Virus record (IMG/VR): IMGVR_UViG_3300050343_000240 | Location: 1 to 58,238 of that record | Length of the DNA stretch: 58,238 bases | DNA from: a virus | Taxonomy: Duplodnaviria; Caudoviricetes | Direction: 5' to 3' (one strand) | Notes under the pieces: model-generated | What the model was told of the DNA's origin: nothing | The model's input: the letters and a program-made list of their open reading frames with translations, nothing else | The model's database searches: none | Shown: positions 1 to 58,238 of the stretch, piece by piece | Position numbering within the stretch: the first letter of the stretch is position 1 | Layout: every line of letters begins with the position of its first letter | Position numbers and translations under genes: made by a program

Positions 1-872
1 TTAGTAATGCATCAAAAACAAGGGCTTTAAATTTTTACAATGGCATTAAAACCAACCCTAAGGCAATACTGGATCAAGTCAATCTTAAAGATTATAGAAT
101 TATTGGAAACGTAGTAGAACTTGCTAATGGAACTTCATATGATTTAAATAATCCTGGAGGTATTTTAGGTTTACTTTCTAGTATATCTCAAGAATATTAT
201 GGTAAAAATGAAAAAACAAATCAAATTTTAGATGCGTTTGATATATTAGTAGATAATGACCCAGATTTTAATTTTAGCAATAAGCCACAAGTTTCTACTG
301 AAAACACTGAGGGCGTTACACCTCTACCACAAAATGAAATTGCTGGCGCTGGATTGTTCGCATCCCAACCTACCACTGAAACACCTAAACCCCCTGAACC
401 CCCTAGATTCCCTGAGAATATAAAAAATCTTTCAACAGAAGATGTTGGAATTGGGGAATTTTTTAGTACTAAGCGATCAGGACTAGAAAAGCGAGTTATA
501 AGGAAGATTGAAAATGTTTATGGTAATGTTTTTTCCGAACAAAATGTTGCTAAAGCAAAATATGATGTTTTTGAAAGAGAAGAAGCTGAAGCAGAAGAAG
601 CTAGAATGCTAGAAGAAAGAGAAAAATTGAACGCAACGCTTAAAGGTATAGCATCTAAAATTAGAAACGCATCTAAAAGAATTTATGAGCCATCAGAGTT
701 GCCAAATTTAAATATTGCAGAAAAAAGAGAATTTGCTGAAATAATAGGAAAGCCCATAGGCGATGCTTCACCTTATGATATTTTAAAGTATCAATATATT
801 AAAGCTGGGGGCAACGCAAAAGACTTAGAGGCGATTGAAGTTAACAACTTTGATTCGTTTGAAAAAAAATAA
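1..872 (+). CDS. 3' part of a putative internal virion protein (continues from 57266..58238; ~614 aa in total)
   Basis: Frame 3 is open from base 3 to the TAA at 872; the track's start at 354 is an internal TTG. Confidence 0.8.
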   Translation, partial: SNASKTRALNFYNGIKTNPKAILDQVNLKDYRIIGNVVELANGTSYDLNNPGGILGLLSSISQEYYGKNEKTNQILDAFDILVDNDPDFNFSNKPQVSTENTEGVTPLPQNEIAGAGLFASQPTTETPKPPEPPRFPENIKNLSTEDVGIGEFFSTKRSGLEKRVIRKIENVYGNVFSEQNVAKAKYDVFEREEAEAEEARMLEEREKLNATLKGIASKIRNASKRIYEPSELPNLNIAEKREFAEIIGKPIGDASPYDILKYQYIKAGGNAKDLEAIEVNNFDSFEKK

Positions 873-898
873 ATAATAACGAAAGTAAATAAATAACG

Positions 899-3800
899 AT
901 GCCTGAGTTTAAATCAAAAAATAAATTTTACGATATTCCAGATCATCTTGTAGATGAATTTAAAATATCTCATCCTGATGCTGAAGAAATAATTTCTGAA
1001 GAGCCGGGAAAGATAAACCCTGCAAATCAAATAGGTGCGAAAAATGCAGGGCAAATAGAAGCACCCAATATGGATTTATTTTCGGAAACATCTTTTTCGG
1101 ATTCACAAGAAAAAGATACCGCTCTTGAAAGAACATTTGGTAAAAACTCTTTAACAGATTTTTTTGGTGATATATATAGATCAGCGCAAAAAGGTTTGCA
1201 ACAAGCAGAATTAGTAGACCCTAGCATAGATTTATTAAGATCAGAGGGAAATAACGATGAAATTATTTCAAAATATATAGCGGCTAATAAAGAATCATTA
1301 GAAAAAGCTGTGCAATCTGACGAAATGCGTAGCTTTAATAAAATATACGAAGAAGAAGGCGGTGGCTGGTGGGGTTTTATAAAAGGTGCAGCAAACAATC
1401 CTAGTGTATTAACTCAAGAATTAGTAAGTTCAATTGCAATGCAAATAGGAGCCCTTCAATCAGATGAGGTTGCTGGTGCTGCTACAACCGGTTTAGTTGC
1501 GGGTGCGGCTGCTGGAGCTCCTTTATTTGGAGTAGGTGCTGTTGCGGGAGGCGTTGCAGGAGCAATGTCCGGAGCAATGGTAGGTTTAGAAACAGGTTTA
1601 ACTTTTTCTGAATTATTAAATGAAGAAATAGGTGAAAATCTTACTGTTGAAAATGTTAAAGCAATATTGCAAAACGAAGAAAAGTTAAGTGAATTAAAAA
1701 ATAAAGCACTTGGCAGAGGATTAACTATTGGAGCTATTGAATTAGCAACTATGGGTCTTGCTAAAGGAGTAGGATCTACGGTAGCTAAAGCTGGTTTTAG
1801 AGGCGCGGTACCTGCTGGTTTAGCCGCTGGTGGAGCTATAGAAATAGCTGGTGGTGGTTTAGGTGAAGTTGCAGGTAGGTTTGTTGCAGGTCAAGAAATG
1901 GACGTTGCTGAAATTGGTTTTGAAGCATTTGCAGGGCTAGGCTCTGCACCTATTACTCTTGGAAAACAAATAACTAATACTGGTAAAAATATAGATAAAA
2001 TAAAAATAAATAAAATTTTAAAAGAAACTGAATATACTGATATTGTAGATTTATTTCTTAATGAAGAAAAAACATCCCAAAAGCAATTAGATATTTCTAA
2101 TTTTAAAAACTCTTTTGATATATTTAAAGAAAAATTAAATGAAAAAGTTAAATCTGGTAAAATAACAAAAGAAGAAGCGAATAAAGCAGGGGTTAATTTT
2201 ACGCAAACACAAGATGCCACTTCTACAGCTAATATAATGGAATTTGATGAGGCTAACAAGCTTTCTCTAATAGATTTACTGAAAGAAAGAGACAATTTAA
2301 GAAATTATATAAAAAAAGTAAACGATAAAGCTTTAACTGAAGCAGAACAAAATAAGGTTAAAGAACTTGAATCTGAAATAAAAAATTTAGCTTCTATTAG
2401 TGCTGGTAAAAAATTAAAACAATCTGTTTCTTTTGCTAAAAAAGCAGGAAAAGCTTTAGGTCTTAAAACTGAAATTTTAAATTCAGAACAAATTAAAGAA
2501 AAATATGGAAATGATCCTGAGTTTAAAGATCTAAAAATTGCCGATGGCTTTATTAGAAATGGATTAATTGTTATAAATACAGATGTAGCTAAAGAAAGAG
2601 GTGCTGTAACAGTTGGAAGTCATGAAATTCTTCATGGAATACTAAACACTGCGTTAAAAGGAAAAGATAGAGAAAAAATAGTAAATAGATTTAAAAAAAT
2701 AATAGGTAAGGAACAGTTAGCTGTAGTTGAAGGAAGATTAAAAGCTGTAGATCCTGACACAAAAAAAAGATTATATGAGGATAAGTACTTAGCTAAAGAA
2801 GGAATAGATGAATATTTTACAGCTTTTTCTGATGCAATAATCAAAAAAGAAATACAGTACAATGAAAATATATTTACCAAATTAGGCGATTTAATTCGCC
2901 CTATATTAAGAAAATATGGTTTTGCAAAAATTAAATTTGAGACCGGCAGAGATGTATATAATTTTTTAAAAGAGTACAATAAATCTGTAAAAGAAGGCCA
3001 GCTTAGCCAAGAAATTATTGATTTAGGAGCGGAAACTTCTCAGACTCAATTATCAGTATCTAAAAAAGCATCTGATAAAGTACAAGACATATACGAAAAA
3101 CAAGGAGCTGGAGGAGCTATAGACATAATTGATCAGTTTGAACCAATTGTAAATAAATTAGTAAATAAATATCGAAATGTACCAGGGTTTGAATATGAGC
3201 TTCTTAAAGACGAAATAGAGACTGGTAAGCGCGGTATTTTAGACATGATAATGGATTACACTCCTGAAAAAGCAAAAGGTGCTCCACTTGCAGGTTATAT
3301 AAATACATTTTTAAATCGTAGAGCTATTGAAGCGGCTAACCGTGTTCTTAAAACTGATTTTGAATTAGATGTTACAGAAGCCAAAGGAGTTACTGATACA
3401 GCAACAGCAGAAGAAATAATCGAAAGAGAAGAAGTTGATCCTGTAAATGAAATAAAAAGTTTACGTAAAGAAATTCAATTATCTGAAGAGCTTGTAACAA
3501 TAGTTAAAGATGCCATAATAAAAACTTTTGGAACTAAGCTACCAAATCCACAAGACCCTAAATTTAGATTAGAATTACAAAAAAGATTTAGAACAGAACT
3601 TAAAAAGCCTATGGCTAAGTTTGTAGGTAAACAAGCTGATTATGAATCTTTTTTACGTGATAACTTTAGGGCCATATATGATAAATTACCTCAGTCTTTA
3701 ATTAATAAAAGATTTAAAGAATTTGCAGAGCCTGTTTTAGATAAAAATGGTAAGCAATTACGTGAACGTACTGCTGAAGGTAACAAAATATTTACAAAAA

Positions 3801-6800
3801 AGAAAATAACACTAGCTGAGTTTATAAAATACTTTTTAGGTTCTGACGTTGGAAGATCTACACAAGGCACTAGAAAAACAGCAATAGTTGAAGCTGTAGC
3901 AGAAGAAATAGCATTTGATGCTACTATGGAAGTTTTGCAAAGTCCTGATGTAATAAATAAATATCAAGATATTGCAGGTATAACTGGCGAAGTATTACCA
4001 GAAAACTTTAAATCATTAATAGCTAAACAAGTTAATAGGGCAGAAGATTTTAAATTTTCTAAAAGCTTGGCTAATGTAGCTAAAGAAGAATATAATTTAG
4101 AATCTCAAGAATTAGCTAAAATACTTGATAAAACAAGTTTAGATAAATTAAGTAATAAATATCCATTAATATCCAATGCTATAATTTATGAAGCAGATCC
4201 TGCTGATATTAAATTTAGTCTTACGACTAAAGCTGATGGTAAATGGATACAAGAGCCATTAGGTCCACCTGCAGAAAGTTCAAAATTATACAAATTTAAA
4301 ATAGGAGAAATAGATTATGAAATAAAAACGTTTAAAGATCCTGATGCTTTTAATTATGATATATTTGAGCAAACAGAAAATATTGAAGATGGAGCTATTG
4401 ACAATGATCCAAAGTCCTGGGCTATGTCTTTTGCAGATGCGGATACAGGCTCTACAGATATAACAGGAGTCGCAGCAGAAGGGCTTACTAATCAATTTAA
4501 AGTATTTGGAACTGTAGCTAATGCAACTATAGATTTAATTAAAAAAGAAAAATTAAATTCTATAACATTTACTGCTAAAGAAGGTAGTAGAAAAAGATTA
4601 TATAACTCTTTAAATAAAAAGTTTGCAAATGAATTAAAGTGGGAAACATATGATTACCAAGCGGATTTAGCAGATGATTCAGAAACAATATTTATAGCTT
4701 ATGACCCCAAAGCTTTTCCAGCTGAAGAACAAATCACAACACCCACGTTAACTAAATTTTCAAAAGGAAAAAATAGTGAATATAATATTTCGGCTAAAGA
4801 ATTGTTATACGATAAAAAATCTTTTAATAAATTTAGAAAACTGTTTTTGATGCAGGGTTCAACTTTTCAAGATGAAGTTGGAGATTATAAAACTCGTTCA
4901 GGGTCTATGCCTCCCTCCCATGTACTTGATCCCACTCGATTTAAAGGCTACAAGTCTGAACTTAGCAATAAAGAAAGACAAGACTTTGATAAAAAAATTG
5001 ATAATTTAAGAATTGAACTTAAAAATATAGAAACAAAAAACAAAACAAGTGTTTTAAATAAAAATGAATCATATTTAGCTCCTGCAAAATTTATTGGTAA
5101 AACATTAAATCAAATTTTAAATAATTTAAAAACCGGAGAAATATTTAGAAGAACAAAAGCATATCAAAGAATTTATAAAACTATGTGGGAAAAGTATTAT
5201 AACATTCTTAATAAAAATCCAGAAATGTATGATTTTTTAGAAATGACTTTAGATACTTCTAATTCAAAATTAGACCATTGGCACAGATTAGGTGCTTTAT
5301 TTTTAGGGTTTGATCAAGGTGCTTTGCCAGTTCAAAGACTAGATAAAAAAGGAAACCCTATGTTTATAAGAAATCGAAACGGAGGGTTTATTTTAGATAG
5401 TAATGGAAATAAAATTCCAGAAATTCGCACATTTGAATATGAGCATGCTGTTCAAAATGATTTACAATGGAATAAATTATTAAAAGCAGCAGCTGAGTTT
5501 GCTAAAAAAAATGATAAAAAAGGATTTATTGATTTTGTTGAGAAATCAATGGAGGATTATGTTTTAGTTGGGTTATCATTTAATGATGCTAGAAAAGTTG
5601 ACAAAGCTGGATTTGCTCGTTTAATGCCAGAAGGATGGAAACGTTGGTGGGATAGATATTTCAATAATAAAGTAGCAAAAATAGACGGCGGAATAAATCC
5701 AAATAATATATCTTTTATAGAATATACTGATACTAAAGCTGGTGTTAAAGGTAATATTGGTCAACAATTTAATATTAATGATTCAGAAGGTAATACTCAA
5801 CTTTCTAGAACATTAAGCCGCCAATATAATGAAGATATACTGCAAGCTACGACAGGTGTAAAATGGTTTGAAAAGTTTTCTCCGGTTGAAGCTCGTATAA
5901 AAGGTAAAGGTAAAGGTAAAAAGTTTTTTATACCCTATTCAGCTGATGATTTTGTTGGTTTGCTATACACAACTTTAGGTAAAGGCGAAGTTGGTAATAA
6001 ACAAATGGAATGGTACCAAAATAATTTGCTTAGACCTTTTTCTCGTGGTATTCAACAATACGAAGCTGCTAAACAAAATGCTTTGCGTGAATGGCAAATA
6101 ATCAAAAAAGAAGCTAAAAAAGATGTTCCTGGAGGTTTAAATAAAAAGAATGCTACAGGCTTAACTAATCAAGATGCAGTACGTATATTTATATGGAACG
6201 AGCAGGGCATGGAAATACCCGGTGCAGGTAATAAGCTTATTAATGACAACTTAGAAGTTGTAAAAAATAATCCTAAGCTACAAGAGTTTGCAGAAAGATT
6301 AATGGCTTTAAATCCAGAAGGTTATCCTGAACCATCTAAAAACTGGGATTCAGGTGATATTACTACAGACATTGTATCATATATTAACGATGTTAAAAGG
6401 TCAGAGTTTTTAACTGAGTTTAAAGAAAATGCTGAAGAAATATTTTCTGATGAAAATAAACAAAAGCTTAGAGCTTTATACGGAGATAATTATATAGAAG
6501 CATTGGATGACATTCTTTTTAGAATGACTACTGGAACTAATAGAAGAAAAGGTGCAAGTAAAGTTGAACAGCAGTTTATGAATTGGACTAACAATTCTGT
6601 TGGTGCGATCATGTTCTTTAACGCTAGATCTGCTGTACTACAAACTTTGTCCGCAGTTAACTTTATAAACTTTAGTGATAATAATCCTATTAATGCTGCA
6701 ATTGCTTTTGCTAATTTTCCACAATATATAAAAGATTTTGTTGCATTATTTAATTCTGATTTTCTTAAACAAAGAAGAACAGGTCTACAAACAGATGTAA

Positions 6801-7834
6801 ATGCGGATGAAATTGCCAGAGCCGCTAAAGGTTCTAAAAATACTGCAAGAGCAATATTAAGCGCTTTACTTAAATTTGGTTTTACACCAACACAAATAGC
6901 AGATAGTTTTGCTATTGCTTCTGGTGGTGCAACTTTTTATCGTAATAGAATAAAGACATACTTAAAAGAAGGGTTAACTCAAAAAGAAGCCGAAGAAAAA
7001 GCATTTACAGACTTTCAAGAAATTGCAGAAGAAACACAGCAATCTGCAAGACCTGATAGAATATCATTGCAACAAGCGAGCTCATTAGGACGTATTGTAT
7101 TAGCTTTTGCCAACACCCCTATGCAATATGCCCGGTTAACTAAAAAAGCTACATTAGATTTAATTAATGGACGCGGAGATTGGAAGACAAATGTTAGTAA
7201 AATTGCTTATTATAGTGTAATACAGAATATTATATTCTCTGCGCTACAACAAGGTTTATTTGCTTTATTATTCGATGATGAAGATGATGATAAAGAAAAA
7301 TCAAGATTGTTTAGAATAGGTAATAGTAGTATTGATACTTTGCTTCGTGGTATAGGTGTTTATGGAGCAGCAGCAGCAACTGTTAAGAATATGATTTTAG
7401 AAATTATAGAACAGTCTGAAAAATCAAGACCTGATTATACTAAACTTGCAATTGAAGCTACATCAATTTCACCACCTATTAATTCTAAATTAAGAAAATT
7501 AGAATCTGCGGGTAAAACATTTACTTATAAGCAATCAAAAGAAAAAGTATTTACTGAAGGATTTAGTTTAGAAAATCCAGCATTTTTAGCTGGAGGTAAA
7601 GTATTATCCGCTGCAACAAACTTACCTGCTGATAGGGTTGTTCAAAAAGCAGATCATATTTATACAGCTATGCAACATGAAACGGAATTATGGCAAGCTA
7701 TAGCATTATCACTCGGCTGGTCTAAATGGGATTTAGGTATGATTAAAAATCAAACTAAAAAATCTAAAACACCATTAAGAAAAGGTAGAAAAAGCCTAAC
7801 AAGAAAAAGCCTAACAAGAAAAACAATTAAATAA
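899..7834 (+). CDS. Giant multidomain internal virion/ejection protein (Gly/Ala hydrophobic N-region, HExxH protease motif, sigma-r2-like domain, basic tail)
   Basis: 2311-aa ORF at the end of the structural arm; Gly/Ala-rich helices at aa ~190-350; HEILH at aa 575; sigma region-2-like aa 743-815. Confidence 0.75.
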   Translation: MPEFKSKNKFYDIPDHLVDEFKISHPDAEEIISEEPGKINPANQIGAKNAGQIEAPNMDLFSETSFSDSQEKDTALERTFGKNSLTDFFGDIYRSAQKGLQQAELVDPSIDLLRSEGNNDEIISKYIAANKESLEKAVQSDEMRSFNKIYEEEGGGWWGFIKGAANNPSVLTQELVSSIAMQIGALQSDEVAGAATTGLVAGAAAGAPLFGVGAVAGGVAGAMSGAMVGLETGLTFSELLNEEIGENLTVENVKAILQNEEKLSELKNKALGRGLTIGAIELATMGLAKGVGSTVAKAGFRGAVPAGLAAGGAIEIAGGGLGEVAGRFVAGQEMDVAEIGFEAFAGLGSAPITLGKQITNTGKNIDKIKINKILKETEYTDIVDLFLNEEKTSQKQLDISNFKNSFDIFKEKLNEKVKSGKITKEEANKAGVNFTQTQDATSTANIMEFDEANKLSLIDLLKERDNLRNYIKKVNDKALTEAEQNKVKELESEIKNLASISAGKKLKQSVSFAKKAGKALGLKTEILNSEQIKEKYGNDPEFKDLKIADGFIRNGLIVINTDVAKERGAVTVGSHEILHGILNTALKGKDREKIVNRFKKIIGKEQLAVVEGRLKAVDPDTKKRLYEDKYLAKEGIDEYFTAFSDAIIKKEIQYNENIFTKLGDLIRPILRKYGFAKIKFETGRDVYNFLKEYNKSVKEGQLSQEIIDLGAETSQTQLSVSKKASDKVQDIYEKQGAGGAIDIIDQFEPIVNKLVNKYRNVPGFEYELLKDEIETGKRGILDMIMDYTPEKAKGAPLAGYINTFLNRRAIEAANRVLKTDFELDVTEAKGVTDTATAEEIIEREEVDPVNEIKSLRKEIQLSEELVTIVKDAIIKTFGTKLPNPQDPKFRLELQKRFRTELKKPMAKFVGKQADYESFLRDNFRAIYDKLPQSLINKRFKEFAEPVLDKNGKQLRERTAEGNKIFTKKKITLAEFIKYFLGSDVGRSTQGTRKTAIVEAVAEEIAFDATMEVLQSPDVINKYQDIAGITGEVLPENFKSLIAKQVNRAEDFKFSKSLANVAKEEYNLESQELAKILDKTSLDKLSNKYPLISNAIIYEADPADIKFSLTTKADGKWIQEPLGPPAESSKLYKFKIGEIDYEIKTFKDPDAFNYDIFEQTENIEDGAIDNDPKSWAMSFADADTGSTDITGVAAEGLTNQFKVFGTVANATIDLIKKEKLNSITFTAKEGSRKRLYNSLNKKFANELKWETYDYQADLADDSETIFIAYDPKAFPAEEQITTPTLTKFSKGKNSEYNISAKELLYDKKSFNKFRKLFLMQGSTFQDEVGDYKTRSGSMPPSHVLDPTRFKGYKSELSNKERQDFDKKIDNLRIELKNIETKNKTSVLNKNESYLAPAKFIGKTLNQILNNLKTGEIFRRTKAYQRIYKTMWEKYYNILNKNPEMYDFLEMTLDTSNSKLDHWHRLGALFLGFDQGALPVQRLDKKGNPMFIRNRNGGFILDSNGNKIPEIRTFEYEHAVQNDLQWNKLLKAAAEFAKKNDKKGFIDFVEKSMEDYVLVGLSFNDARKVDKAGFARLMPEGWKRWWDRYFNNKVAKIDGGINPNNISFIEYTDTKAGVKGNIGQQFNINDSEGNTQLSRTLSRQYNEDILQATTGVKWFEKFSPVEARIKGKGKGKKFFIPYSADDFVGLLYTTLGKGEVGNKQMEWYQNNLLRPFSRGIQQYEAAKQNALREWQIIKKEAKKDVPGGLNKKNATGLTNQDAVRIFIWNEQGMEIPGAGNKLINDNLEVVKNNPKLQEFAERLMALNPEGYPEPSKNWDSGDITTDIVSYINDVKRSEFLTEFKENAEEIFSDENKQKLRALYGDNYIEALDDILFRMTTGTNRRKGASKVEQQFMNWTNNSVGAIMFFNARSAVLQTLSAVNFINFSDNNPINAAIAFANFPQYIKDFVALFNSDFLKQRRTGLQTDVNADEIARAAKGSKNTARAILSALLKFGFTPTQIADSFAIASGGATFYRNRIKTYLKEGLTQKEAEEKAFTDFQEIAEETQQSARPDRISLQQASSLGRIVLAFANTPMQYARLTKKATLDLINGRGDWKTNVSKIAYYSVIQNIIFSALQQGLFALLFDDEDDDKEKSRLFRIGNSSIDTLLRGIGVYGAAAATVKNMILEIIEQSEKSRPDYTKLAIEATSISPPINSKLRKLESAGKTFTYKQSKEKVFTEGFSLENPAFLAGGKVLSAATNLPADRVVQKADHIYTAMQHETELWQAIALSLGWSKWDLGMIKNQTKKSKTPLRKGRKSLTRKSLTRKTIK
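7787..7823 (+). repeat. 15-bp tandem repeat AGAAAAAGCCTAACA x2.5 encoding RKSLT
   Basis: Read directly from the sequence. Confidence 0.9.
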
Positions 7835-7835
7835 A

Positions 7836-8294
7836 ATGAAAATATCTAATCATATATCTTATCAAGAAGCAATAAGATCTAATACAGCGACACGGAGAGG
7901 TATTGATAATACCCCTGGAAAATACGAAATAACTAATATGGTTGGAGTTGCTGAAAATATTTTTGAACCGTTAAGACAATGGGTGGGTGGCCCGATTAAA
8001 ATTAATAGTATGTTTCGATGCGAAGAATTGAATACTGCTATTGGTGGAAGTTCACGGTCGCAGCATTGTCAAGGACGAGCAATAGATTTAGATGACACGT
8101 TTGGTCATAAAACAAACGCAGAAATGTTTAATTATATTAAAGAAAATTTAAATTTCGATCAGCTTATATGGGAATTTGGTACAGACGATAACCCTAATTG
8201 GGTTCACGTAAGTTATATTTCTAAAGATGAAAATAGAAATAGAATTTTAAAAGCTGAAAAAATTAATGGAAAAACACAATACAGTATAATATAA
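7836..8294 (+). CDS. Peptidase M15A-family endolysin
   Basis: FRCEELN-AIGG-SQHCQGRAID and WVHVSY zinc-peptidase motifs. Confidence 0.85.
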   Translation: MKISNHISYQEAIRSNTATRRGIDNTPGKYEITNMVGVAENIFEPLRQWVGGPIKINSMFRCEELNTAIGGSSRSQHCQGRAIDLDDTFGHKTNAEMFNYIKENLNFDQLIWEFGTDDNPNWVHVSYISKDENRNRILKAEKINGKTQYSII

Positions 8295-8310
8295 AAAAAC
8301 AAAATAGTTT

Positions 8311-8718
8311 ATGGGTTTACCAAAGAATGGCGTTGCAAGAGAGATTAGACATTATACAGGAGCTCTTATAATATTCTTTTTTATTGTAGGTATTATAATA
8401 GCTTTAATACAATTCCCAGTACTAGAAACAAATAAAGAAATTGTTATGACCTTAATAGGTATGCTTGCAGCTTCTTTAGCGATGGTTGTTTCAACTATAA
8501 CTGGTAGTAAACCTGATGATGTAAATGAACTAAAAAGCCAAGTACAAAAACGTGATGACAAAATAGATTTACTTGTAAGTCAAAAAGATGAATATGAAAA
8601 AATGATTATCACATTACAAAAAACAATTATTGAAAACCAAGATGCTTTAATGGATAAAATAATATTAAGATCCACTATTGATTACGATTTAAAAAATAAC
8701 CCACCAAAAAATGGCTAA
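8311..8718 (+). CDS. Membrane protein with 2 TM helices plus coiled coil (lysis accessory candidate)
   Basis: Two hydrophobic segments then a heptad-like region; adjacent to the endolysin. Confidence 0.55.
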   Translation: MGLPKNGVAREIRHYTGALIIFFFIVGIIIALIQFPVLETNKEIVMTLIGMLAASLAMVVSTITGSKPDDVNELKSQVQKRDDKIDLLVSQKDEYEKMIITLQKTIIENQDALMDKIILRSTIDYDLKNNPPKNG

Positions 8719-8995
8719 AAAAATATCTGAAAACACAGAGCTAACATTTGATTTAAAAACAATAGTTATAATAATTAGCTTCGTTGCTACTATAGTTGGC
8801 ATGTATTTTACATTAAAAGACGACATAGAGCTTGCTAAAGAATTACCTAAACCTGAAGTTTCAAGAACGGAATATGATCTTAAAGATCAATTAATACGTG
8901 AAACAATAATGAATACTCAAGAAAAGGTAGAAGAAAATAGTACTAAGCTTGATAAAATTGATGAAAAATTATACGAGATAATAAATAAAAAATAA
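8711..8995 (+). CDS. Single-TM coiled-coil protein (holin/spanin-like candidate)
   Basis: TM segment TIVIIISFVATIVGMYF followed by a charged coil. Confidence 0.5.
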   Translation: MAKKISENTELTFDLKTIVIIISFVATIVGMYFTLKDDIELAKELPKPEVSRTEYDLKDQLIRETIMNTQEKVEENSTKLDKIDEKLYEIINKK

Positions 8996-8999
8996 TACA

Positions 9000-9311
9000 A
9001 TGAAAAAGATTGCACTAATATTATTAATGTTTTTATCTTCTTACACATATTCGCAAAAATATACTTTGCTGCAAATAAATTCTGAATGGAATAAAGCTAA
9101 TGATGTTAAATTACCTAATATAAAAGGTGTTGAAAATTTATATGCTTTTTTAGAAGAGCAACCATCTTCAATAAAAAATTCTGTTAAAGCTGTTCCTGTT
9201 GTTATACTTTATAAAAACAACACTCCACTATATCAATGGAATGCAGATATTTCTCTTCGTCTTAAAATAAAAGAAGAAGAAATTATAGAAGTAATAAATA
9301 AAAATAAATAA
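9000..9311 (+). CDS. Secreted protein, possibly thioredoxin-like fold without CxxC
   Basis: Signal peptide MKKIALILLMFLSSYTYS; VKAVPVVILYK resembles the thioredoxin cis-Pro strand. Confidence 0.45.
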   Translation: MKKIALILLMFLSSYTYSQKYTLLQINSEWNKANDVKLPNIKGVENLYAFLEEQPSSIKNSVKAVPVVILYKNNTPLYQWNADISLRLKIKEEEIIEVINKNK

Positions 9312-9314
9312 AAT

Positions 9315-9352
9315 AAAAAAGGGTAATCTTAATTGACTACCCTTTAATTTTT
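9315..9352. terminator. Probable bidirectional intrinsic terminator where the two arms converge
   Basis: AAAGGGTAATC-TTAATT-GACTACCCTTT hairpin with A/T tracts on both sides, between convergent genes. Confidence 0.8.
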
Positions 9353-11094
9353 TATCCATCACAGCTTAAACAATCTGGATCCATTGCTTTTGCAGCAATA
9401 TCACCTCTTAACACTGATTCAGTTCTCATATAGTATAAAGTTTTTATACCTCGCTTCCATGCTTCTAAATGAACTTTATTAATCCATTTAGGATCGGCTA
9501 CTGATGGAAAAGCTAAATTTAAACTTACTGATTGATCTATATAATCTTGACGTAAGCCAGCCTGATTAACCAACTCTAATTGGTTTATTTCTTTAAATGT
9601 TTTAAATACATTTTTAACAGGCTCTCCTTCCTCTTGATTTAATTTTCCAGCGTGGTCATAAAACCATCCATCGAATTCTTTAATTCCTTGAATGGATCCA
9701 CCATCTTCCAGAATCTTATCCCAAGTTTCCTTAACATCAATTCCAATTTTTCTTAATACTTTTTTAAGTTCTTTATTCTTTCTAATAAATGTACCTTTAG
9801 CAGACTGCTCTGTAAAAACATTAGCTGCCCATGGTTCAATACCTGGCGATACATTACCACTTAACTTACTATTAGATACAGTAGGTGCTACAGATCTAAG
9901 ATGTGTATTTCTCATTCCTGTACCAACACACCATAATGGTTCGCCATATACTTCAGCTAAGTTTCTTGAAGCTCTTTCTGTTTCAATTTTTATTTTACTA
10001 AATATTTCACGAGTTTTAAACTGAGCTAATAAACCTTCAAATGCAATACCATTCTGTTGCAACAAAGTATGCCACCCTAAAACACCTAAACCTAAAGCTC
10101 TACCTTTTTCTGCAGATCTTACAGCATTTTCAAACCCTTTCATATTTTTAGCTTTCTGTATAAACTCTTCAAGTACTCCATCTAAAAACCATATAGAATC
10201 ATATACTAAATTAGTATCTTTCCATTCATCATATTTAGCTAAGTTAACAGAAGATAAACAACACACAAAGCTATGTGATTCATCTGTATGCAATGTTATT
10301 TCACTGCATATATTTGTCATATGTACTTTGAGCCCATTTGATTTGTATGCTTTCGGGTTATTCTTGTTTGTATTTCCCTTAAAGAGTATATAAGGCTCTC
10401 CAGTTGCTTTACGTTTTTGAAGTAGTTTTCCCCACTTGCGTCTTGCTTCTTTATCTCCTTGCTCAAGTCTTCGCATAAACTTGTCACCGACCACAGCGCA
10501 CTGGTGTAAGTTAAGTGATTGTCTATTGACATCTCCTTTAGGTTCTCTGATCTCCAACCATTCTTCAAAGTCGGAGTGATCAACATTAATATTAACTGAT
10601 GCAGCTCCTCTCCTGACAGATCCTTGATTAGTGGCAAGTATTGTTGAATCGTAAATCTTGCAAAACGGCACCACTCCATCACTTGTTCCATTACCTGTAA
10701 TTTTAGCTCCGGCAGGACGTATCATATTAATTCCGATACCAACTCCCCCGCCGTGTTTAGCTAGTAACATCATTTCTAAATTCTTCTGTCCAATATCATT
10801 TATACTATCTGCAACATCAATACCAAAACAACTAATAGGTAAACCTCGATCTGTACCTGTATTAGACAACACAGGAGACGCTAAACATAGCCAACCTTTC
10901 CATATGTAATCAAAAAACTTTTCGGCTAATTCTGGCTTATATAAACGCTTCGCAACTGCATTAGCTACTCTCCAATAAGCATCCTTAGGAGTTTCACCTT
11001 GTAATAAGTAACCACCTATTATTGTTTTTTTGTAAACCTCTGTATCACCCCATGCTGGGTAATCTTCACCTTTTATCCATTCACTATTCCACAT
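9352..11094 (-). CDS. nrdA: Class I ribonucleotide reductase alpha subunit (short form)
   Basis: ISCF, TNICSEI, APTVSNS, KTLYY and C-terminal CLSCDG motifs. Confidence 0.95.
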   Translation of the reverse strand: MWNSEWIKGEDYPAWGDTEVYKKTIIGGYLLQGETPKDAYWRVANAVAKRLYKPELAEKFFDYIWKGWLCLASPVLSNTGTDRGLPISCFGIDVADSINDIGQKNLEMMLLAKHGGGVGIGINMIRPAGAKITGNGTSDGVVPFCKIYDSTILATNQGSVRRGAASVNINVDHSDFEEWLEIREPKGDVNRQSLNLHQCAVVGDKFMRRLEQGDKEARRKWGKLLQKRKATGEPYILFKGNTNKNNPKAYKSNGLKVHMTNICSEITLHTDESHSFVCCLSSVNLAKYDEWKDTNLVYDSIWFLDGVLEEFIQKAKNMKGFENAVRSAEKGRALGLGVLGWHTLLQQNGIAFEGLLAQFKTREIFSKIKIETERASRNLAEVYGEPLWCVGTGMRNTHLRSVAPTVSNSKLSGNVSPGIEPWAANVFTEQSAKGTFIRKNKELKKVLRKIGIDVKETWDKILEDGGSIQGIKEFDGWFYDHAGKLNQEEGEPVKNVFKTFKEINQLELVNQAGLRQDYIDQSVSLNLAFPSVADPKWINKVHLEAWKRGIKTLYYMRTESVLRGDIAAKAMDPDCLSCDG

Positions 11095-11293
11095 TCGATT
11101 TCTCTTTTTGTTTATTCAAAAAATCTGTTTTCATACTCTCCAGTGCCTCCTCGTATCCAGGTATTCTCTTCAAGGTCTCTAGCGTCCCAATCGATAGGTC
11201 TTTTAAGTTGTTCATCTCGTGAATCATTTTTTGTGTTACTTGACCCAGTGTTTCTATTTTGTTTCGCATTTCTACGAGTTTGTTTTCTTTCAT
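11084..11293 (-). CDS. Hypothetical protein between nrdB and nrdA
   Basis: 69-aa ORF filling the gap and overlapping the nrdA start. Confidence 0.7.
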   Translation of the reverse strand: MKENKLVEMRNKIETLGQVTQKMIHEMNNLKDLSIGTLETLKRIPGYEEALESMKTDFLNKQKEKSNVE

Positions 11294-11308
11294 TTAATTT
11301 ATTTTTCA

Positions 11309-12277
11309 TTACCAAATATCTTCAAAATCTTCTCCCTCATTTGCTTTGGAATAATCAGTCGGGCGAACAGCAAAAAAGTCAGTATGAGTATGCCCCCCGG
11401 TAAGATGATAGAACCAGTCAAGATTTGCTGCTCCTTTTTCGTTAAACGCAAAGTACTGCCCGAGGTCGAAGTAGCCAAGCTCTTGTAGTTTTTCATTAAG
11501 TCTTTTTCTGATAAATTGTTTAAGGTCGTAAGATTTAAGGTTTTCAATGTCTCCTTGCTCGAACATCTTGTCGATATACTTTTCTTCTGCGACAAGCATT
11601 GTTTCTGCTGCTTTAATAACATCTTCTCTGCATTCTTCTAATAGGTTGGGGGTTTCTTCACACATATGTCTGAATAGTTGACAACCCATTTTAGAATGTA
11701 AAGATTCATCGCGTACACTCCACTTCATTTGTTGTCCTATTCCTTTCAATAAATTACGCAATTGAAAAGAATATAAAACTGCAAATGCAGAATATAAACT
11801 AACTCCTTCAGCAAAAGCACTAAAGATTGCTAAAGACTTGCCAATACCAACAGGATCACTACCAGTATAGCTAACAAGATTCTCAAAACGTTCCGCTGTG
11901 GCGGGTTCATGTAAAAATGCTTCAAAATTTTCTAAGCCTAATGTTTCATTTAAATAAGAGTAAGCTACTGCATGAATAGTTTCTTGTGAACCAAACATCA
12001 TAGCCATTTGTTGTATCTCGTGTTTTGGAAACCATGATACAACTTTCTGTGTCCAGTAATCAGATACAGCACATTCTGTTTGAGCAAAGCCTAATAGTAT
12101 ATTTCCTACTAAGTTTTTTTCTGATTCTGTTAATTTTTCATTCCAGTCTTTCACATCACCTGACATAGGTATTTCTGTATGTAACCAAAATGCTTGTGCT
12201 TGTTTCAACCATCCTTCAGTATAGTACTGAGGATATTCAAACGGTTTGTAAGCTACTCTTTCATCAAATAATCCCAT
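11309..12277 (-). CDS. nrdB: Ribonucleotide reductase beta subunit
   Basis: QETIHAVAY, EGVSLYSAF and RDESLH di-metal motifs. Confidence 0.95.
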   Translation of the reverse strand: MGLFDERVAYKPFEYPQYYTEGWLKQAQAFWLHTEIPMSGDVKDWNEKLTESEKNLVGNILLGFAQTECAVSDYWTQKVVSWFPKHEIQQMAMMFGSQETIHAVAYSYLNETLGLENFEAFLHEPATAERFENLVSYTGSDPVGIGKSLAIFSAFAEGVSLYSAFAVLYSFQLRNLLKGIGQQMKWSVRDESLHSKMGCQLFRHMCEETPNLLEECREDVIKAAETMLVAEEKYIDKMFEQGDIENLKSYDLKQFIRKRLNEKLQELGYFDLGQYFAFNEKGAANLDWFYHLTGGHTHTDFFAVRPTDYSKANEGEDFEDIW

Positions 12278-12278
12278 A

Positions 12279-12425
12279 TTAATTTCTATCTATTTCTAAG
12301 CATATATCTACCATAGGCAAATATAATACGTGTTGTACAAAATCTTTCTCATAATAACTTCTTATTCCAAACAATATGCCTGGATAAAGTCCTAAACTAA
12401 GTTCCCAATTTGGTATATTAATCAT
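12279..12425 (-). CDS. Small hypothetical protein (48 aa, MINIPNWELSLGLYPGILFG...)
   Basis: Translated by hand; fills the gap just upstream of nrdB. Confidence 0.6.
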   Translation of the reverse strand: MINIPNWELSLGLYPGILFGIRSYYEKDFVQHVLYLPMVDICLEIDRN

Positions 12426-12591
12426 AACATTTTATATTGTATTTATCATGTATCTCTACTAATTCTTTGTATTTTATAAAGCCTCTATTATTAATAGACC
12501 ACTTAATCCATTTTTCAATCTGTCTTTCTGCATACTTTAACCTCGCTACCTTTTTTGCTTGCTGAGGATTATTTCTATAGTTCTGTCGCAT
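12418..12591 (-). CDS. Small hypothetical protein (57 aa, MRQNYRNNPQQAKKVARLKY...)
   Basis: Translated by hand; overlaps both neighbours. Confidence 0.5.
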   Translation of the reverse strand: MRQNYRNNPQQAKKVARLKYAERQIEKWIKWSINNRGFIKYKELVEIHDKYNIKCYD

Positions 12592-12998
12592 TCTTTTTGA
12601 TTTTGTGGTTTAAATAAAACATAGCCAGGAAATTGTTCTGTCATAAGTCTTTTAAATAACTTCCATCTTATTGGAAACGATTCGTTTGGTCTACCTTTTG
12701 TTTCTATTATAAAATCTTCACCAATAAAATCAGGTGTATACTTTATAGGTAATATTCTTTTACTGCCTCTATTTTTATATTCACCTTTAGAATTAGCTTG
12801 TCTTTCATAGCTTTCGTTTTCAAAATGAAAACCATTTATTAAAACAAATGTTTCTCCCTCGTATTTTGCTTTTATCTTAGCTTTTTTTAAACCCATATAC
12901 ATATATCGTTCTAAGCCAGATGCAAAATTATGTCCATCATAACTAATCTTCTTAGCTCTTACAGGACCCTTCTTCTTACTTCTCTTCTTCCGTAGCAT
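12546..12998 (-). CDS. T7 endonuclease I-like Holliday junction resolvase
   Basis: FASGLE...KYE...YTPDF...IIETKG PD-(D/E)xK pattern; start probably MLRKK at 12998. Confidence 0.8.
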   Translation of the reverse strand: MLRKKRSKKKGPVRAKKISYDGHNFASGLERYMYMGLKKAKIKAKYEGETFVLINGFHFENESYERQANSKGEYKNRGSKRILPIKYTPDFIGEDFIIETKGRPNESFPIRWKLFKRLMTEQFPGYVLFKPQNQKECDRTIEIILSKQKR

Positions 12999-13212
12999 CT
13001 TTAATATAACATTCTTCGATTTCTTCACGTAATACCATACGTGTTTTCTCTATATAGTTAACAGCATCCATTAATTCTTCTTGTAAATGATTTAGCCAGC
13101 CATCAAGTGTAGTATTATTATCATCGTGCATTGTAACACCATACTTTTTAAAGCCTACATCAGATCTTGAGGTTATTTTATTTACAACCTGTTGTATTAT
13201 TCTATCTCTCAT
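12976..13212 (-). CDS. Small all-alpha nucleotide pyrophosphatase-like phage protein
   Basis: RSDVGFKKYG...HLQEELMDAVNY motif. Confidence 0.5.
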   Translation of the reverse strand: MRDRIIQQVVNKITSRSDVGFKKYGVTMHDDNNTTLDGWLNHLQEELMDAVNYIEKTRMVLREEIEECYIKDATEEEK

Positions 13213-13985
13213 AACTGATCTTTTACAAATGTTCCATTCTTCATTTTACCAGTTCGAGAAGATATTTCATCATAAGCAGACCGAATGCAACTTTCAATGT
13301 CAACACCTGCAAGATGGGCGAGATTAGTAAGAACAACAACACAATCACCAATAGCATCAACAATATCTGGTTTGCTATCTTTAAGTATTCCTTGGGATAA
13401 TTCTCCTGATTCTTCATATAATTTAATTAATTGAGTTTTAACATCTCCTTTATCATAGATACCACGCTCGTCTGCCCAGTCTCTAATGAGTCCAAATATG
13501 TTTTCTTCTTTGTATGTTGGTTCGACCATAAAAGCTTCATAAAAAGCTTTATTATAAATGAAAGAACGATCTTCATTGTACATTGATTTTTTTGAGTTAG
13601 TGCTTATCCACTTTAAAGTTTCTTCTGTTAATTCAAAATTACCTAAAGATGTTTCCCATTCCATTCCAATAAACTCTATTAAGCTTTCTTTTAAAGAACT
13701 TTTAGGATACGGAAATGTTGTTGTTTGTTCTGTTACGTTTACTTTCATATCTGATTTAAATAAATTTTTATATAATGATCGATCAACTCTATACCCGTAA
13801 GACTTTTGAAGTTCTATTTCTTTCTTAGATATATAATCAATATCATCGGAAAAATCAAGAACTTCATATTCATTAGGCTTATAGCCCTGCACCAGCGTAA
13901 CTCTGTTATTTAAATCACGTGTAACGCCTATTTTTTTACCAGGTATATGGTAAATATAATACTTATTATCTGTAATGCTTTCCAT
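13209..13985 (-). CDS. Fusion of a GIY-YIG-like N-domain and a MazG-like NTP pyrophosphohydrolase
   Basis: N-terminal YYIYHIPGKKIGVTRDLNNRV; C-terminal KLYEESGEL...DAIGDCVVVL. Confidence 0.7.
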   Translation of the reverse strand: MESITDNKYYIYHIPGKKIGVTRDLNNRVTLVQGYKPNEYEVLDFSDDIDYISKKEIELQKSYGYRVDRSLYKNLFKSDMKVNVTEQTTTFPYPKSSLKESLIEFIGMEWETSLGNFELTEETLKWISTNSKKSMYNEDRSFIYNKAFYEAFMVEPTYKEENIFGLIRDWADERGIYDKGDVKTQLIKLYEESGELSQGILKDSKPDIVDAIGDCVVVLTNLAHLAGVDIESCIRSAYDEISSRTGKMKNGTFVKDQL

Positions 13986-14071
13986 TGTTTAATTTTATTT
14001 TTTCAATTATTTTTTTACTTCTTTCACTTAAATACTTATACATATAGTTTGACTTTGAAAACCATAGTTCA

Positions 14072-14896
14072 TCAGACTGCAAGTTCTGCTTTGATTCTTG
14101 GGTGTGACTCATAATTATTTAATTTAAACATATTAATTGATGGTATAAAAATAAAATCATTTGCGCCTTCCTGTAAATTTAATCCAAAAGATAAATCTAA
14201 AGTTGGTAAAGGTTTAAAATCTCTGCTTAGCTGTTCTTTAGCTTGATCAATATGGTTTTTATATAAATGACAATCACCTAGTTGACCTATTAACTGACCA
14301 GCTTTATAACCACTACCTTTAGCTAACATTTCTAAAAGCAATCCATACATTGCTATATCGTATGGTAAGCCTAAGAATACATCAACAGATCTTTGTTGCC
14401 ACATAAGATCCATTACACCATTATTTATATAGACCTGAAAACCATAGTGACAAGGAGGCAATGCCATATCATCGAAATCAGCAGGATTCCAAGCATTAAC
14501 CATAAGTCTTCTCGAAGACGGATTTTTTTTGATGTCATGTAATAAATTGCTAAGCTGATCCACGCCATTGAAATTTCTCCACTGATAACCGTAAACCTTA
14601 CCAAGAGTTCCATCTGTCCTTCCTGAGGCTTCATAGTTGGGAGTCCAATAATTAACCCCATTATTAATAAGGTATTGCAAATCAGTGCGACCCTGCAGTA
14701 TCCACAAAATTTCAGTAAGAGCTGCTTTAAAGCTAACTTTTTTTGTCGTGATAAGTGGGAACCCCGCAGCCATGTCATGCCGTATTGTACGACCAAAAAC
14801 AGCTCTTGTCCCCACACCTGTACGATCTTCTTTATCTTTGCCAGCATAAAAAACACCCGATAATAAACCTCTGTACTCTTCATCTATATTTATCAT
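14072..14896 (-). CDS. thyA: Thymidylate synthase
   Basis: DRTGVGT, SRRL, ALPPCH, QRSVDVFLGLPYD and GDCHLY motifs. Confidence 0.95.
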   Translation of the reverse strand: MINIDEEYRGLLSGVFYAGKDKEDRTGVGTRAVFGRTIRHDMAAGFPLITTKKVSFKAALTEILWILQGRTDLQYLINNGVNYWTPNYEASGRTDGTLGKVYGYQWRNFNGVDQLSNLLHDIKKNPSSRRLMVNAWNPADFDDMALPPCHYGFQVYINNGVMDLMWQQRSVDVFLGLPYDIAMYGLLLEMLAKGSGYKAGQLIGQLGDCHLYKNHIDQAKEQLSRDFKPLPTLDLSFGLNLQEGANDFIFIPSINMFKLNNYESHPRIKAELAV

Positions 14897-15143
14897 AATA
14901 ATATTTCATTATTTTAAAAGTTTCTTCCCATATAATATCAGCAATATATATATTGGGAGTTAAATTAATTTTTTTATAATTAGGCATAAAAGAAATACCT
15001 ATTTTCCATTCCTTTGGGTTTGGCCCTTGTTGTGCAGCTATTGGCGATATTATAATACCATTAGTAGCACAAAAGTTATGCCATTTATATTCATCTTTAG
15101 AAGGTGAATAATGAGGCATCCATACAGTTTCTTTTTTAGCCAT
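14880..15143 (-). CDS. Hypothetical protein
   Basis: 87-aa ORF coupled to both neighbours. Confidence 0.7.
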   Translation of the reverse strand: MAKKETVWMPHYSPSKDEYKWHNFCATNGIIISPIAAQQGPNPKEWKIGISFMPNYKKINLTPNIYIADIIWEETFKIMKYYYDKYR

Positions 15144-16859
15144 TTAATCCCAAGGCATCTTCTCAGTTTCTAATTGAAGAGGTTCGTGTGGTATAAAGCA
15201 TCCTGATCGAGGTTCCCATTTGAAATGTGCCTCCGCTCCGTTTTCACCGAGGTTTTGAAACTTAACTTTAAGAACTTTAGCTTTAACAGTTTTATTATCG
15301 TAGTCTCTATGTACTAGCAGACCATGATAAGAAGCATCATACCACTCACCTCCTCCTTTAATATTATACATTGTTGGTTCCTCTATCTTTCCATTTGCAT
15401 CTTTATACATTTTAGTTGGATGAGCAACTACTATAACTAAAACATCATACTTTTTTGCAAAGCTTTCAATCTTAGTTAAGTATTCCATTGTATACTTATT
15501 CACATCTTCTGTTTTTGAATCTATGTCACGTACTTTGTTAAAAGGATCAATGATTAAACATTTTATTCCTTTACGCTTAACAAGTTCAGCTCCTTTCCTT
15601 AAAACAGATTCTAATGTATATCTGTCCATATCAATGAAGAAAAAATTATCATTAACATGATCAGCAACTTGATTCCATTTATCAGAACCAATTTGATCTT
15701 TGCGCGGCATATCTTGCCACACTTTTCTCATTAATTTATGAGCGTGTAAATAAGTAGGTGCATTTTCTGGCGAAGCAAATGCCGTTTTCCAGCCATAGTT
15801 AGCGTTATATCCGACAACCATTTGGTCGACGAAATCACTTTTTCCGGAAGAAGGAATACCAGTGACAGTAATAAATTGACCCGTGTATGTTGAAAAGATG
15901 TCATCAAAATTTTTAATCCCAATTTGAAATCCTTTTTTAAAGCCATTCTCAACAAAGTCGGTAATTTCTCCTTCAATATCCCTGAACGTAGTAACATTCT
16001 CAAGCGGTACTGGTTTTGCTCCACTAACACACTCTGCCAGTTTTTCTTTTCCATATTTTAATAGGTATTCATTTGCGTCTTTGCAATCGTTAAAATTAAC
16101 AATATAACATATTTCAGCACCTAATCTCCTAACTAGCTCAGCTTGTAATGCTTGCCCAGCTTCATCTGAATCTACACCTATTATAATTTTTTCTTTATCA
16201 GAAAAATAATCGATGCAATTATCTAAATAGTCTAAGTTGTTACTATTTAAAGTTGCACCGTTTGGTACAGATATTACATTATGAATACCAGCTTCATAAA
16301 TAGCCAAAGCGTCCATCTCACCCTCCACAATAACACAATATTCATAACCAATAATATTATTAATATTGTAGAATATTTTTTCGGCACCTTTATATAACTT
16401 AAAATTCTTTCTACCATCTCTGTATTTTACATTGATAAGTTCATTACCTAAAAAATAATTAAAGTGTATAGCATTTTCTACCTTTCCAGTCTGCGGCATA
16501 AACTCAGGGCCCTCAGTTATTTTGAGAGCCCCTAAAGTTTCCTTGGATATACCACGTGATTCAAACCATTCTTCTACTTTGGTTCCAACATTATTTATTA
16601 TTTCAGGTGTTTCAGGTTTAATATAAACTTTATCTGAAGAACCTTTGCGTTGGTACGAATGTAATTGAAATGTTTTATCACAGTTGTGACAAGTACCGAG
16701 ACCCCGTTCCCAATCATAAGAAGCACACTTCTGTTTCTTATTTTCAGGTTTTCTAGTGTGAGAACACACAGGGCATATACCTTGTGATTTCCCAACTGCT
16801 AGATCGTATTGATTGAATGTATCAATCAAAAATCCATTGATCTCTGTGTTATTTACCAT
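15144..16859 (-). CDS. T7 gp4/Twinkle-like primase-helicase
   Basis: Zn finger CPVC...CHNC; TOPRIM VEGEMDA, DSDEAG and KDANE; Walker A GIPSSGKS; IIDP; VAHP. Confidence 0.93.
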   Translation of the reverse strand: MVNNTEINGFLIDTFNQYDLAVGKSQGICPVCSHTRKPENKKQKCASYDWERGLGTCHNCDKTFQLHSYQRKGSSDKVYIKPETPEIINNVGTKVEEWFESRGISKETLGALKITEGPEFMPQTGKVENAIHFNYFLGNELINVKYRDGRKNFKLYKGAEKIFYNINNIIGYEYCVIVEGEMDALAIYEAGIHNVISVPNGATLNSNNLDYLDNCIDYFSDKEKIIIGVDSDEAGQALQAELVRRLGAEICYIVNFNDCKDANEYLLKYGKEKLAECVSGAKPVPLENVTTFRDIEGEITDFVENGFKKGFQIGIKNFDDIFSTYTGQFITVTGIPSSGKSDFVDQMVVGYNANYGWKTAFASPENAPTYLHAHKLMRKVWQDMPRKDQIGSDKWNQVADHVNDNFFFIDMDRYTLESVLRKGAELVKRKGIKCLIIDPFNKVRDIDSKTEDVNKYTMEYLTKIESFAKKYDVLVIVVAHPTKMYKDANGKIEEPTMYNIKGGGEWYDASYHGLLVHRDYDNKTVKAKVLKVKFQNLGENGAEAHFKWEPRSGCFIPHEPLQLETEKMPWD

Positions 16860-16927
16860 CTAATCTTCTATTAATGTTACATTACCATATTGGTCTTGCT
16901 CTGCATTAACGTAATCTTCTTCTTCCA

Positions 16928-17248
16928 TTAAAACGGTAAATCGTTTTCAGGAGCTGTTGATTGAGCTTGTACAGAAGCTGCTTGGGGTGTTTGACCATCA
17001 CGAGGTGGTGGTGATGGGAATTGTCCATTAGTCCAAACAACTTGAGCATTTCCTAAATAAACTTTTTCAGTCTTCATGTCTCTTTCATCTTTTGATTGAG
17101 AAACAATCACAGGACCTTGATTACCAAATTGATCAATCTCATCATTTACTGTAATAGTAATTGGTAAATACTTTCCTTTCTTACCTTCGATAATTTTATC
17201 TTTAGGTATTGCACTAAGGTTAATACTTGTTTTAATAATTCCAGCCAT
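16928..17248 (-). CDS. Single-stranded DNA-binding-like protein
   Basis: GKKGKYL...DQFGN...YLGN core with acidic DLPF tail. Confidence 0.65.
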   Translation of the reverse strand: MAGIIKTSINLSAIPKDKIIEGKKGKYLPITITVNDEIDQFGNQGPVIVSQSKDERDMKTEKVYLGNAQVVWTNGQFPSPPPRDGQTPQAASVQAQSTAPENDLPF

Positions 17249-17249
17249 T

Positions 17250-17417
17250 TTAATATGTAGCTAATTGGTTAAACATTCTGCGCAACTGATCTTTATTTGC
17301 ACCAGTTGTGCGTCGTAGGTTATCTACTGCTTTTACATGGTTGTGTCCATTGTAAAAATTCATTTCACTTGTTGTAATTCCTGTTACGTTACAAGTTCTT
17401 TTTCTTGTTCTTGCCAT
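17250..17417 (-). CDS. Small hypothetical protein (MARTRKRTCNVTG...)
   Basis: Likely start at 17417, in frame with the track ORF. Confidence 0.6.
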   Translation of the reverse strand: MARTRKRTCNVTGITTSEMNFYNGHNHVKAVDNLRRTTGANKDQLRRMFNQLATY

Positions 17418-17433
17418 AATAATAAAATTTAAA

Positions 17434-18168
17434 TTAAAGTGTTTGGTTAAAAAAATATTGTGAAGGATCAAAACCTTCAGTCTTGTAAAATAGTTCATAA
17501 GCTTCTGTTGCTTTTCTTACTTTATTTAAACCAGATTCGTAAAACTTATCTGAACAATCGTATATACCAATTTGATGAGTGTTCTTATCTATTGCTATAA
17601 ACAACATATCATATCCAAATATTTTTCTGTAAATATAAGCTTGACTATCGTAATTATAGCGATAAGCTGAAGATTTAAATTTTAAAACATCTCCAGTAGT
17701 CTTCAAATCAATAATTAATTTTTCATTATGATTAACTATATCTGCTTTACCTTTCCAGAAGTTACCTTCTATTTCTTCTATGCCAGGCACTTCATATTCT
17801 ATTTTGCCTGGACCTTCTATAAAATCCTTGACTATGTTATTAGTCATCATTTTATCTCGCATCAATTCAATCTGATCAACTTCGTGTTGTAATAAGCATA
17901 ACTCACCTTCAGAAATTTCTTTATATTTCTTTGTATTTCTAGTAGTAGCTTCAATAACTTTATACTTTTTGAGTTTATCTGGCTCAAGTATTGCAGTATG
18001 AAAATAACCACCGACTAAAAAAGCGGGGATTTGCTTAGACGGTTTTTTAAAGTCTAAGGGATTGTTAATCAATGCGGAAATGTCTGAGTTACTTAAATAT
18101 TTTCTGCCAAATTCACCATAGTATTTAGCATCATCTTTAAGTTCATTAACTATTTCTTGTGATTTCAT
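17434..18168 (-). CDS. PD-(D/E)xK exonuclease (RecE/exonuclease VIII-like)
   Basis: LSNSDI, GGYFHTAILEP, KGKADIV...IIDLKTT and YDSQAYIY motifs. Confidence 0.85.
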   Translation of the reverse strand: MKSQEIVNELKDDAKYYGEFGRKYLSNSDISALINNPLDFKKPSKQIPAFLVGGYFHTAILEPDKLKKYKVIEATTRNTKKYKEISEGELCLLQHEVDQIELMRDKMMTNNIVKDFIEGPGKIEYEVPGIEEIEGNFWKGKADIVNHNEKLIIDLKTTGDVLKFKSSAYRYNYDSQAYIYRKIFGYDMLFIAIDKNTHQIGIYDCSDKFYESGLNKVRKATEAYELFYKTEGFDPSQYFFNQTL

Positions 18169-18697
18169 ATGATTTTAATTCAGACATATCTGGTACAGAT
18201 ACATCGTATTTACTTGTAATAGTTGCAACATTACCACCTGACTTGATATATGTTATTGCTTTACTCCAGCTTTCAGAACCTTTTAATAGTTTTGTTTTAG
18301 ATTTTTTACCGTGAGTATTTGTAGCGTCAGCGTCAGCAGTGTCATCAATTAATAACAAGTTACCTAAAGCATACTTCTTACCATAGGATGAAGCAGAACC
18401 AAATTGTTGAGGTACTTGCATACCTTTTTGATTTAAGTCTACACCTACAATAGCAGTAGCTTGTATTTTAGAATCACCATCATGAATGCTAGCAACAGAT
18501 TCAATGATTGGTAATCCTGCAATTTCTTTTAAATTCTCTTCAATTGTAAAATACACTTCGTATTTTTTATTGATAGGTTTTAATGCTTCGAGAATGTCTT
18601 CGGCAGATCTGAAGTTGTACTTACCGAAAGAGTTGTAGCGAGATTTTTTTGCTTTAAACTCTTGTTGTATTAAACTTAATTTTTCTTGAATATTCAT
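18146..18697 (-). CDS. erf: ERF-family single-strand annealing protein
   Basis: KYNFRSAEDILEALKP and GSASSYGKKYALGNLLLIDD. Confidence 0.88.
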   Translation of the reverse strand: MNIQEKLSLIQQEFKAKKSRYNSFGKYNFRSAEDILEALKPINKKYEVYFTIEENLKEIAGLPIIESVASIHDGDSKIQATAIVGVDLNQKGMQVPQQFGSASSYGKKYALGNLLLIDDTADADATNTHGKKSKTKLLKGSESWSKAITYIKSGGNVATITSKYDVSVPDMSELKSYEITRNS

Positions 18698-18727
18698 ATT
18701 ATATATATTACATATTTTAGTGTTAAC

Positions 18728-19471
18728 CTACAGAAAATCAACTACTTGCGAAGGATCTGTAGTCTCAATTAATTTATTAATTGCATCGCGTTTTATTTGA
18801 GAAATTCTAACAAAAGCCGCTGTGCCTTTAATATTTAATTTTTCTGCTATTTGATTAGCTGACATTTTATCACAGTCTAATCCATAGCTCATTCTAAGTA
18901 CATCATATTCTTTTATACTTAGGTTCGCTTCCATTATACTTAAAAGATATTTATTTAAAATATCAATATTGTATTCTTTGGTTTTATCTGGTATTTCATA
19001 TACCATATTGTTTTCAGGTGATTCATTATCTATACTAGCGAAGATACTATTGAAAAACATTTGAACCATTTTTTCTTCTTGACCTGAATTTTTTCTTATT
19101 TCATTTAATTTATGTTCTGGTATTCTTATATTACCTCTATTAATATCTATAGCTCTTCGTATTGCGCCTTTAATACGTTTAGATATAAATGACTTTAAAG
19201 TACGTTCGGGATCAACAGAATCGGTTATCTTATCCCATTCAATGTTATCTACTGCATGTATCAATCCTATTGACCCTTCCTGTATAAAATCATTTATACT
19301 AAGCACACCTGAAGCTTGCTGTGTTGTTGAAAACTTCCGTGCTATAGTTTCTACTAAAGACATGTGCTTAATAATTAAGTCTTGTCTTTTATCACCTGTA
19401 TCTGGCTCTTCTCCATATGAATCTATGTCGTGTCTATACCTAACATAATTCTGTATATTATACTTCTTCAT
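18728..19471 (-). CDS. Phage sigma-70-family RNA polymerase sigma factor
   Basis: Region 2 LVETIARKF...DFIQEGSIGLIHAV...RIKGAIRRAI; region 4 LRMSYGL...IAEKL...RISQIKRDAINKL. Confidence 0.9.
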   Translation of the reverse strand: MKKYNIQNYVRYRHDIDSYGEEPDTGDKRQDLIIKHMSLVETIARKFSTTQQASGVLSINDFIQEGSIGLIHAVDNIEWDKITDSVDPERTLKSFISKRIKGAIRRAIDINRGNIRIPEHKLNEIRKNSGQEEKMVQMFFNSIFASIDNESPENNMVYEIPDKTKEYNIDILNKYLLSIMEANLSIKEYDVLRMSYGLDCDKMSANQIAEKLNIKGTAAFVRISQIKRDAINKLIETTDPSQVVDFL

Positions 19472-20075
19472 TTAATAATATTTTTTCCCTCTTAATCTCA
19501 GTCGTTATATTTCTATACACTGTTCTAGTAGAAACTTTCAGTGCTTTAGCTATAGTAGCGATAGTTATTTTACGGTTTGTATCGTGAATATACAACATTG
19601 TTTCATAAATATCGTTAGGCTCAGCCATTTTTTTGCGACCTATAAGTTTACCTACTATGCTAAGCTTCTCTGAAGTGCTTAACCCTGAGTGGTCTTTAAA
19701 TATTATTTTTCTTACTTTATTTTTAGGTGGTTCTTCTAAATCCATTTCAAATACTTCATCAACAGTATTTTTAATTGATGCATCTGTCAATGCTACTGTA
19801 ATGAACCCATTATCTTTATCCCCTATGAATTGTGCTAACTCTAATATATCATCATAAGTTAGTTGAGGATTTAAATACCATAACACAAGCAGATGCCATT
19901 TAAATGATCTGTAAGACGTTATCTTAGCCTTACTTCTGAATAGCTCATAACATTCACGAGTTCCATTCTCATAAAAATTACCCCAACTAAAAATTTCAGA
20001 AGGGGTATCAGTGATAGGATTGCGTCTGTATATGATGCGTCTTCGATTTAAATAATCAAGTTTTCTATGCGACAT
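19458..20075 (-). CDS. DNA-binding protein with C-terminal HTH (possible origin-binding protein or regulator)
   Basis: C-terminal ITIATIAKALKVSTRTVYRN helix-turn-helix. Confidence 0.7.
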   Translation of the reverse strand: MSHRKLDYLNRRRIIYRRNPITDTPSEIFSWGNFYENGTRECYELFRSKAKITSYRSFKWHLLVLWYLNPQLTYDDILELAQFIGDKDNGFITVALTDASIKNTVDEVFEMDLEEPPKNKVRKIIFKDHSGLSTSEKLSIVGKLIGRKKMAEPNDIYETMLYIHDTNRKITIATIAKALKVSTRTVYRNITTEIKREKILLNEEV

Positions 20076-20116
20076 TAGCCTGCTACTATAGTTATTTTAT
20101 TAGCTATCGTCACACT
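20068..20116 (-). promoter_or_regulatory. 49-bp palindromic element, copy 1 (overlaps the start codon of the HTH gene)
   Basis: Reverse complement AGTGTGACGATAG-N17-GTAGCAGGCTAATGTCGCA matches 26330-26378. Confidence 0.75.
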
Positions 20117-20200
20117 CTGGTCCGATAACCTCGTAAAGGATTTCTAAATCCTCTAATTCTTGTTTTGTAATATGATCTAACAGATCTTTTGTTTTACCCA

Positions 20201-20410
20201 TTATAATAAAACTAATTTTAAATATTTTTGATATTCTTTCATTCTACTACTTATTTCTTGTAGTTCCTTAACCTTTTTATTTAATTCTTTACCTTTTAGT
20301 TCATCAATATTTTTAGCCTTTTGGCTAAGTTTCATGTGTAATGAAAATATATGATACCTAACTGAGGTTACATGTTTCTTTTTTCTTGATACTAATCTGT
20401 CTAAAATCAT
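20201..20410 (-). CDS. Hypothetical basic coiled-coil protein
   Basis: 69-aa ORF on the arm's coding strand. Confidence 0.6.
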   Translation of the reverse strand: MILDRLVSRKKKHVTSVRYHIFSLHMKLSQKAKNIDELKGKELNKKVKELQEISSRMKEYQKYLKLVLL

Positions 20411-20639
20411 ATGTTTTTTCTTTTAATTTTATATAATCAGGTTTTTTTAAGTACTTGTATAATTTGTAACTCATTTTAATATAATTCAATAAATTCTATA
20501 TCTACTTCTGGTGGATAGTATCTTAATATACCTTCTACCGTTTCATCTTGTGCTTTTTGAGACATCTCTAAATTAATAAGATAATCAAGTTTTTTACCTT
20601 TATACTTAACAATTAGTCGTCCCATACGTAAATTTTGCA

Positions 20640-20915
20640 TCATAGCTTTTGTATTTTAGTTCTGATCATTCTGATCTTATTCTTAATCATATTTGCTTTC
20701 TCATACTCTTCTTCTTTTACATAAGTATCTAAGAGTTCTTCTAGCTTCATTAATTCAATATGCAAATACTCAAGCTCGTCTACATGTTTAGAATTACCGA
20801 ATTCATCACTAATTATATAAGTGTTGTTTTCTTTTTCATAACTTTCTTGTTGCTTCATTAATTTTTCAAATAAAGCTTCAGCAATTTTATTTATATCGTC
20901 TTCGGTTAAACTCAT
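20640..20915 (-). CDS. Hypothetical protein with C-terminal UVR-like coiled-coil motif
   Basis: YVKEEEYEKANMIKNKI. Confidence 0.6.
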   Translation of the reverse strand: MSLTEDDINKIAEALFEKLMKQQESYEKENNTYIISDEFGNSKHVDELEYLHIELMKLEELLDTYVKEEEYEKANMIKNKIRMIRTKIQKL

Positions 20916-20942
20916 GCGGTTCTTATTATATTACTATTTATT

Positions 20943-21125
20943 TTATTTATTTAATAATTCGTAAAGTTCAGATTTCATTTTAATAATAGCTTCGGAAGCT
21001 TGAATGATTTCGTGTATAGCATTCGCTTCGTCATCCGTTATAACACGATTTCTAAAGTTAATAGTCTGTAAACCATGCACAAAATTCCATATTGTAGCTG
21101 CTGTTTCGGAGATGTTATTTAACAT
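20943..21125 (-). CDS. Hypothetical protein
   Basis: 60-aa ORF overlapping its upstream neighbour. Confidence 0.6.
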   Translation of the reverse strand: MLNNISETAATIWNFVHGLQTINFRNRVITDDEANAIHEIIQASEAIIKMKSELYELLNK

Positions 21126-21342
21126 GTTTGAATTTATAATTTCTTAATATATACTTATTTATAAATTTACCTATAGAATGAGAGGATCTCATACCTTGAA
21201 ATGTAAATCTAGGTACATCCATATAATCATAACGTTTACCGTTGTTGAATGTTATACTCAACAATTTAGTTTCATAATTATAGTCTGCTCGTTTGATTGC
21301 TTGTGAATCTACTTTAATTGTTTCTTTTTTTAATTTAATCAT
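21115..21342 (-). CDS. KTSC-domain protein
   Basis: SQAIKRADYN...LSITFNNGKRYDYMDVP...SIGKFINKYI. Confidence 0.85.
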   Translation of the reverse strand: MIKLKKETIKVDSQAIKRADYNYETKLLSITFNNGKRYDYMDVPRFTFQGMRSSHSIGKFINKYILRNYKFKHVK

Positions 21343-21737
21343 AATCCTAATTTATTTATTTTGTCTTCTAATTTATATACTTTATCTAATAATTTATCAA
21401 ATGTAAAATCAATATTATCTTTTTTACCGGGTTTAATATATTTTTTATCTAGTTGGCTTGCAATATGATCATAAACATCTTGCATATATGGATCGTATTT
21501 AGCTTCCATATCATATTTATTAAGACCATTAATTACTGTAGCGTGTTCGCGTTTAACGACTCTACCTATCTTAGTTAGGCTTGCATACCTACAATAGTTT
21601 TTAGCTAGTTTAAAGTATATAAAACGGCCTTGATATACGTCTCGTCTTCTACCTTTCTGTGTTAAGTCTTTGATTTTTAATCTTTTTTGAACCATTTCAA
21701 GTACTGATTCAGGTTGTATTATATCTTGTAATTCCAT
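21339..21737 (-). CDS. Protein with a DnaA domain IV-like HTH
   Basis: RRRDVYQGR...SLTKIGRVVKREHATVINGL resembles the DnaA C-terminal signature. Confidence 0.75.
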   Translation of the reverse strand: MELQDIIQPESVLEMVQKRLKIKDLTQKGRRRDVYQGRFIYFKLAKNYCRYASLTKIGRVVKREHATVINGLNKYDMEAKYDPYMQDVYDHIASQLDKKYIKPGKKDNIDFTFDKLLDKVYKLEDKINKLGL

Positions 21738-21762
21738 ATTTATTATCTGTTTTTATTCGTGT

Positions 21763-21966
21763 TTATCTTGTAAATTTATATATTGAATTGTGAGTGAATT
21801 TTGTTTTATGTAATTTTTTACCTGTGAATATTAAATCACGATTTTTACTATAATCACTATCTGTAAATGGCTTACAATGGCCATGCACATCAGTTTCAGC
21901 TTTCCATTTAGCTGCGTTAGCTTTCTTTTTATCTTCCATGTATTGTTTTAATTCTTGTATTGTCAT
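21763..21966 (-). CDS. Hypothetical early protein
   Basis: 67-aa ORF. Confidence 0.6.
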   Translation of the reverse strand: MTIQELKQYMEDKKKANAAKWKAETDVHGHCKPFTDSDYSKNRDLIFTGKKLHKTKFTHNSIYKFTR

Positions 21967-22227
21967 TAGTATAAAGGTTTAGTGTATTGCTCGTCAGTTT
22001 TCCAGTGGTTCATAATATGTTCACCAGTTGAATTATCTATATAATACGTGAAAGTACCTATAGTTATATATACTGATTTTTCGGATCGTACGTCTATAAT
22101 CATGATATTTCTTTTATATAATTTAATGCCGCTTTTTCTGTATTAAAATCTTTATAGCCAGCATATATTTCATTCTTTTTCCAAAGAACTCTGTATTGAT
22201 CGTTAATAGTTAATTTAATTTTTGTTT

Positions 22228-22470
22228 TCATGCTGTTAATTCTTTTGCCATATATGTTGTATATGGTGTTTTTGTTTTCATTGGTTCAACTAGTTCGGCT
22301 ATGCGTAGCCATACCTTTAGGTTGCTAATGTCACCCATAACTAGTTTATAAGATAGTTCAGGCCAAGCAACTTGGTGTCTGTTTTTAAATTGAGTACGTA
22401 TACTTAATCTGTAGTGTGCTATTTTAGATATTAGCTTTGCCTCAATTCGATCGTCGATTGGATTTGTCAT
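22228..22470 (-). CDS. Hypothetical early protein (likely start MTNPIDD)
   Basis: In-frame ATG at 22470; the upstream ATG lies inside a structured element. Confidence 0.55.
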   Translation of the reverse strand: MTNPIDDRIEAKLISKIAHYRLSIRTQFKNRHQVAWPELSYKLVMGDISNLKVWLRIAELVEPMKTKTPYTTYMAKELTA

Positions 22471-22502
22471 ATTGTTTATTTTAAAGTTATTATTTAATAT
22501 TG

Positions 22503-22735
22503 TACAGGAGAGAAGGAACATTACCCTTGCTTCATCTCGAGATTCTATTTACCCGTCGGCAATCTCCTGTAGATTGTTAGTTAAGCCAAACCGCCCCAGA
22601 GAATGTCTGGTATTTTTTCAAGGCGGCTAGCTCAACATGAAACACACAACTAAGTGCTTTTGATGGTGTCCATTTGAGGTTCTTCAGGTAGCTAATCCCT
22701 ATCCTCGACGAAGCCAACGTGGTAGAGGACCATCA
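22503..22735 (-). ncRNA. Cluster of three stem-closed structured RNA-like elements, family unknown
   Basis: GC-richer non-coding island with closing stems at 22503-22571, 22580-22636 and 22661-22735; G-U pairs favour the minus strand. Confidence 0.55.
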
Positions 22736-22887
22736 TAAATGTTATAACTGTTGGTTCAGTATGTAGTTAATAACTTGACTAGGTGTACCAGTCATTGTAC
22801 GTTCTTCATTGTATAGATCTTTGAACGTTAAGCTATAGAACTTTGGTTTGTGTATAGCAAACTTTGTGTTGTGTTTGTTGCCTGCCA

Positions 22888-23118
22888 TTACTTTGTATTT
22901 GTAGTTTCAATTTGTTTTTCGTTTTCAAGCTTTGTTATTACGTCATGAAGCTTAACTGTTATATAGTCAATTATATCTTCTACGTCAAAGCCATCGGCCC
23001 ATACTACAGGTACAAACTTTTCGAGCATGTATCTTGTATCCCAGTCGGCATTAGTTAGTTTTTCAATGCGACTGATTTTGTTTTGTAAGTCTAAGTAATT
23101 TTTTAATTGTGTGTTCAT
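22888..23118 (-). CDS. Hypothetical early protein
   Basis: 76-aa ORF starting 27 bp from a motif copy. Confidence 0.7.
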   Translation of the reverse strand: MNTQLKNYLDLQNKISRIEKLTNADWDTRYMLEKFVPVVWADGFDVEDIIDYITVKLHDVITKLENEKQIETTNTK

Positions 23119-23144
23119 AATATTTAATTGTTTGTTTGTTCGTT

Positions 23145-23179
23145 AATAATATCCGTTATGCTTCGTGTTTACTTTGTAA
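23145..23179 (-). promoter_or_regulatory. Early promoter-like motif copy
   Basis: + strand AATAATATCC-GTTATGCT-TCGTGTTTACTTTGTAA. Confidence 0.75.
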
Positions 23180-23485
23180 TTCTTCATCATTGCATTCAAT
23201 AAAGTTTTCAACTTCATACTCAGGGAAGAACTCATCTACGTCTGAGCAATATACATTTGCATCTTCATCTAATTCTGATATAGTTTCTATTAAAGTATCA
23301 AAATCTGGTTTGTAATAGAATACATCATTCTCCCAATCTATGTTAGATACGTCGTGTGATACTACATAGATTTCATAACCATCTGCAGTTGTTTGCGTGT
23401 AGATATGTAGATCGCAGTATTTTCCGTAGTCTTCTGTAATTTTATCTATGTTTAATATTTTTGTTAGTTGTTCAATGTGTGTCAT
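23156..23485 (-). CDS. Acidic hypothetical early protein
   Basis: 109-aa D/E-rich ORF. Confidence 0.7.
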   Translation of the reverse strand: MTHIEQLTKILNIDKITEDYGKYCDLHIYTQTTADGYEIYVVSHDVSNIDWENDVFYYKPDFDTLIETISELDEDANVYCSDVDEFFPEYEVENFIECNDEELQSKHEA

Positions 23486-23657
23486 TTTGTAATTCTTTTA
23501 ATTAATGTAAATAATATTTGTTGTTTTACTTTTAGTTCTAATTCGTTGAAGTCATCACCATCAAAGTTTTTATTTGTAACCTGCCAGTGTATTGTATTAT
23601 CAATGTGCTCATCAATTTCTTCAACACATTGTTCTGCTAATAATCTAATAATTTTGT

Positions 23658-23858
23658 TCATGCTATTTCAAGATTAAGTTGTTGTGCTACGTAGTTGATA
23701 TGCCTCGACGTCGTTGGACTATGCGATCCGACGCCGGGGACATACCAGTTCACCAAATGAAGCTTGTTATTTTTTACTGTTGCAACGCATGTATCATAAG
23801 AATAAATATCATTGCCAACTTGTTTTAGATTTTGTTTGTATCTGTCAAATGTTTTCAT
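23658..23858 (-). CDS. Hypothetical early protein
   Basis: 66-aa ORF downstream of a motif copy; IYSYDT...SPTTSRHINY. Confidence 0.7.
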   Translation of the reverse strand: MKTFDRYKQNLKQVGNDIYSYDTCVATVKNNKLHLVNWYVPGVGSHSPTTSRHINYVAQQLNLEIA

Positions 23859-23883
23859 GTGTGTGTTTGTTTGTTGTTTCGTT

Positions 23884-23925
23884 AATAATATCCGTTTGTC
23901 ACCACTCGTGTTAAGTCTGTTGTAA
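23884..23925 (-). promoter_or_regulatory. Early promoter-like motif copy (longer-spacer variant)
   Basis: + strand AATAATATCC-N12-TCGTGTTAAGTCTGTTGTAA. Confidence 0.6.
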
Positions 23926-23926
23926 T

Positions 23927-24142
23927 TTATCCGATATAATCTAATAGTTTTTTTATCTTCTTTAGATTCTTGTGTGCACTTTGGGCACTCATAAATTGTG
24001 CGTAGTCTGGTCCAACTGCGACTAATTCATTCACTGTTTTTTTAACCATATATAATTTTTCTTTAGTTGTAAATGGTTCATTCAGTATTCCCATTGGGTC
24101 GTTGTTCAATATTTCTTTTAGTATTTCGTCTTTAGTCTTCAT
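23927..24142 (-). CDS. Hypothetical early protein
   Basis: 71-aa ORF. Confidence 0.65.
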   Translation of the reverse strand: MKTKDEILKEILNNDPMGILNEPFTTKEKLYMVKKTVNELVAVGPDYAQFMSAQSAHKNLKKIKKLLDYIG

Positions 24143-24276
24143 ATAATTTTATATTGTCATCAGGGTGATATTGAAATTTATCTTTTGGTGCTCGAGGTGT
24201 TAATGTGGGTCGCTCCCATTTGTATCCTAGTATTGGGTTAATTCCATAATTCCAGAAGTCCCAAGGCATTTCGTTT

Positions 24277-24474
24277 TTAGTATCCGTATCTTGCATAATG
24301 TTTGATTGTATTTATACTTGCTTTATTAAATTGTTTAACTCGTTTTCTGTAGTTCGCATCAAGGCAATACTTCTTCATTGCATTCACAGAAGCGATTCCG
24401 TGATCTGTACCGTGTTCTTTTTCGAACTCTTGTATTTGTATTAGCTTAGCGTCTATTTGTTCTTGTGTGATCAT
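24277..24474 (-). CDS. Hypothetical early protein
   Basis: 65-aa ORF. Confidence 0.65.
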   Translation of the reverse strand: MITQEQIDAKLIQIQEFEKEHGTDHGIASVNAMKKYCLDANYRKRVKQFNKASINTIKHYARYGY

Positions 24475-24750
24475 TTTAATGTCATTGTTATTAATTCAAA
24501 TTCTTCGTTTGTGATGATGCCTTCCATCAGTGCACCAAATTCTTTTGAGACGTCACGTCCTGTGTATTTGTTTACTATTGTCATATTATATATTGTTTTT
24601 TAATTTCTTTTATTAATTCAACTCGTCTGTCTATTAGCTGTTGGTGTATATTAAGTAGCTTTTCTTGTTGGTCTAGTGATAACTTTAAGTCGTGTAACTT
24701 TAGATCTTGTATCATATCTAGTTTGCCATTTATTTCGTGTAGTTTTGGTA

Positions 24751-24909
24751 TCATAGCTTACTAAATTTTTTGATTAAGCTTAATTCTGTTTCAAATATCC
24801 ATTGTTGTGATATGTTTAGTTGTCCTAAGCGATCTACATCAGCTTTTGTTTTTACATAGTCAACTAAGCTGAAGTAAAGTTTGTCTATTTCTTGTTGTGT
24901 TAATTTCAT
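24751..24909 (-). CDS. Small early protein (52 aa, MKLTQQEIDKLYF...)
   Basis: Translated by hand; directly downstream of the motif at 24933. Confidence 0.6.
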   Translation of the reverse strand: MKLTQQEIDKLYFSLVDYVKTKADVDRLGQLNISQQWIFETELSLIKKFSKL

Positions 24910-24932
24910 TTGTGTTTGTTTTTATATTCATT

Positions 24933-24967
24933 TATATTATCCAATTTACATCGTATTAAGCTTGTAG
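24933..24967 (-). promoter_or_regulatory. Early promoter-like motif copy
   Basis: + strand TATATTATCC-AATTTACA-TCGTATTAAGCTTGTAG. Confidence 0.75.
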
Positions 24968-25144
24968 TTTAGTATAAGAGTAATATACTTTTGTTGTGTC
25001 TATATTATCCCATAATGCTTTCCTTGCAAATGTTACTCTAGTTGTACTCTTTACAGGTCTAATGTAATTTGCCATAAGTGATTGAGTACGTTGGTTTTGT
25101 CTTGCTATTTTCTTCTTGATCTTGTTGTATGCTTCAGTAGTCAT
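24956..25144 (-). CDS. Hypothetical early protein
   Basis: 62-aa ORF ending inside the motif. Confidence 0.6.
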   Translation of the reverse strand: MTTEAYNKIKKKIARQNQRTQSLMANYIRPVKSTTRVTFARKALWDNIDTTKVYYSYTKLQA

Positions 25145-25509
25145 AGTGTGTATGTTTTATTTGTTAATATTTTTAGTTGATAGGTATAATACCTTGTTTG
25201 TGTGTACGTTAAAAGTTATTTTAGCTAATATTTTTAAGTAGTTTATCAATTTTAGTTACAATTTCAAATGCTTTGTGTTGACTTGATTCAGTATGTTGAT
25301 CGTTGTTTGCAAAGTCTTCCATTGCATATCTGATGAGGTGTAACTCTAGTGGTTTGAAATTAGTTTCCATGTTGTTTGTTTTATTTGTTATGATAATATA
25401 CTTAGTAGTTCTAGTTTTCTATTTTGAGATTCAGGTGTTGGGTTGAAGTTTGATTCAAATTCTTCAATTAGTTGTAGTTCTTTATATATTTCTTTTAAGT
25501 TTATATTGA

Positions 25510-25641
25510 TCATAATTCTTCTTTTACTATTTCTATTTGTTCTTTAACTTGTTTTATTCTTTCAATATCTTTTGCATCTTTTACTTGTTCAAGTATTGTT
25601 TCGAGTGCAAGTACTATTAACCATTTATTTAATTTATCCAT
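25510..25641 (-). CDS. Small early protein (43 aa, MDKLNKWLIVLALE...)
   Basis: Translated by hand; downstream of the motif at 25665. Confidence 0.55.
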   Translation of the reverse strand: MDKLNKWLIVLALETILEQVKDAKDIERIKQVKEQIEIVKEEL

Positions 25642-25664
25642 GTGTGTGTGTTTTAATGTTCTTA

Positions 25665-25699
25665 TATATTATCCAGTTGAGGTCGTGTTAGTCTTGTAA
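25665..25699 (-). promoter_or_regulatory. Early promoter-like motif copy
   Basis: + strand TATATTATCC-AGTTGAGG-TCGTGTTAGTCTTGTAA. Confidence 0.78.
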
Positions 25700-25831
25700 T
25701 TCTTCAAGTTCTTTATAAACCATTTCCATGATCACTTCTTGTAGTTCGTCATCAGTATATTCATATTGTAGTTCTGAATGTTCTTGTATTAGTTGGTTAT
25801 ATAATTCTTCTATTCGATCTTCTCTATCCAT
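25688..25831 (-). CDS. Small acidic early protein (47 aa, MDREDRIEELYNQL...ELQD)
   Basis: Translated by hand; lies between two motif copies. Confidence 0.6.
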   Translation of the reverse strand: MDREDRIEELYNQLIQEHSELQYEYTDDELQEVIMEMVYKELEELQD

Positions 25832-25853
25832 GTTGTTAGTTTTTATATTCATT

Positions 25854-25888
25854 TATATTATCCAGTTGAGGTCGTATTTACTTTGTAA
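25854..25888 (-). promoter_or_regulatory. Early promoter-like motif copy
   Basis: + strand TATATTATCC-AGTTGAGG-TCGTATTTACTTTGTAA. Confidence 0.78.
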
Positions 25889-25891
25889 AAA

Positions 25892-26041
25892 TTATTTGTT
25901 TAATTGTTTTTGTACTTCAAGTTCTTTTAAGTATATTTGGTTTAATTTAACTATAACATGTTCAATTGCATATTGATAATTTAAATATTTTTTATTAGAA
26001 ACTTTTATTATTAATTTTTCAAGTTGTTTAGTTGTAGACAT
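25892..26041 (-). CDS. Small early protein (49 aa, MSTTKQLEKLIIKV...)
   Basis: Translated by hand; lies between two motif copies. Confidence 0.55.
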   Translation of the reverse strand: MSTTKQLEKLIIKVSNKKYLNYQYAIEHVIVKLNQIYLKELEVQKQLNK

Positions 26042-26066
26042 TGTGTTATTATTTTTTTGTTACATA

Positions 26067-26101
26067 TATATTATCCAAATTGGTTCGTGTTTAGTTTGTA
26101 A
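26067..26101 (-). promoter_or_regulatory. Early promoter-like motif copy
   Basis: + strand TATATTATCC-AAATTGGT-TCGTGTTTAGTTTGTAA. Confidence 0.78.
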
Positions 26102-26145
26102 AATGCTATACACGAAAACGTGTATCGCTAAGATCGAAGCCTAAC

Positions 26146-26180
26146 TATATTATCCAATTAGTTTCGTACTAAGTTTGTAA
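26146..26180 (-). promoter_or_regulatory. Early promoter-like motif copy (most upstream)
   Basis: + strand TATATTATCC-AATTAGTT-TCGTACTAAGTTTGTAA. Confidence 0.75.
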
Positions 26181-26255
26181 AAAGTAAAAACCTAAAAAGT
26201 TTTACAAAAACAGCCCAAATGGGACCCCCGTGGGGTAAAATAAAAGTGTTTTGTA

Positions 26256-26280
26256 TAAAGCGTTGATTGTCAATATGTTA
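26256..26280. promoter_or_regulatory. Palindromic TAA-N5-TGA-N3-TCA-N5-TTA site (IHF-consensus-like)
   Basis: TAAAGCGTTGATTGTCAATATGTTA; the minus strand contains AATCAACGCTTTA, matching WATCAANNNNTTR. Confidence 0.5.
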
Positions 26281-26329
26281 TGTGTAACCCAATAGTTCCC
26301 TATATCTTGTACTATAATTTACCTGAAGA

Positions 26330-26378
26330 AGTGTGACAATAGGGTGTTAATTTATATATGTAGTAGGCTAACGTCGCA
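26330..26378 (+). promoter_or_regulatory. 49-bp palindromic element, copy 2 (in the divergence region)
   Basis: AGTGTGACAATAG-N17-GTAGTAGGCTAACGTCGCA, an inverted copy of 20068-20116. Confidence 0.75.
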
Positions 26379-26474
26379 CTTTTAATCTTTACATGTTCTG
26401 TGTGATTATATACATGTTAACTTATTTTAAAAAATAATAACATAATAACTAATAGTCATAACTAAACAAACACT

Positions 26475-26621
26475 ATGAACCAAGAAACATTATCTGAAAT
26501 AAAAAAAATACATGATGGCATAGATGCGTTAAATGACGCTGTTGTTAAGTTGATTGACACTATAGCTGAGATGAATTTATGTAATAAAGAATGTACTGAT
26601 TGCACTTGCGGTAAAAAGTAA
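26475..26621 (+). CDS. Small protein (48 aa) with Cys-rich C-terminus CNKECTDCTC
   Basis: Translated by hand; first gene of the plus arm. Confidence 0.6.
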   Translation: MNQETLSEIKKIHDGIDALNDAVVKLIDTIAEMNLCNKECTDCTCGKK

Positions 26622-26638
26622 GTGATTAATATATAGAC

Positions 26639-26881
26639 ATGGCAAAACAAAAATTATCAAGATTAGCTGCAGCTAGAAAGCGCGCAAGAGACTTAGCCTA
26701 TGCAATGACACCTAGACGTCGTAAAATGAAAGCTGAGAACCAAAGATTACGCCGCGCTGCAAAAAAGAACGGTAAGAATATTAAAAATAAAGATTACGAC
26801 CACACAAAGAAAAAATTTGTATCTGTTAAAGCAAACAGATCAGGGCACGGAAAAGGAACCAAAATAAATAACACAAAATAA
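26639..26881 (+). CDS. Small basic protein
   Basis: 80 aa, K/R-rich; KDYDH...KANR resembles a degenerate HNH. Confidence 0.7.
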   Translation: MAKQKLSRLAAARKRARDLAYAMTPRRRKMKAENQRLRRAAKKNGKNIKNKDYDHTKKKFVSVKANRSGHGKGTKINNTK

Positions 26882-26944
26882 AAACCAAAAGTCTGAGTAG
26901 ACTTAAAACTATAACCAATTTTAATAACCAAAATAAAAACCAAA

Positions 26945-27232
26945 ATGACGTATTTTTATTACAAGACCGATACATGGTCACAAGACGAACCAAAAATGCC
27001 ACAACAAACCTTAGACCTCTGGAAAGATTACTCTGAAAAAAAGAATTGGAGAATCACACAGTTGCCTAATGGCTACTACCAAACTGAGTTTAATTTAAAC
27101 GACTCTTGGAAAAGTGTAACTAGAAGAGAAACAATTGAAGCTGCAGAGCGCGCGATTGATTCTTCAGTAGAACACTACAAAAGAAAATTAAAATTAAGCG
27201 ACGGACCAGTTGTAGTTAAAACTTTTAAGTGA
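26945..27232 (+). CDS. Hypothetical protein
   Basis: 95-aa ORF with A-rich leader. Confidence 0.75.
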   Translation: MTYFYYKTDTWSQDEPKMPQQTLDLWKDYSEKKNWRITQLPNGYYQTEFNLNDSWKSVTRRETIEAAERAIDSSVEHYKRKLKLSDGPVVVKTFK

Positions 27233-27364
27233 AAAATACTTTTAAGCAAATAAACCAAACATTATTGAAAATAACTGGTATGTTATGGGTGCTATTTACA
27301 GCAGCCGTATATATTATAATGATATTATCAATAATAAAATTACTATTCAAATAAATTTAATTAA

Positions 27365-28924
27365 ATGGAATATAATAACCCGAGTGAGATTGTAAAAAAT
27401 CTTGACTTTGGCAGTAATGCTAAGTCTAAGATATTAAATGGTATTGAAAAGCTATCAGAAGCAGTTAGTTCAACGCTAGGTGCATCTGGAAAATGCGTGA
27501 TATACGAAGATGCTATGGGAAAGCCCGTAGTAACCAAAGATGGAGTGACTGTTGCTAATAGTGTAGTCCTTATTGACCCAGTGGAAAATATAGGCGCAAC
27601 CCTCATTAAAGAGGCAGCACAAAAAACAGTTAAAGAAGCGGGAGACGGTACGACAACCTCTACCGTCCTCGCACACTCTATATTAAAAGAATGTATTGCT
27701 GCAGATAATATAACAGTAAGGCAAATAAAGCAAAGTGTTGAAGCAGCAAAAGAAAAAGTGATCAAATACCTTGATGATTCTAAAATTAAGGTAACAAACA
27801 AGATGCTCGAATCAGTTGCATCGATTTCTGTAAACAATGATGCTGAATTAGGTGGTATAATAGCCAAAGCCTATAAAAAAGTAGGTAAAGATGGTATTGT
27901 ACTCATGGAAGAGTCAGATACAGAACAAACATATGTAGATATAATAGATGGTGTAGAATTTGATTCAGGTTTGAAATCACAACACTTAGTTACAGATACA
28001 GAAAAGAATAAAGCTGAACTTGACAACCCTTGTATATTAATAATTGGCTCACCAGTTGCAAATATACGTAAAATACAAAATGTATTAGAGTATGTTATAA
28101 AATCAAACAAAAGTTTGCTGATTGTAGCTAATTTAGAGCAACAACCGTTATCTGCACTTATAATGAATAAAGTAAAAGGTAACATAAAGGTTAATATAGT
28201 TGATCCGCCTGGCTTTGGACCAACAAAGCAAGACACGTTACAAGATTTAGCTGCAATAACAGGTGCAACAGTAATTTCTGAAGAATTAGGCGATGATTTA
28301 GATTTAATTAACCCTAGTTGCTTAGGTGTAGCGCAAAAAACAGTTACAGATCAAAATGGTACTGTAGTTACTGTAGAAACAATGCCCGAAGATGTTAAAG
28401 AGCGCATTGTAACTGTAAAGAAAAAAATTAAGAATGAAAAGAACGCTTTTATTAAAACAAAGCTAGAACAAAGACTAGCAATGTTATCTGGAGCTGTCGG
28501 AATCATTAAAGTAGGTGCTAATAGTAAAGTAGAGCTAAAAGAGAAAAAAGATCGTGTAGAAGATGCGATACATGCTGTAAAAGCGGCTCTAAGAGAAGGT
28601 ATAGTTCCAGGCGCGGGTATTGCACTGCATAATGCAGCAGATGAATTAAAATCTGATAACAAGGAAGAAATACTATATAAAGCCATAAAAGCACCTTATA
28701 AAACAATACTGGATAACGCTGGCATTACTTATGGTCCATTTATGGATAAAGGTAAAGGAGTAAACGTAGTTACTGGTTTAGGATGTGATCTTGTGAAAGC
28801 AGGTATCATAGATCCTGTACTTGTTACTAAAACGGCACTTATAAATGCAGTGTCAGTTGCACTTACTATAATTTCAGCAGATTGTATAATTTCAAATGTT
28901 AGAGTCAATGAAGGCAGTAAATAA
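27365..28924 (+). CDS. groEL: Group I chaperonin GroEL
   Basis: VTKDGVTVA, AGDGTTT, KKDRVEDA, GIVPGAG and GIIDP motifs; no GGM tail. Confidence 0.97.
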   Translation: MEYNNPSEIVKNLDFGSNAKSKILNGIEKLSEAVSSTLGASGKCVIYEDAMGKPVVTKDGVTVANSVVLIDPVENIGATLIKEAAQKTVKEAGDGTTTSTVLAHSILKECIAADNITVRQIKQSVEAAKEKVIKYLDDSKIKVTNKMLESVASISVNNDAELGGIIAKAYKKVGKDGIVLMEESDTEQTYVDIIDGVEFDSGLKSQHLVTDTEKNKAELDNPCILIIGSPVANIRKIQNVLEYVIKSNKSLLIVANLEQQPLSALIMNKVKGNIKVNIVDPPGFGPTKQDTLQDLAAITGATVISEELGDDLDLINPSCLGVAQKTVTDQNGTVVTVETMPEDVKERIVTVKKKIKNEKNAFIKTKLEQRLAMLSGAVGIIKVGANSKVELKEKKDRVEDAIHAVKAALREGIVPGAGIALHNAADELKSDNKEEILYKAIKAPYKTILDNAGITYGPFMDKGKGVNVVTGLGCDLVKAGIIDPVLVTKTALINAVSVALTIISADCIISNVRVNEGSK

Positions 28925-29162
28925 TTATATAATCATAACTAAGATTAAAGAAGAGCTTAAAACCGATTTTGGTTTTATAATGCAAGACACGAAAGGTGAA
29001 ATCCGGTATTCAAAAGGAAAAGTAGTTAACTGCGGTGAGAAAACCGAGTGCATAAACCCTGATGACGTAATATACTACGATAAACGTGCAGGTCACGATT
29101 TAATTTATGAGGGTAAAAGTTACACAGTTATAAAACAACAAGATGTAGTTATTGTAGAATGA
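28908..29162 (+). CDS. groES: Co-chaperonin GroES
   Basis: MKAVNNYIII...GKVVNCG...DVIYY...YTVIKQQDVV; overlaps the groEL stop. Confidence 0.85.
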   Translation: MKAVNNYIIITKIKEELKTDFGFIMQDTKGEIRYSKGKVVNCGEKTECINPDDVIYYDKRAGHDLIYEGKSYTVIKQQDVVIVE

Positions 29163-29599
29163 GAATAGATGCTGCAGACCTACGCGAGATGCAACTTTTC
29201 CGGTATTATAGGTTAACCCGAAAGTGGGCTTGTAAAACATACGGGCTCACTGACGGGGACCTTGAATTATTAATTTATTTAGATTGCGTTGGGCGATTTA
29301 CGCGTAATGATTATAAAAACGGCACTTACTTAATGAGTTGGGATAAACACCGTTGGGAAAAATTGCGTAAAGAAGATTGGATTGTTGTTTGGAGAAAAAG
29401 AAACCATACAACACAAAAGTATCATATATTTCAAACTTCTAACCGATGCAAACGACTAATAACCAGAATATACAATATATTATTAGGCAAAGAAGATATA
29501 CCTTTTAAGAAAACAAGTGTATTCTATAATAACAAGACATACACTGATAAAGTCTTTAACAAGGCTATTGATGATATGCTAAAAGATAACGAACGCTAA
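29159..29599 (+). CDS. Hypothetical protein, possibly winged-helix
   Basis: YGLTDGDLELLIYL...FTRND resembles a MarR-like N-terminus. Confidence 0.5.
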   Translation: MRIDAADLREMQLFRYYRLTRKWACKTYGLTDGDLELLIYLDCVGRFTRNDYKNGTYLMSWDKHRWEKLRKEDWIVVWRKRNHTTQKYHIFQTSNRCKRLITRIYNILLGKEDIPFKKTSVFYNNKTYTDKVFNKAIDDMLKDNER

Positions 29600-29610
29600 A
29601 AACTAAGATT

Positions 29611-29709
29611 ATGCCAAAAGGAATAGGAACTTACGGAACAAAAAGAGGTAGACCACCTGGAAAAGGAACAAAAACAAAAACAAAAAATAAGTCTAAAACC
29701 AAAAAGTAA
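29611..29709 (+). CDS. 32-aa basic peptide with AT-hook-like KRGRP
   Basis: MPKGIGTYGTKRGRPPGKG...; its stop overlaps the next ATG (TAATG). Confidence 0.7.
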   Translation: MPKGIGTYGTKRGRPPGKGTKTKTKNKSKTKK

Positions 29710-30008
29710 TGGCTACTAAGCTTGATAAATCGAAAATGGCGTGCAATAAGCCACGCCGTTCTCCTAAAAAAGATAAAAAGAAAGTGGTAAAAGCTTGCTC
29801 TGGTGGTACAGAAAAAATTATTCATTTTGGGCATAGCTCATATGGGCATAATTACAGCGCAGCTGCTAGAAAATCTTTTAAAGCAAGACATAAATGTAGT
29901 ACAGCCAAAGATAAGTTAACTGCCAGGTATTGGTCTTGTAAAAATCTTTGGGGAGGAAAAGGTAAATCTACTAAATCAAATCCTAAAGGAGTAAGAGGTA
30001 AATACTAA
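29709..30008 (+). CDS. Small basic protein
   Basis: KIIHFG...ARKSFKARHKC...TARYWSCKNLW, a recurrent phage motif. Confidence 0.8.
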   Translation: MATKLDKSKMACNKPRRSPKKDKKKVVKACSGGTEKIIHFGHSSYGHNYSAAARKSFKARHKCSTAKDKLTARYWSCKNLWGGKGKSTKSNPKGVRGKY

Positions 30009-30115
30009 TGAAAAAATTATCACCAAAACAAATGCGCATTGCTAAGATGGCAAAGCCTTATAATAAAATCACAGGAGCTGATTTTAAAATGTTGAAAAAC
30101 AAAAAAAGAAAGTAA
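30008..30115 (+). CDS. 35-aa basic peptide (MKKLSPKQMRIAK...KITGADFKML)
   Basis: Translated by hand; TAATG coupling at both ends. Confidence 0.7.
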   Translation: MKKLSPKQMRIAKMAKPYNKITGADFKMLKNKKRK

Positions 30116-30249
30116 TGGCTAAGGATGCATGCTACCATAAGGTAAAAAAAAGATATCGTGTGTTTCCTTCTGCTTATGCAAGTGGTGCTATAGCTAAATG
30201 CCGAAAAGTCGGTGCAAAAAACTGGGGCCGTGGCGGTAAGAAAAAGTAA
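30115..30249 (+). CDS. 44-aa basic peptide (MAKDACYHKVK...PSAYASGAIAKCRK)
   Basis: Translated by hand; TAATG coupling. Confidence 0.7.
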   Translation: MAKDACYHKVKKRYRVFPSAYASGAIAKCRKVGAKNWGRGGKKK

Positions 30250-30505
30250 AAAAGGTGCAAGCCTAAAAAGATGGTTTAAAGAAGAATGGACTGATGTCCG
30301 TACAGGTAAGCCATGCGGTAGAACCAAGGGAGAAAAGCGAGGTGTGCCGTATTGCCGTCCTAAAAAACGTATATCTTCTGCAACCCCTAAAACTGCTTCA
30401 GAAATGTCAGCTTCTGAAAAAAGAAAAAAAATATCAGAAAAGAAAAGATTAGGTCAACCAGCTGGCAAACCTAAAAGAGTTAAATCTTTAAAAAGAAGAA
30501 AATGA
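30230..30505 (+). CDS. Small basic protein
   Basis: LKRWFKEEW...CGR...YCRP...TPKT; likely GTG start at 30230. Confidence 0.75.
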   Translation: MAVRKSKKGASLKRWFKEEWTDVRTGKPCGRTKGEKRGVPYCRPKKRISSATPKTASEMSASEKRKKISEKKRLGQPAGKPKRVKSLKRRK

Positions 30506-30657
30506 AATCAAAAGGATTGGGCGATTCAATAGAAAAAATCACAACTAAAACTGGTATTAAAACAATGACTGAAAAAATATCAGAAGGTTTAGGTATTCCA
30601 TGTGGTTGTCAAAAAAGAAAAGATAAATTAAATAAACTATTTCCATATAAAAATTAA
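30502..30657 (+). CDS. 51-aa protein (GLGD...CGC...LN)
   Basis: Translated by hand; ATGA overlap with the upstream gene. Confidence 0.7.
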   Translation: MKSKGLGDSIEKITTKTGIKTMTEKISEGLGIPCGCQKRKDKLNKLFPYKN

Positions 30658-30662
30658 ATATT

Positions 30663-30941
30663 ATGATTGCAAGTATTATTATAAACTTTGTTTTATTATT
30701 GGCATTAGTGTACATGATATTCGTACACATTGGTTTTTTTAAAGATGAAGATAAAAATTTTATACCTGATTCTTTAGAGGCTAAAATCAAAAATTTAAAA
30801 GAAGATATTTCTGAAATTAAATCAAGAGTTGGTGAAGAAATAGAAGATGTTAAAGATGCTGTTAAAGAAGTAGGTAATCAATTAGATGATATACCCGCAG
30901 CAATGAAAACAAAAAGAAAAGGTAGAAAGAAAAATGCCTAA
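30663..30941 (+). CDS. Membrane-anchored coiled-coil protein
   Basis: N-terminal TM followed by a charged coil. Confidence 0.65.
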   Translation: MIASIIINFVLLLALVYMIFVHIGFFKDEDKNFIPDSLEAKIKNLKEDISEIKSRVGEEIEDVKDAVKEVGNQLDDIPAAMKTKRKGRKKNA

Positions 30942-31350
30942 CAAAAAAAAGTTTAAAGAAACTGGCGTAGGCAAATTTTTATTAGAAAAAATACCAGATG
31001 TAGTTGGCGCTATAGCTGGTGATACACCTGTAGGTTCTGTTATACAGGCTATCATTGGAGGCTCTGATATGAGTGAAAATGATAAGGAAATAGCTCTTGA
31101 AAAACTAAAAGCAGAGCGAGCAGAAATAGACGGCACTACCAAAAGATGGGTTGCTGATGCAACATCAGGTTCTTGGCTAGCTGCTAATGTAAGACCATTA
31201 ATTTTAGTATTCTTAACAGTGTCTTATGTTATTGGTTGGTATATGGGATATTCATTAGATGACATAACAGGATTACTTACTATAGTAATTGGAGGATACT
31301 TTGGATCGCGAGGTGTTGAAAAAGTATTTGGTAATAATAAACATAGATAA
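30934..31350 (+). CDS. Holin (3TM/GTA-holin-like)
   Basis: RWVAD...SWLAANVRPL, TM segments and GGYFGSRGVEK. Confidence 0.75.
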   Translation: MPNKKKFKETGVGKFLLEKIPDVVGAIAGDTPVGSVIQAIIGGSDMSENDKEIALEKLKAERAEIDGTTKRWVADATSGSWLAANVRPLILVFLTVSYVIGWYMGYSLDDITGLLTIVIGGYFGSRGVEKVFGNNKHR

Positions 31351-31709
31351 TGGCTAAGATAAGTACTTATGCAAAAGATACCCTAGTACAAGAAACTGAT
31401 AAATGGATTGGAACGGATGGCCCTACTGGGATAACTAAAAACTTTAGTCCTGACGCTTTACTTGATTATTATGTAGATAATGGAAAGATAGGTGTTGGAG
31501 CTATTGAAGTTGGTGATACTGCAAGTAGACCAACGGCACCTCCAGAACTTTTTGAAGGTTTAACAAGATACAATACAGACACAAAAAAAATAGAAATATA
31601 TAATAGTTTTGGCTGGTATAATATGGGACCAGAATATCGAGCAGGTGCAGATTCAATAATATTAACTTCAGATTCAACAACATATAAAATAAGCGAAAGA
31701 ACACACTAA
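31350..31709 (+). CDS. Small tail-associated protein
   Basis: GDTASRP...GLTRYNTD...EIY tail-fibre-type motif. Confidence 0.6.
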   Translation: MAKISTYAKDTLVQETDKWIGTDGPTGITKNFSPDALLDYYVDNGKIGVGAIEVGDTASRPTAPPELFEGLTRYNTDTKKIEIYNSFGWYNMGPEYRAGADSIILTSDSTTYKISERTH

Positions 31710-31710
31710 A

Positions 31711-34700
31711 ATGGCAAAACAAGTAATCAATATAGGCGCAATCGCAAATGACGGAACTGGCGATCCCGTAAGAACTGCGTTTGATAAATCTAATGATAAC
31801 TTTACAGAGTTATATGGTAAACCAGATTTATCTTTATCAGCTAATACTTTAACACTAACAAGAGCAGATGGATCGACAGATACTGTTGATTTATCTATTT
31901 ATTTAGATGAAGATTCTAGATCTATATCGAGTGGTACAGTAAATGAATCAGGTATAGTAACATTTATAAGAGATGACGCCTCAACGTTTACACTTGATTT
32001 GTCAGCTTTATTACTTGTAACTAGTGTAAACAATCAAGTTGGAGCAGTAGTTTTAGATGCTGACGATATTAATGATGCATCCACAACAAATAAATTTACC
32101 ACTGCTGAAGATATTTCTAAATTATCAGGTATTGAAGAAAACGCAGACATAACAGATACGACAAATGTAACTGCGTCTGGTGCTTTAATGGATTCTGAAG
32201 TAACAGACCTTGCTGGTATTAAAGCAATAACCATTTCAACATTACAGCCAAAGCCTTCAGAAGGAGCGTTTGCAAACGGCGATAAAACTAAATTAGATGG
32301 TGTTGAAGAAAATGCAGATGTTACTGATACAAATAACGTAACTGCCGCTGGGGCCTTGATGGATTCAGAAGTAGTTAACTTATCGCAAGTAAAAGCATTT
32401 GATTCTTCAGACTATGCAACCGCAGCTCAGGGAACTTTAGCTGATAGTGCTCAACAGCCGCTAGCGGAGGGTGCATTCGTAGATGGTGATAAAACTAAAT
32501 TGGATAGCATAGAAGCGAATGCGGATGCAACAGATGCAGCTAGCGTAACTGCTGCCGGAGCATTAATGGATTCTGAAGTAACTGATTTAACTGGTATTAA
32601 AGGGGTTACAGTTTCTACTTTGCAAGTAAAACCATCAGAAGGTGCTTTTACGGATGGTGATAAAACAAAGCTAAATAGTATAGAATCAGGTGCTGAAGTT
32701 AATCGTACTGATGGAGCAATTAGAGATATAGTTGGAGGAATGTTAGGTGGTACTGAAACAGGAATTTCAGTAACTTACCAAAATGGCACTGGTGATATTG
32801 ATTTTGTGGTTGAGTCACAAACAGACGAAAACTTCACGACTGCGGATCACTCTAAATTGAATGGTATTGAAGTGGGTGCAGAAGTAAACACTGTTGATTC
32901 AGTTAATACTCAAACAGGTGCAGTTGTACTTGATTCAGATGATATTTCTGAAGGAACAACAAATAGATATGATCAAACAGTCAGTTTGGCAGCAGGTACG
33001 AATATAACAGTTACTGGGACATATCCTTCATTTACAATTGAATCGGCAAATACAAATACACAGTTATCTACCGAAGAAGTTCAGGATATTGTTGGCGCTA
33101 TGTTCACAGGTAATACACAAACAGGCATAACAGTAACATATCAAGACGATGATGGAACCATAGATTTATCTACAAGCATTGGCGATATTACTGAAGTACT
33201 TGTTGGCGGAGGTTTAGTGGGAGGAGGTACTACTGGTTCAGTCACTATTACACACGAAGATACCTCAGGACAGGCATCTGTAAATAATTCTGGCAGAACC
33301 TACATTCAAGGCGTAACTCTTGACGATTATGGGCATGTCACAGGTTTAACCTCTGCAACTGAATCGGTTAGCAACACGGATACTAATTATTTCTTAGATG
33401 GTATTACTAAATCCGGTAATGTTTTAACTTTTAGCGTTAGTGGGGCTACAAACCAAACATATACTTTTGGTTCTAATGCTTTTACGTCTACAGCAATTCC
33501 TACAAACAATAGTGACCTTCCAAATGGTGCTGGTTATGCAACAACAGCAGAAGTAAATACAGCAATAAGCAATGTGATTGATACTGCTCCAGCTAATTTA
33601 GATACTCTTAATGAGTTAGCTGCGGCTTTAGGTGATGATGCAAACTTTGCATCTACAGTAACAACAGCTTTAGCTGGTAAACAAGCTGTAGGAACTTACA
33701 ACACAATAATAGGTACTGATACGGACATTAACACTTCTGGTTCTACCATTGTTGATAATATAAATGTTACGGACGGAGTTATTACTTCAATGGGCACCAG
33801 AGTTTTAACATTAGCGGATCTTGGCTATACAGGGGCTACTAACGCAAATAATTATTCTCACCCAACTTTTAACGGTGATGACTTTTCAATTGATACCGGC
33901 GCTTTAACTGGGGCTACTGTTATTAGTGATTTAGACATTAATATAACTACTAATTCTCAAGGTCATGTAACAGATACAAACGGAACTGTAGCAACTAGAA
34001 ATCTTACATTGGCTAATTTAGGATATACGGGAGCGACTAATGCAAACTATATTACTAATAATAATCAGTTAACAAATGGAGCAGGATATACAACAAACAC
34101 CGGAACCATCACAAGTGTATCCACTTCAGCGGGTTTAGATGGGGCTGCAACAAGTGGTGGAGTAACAATTTCTTTAGATTTATCAGAACTTACTGATATG
34201 ACAGCTGCAGTTAGTACAACTGTAGATGAGTTAATTTTATTGGACAACGGAGCAGAACGAAGAAAACGGTTTAGTGAAATATTTGGTTCTAATGCATATA
34301 ATAGTACCACTATACCCACAAATAATAATCAGCTTACAAACGGAGCTAGCTATTTAACAACTTCAGGAAAAGCTGCTGACTCTAACTTACTGGATGGATT
34401 AGACCTTCATACAGGTAGAAATAATGTGGCAAATAGAGTTGTTAGAACAAATGGTAGTGGATATGCAGAGTTTGGTTGGATTAATACAACATCTGGTAAT
34501 ACTACAAACACAATAACAGATATTTATGTAAACACAAATGATGGATATATAAGAAAAGCTACAGGTGCTCATTTTAGATCTCAAGTAACAGATGCATATT
34601 ACACAAACAATGCTGGTGATATTACTAATGTAACAGCTGGTGGTGGTTTGACTGGCGGTGGAACCTCAGGGTCTGTTACAGTAAGTCACAGTAACACTTC

Positions 34701-35367
34701 GTCACAAGCATCGGTTAACAATTCGGGGCGTACATATATTCAAGATATAAGTTTAGATACTTACGGTCATATTACATCTATAACCTCTGCGACAGAAACA
34801 GTAGTAAATACAGACACAAATACTACATATTCAGCAGATGGAAATTATGGGATGACATTAAGCGGTACTGCATTCAGATTAGAAAATGACCGAAGAAGAA
34901 ATTCAACTTCTACGGATGTTCATACTGGTAATACGCATGATTATACTTTCTATGATGCTTCTCACGGTATTAGATGGTACACAGCGGGTGCAGAAGAAAT
35001 GCGACTTGAAAATGACGGTGATCTACACGTAGACGGGGATGTAATTGCGTTTTCAACTACCGTATCTGATGAAAGATTAAAAGATAATATTATTACTATT
35101 GACAGCGCACTCGATAAAGTTGAAGCTTTAAGAGGTGTGTCATATACGTGGAACGAGGGAAATAGAAAAGGTAAATCTGAAATAGGTGTTATTGCACAGG
35201 AAGTTGAAAAGGTATTTCCCGATATAGTGCATGATAAAAAATTACCTTTTGTAAATGATAAAGAATATAAGACTGTAGATTATGAAAAATTAACAGCAGT
35301 ACTTATCGAAGCCGTTAAAGAATTATCACAAGAAGTAAAAGAATTAAAAAAACAAATAAATGGCTAA
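31711..35367 (+). CDS. Long tail fibre with C-terminal peptidase S74 intramolecular chaperone
   Basis: MAKQVINIG..NDGTGD N-terminus, internal repeats, APANLDTLNELAAALGDD, and SDERLKDNI...GVIAQEV...VDYEKL. Confidence 0.9.
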   Translation: MAKQVINIGAIANDGTGDPVRTAFDKSNDNFTELYGKPDLSLSANTLTLTRADGSTDTVDLSIYLDEDSRSISSGTVNESGIVTFIRDDASTFTLDLSALLLVTSVNNQVGAVVLDADDINDASTTNKFTTAEDISKLSGIEENADITDTTNVTASGALMDSEVTDLAGIKAITISTLQPKPSEGAFANGDKTKLDGVEENADVTDTNNVTAAGALMDSEVVNLSQVKAFDSSDYATAAQGTLADSAQQPLAEGAFVDGDKTKLDSIEANADATDAASVTAAGALMDSEVTDLTGIKGVTVSTLQVKPSEGAFTDGDKTKLNSIESGAEVNRTDGAIRDIVGGMLGGTETGISVTYQNGTGDIDFVVESQTDENFTTADHSKLNGIEVGAEVNTVDSVNTQTGAVVLDSDDISEGTTNRYDQTVSLAAGTNITVTGTYPSFTIESANTNTQLSTEEVQDIVGAMFTGNTQTGITVTYQDDDGTIDLSTSIGDITEVLVGGGLVGGGTTGSVTITHEDTSGQASVNNSGRTYIQGVTLDDYGHVTGLTSATESVSNTDTNYFLDGITKSGNVLTFSVSGATNQTYTFGSNAFTSTAIPTNNSDLPNGAGYATTAEVNTAISNVIDTAPANLDTLNELAAALGDDANFASTVTTALAGKQAVGTYNTIIGTDTDINTSGSTIVDNINVTDGVITSMGTRVLTLADLGYTGATNANNYSHPTFNGDDFSIDTGALTGATVISDLDINITTNSQGHVTDTNGTVATRNLTLANLGYTGATNANYITNNNQLTNGAGYTTNTGTITSVSTSAGLDGAATSGGVTISLDLSELTDMTAAVSTTVDELILLDNGAERRKRFSEIFGSNAYNSTTIPTNNNQLTNGASYLTTSGKAADSNLLDGLDLHTGRNNVANRVVRTNGSGYAEFGWINTTSGNTTNTITDIYVNTNDGYIRKATGAHFRSQVTDAYYTNNAGDITNVTAGGGLTGGGTSGSVTVSHSNTSSQASVNNSGRTYIQDISLDTYGHITSITSATETVVNTDTNTTYSADGNYGMTLSGTAFRLENDRRRNSTSTDVHTGNTHDYTFYDASHGIRWYTAGAEEMRLENDGDLHVDGDVIAFSTTVSDERLKDNIITIDSALDKVEALRGVSYTWNEGNRKGKSEIGVIAQEVEKVFPDIVHDKKLPFVNDKEYKTVDYEKLTAVLIEAVKELSQEVKELKKQING

Positions 35368-35908
35368 AGCAAGACAAGAACATATTAGTATTCAAACGTA
35401 TAATTCAGACACGCCTCAAGGATGGGAAGTGTTAAAAGGGTTCGAAAATTACTATATAGATGAAAATGATAAAAAAATATCTATTTCTGAAGGTATTAAT
35501 TTTAACTTATCCCATATACTAAGCGAAGAGGATTGGATTAGATTTGGATTTTACCCATACGTAGAGCCTGAGCATAATACATCTATTGAAAAAGTAGATA
35601 GTATTGAGTTTGATGAAGATAATTTAATATATAATGCAGTAATTGCAAAAAAAGAGTGGTATGAAAGTTTACCTAGCATGAAAACTAGAAAAATTTCTAG
35701 CATTAAAAATTCATATAATCAAATACTATCACAAACAGATTGGATAATTATTAGAAATATAGAATTAGGAGTTGCAACAGATCAGTCTATTTTAGATGAA
35801 AGAGCGGCATTACGAGTGAAGTGTGCTACTCAAGAATCAGAAATAAATGCTCTTACAACAATAGAAGATGTAGTATTATATGAATTACCAGAACCTGAAT
35901 TAGTATAA
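35360..35908 (+). CDS. Tail fibre assembly chaperone-like protein
   Basis: LSQTDW...RAALR motif; directly after the fibre gene. Confidence 0.55.
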   Translation: MAKARQEHISIQTYNSDTPQGWEVLKGFENYYIDENDKKISISEGINFNLSHILSEEDWIRFGFYPYVEPEHNTSIEKVDSIEFDEDNLIYNAVIAKKEWYESLPSMKTRKISSIKNSYNQILSQTDWIIIRNIELGVATDQSILDERAALRVKCATQESEINALTTIEDVVLYELPEPELV

Positions 35909-35912
35909 TAAT

Positions 35913-37700
35913 ATGGCATTACAATCAAGTGGACAAATAGATATAAGTGATATTAAAGCTGAGTTAGGCAGCACAAGCGGTTCACTACGCACATTATCAG
36001 CAGCTGCGGGCTTAACATCACCTGATGCTATGAGTGAATTTTATGGTTATTCATCTTTTGTAGAACCAGATGAATATTTGAATATTTCAAACTGGACAGG
36101 AAATGGTGGCACAAAAAGTATTACAGGTAAGATAGGCCAATCAGCGGAATTTAATGGGAGTAGTAGTAGAATAAATTTACCTAATAATCCTATAAACGGA
36201 AAAACAAGTGTTAGTGCAGCTTTTTGGTTAAATTCAGCCAATCCGACCAGAGCAGTTCATCAATATTTACTTAGTTTTGTTAATTCAATTTCGGGGTGGG
36301 AAGGGGTTGGTATAAGACTCACTGGAACTCCTGGTAAAATTGGTATTGTTAGGGCAAAAAGCGGGGCTGTAACAGTTGCGGAAAATAGCAGTTACACTGT
36401 AGTTGCAAATACATGGGTTCACGTAGCGGTAACATGTTCGCAGTCCCAAGCAAAGATTTATATAAATGGTAGTTTAGATTCTACACATTCTGTATCAGGA
36501 TTTACTACTAATAATACAGGCTCGTTTGACATAGGTATGAATCAATACAACGCGTCGACAACTCAAGCTTTTTTTCACGGTGAACTTGATGAAATTTATG
36601 TTTACGGAGATATATTGTCGTCAACAGAAGTTGGGTATATATATAATAATACAACAGCTTCTATACCATCTGACAATTTGTTGGCCTATTATAAATTTAA
36701 TGGTAATGCAGAAGACGAACAAGGTAGCTATGACGGAACACCTACAAACGTAGGTTTTGTAGGTATGAAATTTCAACCTGATTTAGTTTGGATAAAAGGC
36801 CTTGATAATACTTGGGATCATTTAGTATTTGATGTAACTAGGGGCGGAAATAAATATTTAAAAGCAAACGAAACAAGTGCTGAATCAGGCGTAGCAAATT
36901 GGATTAGTTATCCAAGTGGGGGATTTAAGTTAACTAGCGTAGGGGGAGCCGTAAACCAAAACGGAGAAAAATTTGTTAGTTATAATTTTAAGGCGGGAGG
37001 AACTGCTTCCGCTAACAATAATGGGGTAACATCAGGAAGCGTAACTGCGGTGACTTCAACAGTATCTGCTAATGTTGGAGCAGGGTTTTCTATTAATAAA
37101 TTTACTACACCTTCAAGCGGATTTCCATCTTGGGGGCACGGATTATCATCAGCACCCGAACTAATAGCAGTGAAGGCAACAGGTCTAACGCAAAATTGGG
37201 CTGTTTATGCTCCTTCATTATTAGGTCAAAAAGCTGCACAATTCAATACGAGTTCAGCATTTACTGCTTATTCCCCTAATATTATAAGCGTAAATAGTAG
37301 TAAAATTGATTTAGGTCGTTCAGGGTATGGATTAAGTGGTAATTCAGAGTACATCGCCTACTGCTTTCACTCTGTTCCTGGGCTTAGTAAAATAGGAACC
37401 TATGTAGGCAACGGTTCATTAACTGGGCCTACTGTTACAACAGGTTTTAAACCACGTTTTCTTATTTTAAAATCAACTTCTCATACGGGTCATTGGGTCT
37501 TGATGGATGCAGTAAGAGAAGCTGGTCGTAATGACATATTATACGCTTACACACTTTTTAGTATATCTAGCTATGCTTCAATTGATGGTTACCCTGGTAC
37601 CAAATTTATACAACTTAATTCTAATGGTTTTCAACTTAAAACTAATTCTACTTCTTTTAACGGAAATGCAAGAAGCTATATGTATTATGCAGTAGCATAA
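35913..37700 (+). CDS. Virion protein with LamG/concanavalin-A-like domain (receptor-binding candidate)
   Basis: SAEFNGSSSRI, WVHVAVT, KIYINGSL, FHGELDEIYVY; FQPDLVWIK and GFKPRFLILK repeats. Confidence 0.8.
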   Translation: MALQSSGQIDISDIKAELGSTSGSLRTLSAAAGLTSPDAMSEFYGYSSFVEPDEYLNISNWTGNGGTKSITGKIGQSAEFNGSSSRINLPNNPINGKTSVSAAFWLNSANPTRAVHQYLLSFVNSISGWEGVGIRLTGTPGKIGIVRAKSGAVTVAENSSYTVVANTWVHVAVTCSQSQAKIYINGSLDSTHSVSGFTTNNTGSFDIGMNQYNASTTQAFFHGELDEIYVYGDILSSTEVGYIYNNTTASIPSDNLLAYYKFNGNAEDEQGSYDGTPTNVGFVGMKFQPDLVWIKGLDNTWDHLVFDVTRGGNKYLKANETSAESGVANWISYPSGGFKLTSVGGAVNQNGEKFVSYNFKAGGTASANNNGVTSGSVTAVTSTVSANVGAGFSINKFTTPSSGFPSWGHGLSSAPELIAVKATGLTQNWAVYAPSLLGQKAAQFNTSSAFTAYSPNIISVNSSKIDLGRSGYGLSGNSEYIAYCFHSVPGLSKIGTYVGNGSLTGPTVTTGFKPRFLILKSTSHTGHWVLMDAVREAGRNDILYAYTLFSISSYASIDGYPGTKFIQLNSNGFQLKTNSTSFNGNARSYMYYAVA

Positions 37701-37790
37701 AATAATGAAACAATTGAATATATATTTATTCAACGCAATAATTATTAAATTTATGTAATATATATTATAATCTAATTAAATACTTTAAAT

Positions 37791-38042
37791 ATGAAAAATC
37801 AAATTAAAACAGAAGAGCTCGCTGAGCTTAAAAAATTATTAACTGCATTAAAAACAATACAAGATCAATTAGGTTTAATTGAAATACAAAAGCACACACT
37901 TTTGCATAAGTATGAATCAGTTAATCAAGAATTAAATAAACTTAAATCTGAATTACAAGAATTTTATGGTAATGTTAATATTAACATAGAAGAAGGTAGT
38001 TACGAAAAAATCAAAGAAGATGAATCTGATACGAAAAATTAG
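37791..38042 (+). CDS. Small coiled-coil protein
   Basis: 83 aa, ending YGNVNINIEEG. Confidence 0.75.
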   Translation: MKNQIKTEELAELKKLLTALKTIQDQLGLIEIQKHTLLHKYESVNQELNKLKSELQEFYGNVNINIEEGSYEKIKEDESDTKN

Positions 38043-38241
38043 TATTGGTCGTGACTATAAAAACGACGCTATGCACTATGCTGTAGGACAAGAAGTATAC
38101 GGTGGGCATACTATATGCGACATATTAGAAAAAGAAGAAAACTACGTTGTATACATAGAAAAAAATAAAGAAGTGTTACCATGGAAATCTTTTAATAAGA
38201 ACATGGCTATAAGTGTTGAATTTAATTTGAATTATGAATAG
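38020..38241 (+). CDS. Hypothetical protein
   Basis: 73-aa ORF overlapping its neighbours. Confidence 0.75.
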   Translation: MNLIRKISIGRDYKNDAMHYAVGQEVYGGHTICDILEKEENYVVYIEKNKEVLPWKSFNKNMAISVEFNLNYE

Positions 38242-38830
38242 TATTTATTCTTTTATAATAAAACCAAAAGAAAACAGATACAATAATACAAAGAAAATAC
38301 AAAACAAAAACTTAATACTTAATACTTCAATAGAAGACCATAAGTTTGTTAGCAGAAATGCTATTGTTGTGTCGGTACCAAAAGCTTTTAAAACAAATAT
38401 AAAAGTAGGTGATGAAATAATAGTGCATCATAATACGTTTAGAAGATTCTATGATGTACGTGGTAATGAAAAAGATAGTTCAAATTATTTTAGAGATAAT
38501 TTATATTTCTGTTACATAGATCAAATATTTTTATATAAGCAGAATAACGAATGGAAAGCTACAGATGGTTTTTGCTTCGTACAGCCAATTAAAAAACAAA
38601 TTGATACTATCATATCAGAAGATACTGAAGAGCCCTTAAAAGGCTTTATAACGCACTCAGATGGCGTGTATAGCAAAAATACTTTAGTAGGTTTTTCACC
38701 AGAGTCAGAATATGAATTTATTATAGACAAAAAACGTTTATACAGAGTACCAATTAAATCTATTACTATTAAATATGACATCAAAGGAACAGAAGAATCG
38801 TATAATCCAGTCTGGGTACAAAGCAGTTGA
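38234..38830 (+). CDS. Protein with GroES-like domain(s)
   Basis: FIIKP...AIVVSVP...IKVGDEIIV and a second FCFVQP...GF...EYEF...LYRV unit. Confidence 0.5.
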   Translation: MNSIYSFIIKPKENRYNNTKKIQNKNLILNTSIEDHKFVSRNAIVVSVPKAFKTNIKVGDEIIVHHNTFRRFYDVRGNEKDSSNYFRDNLYFCYIDQIFLYKQNNEWKATDGFCFVQPIKKQIDTIISEDTEEPLKGFITHSDGVYSKNTLVGFSPESEYEFIIDKKRLYRVPIKSITIKYDIKGTEESYNPVWVQSS

Positions 38831-39053
38831 AGAACTTATAAAAGTAGCAGAAGAAGAAATTATTGTTGATGGTGGCGAAGATGAGCTTGCTGCTGATAGA
38901 TTAAAGAATGCTGCCGCTACGAAAAAGCTTGCGATATTCGATGCATTTGAAATATTAAATAGAATAGATGCTGAAAAAGCAATGCTTGAAAACAAACCTG
39001 TTAAAAAAGAAGAAAAGTCATTTGGTGGGTTTGCAGAAAAAAGATCTAAGTAA
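38775..39053 (+). CDS. Terminase small subunit candidate
   Basis: Helical 92-aa ORF whose stop overlaps the terL start. Confidence 0.5.
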   Translation: MTSKEQKNRIIQSGYKAVEELIKVAEEEIIVDGGEDELAADRLKNAAATKKLAIFDAFEILNRIDAEKAMLENKPVKKEEKSFGGFAEKRSK

Positions 39054-41260
39054 TGTACGAGCAAAAGCTATTAAAAATAGTTCAACCTATTAAATTAACC
39101 ACAATAGATAGACTTAATAGAAGTAAGTCGTGGAAATATGGTTATGATAAAGAGCATGATGTTGTTGTTATAAGTAAGACTGGTAAAATTGGTGAAATAT
39201 ATCAATTACAAAATTTAAAAATAGCATTGCCAAAAGCTAACGACGTTCAGAATACTAATAACAAATGGGAACCAATCGAATATCCTAAAGAATTAAAAAG
39301 TATTAAAACTATTTTTGATTGGGAAAAATACTCTGAAGAATTTAAAAACAAATGGTATGCATATATTGATAAAGAATTTACCAGACGCGAAGAAGGATAT
39401 TGGTTCAATAACAAGAATATACCTACTTATGTTACTGGTTCTCACTATATGTACTTGCAGTGGACCAAGATTGATGTTGGGAAGCCAGACTTCAGAGAGG
39501 CTAATAGACTGTTCTTCATTTTTTGGGAAGCATGCAAGGCGGACAAACGTTGTTACGGAATGTGTTATCTTAAAAACCGTAGATCCGGATTTAGTTTCAT
39601 GTCTTCGAGTGAAACCATCAATCAGGCTACAATTACTTCAGACTCACGCTTCGGGATATTGTCCAAATCTGGATCTGATGCTAAGAAGATGTTTACCGAT
39701 AAAGTCGTACCGATATCGCTCAATCTACCGTTCTTCTTTAAGCCAATACAAGACGGAATGGATAGGCCGAAATCGGAGCTCGCGTACAGAGTCCCAGCGT
39801 CCAAGCTTACCAAGAAATCCATTACCTCAACCAGCGAAGAAAAAATTCTCGAAGGGCTCGACACGACAATAGACTGGAAAAATACTGGAGACAACAGTTA
39901 TGATGGTGAGAAACTTAGGTTATTAGTACATGATGAATCTGGTAAATGGGAAAAACCAGATAACATATTAAATAACTGGAGAGTAACGAAAACAACATTA
40001 AGATTAGGTAGCAGGATCATAGGTAAATGTATGATGGGTTCTACCTCAAATGCTTTAGATAAAGGCGGCGAAAATTTTAAAAAATTATATAAAGCATCAG
40101 ATGTCACAAAAAGAAATCGCAATGGCCAGACTAGCTCGGGATTATATAGTTTGTTCATACCTATGGAATGGAACTACGAAGGATACATTGATTCTTTTGG
40201 ATACCCTGTATTCGATACACCAGCAGAACCCGTCATTGGAAATGATAAAGAGTATATTGATATTGGAGTAATTGAGTTTTGGGAAAATGAAGCAGATGGT
40301 TTAAAAAATGATAAAAACGGTTTAAACGAATTCTATAGACAATTTCCTAGAACTGAAGAGCATGCCTTTAGAGATGAAAGTAAAAACAGTATATTTAATT
40401 TAACAAAAATATACGAGCAGATAGATTACAACGATGGTACTTTAGCAACCGGCGCTGTAATTAAAGGTAACTTCCAATGGGAAAACGGTATCAAAGATAC
40501 TAAAGTAATATTCTACCCTAGTAAAGAAGGTAGATTTAATATTTCTTGGGTACCTAGTTTAAATTTACAAAACCGTGTAATAATAAAGAATGGAGCTAAG
40601 CATCCAGGAAATGAACACGTAGGAGCTTTTGGTTGTGACTCATACGATATATCGGGTACAACAGACGGCAATGGTTCTAAAGGTGCTTTGCATGGACTTA
40701 CTAAATTTAGTATGGAAAATGCACCACCTAATACATTTTTTTTAGAATACATAGCTAGACCGCAGACGGCTGAAATATTTTTTGAAGATGTACTTATGTC
40801 TTTAGTATTTTACGGAATGCCTTTACTTGCGGAAAACAATAAACCAAGACTATTATATTATTTAAAAAGAAGAGGTTACAGGGGTTACTCAATGAATAGA
40901 CCAGATAAGTTAATGAATAAATTATCTGTAACTGAAAAAGAAATTGGTGGTATGCCTAACTCGTCAGAGGATATAAAACAAGTTCATGCTGCTGCAATTG
41001 AAACATACATACAAAGTTATGTAGGTTTACAGGAAAATGGTGATTATGGAAATATATATTTTAATGACACCTTAAACGATTGGTCAAAATTTAATATTAA
41101 TAATAGAACGAAGTTTGATGCTTCGATTAGTTCAGGGCTAGCTATTATAGCTTGTAATAAACATTCATACCAACCTAAAATAAATACCACAAAAAAAGTA
41201 TTAGATTTTGGTTTTAAAAAATATGACAACCAAGGTAGTACTTCAAAAATAATAAAATAA
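39053..41260 (+). CDS. terL: Terminase large subunit
   Basis: Walker A-like KNRRSGFS, Walker B LLVHDE, motif III GST, nuclease GCDSYD, ENNK and D-xx-S. Confidence 0.9.
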   Translation: MYEQKLLKIVQPIKLTTIDRLNRSKSWKYGYDKEHDVVVISKTGKIGEIYQLQNLKIALPKANDVQNTNNKWEPIEYPKELKSIKTIFDWEKYSEEFKNKWYAYIDKEFTRREEGYWFNNKNIPTYVTGSHYMYLQWTKIDVGKPDFREANRLFFIFWEACKADKRCYGMCYLKNRRSGFSFMSSSETINQATITSDSRFGILSKSGSDAKKMFTDKVVPISLNLPFFFKPIQDGMDRPKSELAYRVPASKLTKKSITSTSEEKILEGLDTTIDWKNTGDNSYDGEKLRLLVHDESGKWEKPDNILNNWRVTKTTLRLGSRIIGKCMMGSTSNALDKGGENFKKLYKASDVTKRNRNGQTSSGLYSLFIPMEWNYEGYIDSFGYPVFDTPAEPVIGNDKEYIDIGVIEFWENEADGLKNDKNGLNEFYRQFPRTEEHAFRDESKNSIFNLTKIYEQIDYNDGTLATGAVIKGNFQWENGIKDTKVIFYPSKEGRFNISWVPSLNLQNRVIIKNGAKHPGNEHVGAFGCDSYDISGTTDGNGSKGALHGLTKFSMENAPPNTFFLEYIARPQTAEIFFEDVLMSLVFYGMPLLAENNKPRLLYYLKRRGYRGYSMNRPDKLMNKLSVTEKEIGGMPNSSEDIKQVHAAAIETYIQSYVGLQENGDYGNIYFNDTLNDWSKFNINNRTKFDASISSGLAIIACNKHSYQPKINTTKKVLDFGFKKYDNQGSTSKIIK

Positions 41261-43678
41261 ATGTTACAAACTCAAACAAAAGGTATATTTCCGAGCCAAG
41301 CGGTTTCAGATGGTGAAAAAAGAAGTGAGGCTTATGGTTTAGAAATAGCTAGAGCAATTGAAAGCGAATGGTTTAAAAGAGACGCAGGTAATATGCGTTA
41401 CTTTGCAAGTCGCGATAATTTTCACAGATTAAGATTGTATGCTAGAGGTGAACAATCTATTCAAAAATATAAAGATGAATTATCTATTAATGGTGATTTG
41501 TCTTATTTAAATTTAGATTGGAAGCCTGTACCGATAATACCTAAGTTTGTAGATATTGTAGTAAATGGTATGGCTGATAGAGCTTATGACATTAAAGCTT
41601 ATTCACAAGATAACGCATCTATAAAGAAAAGAAGTGAATATGTTGAGTCTATGCTTAGAGATATGCAGACTAGAGAAATATCAGATCAGATACAAACTCA
41701 ATTAGGTATTGATGTATATGAAAATGATAAAGAAAAGTTACCTGAAACAGAAGAGGAACTAGAGCTGCACATGCAGCTTGACTATAAGCAATCTGTGGAA
41801 ATAGCTGAAGAAGAAGCTATTAATAATGTTTTTGATCATAATAAATTTGATCTTTTACAAAGAAGATTAAATTACGATGCGGTAACTATTGGTATATCAG
41901 CATGTAAGAATAGTTTTAATACTGCTGATGGAATTAAAATAGATTATGTAGATCCTGCAGATTTGGTTTATTCTTATACTGAATCGCCTTATTTTGATGA
42001 TATATATTATGTAGGTGAAGTTAGAAGAGTTTCTTTTGTTGAACTTAAAAAACAACACCCCGAATTAACAGATGCAGATTTAGAACAAATAGAAGGAAAA
42101 GGTAGTAATGTTATGTTATATAACAGAGCTCATAATGGTCATGACACTTCTGACAATGCTTATGTTTATGTTTTATACTTTGAATATAAAACTTTTAACA
42201 ATCAAGTATATAAAATAAAAGACACAGCTTCTGGAGCTAGTAAAGCAATTAAAAAAGACGATACATTTGATCCACCAAAAGACAACAAAGCTAGGTTTAA
42301 AAAAGTATCTCGCTCAATAGAAGTTATATATGAAGGTGCTAAAATTATAGGCCATAATAAAACATTAAAGTGGCAGCTTGCTGAAAACATGACTAGACCT
42401 AAGTCTGATACCACTAAAGCGCAATTTAGTTATAACATTGTTGCACCTAGAATTTATAAAGGTAATATAGAATCTTTAGTTGGACGTATGACTACGTTTG
42501 CTGATATGATTCAATTAACTCATTTAAAGTTGCAACAAGTATTATCAAGAATGGTACCTGATGGTGTATTCTTAGATGCGGATGGTATTGCTGAAATAGA
42601 TTTAGGCAATGGAACTAATTATAATCCACAGGAAGCACTTAATATGTATTTCCAAACTGGTTCCGTTATTGGTAGATCAATGACACAAGATGGTGACTTT
42701 AATAATGGTAGAGTTCCTATTCAAGAATTACAAACTTCTGGCGCTAATGCAAAAATTTCTAGTTTAATTAATTCTTATAATTATTACTTGCAAATGATTC
42801 GTGATGTAACCGGATTAAATGAAGCACGTGATGGTAGTACACCAGATAAGAATGCTTTAGTAGGTTTACAAAAATTAGCCGCTGCAAATTCAAATACAGC
42901 AACAAGACATATATTACAAGCTGGATTGTATTTAACCTTAAAAACAGCTGAAGCAGTTGCTCTTAGAATTTCCGATGTTTTAGAATATTCAAACACTAGA
43001 AATAATTTTATACAAAGCATTGGAAAATATAATGTTGGCGTTTTAGATGATTTAAAAGAACTGCATTTGCATGACTTTGGTATATTCTTAGATTTAGCGC
43101 CTGATGAAGAAGAAAAACAATTGCTAGAAAATAATATTCAAGTAGCATTATCAAGAGAACAAATATTCTTAGAAGATGCTATTGATATTAGAAATATTAA
43201 AAACTTAAAACTAGCAAATGAGCTATTGAAACTTAGAAGAAAAAAGAAAGCTGCTCAAGATAGACAGATGCAAACCGAAAATATATCATTGCAATCTGAA
43301 TCTAACGCAAAAGCTGCTCAAGCTGCTGCACAAGCTGATGTTCAAAAAGAACAAGCTATATCTCAATCTAAGATACAAATTAAAAGTGCAGAGCACGAAC
43401 TTGAGATACAAAAACTACAACAAGAAGTTCTAGCTAAAAAAGAGCTTATGACATATGAGTTTGAGCTTAATAAGCAGCTTAAAGAACTAGATTTACAAGT
43501 GATTAACAATAAAGAAGAATATAAGGAAGATAGAAAAGATAAAAGAACTAAAATTCAAGCATCTCAACAATCTGAATTAATTGATCAAAGAAGAAATAAT
43601 ACCCCACCTAAAGACTTTGAATCATCTGGCTTTGATACATTAGGTGGATTTGGTCTAGAGCAATTTGAGCCTAGATAG
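41261..43678 (+). CDS. Portal protein
   Basis: 805 aa directly after terL; IIPKFVD, IRDVTGLNEARDG; Q/A-rich C-terminal coiled coil. Confidence 0.85.
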   Translation: MLQTQTKGIFPSQAVSDGEKRSEAYGLEIARAIESEWFKRDAGNMRYFASRDNFHRLRLYARGEQSIQKYKDELSINGDLSYLNLDWKPVPIIPKFVDIVVNGMADRAYDIKAYSQDNASIKKRSEYVESMLRDMQTREISDQIQTQLGIDVYENDKEKLPETEEELELHMQLDYKQSVEIAEEEAINNVFDHNKFDLLQRRLNYDAVTIGISACKNSFNTADGIKIDYVDPADLVYSYTESPYFDDIYYVGEVRRVSFVELKKQHPELTDADLEQIEGKGSNVMLYNRAHNGHDTSDNAYVYVLYFEYKTFNNQVYKIKDTASGASKAIKKDDTFDPPKDNKARFKKVSRSIEVIYEGAKIIGHNKTLKWQLAENMTRPKSDTTKAQFSYNIVAPRIYKGNIESLVGRMTTFADMIQLTHLKLQQVLSRMVPDGVFLDADGIAEIDLGNGTNYNPQEALNMYFQTGSVIGRSMTQDGDFNNGRVPIQELQTSGANAKISSLINSYNYYLQMIRDVTGLNEARDGSTPDKNALVGLQKLAAANSNTATRHILQAGLYLTLKTAEAVALRISDVLEYSNTRNNFIQSIGKYNVGVLDDLKELHLHDFGIFLDLAPDEEEKQLLENNIQVALSREQIFLEDAIDIRNIKNLKLANELLKLRRKKKAAQDRQMQTENISLQSESNAKAAQAAAQADVQKEQAISQSKIQIKSAEHELEIQKLQQEVLAKKELMTYEFELNKQLKELDLQVINNKEEYKEDRKDKRTKIQASQQSELIDQRRNNTPPKDFESSGFDTLGGFGLEQFEPR

Positions 43679-43710
43679 CATATTTTTAAACTATTATATA
43701 AAATTTTATT

Positions 43711-44913
43711 ATGGAAGACTACAAAGTTAATTTAGTCGAAGACGAGAACCCTAGTGCTGCAGAAAAAGAAGAAACAGTGTTAGAAAACGCAGGAGTTGAT
43801 ACAAAATCAGATAATACAACACATAAAGTTGATTTATCTAAACCACCTAAAACAGAAGAAAAAGATGCCGTTCAAGAGCAAAGCACAGATGAGGTTCCTG
43901 TTCGCAACGAATCCGAAGTTAGCGAAAAAGTGGAAGAAGAAGTACGGAGTGCCGAAGAGCCTACCGAACAAGAAGAAGAAACGGTCTTAGAATTAATAGA
44001 AGAAGAGACTGAAGAAAATATAGAAGAGCCTGTTAATGAAACTAAAGAACAGGAGCAGGTTGAAGAAACTAAAGAAAATAATATTGAACTACCTGAAAAT
44101 ATACAAAAGGTGGTTGAATTTATGCAAGAAACTGGCGGTAGTTTAGAAGACTACGTAAGGTTAAATGCAGATTATTCAAATGTAGATGATTCTGTATTAT
44201 TAAAAGAGTACTACAAACAAACAAAATCTCATTTAAATAACGATGAGGTTGATTTTTTAATTGAAGATAATTTTTCTTTTGATGAGGAAGTTGATGATGA
44301 CAGAGAAATCAGAAGAAAGAAATTAGCTTATAAAGAAGAAATTGTAAAAGCAAAAAACTTTCTTGAAGGTTTAAAAGGCAAATATTACGAAGAAGTCAAG
44401 TTGAGTTCTAAGTTAGCCCCAGAGCAAAGAGAAGCAATTGAATTTTACAATACTTACAAAGAAGAGCAGTCTAAGCTAACTGCTCAGCAACAAACACAAG
44501 CAAACAATTTTACTGAAAAAACTAATTCTTTTTTTAGCAATGAATTCAAAGGTTTTGATTTCAAAGTTGGAAATAACAAGTATAGATTTAAAGTAAATGA
44601 CGTGACGCAAGTAAAAGAATCTCAAAGCGATATTGCTGGTTTTTTGGGTAGTTACCTAGATGACAAAGGCATGCTAACGGATCCTTCAACTTATCACAAA
44701 GCTTTATTTGCTGCCAAAAATTCTGACAAAATTGCTAATCACTTTTATGAGCAAGGAAAAGCAGATGCTATTAAGCAATTAGAAATGGAATCTAAAAATA
44801 TTAGTATGAATCCAAGGAAAAGCGCTGATGGTTATGTGGACACCGGAGGATTAAAAGTAAGAGCAATTAGCGGAAATAACAGCTCAAAACTAAAAATTAA
44901 AATAAAAAAATAA
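43711..44913 (+). CDS. Capsid scaffolding protein (putative)
   Basis: Highly acidic helical protein between portal and capsid. Confidence 0.7.
   Translation: MEDYKVNLVEDENPSAAEKEETVLENAGVDTKSDNTTHKVDLSKPPKTEEKDAVQEQSTDEVPVRNESEVSEKVEEEVRSAEEPTEQEEETVLELIEEETEENIEEPVNETKEQEQVEETKENNIELPENIQKVVEFMQETGGSLEDYVRLNADYSNVDDSVLLKEYYKQTKSHLNNDEVDFLIEDNFSFDEEVDDDREIRRKKLAYKEEIVKAKNFLEGLKGKYYEEVKLSSKLAPEQREAIEFYNTYKEEQSKLTAQQQTQANNFTEKTNSFFSNEFKGFDFKVGNNKYRFKVNDVTQVKESQSDIAGFLGSYLDDKGMLTDPSTYHKALFAAKNSDKIANHFYEQGKADAIKQLEMESKNISMNPRKSADGYVDTGGLKVRAISGNNSSKLKIKIKK
43865..43990 (+). CDS. Overprinted 41-aa basic protein (MPFKSKAQMRFLFATNPKLAKKW...) in the +1 frame of the scaffold gene
   Basis: Resembles a recurrent small phage protein family starting MPFKS-x-AQ. 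Confidence 0.6.
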   Translation: MPFKSKAQMRFLFATNPKLAKKWKKKYGVPKSLPNKKKKRS

Positions 44914-44925
44914 AAAAAATTTAAA

Positions 44926-46331
44926 ATGGCAAATGCAAGTTATACTGCAGGAAGCAACTTAATATTAAGTAATGCTACTCCTGTTAAACAAACAACTCCT
45001 GGTAGTTACATAGATTTTACTACTGCAGGAACTGCTGGGTGGGCACAACAATACCTACCTGAGCTTTACGAAGCTGAAATTGAGCGTTATGGTGATCGTT
45101 CACTTTCTGGATTTTTACAAATGGTTGGCGCTGAAATGCCTATGACTTCTGATCAAATTATTTGGTCTGAGCAAGGTCGTCTTCATGTTTCTTATGAAGG
45201 TGTTTCTTCAGCTGCTGATTCAGGAAGTGCTGGTTCACAAGTAAACGTAGTTACTATTCCAGTTGACGCTAACGGAAATAACCATGCAATTAGAGCTAAT
45301 CAAACTGTTGTTGTATCTGACGGTACTACTGTTTTTAAAGCTTTAGTTTCTTCTACAACAGCTACCACTGTAACTCTTCAAAGCTATACTACTGATGGTT
45401 TTGGATTTAGTGGAGCAACTGATGTAGACCTTTTTGTTTACGGTTCTGAATTTAAGAAAGGACAAGCGTCAATGACTGGTGCTGTTGAGCCTGAATTTAT
45501 TTCTCTAACTAATAAGCCTATTATCCTTAAAGATCATTATGAAATTTCTGGATCAGACGCTTCTCAAATTGGTTGGATTGAAGTAACTGGCGAAAGCGGA
45601 CAATCAGGATACTTATGGTACATCAAATCTGAAGGTGATACTCGTCAGCGTTTTGAAGATTATTCAGAAATGGCGCTAGTTGAAGCTGAGAAAAAAGGAA
45701 CAAATGGTGTTGTTGATGTAGACGGTACTGAAGGTTTATTTGCTGCTATCGAAGATCGTGGTCATCAATTTGATGGTTTCGTAGGAGGTACAGCTACTGA
45801 ATCTTTACAAGACTTTGATCTTCTTCTTAAGAAATTAGATAAAGAAGGTGCTATTGAAGAGAACATGCTTTTTGTAAATCGTGATATTGCATTATCAATT
45901 GACGATATGCTAGCAGCTCAAAATTCTTACGGTGCTGGTGGAACTTCTTACGGAGTATTCAACAACAGCGAAGATATGGCACTTAACTTAGGATTTAGTG
46001 GATTTAGAAGAGGTTCTTATGACTTCTACAAAACTGACTGGAAATACTTAAACGATGCGAGCACTCGTGGTCTTATCGGAGGTATTGAAGGAGTACTGAT
46101 TCCAGCTGGAACTTCATCTGTTTACGATCAAATTCTTGGGAAGAACATTAAGCGTCCTTTTTACACGTTCGTTATAGAGCTTCTGAAGCTGATGATAGAA
46201 AAATGAAATCTTGGATCACTGGTTCTGTAGGTGGAGCTGCTACTTCAGGCGATGACAAGATGGAAGTTCACTATTTGACTGAAAGATGTTTAGTTGTACA
46301 AGGTGCTAATAACTTTGTGCTTTTTAACTAA
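44926..46331 (+). CDS. Major capsid protein, interrupted by a frameshift at the T-run 46158-46162
   Basis: Position and high-expression-type codons; adding one T restores ...KRPFLHVRYRASEADDRKMKSWITGS...NNFVLFN, ending just before the terminator. Confidence 0.85.
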
Positions 46332-46349
46332 TATTTTTTAATGTAGGTT

Positions 46350-46392
46350 TTACCCCTGTTTAATTAACGGGGGTAATTCTTACTTTTATTAT
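46350..46392 (+). terminator. Intrinsic terminator after the capsid gene
   Basis: TTACCCCTGTT-TAATT-AACGGGGGTAA followed by a T-rich tract. Confidence 0.8.
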
Positions 46393-46410
46393 TTTTTATT
46401 TTATTATATC

Positions 46411-47148
46411 ATGACAAAGAAAAAAACAGATTGGGCGTTCAAAGACAGGCTATACGTCCTTAAAAAACAAAGAAAGCCTTTGACCTATACAATTAAATCA
46501 AGAAATATATTTTGGTTTGATGATGAAAAAGGTTATGAAAGAGAATTAAAATATACTGTAAATCAACAAACACCTTTTGTTGATGAATTTAAAGGTGAAG
46601 GTAGACTAGAACATATCGTGTTTCAAAACGGTAGTTTACTGGTACCAAAAGAAAAACAAGTTCTTCAAAAGATATTATCTATTTATCATTCAGAAAAAGA
46701 TAAAATTTACGAAGAATATGATGCTGAATTAGAAGCTCAAGATGAATTAGAGATTATTGAGTTTGAAGTAGATGCTCTGTTAATGGCAAGAGAAATGGAT
46801 ATTGAACAGGCTGAAGCTATAATGCGTGTAGAAATAGGCTCTAGGGCTGCAGAGATGACTTCTAAAGAGCTAAAAAGAGATTTATTAATATTTGCTCGTA
46901 ACAATCCTAAGCTATTCATAGAATTAGCTAATGACGAAAATGTTGCTATAAGAAATATTGGTATAAAAGCTACAGAAGCTAATATTATAAAATTATCAGA
47001 AGATCAGCGTACATTTAAATGGGGTACTAACGGAAGAAAGTTAATGACCGTGCCTTTTGATGAAAATCCATATTCAGCTTTAGCTGCTTGGTTTAAAACT
47101 GATGAGGGTATAGAAGTATATAAAGCAATAGAAAAGAAACTAAAATAG
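46411..47148 (+). CDS. Conserved-looking morphogenesis-region protein
   Basis: 245-aa ORF after the capsid gene. Confidence 0.7.
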   Translation: MTKKKTDWAFKDRLYVLKKQRKPLTYTIKSRNIFWFDDEKGYERELKYTVNQQTPFVDEFKGEGRLEHIVFQNGSLLVPKEKQVLQKILSIYHSEKDKIYEEYDAELEAQDELEIIEFEVDALLMAREMDIEQAEAIMRVEIGSRAAEMTSKELKRDLLIFARNNPKLFIELANDENVAIRNIGIKATEANIIKLSEDQRTFKWGTNGRKLMTVPFDENPYSALAAWFKTDEGIEVYKAIEKKLK

Positions 47149-47154
47149 TTGCTC

Positions 47155-47197
47155 TTATAGTGGTTAGGCCATCTTAAGGGTGGCTTAATTACTATAA
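47155..47197 (+). other. 20-bp RNA hairpin (processing or attenuation site)
   Basis: TTATAGTGGTTAGGCCATCT-TAA-GGGTGGCTTAATTACTATAA pairs fully with 5 G-U pairs. Confidence 0.7.
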
Positions 47198-47212
47198 ATA
47201 ATAAAAACAAAT

Positions 47213-47911
47213 ATGATTAGCATAGATACGGTTTACCAAAAAGTATTATCAATTGTTAATAAAGAGAATAGAGGTTATATAACACCACAGGAATTTAATT
47301 TATTTGCAAATCAATCACAATTAGAAATATTTGAACAGTATTTTTTTGATCTCAATCAATACATGAGACAGAAAGAAAATAATACTGAATATGCTAATTT
47401 ATACAGAATCATTGATGAAAAATTAAGTAGGTTTAAAACAGAAGCTAACTTAACATATTCAACAGATCATTTTAATTTCCCTGCTAATCTTCACAAGCTG
47501 GGAACAGTTATTTATAACTCAGTTGAAGTTGAAAAAGTAGATAAAAAACAACTACTTGAATATCAGCTATCTAAGCTAACTCAACCAACAATTACTTCAC
47601 CTATATATATACAAAACATTGCAAATACTAGTGCAGACTGGTCTATAAGCGTATATCCTACAACAATAACTTCTAATGTTTCTTGTACATACGTTAGAAA
47701 ACCTAATAGTGTTACTTGGGGTTACACTAGTGTAGCAGGTAATGCTTTATATAACGCAAGTGCTTCAACTAATTTTGAAATACATGAATCAGAAGAAACA
47801 GCTTTATTATTAAAAATACTTGCATATGCGGGATTAAATATAAAAGATCCTTCTATAATTCAAGTAGCGGATACAAAAGAAAATAAAAAGATAACTCAAG
47901 AAAAGTCATAA
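47213..47911 (+). CDS. Head-tail adaptor/ring protein (putative)
   Basis: Position; NKENRGYITPQEFN...Q and YVRKP motifs. Confidence 0.6.
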   Translation: MISIDTVYQKVLSIVNKENRGYITPQEFNLFANQSQLEIFEQYFFDLNQYMRQKENNTEYANLYRIIDEKLSRFKTEANLTYSTDHFNFPANLHKLGTVIYNSVEVEKVDKKQLLEYQLSKLTQPTITSPIYIQNIANTSADWSISVYPTTITSNVSCTYVRKPNSVTWGYTSVAGNALYNASASTNFEIHESEETALLLKILAYAGLNIKDPSIIQVADTKENKKITQEKS

Positions 47912-47914
47912 TAG

Positions 47915-49003
47915 ATGGGATTCATAACACAAACAGCAAGACAATATTATACTTTAACACAAAAGTTCACAGGTACTGGTAGTCTATCTGTATTTACTTT
48001 AACTTTTGATCCGTTGCCATCTAGCATAAATAATTTTATAGTATTTATTGATGGTGATGAAATTGATGATAGTAATTATACTTATAATAATTCAACAGGA
48101 GTTATTAATTTTTCTCCTTCAGCACCTCCTGGTTTAGACATAGAAGTAAAAGTTGTTTTAAAAAATCAAAAGCATGGTAGCTATAGATATATATCTTTAG
48201 AAGATATTATAAATAACTTTATGGTTTCTTATGTAGGTGATGATAAAATTATAAGTACAGTAAAAAAACTAGATGTTATATTTCACGCTAAAAGAGCTAT
48301 TCAAGAATTTAGTTATGATATTTCAAGAGTTGAAAAAATACAAGAAATAGAGGTTGGTGATACTTTAACTGTACCATTTCCGCAAGACTACGTCAATTAC
48401 GTTCAATTATCTTGGGTTGATACAAATGGGGTTGAAAGAATAATATATCCTTCTATAAATACTTCAAGACCATCGCAGTCTATTCTACAAGATAACAACG
48501 CTGATTACTTATATGATAATGATGATTCTTTACTTACTGGTACATCGATAACAACTGATAGATTTAAAGGTATTGAAAATACAGATAACACTAGTTTATT
48601 TGATGGAGTACACAATAGTTTATCAGCTAGCGGTTTGGGTCAAAGATATGGCAACAACCCTGAAACTACACAATCTAACGGCTTATTCGTTATAGATGAA
48701 TTAAACGGACAGTTTGGATTCAGTAGTAATTTACAATCCCAAATACTTACTTTAAAATATATATCAGATGGTTTAGGTACTGATGCAGAAATGCAAATAC
48801 ATAAACTAGCTGAGGATGCTATCTATAAGCATATAGCTCACTCCGTGATTGCTTCTAAAGCAAACATGCCTGAATATATAGTGAATAGATTTAAAAGAGA
48901 AAGAAGAGCTGCAATGAGAAATGCTAAGCTTAGACTTTCAAATATGAAGTCATTAGAAATGGCTCAAATAATGCGAGGCAAAAGCAAGCAAATAAAACAC
49001 TAA
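47915..49003 (+). CDS. Tail ring/tubular protein with an N-terminal beta domain
   Basis: FTGTG..FTL...VFIDG..Y..INF small domain, then PQDYVNYV and LKYISDG. Confidence 0.6.
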   Translation: MGFITQTARQYYTLTQKFTGTGSLSVFTLTFDPLPSSINNFIVFIDGDEIDDSNYTYNNSTGVINFSPSAPPGLDIEVKVVLKNQKHGSYRYISLEDIINNFMVSYVGDDKIISTVKKLDVIFHAKRAIQEFSYDISRVEKIQEIEVGDTLTVPFPQDYVNYVQLSWVDTNGVERIIYPSINTSRPSQSILQDNNADYLYDNDDSLLTGTSITTDRFKGIENTDNTSLFDGVHNSLSASGLGQRYGNNPETTQSNGLFVIDELNGQFGFSSNLQSQILTLKYISDGLGTDAEMQIHKLAEDAIYKHIAHSVIASKANMPEYIVNRFKRERRAAMRNAKLRLSNMKSLEMAQIMRGKSKQIKH

Positions 49004-49007
49004 TTAA

Positions 49008-52000
49008 ATGCCAGAAATTAAAAACAATTTCTTTAAAGGGAAAATGAATAAAGACGCTGATGAGCGTGTTTTACCTCCTGGAGAATATAAAGATGCTTTA
49101 AACATTCAAGTTGGTGTTGCTGAAAACGGTGATGCCGGTAGCTTGCACAATGTATTAAGTAATAATAAAATAAGTAATCTTAATATTTCTGGAGCAAAGT
49201 GTATTGGTAGTGTAGCAGATACACAAGCTGAAAAAATATACTGGTTTATTTATGGTACAACAATTGATGCTATTGCGGAATATGATGAAACAACAGATAC
49301 TGTTTCTCCTGTAATAGTTGATACAACCAAAAATATATTAAAGTTTCCTAATACTCAAATAACTGCTGTAAATGTTATAGAGGGGTATTTAATATGGTCA
49401 GATAATAATTCTGAACCAAAAAATATTGATATAGAATATTTTAAATCTGGTTCTGTTGATTTTGCTACAACAACAACTATAAATGAAGATTATATAAATC
49501 TTACTAGGAGTATAATAGAATCTGATTTAACACTTATAAAAAAGAAACCAGCTTCAGCCCCTACTGTTTCATATAGTATTTACGGGGAAGAAGTTAAATC
49601 TTTTGGAATAAATATTACAGCAACCGTAGATATTACGGGAATAAATATTGGAGACTCCGTCACAATGACAGTTTCTGCTAATCCTAATTTTATTTCAGGA
49701 GAAGAGTTTTTTGTAACCAACACAAATGACATAGGTAGTAGAGGATTTAAGTTTATTTCTATTAGCGGAGGAACTATTACAGCAGAATATGTTTCTGTAT
49801 TCGGGTATCCTTTACAATCTTTTACAGGTACAATAAAAAAAGGAGATATATTATTTAAAGATAAATTTGTAAGATTTGCTTATAGATGGCGTTTTAAAAA
49901 TAACCAAATATCAATTTTTTCTCCATTTACTGAACCAATTTTTGAGCCATATCCTGTTTTTGATCTTAATGATGAAGACGGATATAATACTTCTATGGAA
50001 AATATTATACGCCTTATAGAATTAGACAAAATTGATGTAACACCTACAGATTTGTATACTATTGATATAGTATATAAAGACTCTAGCGAAAATAATTTAT
50101 ATATTTATAAAACATTAAAAAAAGAAGAATTTGAAAATTATTCTACTGGAAATGGAAAAATTAAAATAAATACTGAAAGCTTATATTCTGTTATATCAAA
50201 CAATCAATTATTTAGACAATACGATAATGTTCCTTACAGAGCTAAGGCTTTGGAAATAACTGCAAATAGAGTTTTATTTGCTAACTATAAAGACGGATTA
50301 AATATAGTAACGGATCAAACTGGTAATTATGTAGAGTATAACCCATCGTTTAATATTTCTACCAGTAGGCGGTTAGATCATTTTTCTAAATCTATAAAAA
50401 CAGGAAGAACCTACCAGTTGGGAGTTGTTTTTGAAGATAAATATGGTAGACAAACACCTGTTGTTTCTAATGATTCAGGAGAAAAAAAGATTAATTACAA
50501 TGAAGTTAGATTTTTTTCAGCTACTCCGCCTAGAATTAGTGGTAATGAATTTAAAGTTTCACTATCAGATTTACCTCAAAATACTTTTTTTGACAATAGA
50601 ATAAGTAAATTTAAATATTATATTAAAGAGCAATCTAAAGAGTATTATAATATATTTTTATATAAAGCTTTTGATGATATTGTAAATACAGATTTTTTAT
50701 GGATAGCTATACCTAGTTATGAAATAAACAAAGTGCAAAAAGAAGATATTTTAATTTTAAAGAAAAAAGCAAATACAAATGCTCCTTTGTCTGACGCTTC
50801 ATTAAAATACAAAGTTCAAGAAATTTCAAATGATTTCCCTACAAATCAAATAACATCAACTGAAACTTTTAATGGTTACTTTTTTATAAAAATAAAAAAA
50901 GACTCAAAAGGAATAGCGACTGTTGCTAATTTAAGTGCAGATAATACTTTACCTGGATGGTACGGGGCGGCAGTTTTTGAAACAATTCCATCAGACAATA
51001 TACTTGATTTATATTATGAAACAGAAGATTCATATAATATATCTGAATATAATCAAGAAAAAACATTAAGATGGTTTAATTGTTTTGATTTTGGTAATGG
51101 TGTTGAAAGCGACAGAATAAGAGATGATTTTAATGAAGTAACTATAGATAATCAAGTAAGGGTTTCTACAACTGTTGAAGATGGGTATAAACAAAAGCAT
51201 AATAAATATGGTTTAATATTTTCTAGTGGATTATTTAATTCAAGAAATGGCATTAATAATATAAACCAGTTTAACACAGGAGAAGCTATTACAAAAGATT
51301 TAAATCCAGAACACGGGAGCGTACAAAAGCTGCATAGTAGAAACAACGATATAATTGCTTTATGTGAAGATAAAATTTTAAGAATATTAGCTAATAAAGA
51401 TGCTCTTTTCAATGCTGATGGCAATGTTAACCTAACTTCTACAAATAACGTTTTAGGACAATCAGTGCCTTATGCTGGTGAATATGGAATATCTCAAAAT
51501 CCTGAATCTTTTGCGGATTACGGTTATCAGGTATATTTTACAGATAAAGCTAGAAATGCTGTACTTAGGCTTTCTATGGATGGCTTAAGTGTTATATCTA
51601 ATTATGGTATGGCAGACTTTTTTAGAGATAAGTTTAATTTAGCTACGGCCGAAGAATCTATTTCTTTTAAAGAAGGTATTGATGGTTGGACGTCAAGATT
51701 AAGTTTTGTGCCAGAATCAGGCGTTTCTTTAAATGGGTCTTATTACACCATGAAAGATGGGGAGCTATATAAACAGCATGTAGCTTCTAGCAACTATAAT
51801 AATTTTTATAGCACACAATACAATTCTACTGTTGATTTTATATATAATCAAGAACCTTCTGTAATTAAAAACTTTAAAACATTAAGTTACGAAGGCTCTG
51901 AAAATTGGTATGCTAATACTATAGAGACAGATCAACAATCTGGCAAAGTGGAAAAAATATTATTAAGTGATTTACAATCTCAATATCCTTCTTTAGATAA

Positions 52001-52157
52001 TAATACTTTAATAGAAATACAAAAAAATAATTCTTTTATAAATAAAGAAGGTAAGTGGTTTGCAAATATTAAAGGTGTTGCAAATACAGATAATAATTTA
52101 GATACTAAAGAATTTTCTATACAAGGGTTAGGAAATATAACTAGTTTTACAACATAG
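49008..52157 (+). CDS. Tail nozzle/stabilisation protein (T7 gp12/P22 gp10-like)
   Basis: 1049-aa beta-rich protein; GKMNKD.DER, YGISQNPESFA, YFTD...VLRLS.DG, KEGKWFA. Confidence 0.75.
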   Translation: MPEIKNNFFKGKMNKDADERVLPPGEYKDALNIQVGVAENGDAGSLHNVLSNNKISNLNISGAKCIGSVADTQAEKIYWFIYGTTIDAIAEYDETTDTVSPVIVDTTKNILKFPNTQITAVNVIEGYLIWSDNNSEPKNIDIEYFKSGSVDFATTTTINEDYINLTRSIIESDLTLIKKKPASAPTVSYSIYGEEVKSFGINITATVDITGINIGDSVTMTVSANPNFISGEEFFVTNTNDIGSRGFKFISISGGTITAEYVSVFGYPLQSFTGTIKKGDILFKDKFVRFAYRWRFKNNQISIFSPFTEPIFEPYPVFDLNDEDGYNTSMENIIRLIELDKIDVTPTDLYTIDIVYKDSSENNLYIYKTLKKEEFENYSTGNGKIKINTESLYSVISNNQLFRQYDNVPYRAKALEITANRVLFANYKDGLNIVTDQTGNYVEYNPSFNISTSRRLDHFSKSIKTGRTYQLGVVFEDKYGRQTPVVSNDSGEKKINYNEVRFFSATPPRISGNEFKVSLSDLPQNTFFDNRISKFKYYIKEQSKEYYNIFLYKAFDDIVNTDFLWIAIPSYEINKVQKEDILILKKKANTNAPLSDASLKYKVQEISNDFPTNQITSTETFNGYFFIKIKKDSKGIATVANLSADNTLPGWYGAAVFETIPSDNILDLYYETEDSYNISEYNQEKTLRWFNCFDFGNGVESDRIRDDFNEVTIDNQVRVSTTVEDGYKQKHNKYGLIFSSGLFNSRNGINNINQFNTGEAITKDLNPEHGSVQKLHSRNNDIIALCEDKILRILANKDALFNADGNVNLTSTNNVLGQSVPYAGEYGISQNPESFADYGYQVYFTDKARNAVLRLSMDGLSVISNYGMADFFRDKFNLATAEESISFKEGIDGWTSRLSFVPESGVSLNGSYYTMKDGELYKQHVASSNYNNFYSTQYNSTVDFIYNQEPSVIKNFKTLSYEGSENWYANTIETDQQSGKVEKILLSDLQSQYPSLDNNTLIEIQKNNSFINKEGKWFANIKGVANTDNNLDTKEFSIQGLGNITSFTT

Positions 52158-52163
52158 TACATA

Positions 52164-53390
52164 ATGAGTATAAACGCAGATAACATAATAGGTACATACG
52201 ATATATATAGTAAACAATATATATTAACTTTTACAGAAAAGCCTACTTTAATTGAATCTACAGATTGTAGTTTTCAAATATCTATTATACCTGAATTTGA
52301 ATGTGCTTATTCAGGTTTAAGTATACCTGATGGTATTGTTGGTGATACTGTTACAGCAACAGTAACAGAGGGCACTATAGGTACTATAACACCTAGTGCT
52401 TATCAACAAGGCTTAACAGATTATTCTGTTCAAATTACAGCTCCAGGTGGTTATACTAATGCTGGTACTATTATATTATGTCCTGCTTCAGCAACCGGAA
52501 CGCCTACATTTGGCTGTAGCGATGCGGCGTTAAGCATTAATAATGGTAATGTAGGAGCTACTGTTACTGGAACAGTATCTTTAGGTACAATTGTAAGTTT
52601 TACACCATCAACATATGTTTCCGGATCAACCCAATACTTTGCAAAAATTACAGTTCCTTCTGGGTATTCTAATACGGGAGACACTGAATTTGGTTGTTCT
52701 GGTTCTGCTACAGGTATAAACCCACCACCACCACCGACTCCACCGACTCCGCCGGCTCCTACTCCCCCGCCAACTCCAGCTCCATGTACCTCTAGGATAA
52801 CTTCTAGTTCTATACCAGCACAAACATTAACTCAAGGCCAAACAGTAACTATTAATCTAAATAGTTATTTTACACAACTTGATGGATTATCTTTAAGTTA
52901 TTCTGTTAATGCAGCACAAGCAATAAACTTTTACGGATTATTATCAAGCGCAACAATAAGCGGAAGTACATTAACTATGGTGGCAAACAATAACAATGTC
53001 TGCTCTCCTACAAGTTCAGTTCAAATAACAGCTGATGATGGTGTATCAGGAAACTGTATAGGAGTAGGAAATATTGGAATTACAGTTACTGGATGTTCAG
53101 GGCCAACTCCACCAACTCCACCAACTCCACCACCCCCAACCCCGCCTACGCCCACGCCGCCTACGCCAACACCACCGGCTCCAACACCTTCCTTGTATTA
53201 TACATTCAATGCATGTGACCCGAGCTTAGCGGCGGTAGATGTTCAATTAGCATCCCAGCCAGCAAATAACGCAAGATATGTAAGATCTTCAGATATGACG
53301 TTTTGGACTTATGATAATAACGCAGGTACTTCTACAGCTACTAACCCTACTGCGAGCCTTAACTTTACATCAAACACAGGATGCCCTTAA
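52164..53390 (+). CDS. Pro/Thr-rich, Cys-bracketed modular virion surface protein
   Basis: Two ~65-aa repeats, two (P/T)n tracts and a C-terminal YYTFNAC...GCP module. Confidence 0.8.
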   Translation: MSINADNIIGTYDIYSKQYILTFTEKPTLIESTDCSFQISIIPEFECAYSGLSIPDGIVGDTVTATVTEGTIGTITPSAYQQGLTDYSVQITAPGGYTNAGTIILCPASATGTPTFGCSDAALSINNGNVGATVTGTVSLGTIVSFTPSTYVSGSTQYFAKITVPSGYSNTGDTEFGCSGSATGINPPPPPTPPTPPAPTPPPTPAPCTSRITSSSIPAQTLTQGQTVTINLNSYFTQLDGLSLSYSVNAAQAINFYGLLSSATISGSTLTMVANNNNVCSPTSSVQITADDGVSGNCIGVGNIGITVTGCSGPTPPTPPTPPPPTPPTPTPPTPTPPAPTPSLYYTFNACDPSLAAVDVQLASQPANNARYVRSSDMTFWTYDNNAGTSTATNPTASLNFTSNTGCP

Positions 53391-54538
53391 TGAATGAAAT
53401 TAAAAATTTTTTAAATAAAAAAGAATGTGATTATATTATAAGTTTAATTAATAATAACAACTTTAAATCACAAGTAATTGGATCAAAAGGTAAATCTATT
53501 TATGAAAACAGTAGAACTTCATCTACTTCTAATTTATTAATAACAGATGAGGTTGTTATTAGTGTGCATAAAAAAATATCAGATTATTTAAATATACCTA
53601 TAGAAAACGGGGAATCTTTGCAAGGCCAAATGTATAAACCGGGTGAATATTTTAAACCGCATCAAGATGCTTTTTCTGGCAATTCTTATGAAGCCCACGC
53701 AGGAACTGCTGGAAACCGCACGCACACTTTAATGATTTATTTAAATGATGATTTTGAAGGTGGTGAAACAAGATTTACAAATATTAATAAGTCTGTATTA
53801 CCTGAAGTAGGTAAAGCTGTATTTTGGAAAAATATAGACGAAAATAAAAATATAATACCAGAGTCAATGCATGAAGGTTGCGAGGTAACCTCAGGTAAAA
53901 AGTATATAATAACTTCCTGGTGGAGAGAAAATTCTTGGCTTACAAATACTACTGAAACTAATAATTTTGTTGATTCTGAGCTGCCTAAACTCACAGAGAA
54001 AGGTTTTAAAGTAATACCATTACCTGAAAACGAATGGGGTATAATACAAGATGCTTATAAATTAATTAAAGACAAAAATGTAGAAGAAATTTTTGATAAT
54101 AAAAAAGATTTTATTAAAAATGGAAATACTGAATTATTAAGTTTTGATCACGTACCTAATATTAAAAAATTTATTCATAATAAGTTGTTAAAAATTCACG
54201 AAGAATTTGCTGGTAAAAAACTTATACCGTCTTTTATATATGGAATTAGATCTTATCAAAATGGTGCAACATTAGTCCCTCACGTAGATCGCATTGAAAC
54301 TCATCATATATCTTCTATAATTATTATAGATAAAAATTTAAACAGTGAAAATGATTGGCCTTTAGATATTAAAGACCATAATGGAAAGTGGCATAAAGTT
54401 TACGCAAAACCAGGTGATATGATACTTTACGAAGGAGCGGTGTGTGAACATGGTCGTAAAGAAAGCTTTAAAGGTAATTATTTTAGAAATTTATTTGTTC
54501 ATTATAAGTTTTATGACTTTACACTTCCTAGCGCCTAA
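53390..54538 (+). CDS. Tandem 2OG-Fe(II) oxygenase; N-domain prolyl-4-hydroxylase-like
   Basis: SRTS, HQD, YLNDDFEGGET.F, SMHEG, KYIITSW; second domain HVD...EHGR; likely start at the TAATG overlap. Confidence 0.88.
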   Translation: MNEIKNFLNKKECDYIISLINNNNFKSQVIGSKGKSIYENSRTSSTSNLLITDEVVISVHKKISDYLNIPIENGESLQGQMYKPGEYFKPHQDAFSGNSYEAHAGTAGNRTHTLMIYLNDDFEGGETRFTNINKSVLPEVGKAVFWKNIDENKNIIPESMHEGCEVTSGKKYIITSWWRENSWLTNTTETNNFVDSELPKLTEKGFKVIPLPENEWGIIQDAYKLIKDKNVEEIFDNKKDFIKNGNTELLSFDHVPNIKKFIHNKLLKIHEEFAGKKLIPSFIYGIRSYQNGATLVPHVDRIETHHISSIIIIDKNLNSENDWPLDIKDHNGKWHKVYAKPGDMILYEGAVCEHGRKESFKGNYFRNLFVHYKFYDFTLPSA

Positions 54539-55133
54539 AAACAAAAATATTTGGCCAGATTTGTGGCATAAATGCTTACTTTCTTGGCAAAAACATTATA
54601 GCGATATAAAAGTTTGGGATGATTATGAAATAGATAATTTTATAAAAAAATATGATACTAACTTTTTCAAAATATTAAACCAATCTCATAAAATATTTAG
54701 GTTAGATTATGTTAGGGGATTAATTCTTGAAAAAATAGGGGGAGCATATATAGATATTGACATAGAATTAATATCTCCATTCATGCATCAAATAGATAAT
54801 AATGAAATATATATAATTGAAGCTTACGCAGATGACGAAGTGTTTCAAAATAGTTTAATGATTTCATCTCAATCAAGTTTTTGGACTGAGTTTTTATATT
54901 ACTGCAGAGAGTCTATATTTAAAAATTTAGAAAGCGTAACAAAATACCCTAATATAAAAGAAAAAATACCAGGTACAATAGTGAGAAAAACTGTGGGCCC
55001 AATAGCTTTATCTAATTTTATAATAAATAATAATAAAGCAGTAAAAAAATTACCTAATAATTTATTTAATAGTTCAAAAAATATTTGTTTTACAAAGCAC
55101 CATAATACTGGTATATGGGGTTTTATAGATTAA
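54513..55133 (+). CDS. DxD glycosyltransferase (GT32/OCH1-like)
   Basis: SWQKH...WDD...DYVR..IL...GGAYIDID...GP...H...W. Confidence 0.8.
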   Translation: MTLHFLAPKNKNIWPDLWHKCLLSWQKHYSDIKVWDDYEIDNFIKKYDTNFFKILNQSHKIFRLDYVRGLILEKIGGAYIDIDIELISPFMHQIDNNEIYIIEAYADDEVFQNSLMISSQSSFWTEFLYYCRESIFKNLESVTKYPNIKEKIPGTIVRKTVGPIALSNFIINNNKAVKKLPNNLFNSSKNICFTKHHNTGIWGFID

Positions 55134-55151
55134 AAGTTAAAAAAAAATAAA

Positions 55152-56147
55152 ATGGCAGTATATAAAATAATTGGAACTTTTGGAAATTCTTTTTCAAATT
55201 CAGATCAAATTAATCTTTTTGTTAATTCTGGTACCATAGTTCCATCTACTACAACCAAGTTTCAACTTGAGCAAGGTATTTTTGTTACTGTTAATAGTGG
55301 TGTTACAATTACTGCATATACTTCAAATGGTACTTGCGCTAATATTTCTGATGCTGTAGACGTGCCTAATACTCCCGTACCAGAACCTACGGAAGAATTT
55401 GATTGTAATACTACAAATCTAAATTTAACTATTAATAACGGAACTGAAGGTGATAATGTTACAGGAACTGCTTATCTACCTGACGGTTCTTTAGGTACAA
55501 TAACAGGTTTTTCTCCTTCTTTTTATAGTACTAGCGTAACTACTTATAGAGCATTTATAACAATACCAAGTGGTTACTCTAACACAGGAGATGGTGAACA
55601 AGTTATTGGCTGTGATGGTACAGCAACGGTTACCCCGATAACATCTTCTCACTTATATTATACATATGAGGCTTGTGATGGCAGCAGCGATGTAGATGTT
55701 TTATTAGAATCTGCTCCATTTTCATCAATAGAAAGAAGAATAGATTACAGTACTTCTAAATATTATACTTATAGCGGAGACGCAGGTACTAGTGCTAATT
55801 CAAATCCTATAAAATCTTTAGATCTAATAAGTGGAACAGGTTGTCCACCTTTACCTACATATTATTATATAGCAGTAAGAGAATGTACTGATTATAATTC
55901 AAACGGAGCTCTTGAGGATAGGGTTGTAAGGTCTCTTACAGACATCACAGGATGGAGTCATGTTTTAATACCAAGGTATTCTGGAGACACAGGAGCTGTA
56001 TATGAAAAATATGGTAGTTTAAATCAATCTTCTTTAGCAACAGCTTATGAAGACGGAACTTTTGATTTGCCTTCAGTAGACTTAGATAATACTGCTTCGT
56101 CCAACGGAATTACAGTAGCATCTTTAGAAAAAACAACGTGCCCCTAA
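55152..56147 (+). CDS. Cys-bracketed modular virion protein, paralogous to 52164..53390
   Basis: Shares INNG..G..VTGT...ITIPSGYSNTGD...GC and LYYTY.AC...GCP modules. Confidence 0.8.
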   Translation: MAVYKIIGTFGNSFSNSDQINLFVNSGTIVPSTTTKFQLEQGIFVTVNSGVTITAYTSNGTCANISDAVDVPNTPVPEPTEEFDCNTTNLNLTINNGTEGDNVTGTAYLPDGSLGTITGFSPSFYSTSVTTYRAFITIPSGYSNTGDGEQVIGCDGTATVTPITSSHLYYTYEACDGSSDVDVLLESAPFSSIERRIDYSTSKYYTYSGDAGTSANSNPIKSLDLISGTGCPPLPTYYYIAVRECTDYNSNGALEDRVVRSLTDITGWSHVLIPRYSGDTGAVYEKYGSLNQSSLATAYEDGTFDLPSVDLDNTASSNGITVASLEKTTCP

Positions 56148-56183
56148 AATTAACATAAATAATTAAGACGTAATAATAAATAC

Positions 56184-56501
56184 ATGAGTCAGATCACGTT
56201 AAATATAAACTTTGATAAAAATACTTCATTACAAGTTGGAGATATTATTTATTATGAAACTGCAGGTTCTATTAAAACAATAGGACCTGTAACTACTATT
56301 AATACTTCATCTATAGTTTGTGAAGAAACTGGTGACACCAGTAGTTTAGCAAACAACTCATTTATTTTTTTTGGGAAAGACAACGAAATAAATACATCGG
56401 GTATAATAGGATACTATGCCGAAGTACAAATGAAAAACGAATCAACTTCTGAAGCTGAAATATTTGCAGTTAATTCAGAAATATTTTTAAGTAGTAATTA
56501 A
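56184..56501 (+). CDS. Tail-associated protein
   Basis: NTSLQVGDIIYY...SGIIGYYAEV...EIFAV.SE. Confidence 0.7.
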   Translation: MSQITLNINFDKNTSLQVGDIIYYETAGSIKTIGPVTTINTSSIVCEETGDTSSLANNSFIFFGKDNEINTSGIIGYYAEVQMKNESTSEAEIFAVNSEIFLSSN

Positions 56502-56512
56502 AATATAAAATT

Positions 56513-57250
56513 ATGGCAATATTATTAAACCCTTTACAAGTATCTGGATTAAAAGAAAGCCTAGCAGAATATGATAAAGGAAGCTTTGGTGTAACACCTA
56601 GTTTAGGCTTAGAAGAAAAAGCAGCACTTACAGGTCAAGGATTTGGCGGATTAGCAGGTATTGCAATGGGTATAATTGGATCAAAAGCAAGACAAGATGA
56701 ACAAAAAGCAGCTAAAAAAGCTTATGAACAGTCTTTAGCTGATTATAAAAGTTTTGAATTTGAAAATGCTTATGCAAATATCGAAAACCCTTTTGAAGAT
56801 ATACGAGTATCAACAGAGGCAGCGGAATTTCAAGCTCAACAACAACAACAAGGATTAGCGCAAACATTAGATGCTTTAAGAAGTTCGGGTGGTGGAGCAG
56901 GGGCTGCAGCATTGGCGCAAGCATTATCTCAAGCTCAATCAATGCAAACACAAAGAATTGCAGGTGATATTGCTAGACAAGAAGCGGCTAACGAATCTGC
57001 AAGAGCATCTGCACAATCTCAATTAAATGTACTTGCAGCACAAGGTGCAGAAAAAGTAGAAGGAAGAGAATATGGTAGAACAACAACAATATTAGGAATG
57101 GATCAAAAACGTAAAGAAGCAGCTGATTTAGCTAGACAGCAGGCTACTGCTTCTATAGTAGGTGGTATTTCAGATGTAGTTGGAGCTGGAGTAAGTTTAG
57201 CTACTGGTAATGTTGGTGGCTTATCTAGTCTATTAGGTAAGAAGAATTAA
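56513..57250 (+). CDS. Internal virion/ejection protein (putative)
   Basis: A/Q/G-rich helical protein with glycine-zipper-like ends. Confidence 0.65.
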   Translation: MAILLNPLQVSGLKESLAEYDKGSFGVTPSLGLEEKAALTGQGFGGLAGIAMGIIGSKARQDEQKAAKKAYEQSLADYKSFEFENAYANIENPFEDIRVSTEAAEFQAQQQQQGLAQTLDALRSSGGGAGAAALAQALSQAQSMQTQRIAGDIARQEAANESARASAQSQLNVLAAQGAEKVEGREYGRTTTILGMDQKRKEAADLARQQATASIVGGISDVVGAGVSLATGNVGGLSSLLGKKN

Positions 57251-57265
57251 AAATAAAATATAAAA

Positions 57266-58238
57266 ATGGCTTATACTACAGGTATTAATGAAAACTTATT
57301 AGTTAGCGGAGCGGCAGCAGCCGCCCCTAAATTTGCTGGTTATAGTAAAGAAATAGGTAAGTTTAAAGAAAATTTACAAGCTAATGCTAAATTAAGACAA
57401 CAGCAACTTGACGTAGAAAAAAAAGAAAATGATCTTAGATCAGCTGAATATTTATCAATAGATAGTGTAGATACATCGGGTTTAGGTAGCGATGTTCTTG
57501 GCGCTACTACAGAAGCCGCGGTTAATTTAAAAAATAAAGCTTTTGATTTAATAAAAAGAAAAAGCTCAATGGGCGTTACTGAATTTAATATTCAATATGC
57601 TGGATTACTTAAAGAGGTTCAATCTTTAAATGGCATGAATAAAATTAAAAAAGCTTTAGGTACTCAATATATAGAAGCTAAAAAAGACGGCGATGCCGCT
57701 CCTTGGGCTGACCCAGAACAGCAAAGACTTATACAGCTTGTAATAGACCAAGATATAAAAGATAAAAAATGGATTAATAAAGATGGTAAAATGTTTTTGT
57801 CCGTTACAAAAGATGGTAAAACAGATGAAATAAATTTAGCTGATCTTAAACCTATCGAAACTTCGGATCCTAGCAGTTATTTAAAATTAGAAGATGCTGC
57901 TAGAAAAAGACTTAAAACTATGTCTTTAAATTCTGGCTCTTTAACAGAAGATAGAATTAGGCAGGTTGCTGAAAAAAGCGTATTAGGACTTTCTGATACA
58001 GAGGCTAAAAACGCAGCTTTATATTATGTTTTAACAGATGTAAATACAGGAACAAAAAGATCTTTAGAAGAGCAAAGAGCGTATTTTAGACCAAAAGATG
58101 GTCAAACTAAAGAGGAAAGAATGTTTGAAATTAGAAAAGATATTGCCAATACTCTTTACAATAGAGAGTTAATACTTTATGGTAATGACTTAAATAAATT
58201 AAAACAGCCTAAACAAACTTCTACAGCAGGCTCTGGTA
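57266..58238 (+). CDS. 5' part of a putative internal virion protein that continues at position 1
   Basis: ATG at 57266, open to the end; final A plus initial TT gives ATT in frame. Confidence 0.8.
   Translation, partial: MAYTTGINENLLVSGAAAAAPKFAGYSKEIGKFKENLQANAKLRQQQLDVEKKENDLRSAEYLSIDSVDTSGLGSDVLGATTEAAVNLKNKAFDLIKRKSSMGVTEFNIQYAGLLKEVQSLNGMNKIKKALGTQYIEAKKDGDAAPWADPEQQRLIQLVIDQDIKDKKWINKDGKMFLSVTKDGKTDEINLADLKPIETSDPSSYLKLEDAARKRLKTMSLNSGSLTEDRIRQVAEKSVLGLSDTEAKNAALYYVLTDVNTGTKRSLEEQRAYFRPKDGQTKEERMFEIRKDIANTLYNRELILYGNDLNKLKQPKQTSTAGSG

Follow-up and report, generated by a model that had tools for sequence, protein, structure and literature searches.

The late sigma factor gp55 of phage T4 consists only of a domain resembling sigma region 2. 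It is a small free protein that is made during infection, binds host core RNA polymerase (RNAP), reads an AT-rich −10-type element and requires gp33 and the sliding clamp. Sigma region 4 is a helix-turn-helix that binds the −35 element and the beta flap. The virion RNAPs of N4-like and crAss-like phages are giant proteins that are encoded near structural genes, are ejected with the DNA and initiate the transcription of early genes at promoters that are conserved and specific to the phage. T4 Alt is an injected enzyme that modifies RNAP. Promoters and the primary sigma factor of Bacteroidota hosts are atypical and, to our knowledge, selective early transcription by RNAP-less phages of Bacteroidota is largely unexplained. 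The main text of Iyer et al. 2017 (PMC5512222) presents as a theme of polyvalent proteins that injected proteins are processed by zincin-like peptidases and jump-start transcription; the word sigma does not occur in that main text.

Here we analysed a stretch of 58,238 nucleotides (the window) from an uncultured marine phage assigned to Flavobacteriia as hosts. An earlier note on this DNA had proposed that a giant protein, here called P0002, is ejected from the virion and carries a sigma-like module that redirects host core RNAP to the early promoters. The features are collected in Table 1.

The locus resembles T4 gp55 in that a sigma-2 fold lacking region 4 occurs in a phage, and the gp45-dependent activation complex of T4 (7d7d) was matched; the 33-nt early motif ends in GGATAATA, and the gp55 element is AT-rich and of the −10 type. 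Unlike gp55, with which it was compared by fold, the domain lies inside a 2311-residue protein of the late operon, is followed by a novel 200-residue domain and would need to act at time zero. With the N4 and crAss virion RNAPs, P0002 shares its size and its position near structural genes; a neighbouring gene of this phage carries the C-terminal domain of the crAss muzzle protein. In contrast to these enzymes, it has no detected polymerase motif or domain and would give specificity to the host enzyme, not supply an enzyme. The best structural matches were group 3/4 sigma factors (SigB, sigma-28, AlgU/ECF, SigK and SigI; Z 7.2–8.0, 79–93 residues, rmsd 2.8–3.6 Å), and the DxIxxGxxGL-type pattern of their region 2.2 is retained; the module differs from them in having no detected sigma region 4, in not being a free protein and in falling below the Pfam thresholds. 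Like the polyvalent proteins of the main text of PMC5512222, P0002 is giant, contains swappable cassettes and a conserved HExxH region that might serve in self-processing, lies among virion genes and has LPD38 and LPD39 as ESM Atlas leads; unlike them, it contains no significant Pfam LPD family. Homologues of P0002 combine many unrelated domains in variable architectures, the mark of the polyvalent class.

Table 1. Features of the window, with positions counted from its first nucleotide
Feature	Residues of P0002	Position	Strand	Remarks
Giant ORF P0002, 2311 aa		899..7834	+	multi-domain, polyvalent-type; last large gene of structural operon
PHROG 32588 region, N-terminal	69-479	1103..2335	+	phrog_32588, E 1.8e-54
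HExxH...E (zincin-like) region	440-719	2216..3055	+	conserved; TQLS end at 3044-3055
Sigma-2-like domain	721-821 (module residues 2-102)	3059..3361	+	profile, fold and co-fold evidence; contains 3125-3343
Acidic linker, predicted disordered	822-850 (module residues 103-131)	3362..3448	+	pLDDT <50
200-aa helical domain with beta-hairpin	851-1054	3449..4060	+	FKFS end at 4049-4060
Variable cassette region	1055-1636	4061..5806	+	[KQ][FL]S motifs at aa 1105, 1286 and 1634
C-terminal domain, 675 aa, no assigned function		5807..7831	+	conserved; single hydrophobic helix at ~aa 2107
Conventional sigma-70-family gene, 247 aa		18728..19471	-	regions 2 and 4; phrog_351, E 3.8e-19
33-nt motif TTACAA-N7-ACGA-N9-GATAWTA, seven copies		21741..26180	-	upstream of small early ORFs
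33-nt motif, individual copies		21741-21773, 23147-23179, 24935-24967, 25667-25699	-	
33-nt motif, individual copies		25856-25888, 26069-26101, 26148-26180	-	

A domain homologous to sigma region 2 within a giant protein

The 73 residues in which the sigma pattern had been noticed (aa 743–815 of P0002) are the exact translation of positions 3125–3343 of the plus strand. A profile built from 28 diverse homologues was searched against 177,635 PDB sequences and yielded 13 matches, the first ten of which were sigma factors aligned on region 2. The sigma matches comprised SigE-N, RpoS, FliA and RpoD, with individual E-values of only 0.03–0.26. Using hhalign, we then compared the family profile with an alignment of E. 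coli RpoD, RpoS, RpoH, FliA and RpoE together with the phage's own sigma family. This gave a probability of 76.6% (E 2.1e-5) over 67 columns spanning regions 2.1–2.3, with module residues 15–86 placed on RpoD residues ~366–435. The downstream 200-aa domain, which served as a negative control, gave a probability of 0.09% against the same alignment. In the ESM Atlas, eight of the 30 nearest clusters were Sigma70_r2 (score 0.94), which we take as a lead only.

The Pfam model Sigma70_r2 (PF04542) did not match the module or the 73-residue segment at E ≤ 10, the whole of P0002 at E ≤ 1 or any of 16 homologues at E ≤ 0.001, and a six-frame Pfam search of the genome placed it in the separate sigma gene only and not in the module. 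A single-sequence PDB search with the module (phmmer) gave no match, and a narrow profile of ten sequences missed the sigma factors, which were found only by the diverse profile. Taken one at a time, the sequence-level E-values for the likeness to sigma are marginal. Hundreds of giant proteins that are shuffled elsewhere retain the domain at 45–83% identity.

An AF2 model of the module had a mean pLDDT of 81, with blocks of 80–88 in the sigma-2-like domain. It was compared with 48,161 PDB representatives without a prefilter. Ranks 1–25 were all sigma-factor or sigma-complex entries (Z 8.0–5.7), the identity of the chains in the complexes being taken from the entry titles. They aligned over 75–95 residues, corresponding to model residues ~2–102, with an rmsd of 2.8–4.0 Å in 24 of the 25 cases; rank 2 had an rmsd of 12.3 Å. 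The T4 gp55 complex 7d7d was among the matches (Z 7.1, 90 residues), and 3ugo, in which sigma-2 is bound to −10 single-stranded DNA, stood at rank 40. Sequence identity to sigma factors in the structural alignments was 3–19%. According to the search tool, Z-values of 6–8 are common for helical models, and the argument from the fold therefore rests on the purity of the match list and not on the Z-values. Foldseek with the whole two-domain module returned SigA at a weak E-value of 0.25, probably because the orientation of the domains in the model is arbitrary.

The PDB profile search, the hhalign comparison and the fold search all bear out the reading of the segment as a homologue of sigma region 2. 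We conclude that residues ~721–821 of P0002 are a true homologue of domain 2 of the sigma-70 family (regions 1.2/2.1–2.4).

Conserved residues and predicted docking on beta-prime

The most conserved positions of the family, each conserved in at least 90% of the sequences, are E53, G57, Y68 and Y81 (module numbering). In the hhalign alignment they map to the equivalents of regions 2.2 and 2.3. We take the region 2.2 helix of sigma-70 to be core-binding, and residues F419, Y425, Y430, W433 and W434 to be those of −10 element recognition and melting. In the alignment, which is approximate here, Y68 corresponds to F419 and Y81 to Y430, whereas A76, T84 and F85 differ from their counterparts Y425, W433 and W434.

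To model a contact with RNAP, module residues 1–102 were co-folded with residues 220–350 of beta-prime from F. johnsoniae, a stand-in for the host protein. The ipSAE was 0.79 (0.77, 0.80 and 0.79 in the individual runs), and the best of three controls reached 0.01. In the calibration, the mark was reached by 58 of 80 solved pairs and by 2 of 110 mismatched pairs. The contacts agreed by at least 88% between runs, and the pLDDT of the partner was at least 88. The interface consisted of residues 49, 52–53, 56–58 and 62–63, which are the equivalents of region 2.2. Co-folding with the beta-prime clamp had been proposed as a check in the earlier note, and by this model the sigma-2-like domain would bind beta-prime through its region 2.2 equivalent. 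The co-fold score may reflect sigma/beta-prime complexes remembered by the predictor, as many of these have been solved.

Borders of the module and a partner domain with a novel predicted fold

The module had been described as a unit of ~335 residues running from a TQLS linker to an FKFS end. This holds across the family: the conserved block starts after [KQ][FLM]S and ends with F[KQR]FS, delimiting a discrete conserved unit of that size. A conserved LDVTEAKGVTDT stretch starts just upstream of the acidic linker. The 200-aa domain beyond the linker was modelled with a pLDDT of 93.3 and a pTM of 0.86. Foldseek against the PDB gave a best E-value of 0.36, with no sigma factor among the matches listed. 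The best match in the fold search was a designed repeat (Z 5.8), no sigma factor occurred in the best 50 rows, and winged-helix and other DNA-binding entries were scattered at Z ~4, which is the level of noise. The BFVD returned only a homologous protein of an uncultured virus. The domain is thus a confidently predicted fold without a known relative among the searches made.

Neither hhalign nor Foldseek nor the fold search found sigma region 3 or 4 in the module. Of the two sigma regions with which the earlier note proposed to compare aa 720–1054, region 2 was recovered by profile and by fold, though missed by Pfam, whereas region 4 was not (0.09% by hhalign, no sigma entries). It is possible that the 200-aa domain holds a divergent equivalent of region 4 despite its absence from the match lists. 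Among 251 homologues, 176 contained both domains of the module, 48 the sigma-2-like domain alone and 27 the 200-aa domain alone; 43 of the 48 continued for more than 250 residues downstream. If active as a sigma factor, the module would, by analogy, be a sigma-2-only factor like T4 gp55 and not one with regions 2 and 4.

Layout and genomic context of the giant gene

With an E-value limit of 1e-3, 716 of 7105 candidates proved homologous to the region of P0002 that includes the sigma-like module. P0002 is built from conserved blocks (aa 440–1060 and 1640–2290) and variable ones (aa 1–400 and 1080–1620). The tripeptide pattern [KQ][FL]S occurs 11 times, compared with 2.5 expected, and is found at the borders of the module. 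Near the N terminus there are Gly/Ala-rich hydrophobic stretches (~aa 197–227, with hydrophobic windows at aa 197 and 209). The HExxH motif reads HEILH (aa 575–579; positions 2621–2635 of the window). In 17 sequences its His, Glu and His and one downstream Glu were each conserved to at least 90%. A PDB profile search over the motif gave the IrrE metalloprotease as its sole match, at a weak E-value of 0.56, and no Pfam peptidase domain was found in the whole protein at E ≤ 1. We regard the HExxH region as a candidate peptidase on the grounds of its sequence pattern.

A Zeta_toxin/AAA_33 P-loop kinase cassette was present in 4 of 16 homologues, and aa 1170–1266 of P0002 weakly matched DUF6934/phrog_16075. 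The C-terminal domain had many invariant columns among the 17 sequences. A PDB profile search with it gave no sequence match, DUF885 appeared below threshold only (7 of 17 sequences, Pfam), and the nearest named clusters in the ESM Atlas were LPD39 and LPD38, again a lead only. Neither P0002 nor its module had a tblastn match in 50,697 phage records.

In this phage, as in five contiguous relatives, the structural operon contains no further large ORF after the giant gene; in the relatives, a gene for a muzzle-like protein is followed by the giant gene, small ORFs and a ribonucleotide reductase gene (RNR). Giant genes at the equivalent position in Elemovirus (3694 aa) and in the Callevirus phi38:1 (1691 aa) are annotated as encoding structural proteins. 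Searched with the module profile, MW202828, Elemovirus NC_055853 and phi38:1 NC_021796 gave no match. P0002 showed no similarity to phi38:1 gp101 in BLASTP, and sequence shared between P0002 and the "structural" giants of cultured relatives was not detectable. From the position of the gene and from the equivalently placed giants, we infer that P0002 is packaged into the virion and ejected, as the earlier note had supposed. The sigma-like domain in P0002 suggests, without proving it, that a factor for starting transcription enters the cell with the phage. In the literature searched, with subscription journals outside the coverage, nothing relevant was found on virion-delivered or injected sigma factors, or on the virion proteomics of Elemovirus.

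RNA polymerase signatures and the separate sigma gene

The proposal of a delivered sigma factor included the remark that the DNA has no catalytic RNAP motif of the DxDGD type. No D.DGD or D[FY]D.D was found in the six frames of the window; the sole DxDxD of P0002 is the acidic run DDEDDD at aa 2127. Likewise, no RNAP domain of the beta-prime type was present in the window or in five relatives that are ~100% complete: PF00623 was found 0 times, and the positive control was detected in 14 of 14 genomes. A hidden polymerase in the phage was considered and rejected at the sequence level, there being no catalytic motif or domain and no PDB sequence match for the C-terminal part of P0002.

The separate sigma gene had also been recognized correctly, as judged by PHROG and Pfam matches. 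With the protein alone, Pfam gave 22.5 bits for region 2 and 19.5 bits for region 4, both just below the cut-off; with its neighbours, the score was 26.5 bits and above the cut-off. At least 8000 relatives of this gene were found. The module and the phage's own sigma factor are not close paralogues, and a recent origin of the one by copying of the other was therefore discarded.

The early motif

A repeated motif unlike host promoters had been reported ahead of the early genes. We found seven copies of it and none of the reversed pattern, which served as the control. The cluster is confined to the early region, where the ORFs are on the minus strand, with no copy ahead of the late genes. A simple Bacteroidetes-type promoter pattern was found 8 times against 6.4 expected and is thus not enriched; this pattern did not occur ahead of the leftward early genes.

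The 33-nt motif is present in 7 of 10 relatives bearing the module, with 4–8 copies each, and one doubtful single match was seen in addition. It was absent from all three cultured relatives without the module. Two module-bearing genomes, G004 (99% complete) and G007 (89% complete), lack it at ≤ 1 mismatch, and the co-occurrence of module and motif, the one link between them, is confounded by the shared ancestry of the phages. In five of five complete relatives, the motif cluster and the conventional sigma gene share a strand, with the sigma gene on the downstream side. Phage early promoters used by the host enzyme are sometimes long and highly conserved, and the host sigma-A holoenzyme could read the 33-nt motif.

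Marine metatranscriptome contigs (four runs of one study) covered scattered parts of positions 20000–27400, without starts or ends; they are informative neither on transcription nor on strand.

A possible mode of action and its alternatives

We tentatively favour a model in which the packaged giant delivers a sigma-2-like module that directs host RNAP to the early motif, while giving it somewhat less than an even chance of being right as a whole. P0002 would be made late, packaged and delivered together with the DNA. It would probably be cleaved at the [KQ][FL]S borders, with the HExxH domain of P0002 itself as a possible protease, and such proteolytic release would free the ~335-aa module with its sigma-2-like domain, acidic linker and novel 200-aa domain. 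Via the region 2.2 equivalent, the module would then dock on the clamp helices that beta-prime contributes to the host core RNAP. Acting as a minimal initiation factor without region 4, similar to T4 gp55, it would recognize the promoters and bring the host enzyme to the 33-nt early motif. The genes driven by the motif would be expressed first, and the conventional 247-aa sigma factor would serve the later classes. A phage with no RNAP of its own, as this one appears to be from its sequence, requires host RNAP to be active on the phage DNA from the start.

If true, immediate-early transcription would have a third route, beside the virion RNAPs of N4 and crAss-like phages and T4 Alt-type enzymes. 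Injection of a specificity factor would represent a new principle of takeover. It would account for an early motif that is long, invariant and different from host promoters, and would make sigma-like domains part of what delivered polyvalent proteins can carry. Many of the relatives come from marine samples, and the mechanism would then be shared by an abundant group of marine viruses. A first case of a sigma factor delivered by virions, found in abundant marine flavobacterial phages and with the 200-aa domain in place of region 4, is a doubtful proposition at present.

The best-surviving alternative, in our judgement unlikely, is that the domain binds RNAP without being specific for promoters. 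It could compete as a decoy with sigma-A of the host and so turn off host transcription, or be a tether that holds RNAP at the entering DNA or channel and, for example, helps to pull the genome in; the 33-nt motif would then be read by the host holoenzyme or by the 247-aa phage sigma. Such a role agrees with a co-fold interface confined to the region 2.2 equivalents, with T and F in place of the aromatic pair W433/W434, and with the failure to find a DNA-binding domain like region 4. The occurrence of the domain without its 200-aa partner in 48 of 251 homologues also fits a self-sufficient RNAP-binding cassette. However, Y68 and Y81, which align with F419 and Y430 of the −10 pocket, are conserved to at least 90%, a phage without RNAP requires active host RNAP from the outset, and a strongly conserved motif unlike host promoters calls for a dedicated reader.

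It is improbable that the sigma-2 descendant, after exaptation, is only a helical scaffold within a protein of the virion or of ejection and has no contact with RNAP. Conservation is not evenly spread but clusters at the equivalents of regions 2.2 and 2.3, the co-fold with beta-prime beats all three controls, and an identity of 45–83% is retained across hundreds of shuffled giants. A scaffold would agree with the failure of the Pfam model to match the domain and with its low identity to sigma factors (3–19%), and P0002 does resemble a structural or ejection protein in its Gly/Ala hydrophobic stretches and late-operon position.

P0002 might also stay unpackaged and its module act late in the producing cell, for instance after cleavage of the precursor and in the manner of T4 gp55, whose sigma-2-only fold was also picked up by the structural search (7d7d, Z 7.1). 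The location of the gene within the late operon suits this idea, which we hold to be quite improbable: the 33-nt motif occurs in the early region and not before late genes, a conventional sigma gene is already present for the later classes, and hydrophobic segments with swappable effector-like cassettes fit delivered polyvalent proteins better.

Delivery of a sigma-2-like module stays our preferred reading, and a mere chance likeness of an ordinary helical bundle to sigma region 2, for which one could cite the individual E-values (0.03–0.26), the whole-module Foldseek result (0.25) and Z-values under 8 that can reflect common helical arrangements, is very improbable given that four independent kinds of search converge on one family in one register, that the first 25 rows from 48,161 chains are all sigma, and that the neighbouring-domain control reached 0.09%.

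A probable sigma region 2 homologue within a giant phage protein

The segment that the earlier note had read as sigma-70 region 2 translates to exactly the 73 residues it quoted, aa 743–815 of a giant 2311-residue protein. It lies in a module (aa 720–1054) of three parts: a sigma-2-like domain (aa 721–821), an acidic disordered linker and a 200-aa helical domain with a beta-hairpin (aa 851–1054). Single-sequence searches (Pfam, and phmmer against the PDB) gave no match for segment or module, and a six-frame PF04542 scan of the window found only the separate sigma gene, not the module segment. Among large proteins, 716 matches to the module family were obtained at E ≤ 1e-3; an exhaustive search yielded 465 representatives, 113 of these at E ≤ 1e-30. 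Using an alignment of 28 sequences with relatives from IMG/VR (A2; identity down to 25%), we obtained 13 profile matches among PDB sequences. The first 10 were all sigma factors (SigE N-domain, RpoS of several species, FliA and RpoD), matched on region 2 in one common register, with individual E-values of only 0.03–0.26.

To compare alignments directly, A2 was matched by hhalign to a sigma-factor alignment (A3: Escherichia coli RpoD, RpoS, RpoH, FliA and RpoE plus the phage's own sigma family). The probability was 76.6% (E 2.1e-5, 67 columns) and placed module residues 15–86 on RpoD regions 2.1–2.3 (module residue 1 is aa 720); the 200-aa domain, used as a negative control against the same sigma alignment, scored 0.09%. 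As a lead only, Sigma70_r2 was present in 8 of the 30 nearest ESM Atlas clusters.

An AlphaFold2 model of the module built on A2 (mean pLDDT 81) has a helical domain at residues 1–100, a disordered stretch at 103–131 and then the second domain. We aligned this model, without a prefilter, to 48,161 PDB representatives (VIA). Ranks 1–25 were sigma-factor entries without exception, and the first unrelated entry was rank 26. They included SigB, ShbA, sigma-28, AlgU, pro-SigK, SigI6, a T4 gp55 complex, SigE-N, RpoS, sigma-32, sigma-70 and SigR, chain identity in complexes being read from entry titles. All aligned over model residues ~2–102 (75–95 residues; rmsd 2.8–4.0 Å in 24 of 25, 12.3 Å at rank 2) with Z of 8.0–5.7, a size unremarkable by itself for helical models, so that what counts is how uniformly sigma entries fill these ranks. 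Foldseek with the two-domain model was weak (SigA, E 0.25). The proposed region-2 pattern thus holds up: the domain falls below Pfam's own threshold and is very probably a divergent yet genuine sigma-2 homologue.

Predicted binding to RNA polymerase

We co-folded module residues 1–102, with alignment, and beta-prime of Flavobacterium johnsoniae, a stand-in for the host. Residues 220–350 were used, which, going by E. coli numbering, should cover the clamp helices. The ipSAE was 0.79 (runs 0.77, 0.80 and 0.79) versus 0.01 for the best of three controls, above a mark reached by 58 of 80 solved and 2 of 110 mismatched pairs, although such a pass may reflect likeness to the many solved sigma/beta-prime complexes. 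Contacts agreed by at least 88% between runs, and partner pLDDT was at least 88. The interface (residues 18–22, 44–49, 52–53, 56–58, 62–63, 66 and 96–97) coincides with region 2.2 in the hhalign alignment; of the domain's four most conserved positions, it takes in E53 and G57. The model supports, rather than demonstrates, binding of the domain to beta-prime. Conserved tyrosines align with sigma-70 F419 and Y430, residues with a role at the –10 element, and would fit retained recognition of a –10-type element. Equivalents of W433/W434 are not kept.

The 200-aa domain

Folded alone, the 200-aa domain reached pLDDT 93.3 and pTM 0.86. Foldseek found no credible relative in the PDB (best E 0.36), the best VIA match was a designed repeat (Z 5.8) with no sigma entry among the best 50 rows, its profile gave nothing of note among PDB sequences, and the sole BFVD match was a homologous uncultured-virus protein. 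Foldseek, VIA and the PDB profile search thus picked up no counterpart of region 3 or 4, although absence from such lists does not prove that one is lacking. By single-sequence phmmer, 176 of 251 stored homologues have both domains, 48 only the sigma-2-like and 27 only the 200-aa domain; more than 250 aa follow downstream in 43 of those 48. The two domains are separable in evolution.

Architecture and possible delivery of the giant protein

Across homologues, aa 440–1060 and 1640–2290 are conserved and aa 1–400 and 1080–1620 variable. Directly upstream of the module lie an HExxH motif and a downstream Glu, each at least 90% conserved in 17 sequences; the only match of a profile of this region was the IrrE metalloprotease (E 0.56). 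The protein contains 11 copies of the tripeptide [KQ][FL]S versus 2.5 expected (fourfold), including copies at block borders. TQLS and FKFS, noted earlier as start and end of the module, are indeed both borders of a conserved block; IKFS, TKFS and a TQLS before the C-terminal block follow. In homologues, the border ahead of the sigma-2-like domain is often (K/Q)(F/L/M)S(K), and extra cassettes in longer homologues are again KFS-flanked, as read by eye from the consensus. These borders are candidate sites of proteolytic processing. A Zeta_toxin/AAA_33-type P-loop kinase cassette is present in 4 of 16 long homologues. Most long homologues (alignment of P0081–P0249) also carry a consensus stretch, FDFDDTLA..., that by eye looks like a HAD phosphatase. 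Conservation is also strong over the C-terminal 675 aa, for which LPD38/LPD39 are a weak lead from ESM Atlas.

The giant's architecture matches that of the polyvalent proteins described by Iyer et al. (2017; PMC5512222). Proteins of this kind have many domains, are injected, are probably cut by zincin-like metallopeptidases and, among other roles, jump-start transcription. Sigma is not mentioned in the main text of that paper.

Among the large ORFs of the + strand structural operon, the giant gene comes last. Five relatives whose 10-kb flanks are contiguous share one order: a muzzle-like gene, more structural genes, the giant, small ORFs and, on the opposite strand, ribonucleotide reductase. 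Elemovirus gp18 (3694 aa) and phi38:1 gp101 (1691 aa), both annotated as structural proteins, occupy the same position, as does a 3859-aa gene in a freshwater relative. These three have no detectable sequence in common with the 2311-aa protein, lack the module and are positional analogues only. Support for the giant being a virion or ejected protein is thus only indirect.

Early transcription

In line with the earlier note, no polymerase signature was found in the window: D.DGD and D[FY]D.D are absent from all six frames, and the giant's only DxDxD sits in an acidic run. A beta-prime catalytic domain was found neither in the window nor in five ~100% complete relatives (search control positive in 14 of 14 genomes), and functions are assigned to all large ORFs other than the giant.

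The repeated, non-host-like early motif was also recovered (Table), with an ATG 4–28 nt 3' of five strict copies. Seven of ten module-bearing relatives (G001–G003, G005, G006, G008, G009), with module identities of only 49–83%, have 4–8 clustered, same-strand copies. One more has a single doubtful match; two, one 99% and the other 89% complete, have none, nor do three cultured relatives that lack the module. The reversed pattern was absent from all 14 records. A simple Bacteroidetes-type promoter pattern, with the consensus of the literature, was not enriched in the window and preceded no early gene (a weak negative). The motif looks like a family-specific early promoter.

The separate gene noted earlier is a conventional sigma gene, the only one of its kind in the window. 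In five of five complete relatives and here it is found further downstream, on the strand of the motif cluster, and is therefore unlikely to read the motif first. Since no phage polymerase signature was found either, the early promoters would be read by host holoenzyme or else by something that enters together with the DNA.

Between the two outermost motif copies, a perfect hairpin (ATACACG-TTTT-CGTGTAT) is followed by a T-run; the first motif promoter may yield only a ~45-nt hairpin RNA or be attenuated. A 270-nt non-coding region separates the leftward early genes from rightward genes and contains a GC-rich island (CAGCCCAAATGGGACCCCCGTGGGG), unusual at 32% genome GC. This region may mark a genome end, an origin or a packaging signal.

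A tentative mechanism and its rivals

We tentatively favor a reading in which the giant protein would be delivered with the genome and its module would dock on host core RNA polymerase and there work, much as T4 gp55 does, as an initiation factor that lacks region 4. The module would direct the polymerase to the 33-nt motif, and the early unit so driven would reach the conventional sigma gene, whose product would run the later program. That the domain binds polymerase merely to compete with sigma-A, or to tether the enzyme where the DNA enters, seems to us unlikely. An exapted scaffold is less plausible still, and a domain that acts late, without packaging, is improbable. Chance resemblance to sigma-2 is very unlikely.

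Sigma factors, sigma-2-only phage factors, polyvalent injected proteins and virion polymerases are already known. In the literature covered, which takes in a minority of subscription journals, no putatively delivered giant was found to contain a sigma-2 domain. If delivery and promoter redirection are confirmed, this would count as a new strategy of early transcription in an abundant marine phage group.

Genome, relatives and likely host

Coordinates of features in the window
Feature	Position (nt)	Strand	Remarks
Giant gene	899–7834	+	2311 aa
Region-2-like segment	3125–3343	+	aa 743–815
Border TQLS, ahead of module	3044–3055		aa 716–719
Border FKFS, module end	4049–4060		aa 1051–1054
Border IKFS	~4211–4219		aa 1105–1107
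Border TKFS	~4754–4762		aa 1286–1288
Border TQLS, before C-terminal block	~5798–5806		aa 1634–1636
Conventional sigma gene	18728–19471	-	247 aa
33-nt motif, TTACAA-N7-ACGA-N9-GATAWTA	21741–26180	-	7 copies; early region of small - strand ORFs
Hairpin	~26101–26147	-	
Non-coding divergent region	26200–26470		
GroEL-type chaperonin	27365–28924	+	Phage-encoded
Structural protein	49008–52157	+	1049 aa; Crassvirus muzzle-protein C-terminal domain, PF25729, E 2.3e-11
ORF within structural operon	53381–54538	+	PHROG: 2OG-Fe(II) oxygenase, aa 3–188; ferrochelatase-like family, aa 250–375
ORFs interrupted by record ends	3–872 and 57266–58237		Function not assigned

The IMG/VR virus record (58,238 bp; completeness estimate 91%) is a tailed-phage genome and encodes TerL, portal, structural proteins, a tail fiber and a protein with a crAss muzzle C-terminal domain, and also GroEL, ribonucleotide reductase and a primase-helicase. 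TerL is 62% identical to that of an uncultured freshwater podovirus, 45% to those of Flavobacterium Elemovirus phages and 36–39% to those of Cellulophaga phages including phi38:1. Given the likeness to Flavobacterium and Cellulophaga phages, the host is most likely a member of the Flavobacteriia. The muzzle domain occurs in a phage otherwise nearest to Elemovirus and Callevirus podophages, and GroEL and GroES are annotated in cultured relatives too. Gene order across the record-end junction is kept in relatives, which argues that the record is a permuted, nearly complete genome from which a small piece is missing.

What the first reader, a model, noticed from the sequence alone, without database searches (positions are those of the whole stretch)
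51600..52240. A conserved piece of the nozzle protein appears to have moved to the N-terminus of the next gene
Seen: the nozzle reads ...ISNYGMADFFRDKFNLATAEESISFKEGIDGWTS..., and the next gene begins MSINADNIIGTYDIYSKQYILTF. From recall of this family, a segment like IIG.YD....Y.LT normally lies between FFRD and the SF.E...GW.S motif. Inference: the Pro-rich accessory protein docks onto the tail by donating the missing beta-hairpin of a propeller blade (strand complementation), a plug-in mechanism for attaching exchangeable surface modules.
Basis: partly seen in the sequence, partly recalled or inferred. Interest (0 to 1): 0.75.

Follow-up and report, generated by a model that had tools for sequence, protein, structure and literature searches.

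The report
Tail nozzle hairpin donated by neighbour
In this marine phage, a 17-residue beta-hairpin that relatives keep inside the tail-tip nozzle protein sits instead at the start of the next, highly variable protein, which most likely plugs it back into the nozzle to anchor itself on the tail.

Summary
The nozzle protein (49008-52157) lacks a 17-residue segment (IIGxYD....Y.L[ST]F). That segment is in place in 25 of 25 aligned relatives outside its clade and in 147 of the best 150 library representatives.

A profile of the segment, built only from those relatives, finds one significant match in the six-frame window: residues 7-23 of the next protein (E 1.2e-7; next best 0.035). No locus among 82 has two copies.

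In a relative's model the segment forms the first two strands of a four-stranded propeller blade.

Three independent metagenome contigs show the same split with different passengers. The sister subclade has the hairpin in cis behind the nozzle's C-terminus, followed by the passenger. The next outgroup keeps the hairpin internal and fuses a Pro-rich passenger at the end.

A co-fold places the peptide against the orphan strands (score 0.66; best control 0.00). Independent contigs bridge both junctions.

Trans completion of nozzle propeller blades was shown by cryo-EM in phage A1002 (PMC13730344). This is therefore a new variant of a known kind. Binding here is predicted, not shown.

The parts
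49008..52157 (+). Nozzle / muzzle-like tail-tip protein (1049 aa) that lacks the blade hairpin
   Evidence: ORF. Pfam crAss_MUZ_C at aa 929-1022 (E 2.3e-11, 44.4 bits against cutoff 27). PHROG 14478 (E 1.3e-113). About 33% identity and shared gene order with structural proteins of Cellulophaga phage phi38:1 (gp097) and Flavobacterium phage elemoA (gp25).
51645..51650 (+). Deletion junction (T880|A881), where relatives carry the 17-aa hairpin
   Evidence: Alignments A2 and A3 and hmmalign of 150 representatives. Bridged by independent contigs.
51651..51707 (+). Orphan outer strands of the blade (EESISFKEGIDGWTSRLSF, aa 882-900)
   Evidence: They align with strands 3 and 4 (ETVSY, GWPTRK) of the blade in the L010 model. 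Residues 884-888 are the closest contacts of the donated peptide in the co-fold.
51792..52073 (+). crAss_MUZ_C-type C-terminal domain of the nozzle. It contains a window-specific insert of about 28 aa (about 51947-52034).
   Evidence: Pfam hit. The insert is absent from L004, L006 and L008. Contig variants in runs X3 and X9 skip 83-86 nt here.
52158..52163 (+). 6-nt spacer between the nozzle's TAG stop and the ATG of the next gene. The two ORFs are in the same frame.
   Evidence: L008 is also in frame. L003 and L006 are out of frame and end in TAA.
52164..53390 (+). Accessory (passenger) protein, 408 aa: N-terminal hairpin anchor, repeat modules, Pro-rich linkers and a Cys-bounded C-terminal domain
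   Evidence: ORF. No Pfam family above cutoff and no PHROG. N-terminus conserved in 13 clusters with mosaic remainders.
52182..52232 (+). Relocated beta-hairpin NIIGTYDIYSKQYILTF (aa 7-23)
   Evidence: Only significant hit of the canonical-hairpin HMM in the window (27.8 bits, E 1.2e-7). Interface residues 1-5, 7-25 and 27 in the co-fold.
53381..56147 (+). Rest of the variable accessory slot: 2OG-Fe(II) oxygenase (53381-54538), DXD glycosyltransferase (54444-55133) and a second passenger protein (55152-56147)
   Evidence: Pfam PF13640 (E 1.6e-19) and PF04488 (E 6.2e-6). Homologues in L004, L006 and L008.
56184..56501 (+). 105-aa protein. It is homologous to the small domain that is fused to the C-terminus of the nozzle in phi38:1, elemoA, L012, L024 and others, so it marks the far edge of the variable slot.
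   Evidence: blastp against locus ORFs.

Best explanation
The nozzle's beta-propeller has one blade left with only its two outer strands. The two inner strands, a 17-residue hairpin, are encoded at the N-terminus of the next gene. That protein inserts its hairpin into the gap, which completes the blade in trans. The same step fixes its variable C-terminal passenger (Ig-like repeats, Pro-rich linkers, small Cys-bounded domains) to the tail tip, probably one copy per nozzle subunit.

The arrangement most likely arose in steps:
1. A canonical nozzle.
2. A passenger fused to the nozzle's C-terminus.
3. The hairpin moved in cis to the linker between nozzle and passenger.
4. Fission by a stop and a new start just upstream of the hairpin.

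Shown here: the deletion, the relocated homologous segment, the one-copy rule, the fused and split relatives, and the conserved anchor with mosaic passengers. Inferred: physical insertion into the blade, stoichiometry, the order of events and the passenger's role at the host surface.
For: 1. The segment is missing from the nozzle but present in 25 of 25 non-clade relatives and in 147 of 150 representatives.
2. An HMM of the canonical segment hits only the N-terminus of the next protein in the window (E 1.2e-7).
3. Across 717 ORFs of 82 loci there are 56 hits. No locus has two. Three hits are N-terminal (L003, L006, L008, all with hairpin-less nozzles) and 53 are internal.
4. Fused relatives L004, P0019 and P0022 lack the internal hairpin. 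They carry it about 20 residues after the nozzle's C-terminus on a Ser/Thr/Pro linker, followed by a passenger. P0022's passenger resembles the window's.
5. In the tree the hairpin-less clade is monophyletic (support 0.99-0.998), with fused and split subclades as sisters. The nearest outgroup, P0017/P0018, has an internal hairpin KIIGSYD(V/I)HT(K/R)QYVLSF, very like the relocated one, and a Pro-rich passenger fused at the C-terminus.
6. In the AlphaFold model of canonical L010, the hairpin forms strands 242-246 and 251-255 of a four-stranded blade, with block pLDDT 84-86. The fold matches the phicrAss001 muzzle (Foldseek E 5.4e-10; VIA Z 14.5, rmsd 4.0, 223 aligned) and podophage nozzles.
7. 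Co-fold: ipSAE 0.66/0.66/0.61 against a best control of 0.00 (3 controls). That mark was reached by 58 of 80 solved complexes and 2 of 110 mismatched pairs. Partner pLDDT is 65-69 and contact agreement is at least 84%. Partner residues 18-22 lie against nozzle 884-888, and residues 8-12 against 831-836 and 843-845.
8. Anchor residues 1-25 have median identity 0.92, against 0.39 for the rest, over 105 pairs of 15 proteins. The divergent pairs show more synonymous than non-synonymous codon differences in the hairpin (6:2, 6:3, 8:3).
9. Precedent: in phage A1002, cryo-EM shows a nozzle-base propeller whose blade 1 lacks two strands and blade 2 lacks three. The strands are supplied by a second, fibre-docking protein (PMC13730344; passages read).
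Against: - There is no experimental or proteomic evidence for this phage, which is an uncultured metagenomic virus record.
- The AlphaFold single-chain model of the fused form L004 was poor (mean pLDDT 43.4, pTM 0.29). It drew the C-terminal segment as a hairpin but did not place it with confidence (pLDDT about 40).
- In the co-fold the nozzle fragment's own pLDDT is only 54-57. It is a monomeric fragment, my own alignments were used, and the model may simply recognise the contiguous blade of relatives. That would show likeness, not binding.
- Codon counts in close pairs are few and not clearly purifying.
- The order of events (fusion first or fission first) is not resolved by the tree.
Confidence: 0.8

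Rival explanations
1. Nozzle and accessory protein are made as one polypeptide in this phage, by read-through of the in-frame TAG. The hairpin would then complete the blade in cis, as in the fused relatives, and there would be no free plug-in protein.
For: The two ORFs are in the same frame, separated by TAG TAC ATA. L008 is the same. Genuinely fused relatives exist.
Against: TAG ends 5 of 47 long non-overlapping ORFs in the window. No tRNA, and so no suppressor, is encoded. L003 and L006 have TAA stops and are out of frame. The start MSIN... is conserved in 13 separate protein clusters. A minor read-through product cannot be excluded.
Confidence: 0.07
2. The N-terminal segment is a leftover of the rearrangement, or it binds somewhere else. 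The nozzle blade would function with two strands and the accessory protein would attach by other means, or not at all.
For: Binding is only predicted. The AlphaFold model of the cis form did not dock the hairpin. A second passenger protein (55152-56147) has a different conserved N-terminus, so other anchors exist in this slot.
Against: No locus has two copies of the hairpin. The anchor is strongly conserved next to mosaic passengers. The fused forms keep a conserved linker of about 20 aa. The co-fold places the peptide exactly at the gap, with controls at 0.00.
Confidence: 0.1
3. Assembly or gene-calling artefact: a chimeric contig or a frameshift creates the apparent deletion and the new N-terminus.
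For: The window is a metagenomic assembly.
Against: Independent runs from different studies yield contigs that cover both junctions without differences. Twenty rows in 17 studies hold the stretch or a part of it. Three other IMG/VR contigs at 59-74% identity show the same architecture. The deletion is in frame.
Confidence: 0.01

Closest known systems
Split nozzle of Pseudomonas podophage A1002: nozzle-base gp42 with nozzle-rope gp39 (PLoS Biol 2026, PMC13730344; passages read)
   Same: A podophage nozzle beta-propeller with incomplete blades is completed by strands from a second protein, and that protein also carries the attachment site for host-recognition modules.
   Different: In A1002 a whole platform and two partial blades (5 strands) sit on a 620-aa rope protein that fibre dimers then dock on. 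Here only one 17-aa hairpin (2 strands of one blade) has moved, onto the N-terminus of the variable passenger itself. This lineage also preserves fused and cis-permuted relatives. Sequence homology to gp39/gp42 was not tested.
phicrAss001 muzzle protein gp44 and T7-type nozzle gp12 (Nature 2023, PMC10172136; passages read)
   Same: The C-terminal MUZ_C domain (Pfam). A relative's model matches the propeller fold (Foldseek E 5.4e-10; VIA Z 14.5). It occupies the tail-tip position in the structural module.
   Different: gp44 is described as one chain with a complete seven-bladed propeller, with no trans-supplied strands. The window protein is shorter (1049 against about 1360 aa), and presence of the 'crass domain' was not tested.
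Donor-strand complementation in chaperone-usher pili (recalled, no call)
   Same: An N-terminal extension of one protein supplies the missing strand or strands of a neighbour's incomplete beta fold, giving a very stable non-covalent joint.
   Different: That system has an Ig-like fold missing one strand, with chaperone-mediated exchange and polymerisation. Here it is a two-strand hairpin of a propeller blade, with no chaperone known and no polymer.
Circular permutation and velcro closure of beta-propellers (recalled, no call)
   Same: Strands of one blade come from distant parts of the chain. The fused relatives (L004, P0019, P0022) behave like a partial permutation.
   Different: Here a hairpin from an internal position in the chain, not the closing blade's terminal strand, is moved past a whole extra C-terminal domain and then onto another gene.

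Membership tests
Podophage nozzle / crassvirus muzzle family (Pfam crAss_MUZ_C, PHROG 14478) | C-terminal muzzle domain recognised by the curated profile | tested here: met
   PF25729 at aa 929-1022, 44.4 bits against cutoff 27, E 2.3e-11. PHROG 14478, E 1.3e-113.
Podophage nozzle / crassvirus muzzle family (Pfam crAss_MUZ_C, PHROG 14478) | Beta-propeller domain of the T7 gp12 / crAss001 gp44 type | tested here: met
   Tested on the model of relative L010, not on the window protein itself. Matches are 7qok_A/7qol_P (Foldseek E 5.4e-10; VIA Z 14.5, rmsd 4.0, 223 aligned), then the nozzles of GP4, SU10, Pa223, P22 and VP1 (Z 10.7-11.7). Only residues 120-310 of the model are confident.
Podophage nozzle / crassvirus muzzle family (Pfam crAss_MUZ_C, PHROG 14478) | [quoted passage not shown] | not testable with these tools
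   Only gene order shared with the virion structural genes of phi38:1 and elemoA is available.
Split nozzle completed by beta-strand complementation (A1002 type) | A nozzle propeller blade lacks strands that canonical nozzles have | tested here: met
   The 17-aa hairpin is absent from the window, while 25 of 25 non-clade relatives and 147 of 150 representatives have it. It forms strands 1-2 of a four-stranded blade.
Split nozzle completed by beta-strand complementation (A1002 type) | The missing strands are encoded on a second protein of the same tail module | tested here: met
   HMM hit at aa 7-23 of the adjacent protein, E 1.2e-7. No locus among 82 has two copies.
Split nozzle completed by beta-strand complementation (A1002 type) | The two proteins form one blade in the virion | not testable with these tools
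   Prediction only: ipSAE 0.66 against a best control of 0.00.
Split nozzle completed by beta-strand complementation (A1002 type) | Sequence homology to A1002 gp39/gp42 | not tested
   The A1002 sequences were not fetched, and the PDB copy used ends in April 2026. The claim is 'works like', not common descent of the split.
Chaperone-usher donor-strand complementation | Incomplete Ig-like pilin fold as the acceptor | tested here: not met
   The acceptor is a propeller blade. This is an analogy of mechanism only.

The most novel reading that the evidence does not exclude
The 17-residue hairpin is a natural, portable split-protein tag. The nozzle cannot complete its fold without it, so any passenger that carries the tag becomes an obligatory, stoichiometric tail-tip component. 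Passengers can then be swapped by recombination just downstream of the tag. The surviving series (internal hairpin, then a C-terminally fused passenger, then a cis-relocated hairpin, then a separate gene) would be a rare fully documented path. In it a structural protein gives up part of its own fold to recruit, and become dependent on, an exchangeable host-recognition module.
Probability: 0.5. Interest if true: 0.8.

Novelty: new variant of a known kind. Interest (0 to 1): 0.7.

Why it matters
How short-tailed phages attach and exchange host-recognition modules is a central question for host-range evolution. A two-strand plug taken out of the nozzle's own propeller would be a minimal, sequence-recognisable anchor. 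It lets one predict from sequence which neighbouring ORFs are virion tail-tip proteins in uncultured marine Bacteroidota-type phages.

The fused, cis-permuted and split relatives give a testable case of protein fission through a permuted intermediate. It also gives independent comparative support, from a distant lineage, for the split-nozzle principle just seen by cryo-EM in A1002. A 17-aa tag with a cognate acceptor domain could also be examined as a natural protein-complementation pair.

Tried and rejected
- PDB sequence search with the whole nozzle found no hit at E up to 1.
- The AlphaFold model of the fused form L004 (aa 641-1076, alignment A5) was too poor to say where the cis hairpin sits (mean pLDDT 43.4). 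This is inconclusive, not negative.
- The AlphaFold model of canonical L010 is confident only for residues 120-310 (mean pLDDT 53.5).
- A search for longer (fused) proteins using residues 1-40 of the accessory protein found 1 candidate and none significant. The tool itself calls this weak evidence. Fused forms were found instead through the nozzle profile.
- My first census of representatives, by regex anchor plus an 8-bit threshold, under-called hairpins (75 of 99 anchored). I replaced it with hmmalign.
- The idea that the second passenger (55152-56147, MAVYKIIGTFG...) carries a second hairpin is rejected: it scores -0.3 bits with the hairpin HMM.
- Conserved stop-codon read-through is rejected.
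- The treekit run gave no answer, so I used FastTree instead.
- Literature searches returned no paper on this phage group's nozzle split. Only those two searches were run, and supplements were not seen.
Full report
**What is there**

The window is a whole uncultured virus record (58,238 bases, completeness estimate 91) with a podophage-type structural module. ORF 49008-52157 (1049 aa) is the tail-tip nozzle, or muzzle-like, protein.
- Pfam crAss_MUZ_C matches aa 929-1022 (44.4 bits against a cutoff of 27).
- PHROG 14478 matches with E 1.3e-113.
- It shares about 33% identity and gene order with virion structural proteins gp097 of Cellulophaga phage phi38:1 and gp25 of Flavobacterium phage elemoA.

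Six bases after its TAG stop, ORF 52164-53390 (408 aa) begins MSINADNIIGTYDIYSKQYILTF. It continues with repeat modules, Pro-rich linkers and a Cys-bounded C-terminal domain. It matches no Pfam family above cutoff and no PHROG.

**Check of the observation**

I aligned 29 C-terminal nozzle regions: the window and 28 IMG/VR loci, drawn from the 80 loci kept out of 369 confirmed relatives.
- All 25 sequences outside the window's clade carry a 17-residue segment of the type VIIGSYDDYSNCYNISF. It lies between the conserved GMxD(F/Y)F helix and the strand (S/T)(F/Y)..G(W/F).
- The window, L004, L006 and L008 lack exactly this segment. The gap falls between T880 and A881 (nt 51647|51648).

A profile of the same region found 7270 representatives (E up to 1e-3) in a library of 1.84 billion proteins. 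Of the best 150, hmmalign shows the segment in place in 147. The three without it (P0019, P0022, P0023) share the window clade's flanks.

I then built an HMM from the 25 canonical segments only and scanned all 1366 six-frame ORFs of the window.
- It gave one significant hit, residues 7-23 of the 52164 protein (27.8 bits, E 1.2e-7).
- The next best was a partial match at E 0.035.
- The second passenger protein (55152-56147) scored -0.3 bits.

The resemblance is therefore real and specific.

**Assembly**

Twenty rows from 17 studies of marine metagenomes hold the stretch or a part of it. Contigs assembled independently from runs X3, X5 and X7 cross the deletion site, two of them with no differences. 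Contigs from X3 and X5 cross the gene junction. Misassembly is excluded for practical purposes.

**Structure**

An AlphaFold model of the canonical relative L010 is poor overall (419 residues, mean pLDDT 53.5). It is confident for residues 120-310.
- After the helix at 228-237, four consecutive strands follow: 242-246 (IIGSY), 251-255 (CYNIS), 260-264 (ETVSY) and 269-274 (GWPTRK). Block pLDDT over 241-260 is 85-86.
- The segment is thus the first hairpin of a four-stranded blade. The window's nozzle keeps only the last two strands.
- The fold matches the phicrAss001 muzzle best (Foldseek E 5.4e-10; VIA Z 14.5, rmsd 4.0, 223 aligned). Next come the podophage nozzles of GP4, SU10, Pa223, P22 and VP1, then generic propellers.
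- The crAss001 paper describes that protein as a hexamer with a seven-bladed propeller like that of the T7 nozzle (PMC10172136, passages read).

**Comparative evidence for function**

- *One copy only.* Across 717 ORFs of 82 loci the hairpin HMM gives 56 hits, and no locus has two. Three hits are at an ORF's N-terminus (L003, L006, L008), and those loci have hairpin-less nozzles. The other 53 are internal. The remaining 26 loci gave no hit; several of those contigs are cut short.
- *Same split, other passengers.* The gene after the nozzle starts MSINAENIIGSYDIHSKQYILTF in L003 (588 aa), MSIKADKIVGTYDIYSKQYVSTF in L006 (275 aa) and MSINADNIIGTYDIYTKQYIVTF in L008 (394 aa). A search with residues 1-40 found 13 protein clusters of 394-611 aa with this start and mosaic remainders. 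Over 105 pairs of 15 proteins, residues 1-25 have median identity 0.92, against 0.39 for the rest.
- *Cis forms.* In L004 (1635 aa), P0019 (1592 aa) and P0022 (1553 aa) the nozzle also lacks the internal hairpin. The chain continues past the usual C-terminus through a Ser/Thr/Pro linker of about 20 residues into NIIGTYDI(H/Y)SKQY(V/I)LSF and then a passenger. P0022's passenger resembles the window's.
- *Phylogeny.* FastTree on the C-terminal region gives a monophyletic hairpin-less clade (support 0.99-0.998), with the fused and split subclades as sisters (0.955-0.975). Its nearest outgroup, P0017/P0018, keeps an internal hairpin KIIGSYD(V/I)HT(K/R)QYVLSF, close to the relocated one. It already has a Pro-rich passenger fused directly to the nozzle's C-terminus.

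A plausible series is: canonical nozzle, then a C-terminal passenger fusion, then relocation of the hairpin in cis, then fission. The tree alone cannot say whether the common ancestor of the hairpin-less clade was fused or split.

**Co-fold**

I folded nozzle aa 644-1049 (alignment of 29 rows) with residues 1-40 of the accessory protein (5 rows).
- ipSAE was 0.66, 0.66 and 0.61. The best of 3 controls was 0.00.
- In the tool's calibration that mark was reached by 58 of 80 solved complexes and 2 of 110 mismatched pairs. Those counts hold only roughly, because my own alignments were used.
- Partner pLDDT was 65-69 and contact agreement at least 84%.
- Partner residues 18-22 touch nozzle 884-888 (SISFK), the strand that follows the hairpin in canonical relatives. 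Partner residues 8-12 touch 831-836 (NPESFA) and 843-845 (YFT).

This supports binding at the gap but does not show it. The model may be recognising the contiguous blade of relatives, and the nozzle fragment's own pLDDT is only 54-57.

The AlphaFold model of the fused L004 form was too poor to place the cis hairpin (mean pLDDT 43.4; hairpin drawn as two strands at pLDDT about 40). In that model the orphan-strand region falls to pLDDT 33-49, against 85-86 for the corresponding blade region in L010. I treat this as inconclusive.

**Read-through**

In the window and in L008 the two ORFs are in frame across TAG TAC ATA. Several points argue against read-through as the rule.
- L003 and L006 end in TAA and are out of frame.
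- TAG ends 5 of 47 long non-overlapping ORFs here.
- No tRNA is encoded.
- The MSIN start is conserved.

A minor read-through product cannot be excluded.

**Context**

The slot between the nozzle and a conserved 105-aa protein (56184-56501) is variable. That 105-aa protein is a free gene in many relatives, but it is fused to the nozzle's C-terminus in phi38:1, elemoA, L012, L024 and others. In canonical relatives the slot holds a 563-998-aa protein with a different conserved N-terminus (MALNNCSI...). Here it holds the hairpin-anchored passenger, a 2OG-Fe(II) oxygenase, a glycosyltransferase and a second passenger.

**Comparison with what is known**

A paper of November 2026 reports a split nozzle in Pseudomonas phage A1002 by cryo-EM. 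In the nozzle-base gp42 propeller, blade 1 lacks two strands and blade 2 lacks three. The nozzle-rope protein gp39 fills them in and also carries the fibre-docking rope (PMC13730344, passages read). The principle is therefore known.

The present case differs in several ways.
- The transferred piece is minimal: one hairpin.
- It sits on the variable passenger itself.
- It occurs in a distant marine phage lineage.
- Fused and cis-permuted relatives survive.

I file it as a new variant of a known kind. My two literature searches returned nothing on this phage group's nozzle split.

**Verdict**

Physical complementation, stoichiometry and the passenger's function remain to be shown.

Noticed in passing
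window 53381-55133; L004 8928-9527; L006 8087-9832; L008 8285-9436: A 2OG-Fe(II) oxygenase (PF13640, E 1.6e-19) and a DXD glycosyltransferase (PF04488, E 6.2e-6; homologue found only in L006) sit next to the Pro-rich passenger proteins. Oxygenase homologues follow the Pro-rich passengers in L004, L006 and L008. None was found in L003, whose passenger start resembles the non-Pro-rich clusters P0012 and P0013. That PF13640 covers prolyl-4-hydroxylase-type enzymes is recalled, not from a call. If so, the linkers might be hydroxylated and glycosylated.
   Followed up: partly
L055-L058, L060, L064, L067-L082 (e.g. L055 4001-7156 and 7204-8673): In another large clade the nozzle is encoded as two genes: an N-part of about 1000-1335 aa and a C-part of about 430-550 aa. 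They are separated by about 30-50 nt, and most C-parts start with a conserved MA..(I/L)E(V/I)(K/S)Y(F/Y)N(T/S). This is a second, independent natural fission of the same protein family. There the hairpin stays internal in the C-part.
   Followed up: partly
window 56184-56501: The 105-aa protein is homologous to the last 90-110 residues of the nozzle in phi38:1, elemoA, L012, L024, L032 and L059. In many other relatives it is a free gene 1.7-3 kb downstream. The accessory-gene slot therefore lies between two parts that are one protein elsewhere.
   Followed up: partly
window about 51947-52034: A window-specific insert of about 28 aa (EKILLSDLQSQYPSLDNNTLIEIQKNN) lies in the MUZ_C domain. It is absent from L004, L006 and L008. 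Contigs in runs X3 and X9 join across it, skipping 83-86 nt with 5-8 other letters in between. It looks like an indel polymorphism in natural populations.
   Followed up: no
window 55152-56147; L003 8888-9940; L008 9471-10502: The second passenger protein has its own conserved N-terminus (MA.Y.(I/L).GTFG.SF.NSD). This is not the hairpin (-0.3 bits). It may be a different anchor for an unknown site. It shares the Cys-bounded 'LYY..(A/E)C...GC(P)' domain with the C-terminus of the first passenger and with the fused forms.
   Followed up: no
L010 8037-9728, L011 8232-10520, L013 8100-11096, L047 8047-10317, L025 8196-10691: In canonical relatives the gene after the nozzle (563-998 aa) has a different conserved start, MAL(N/T)NC(S/T)I.S(Q/D)S...(K/Q).GG, followed by a conserved (I/V)ITP..GYV motif. 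It is probably another type of tail-tip anchor with variable distal parts.
   Followed up: no
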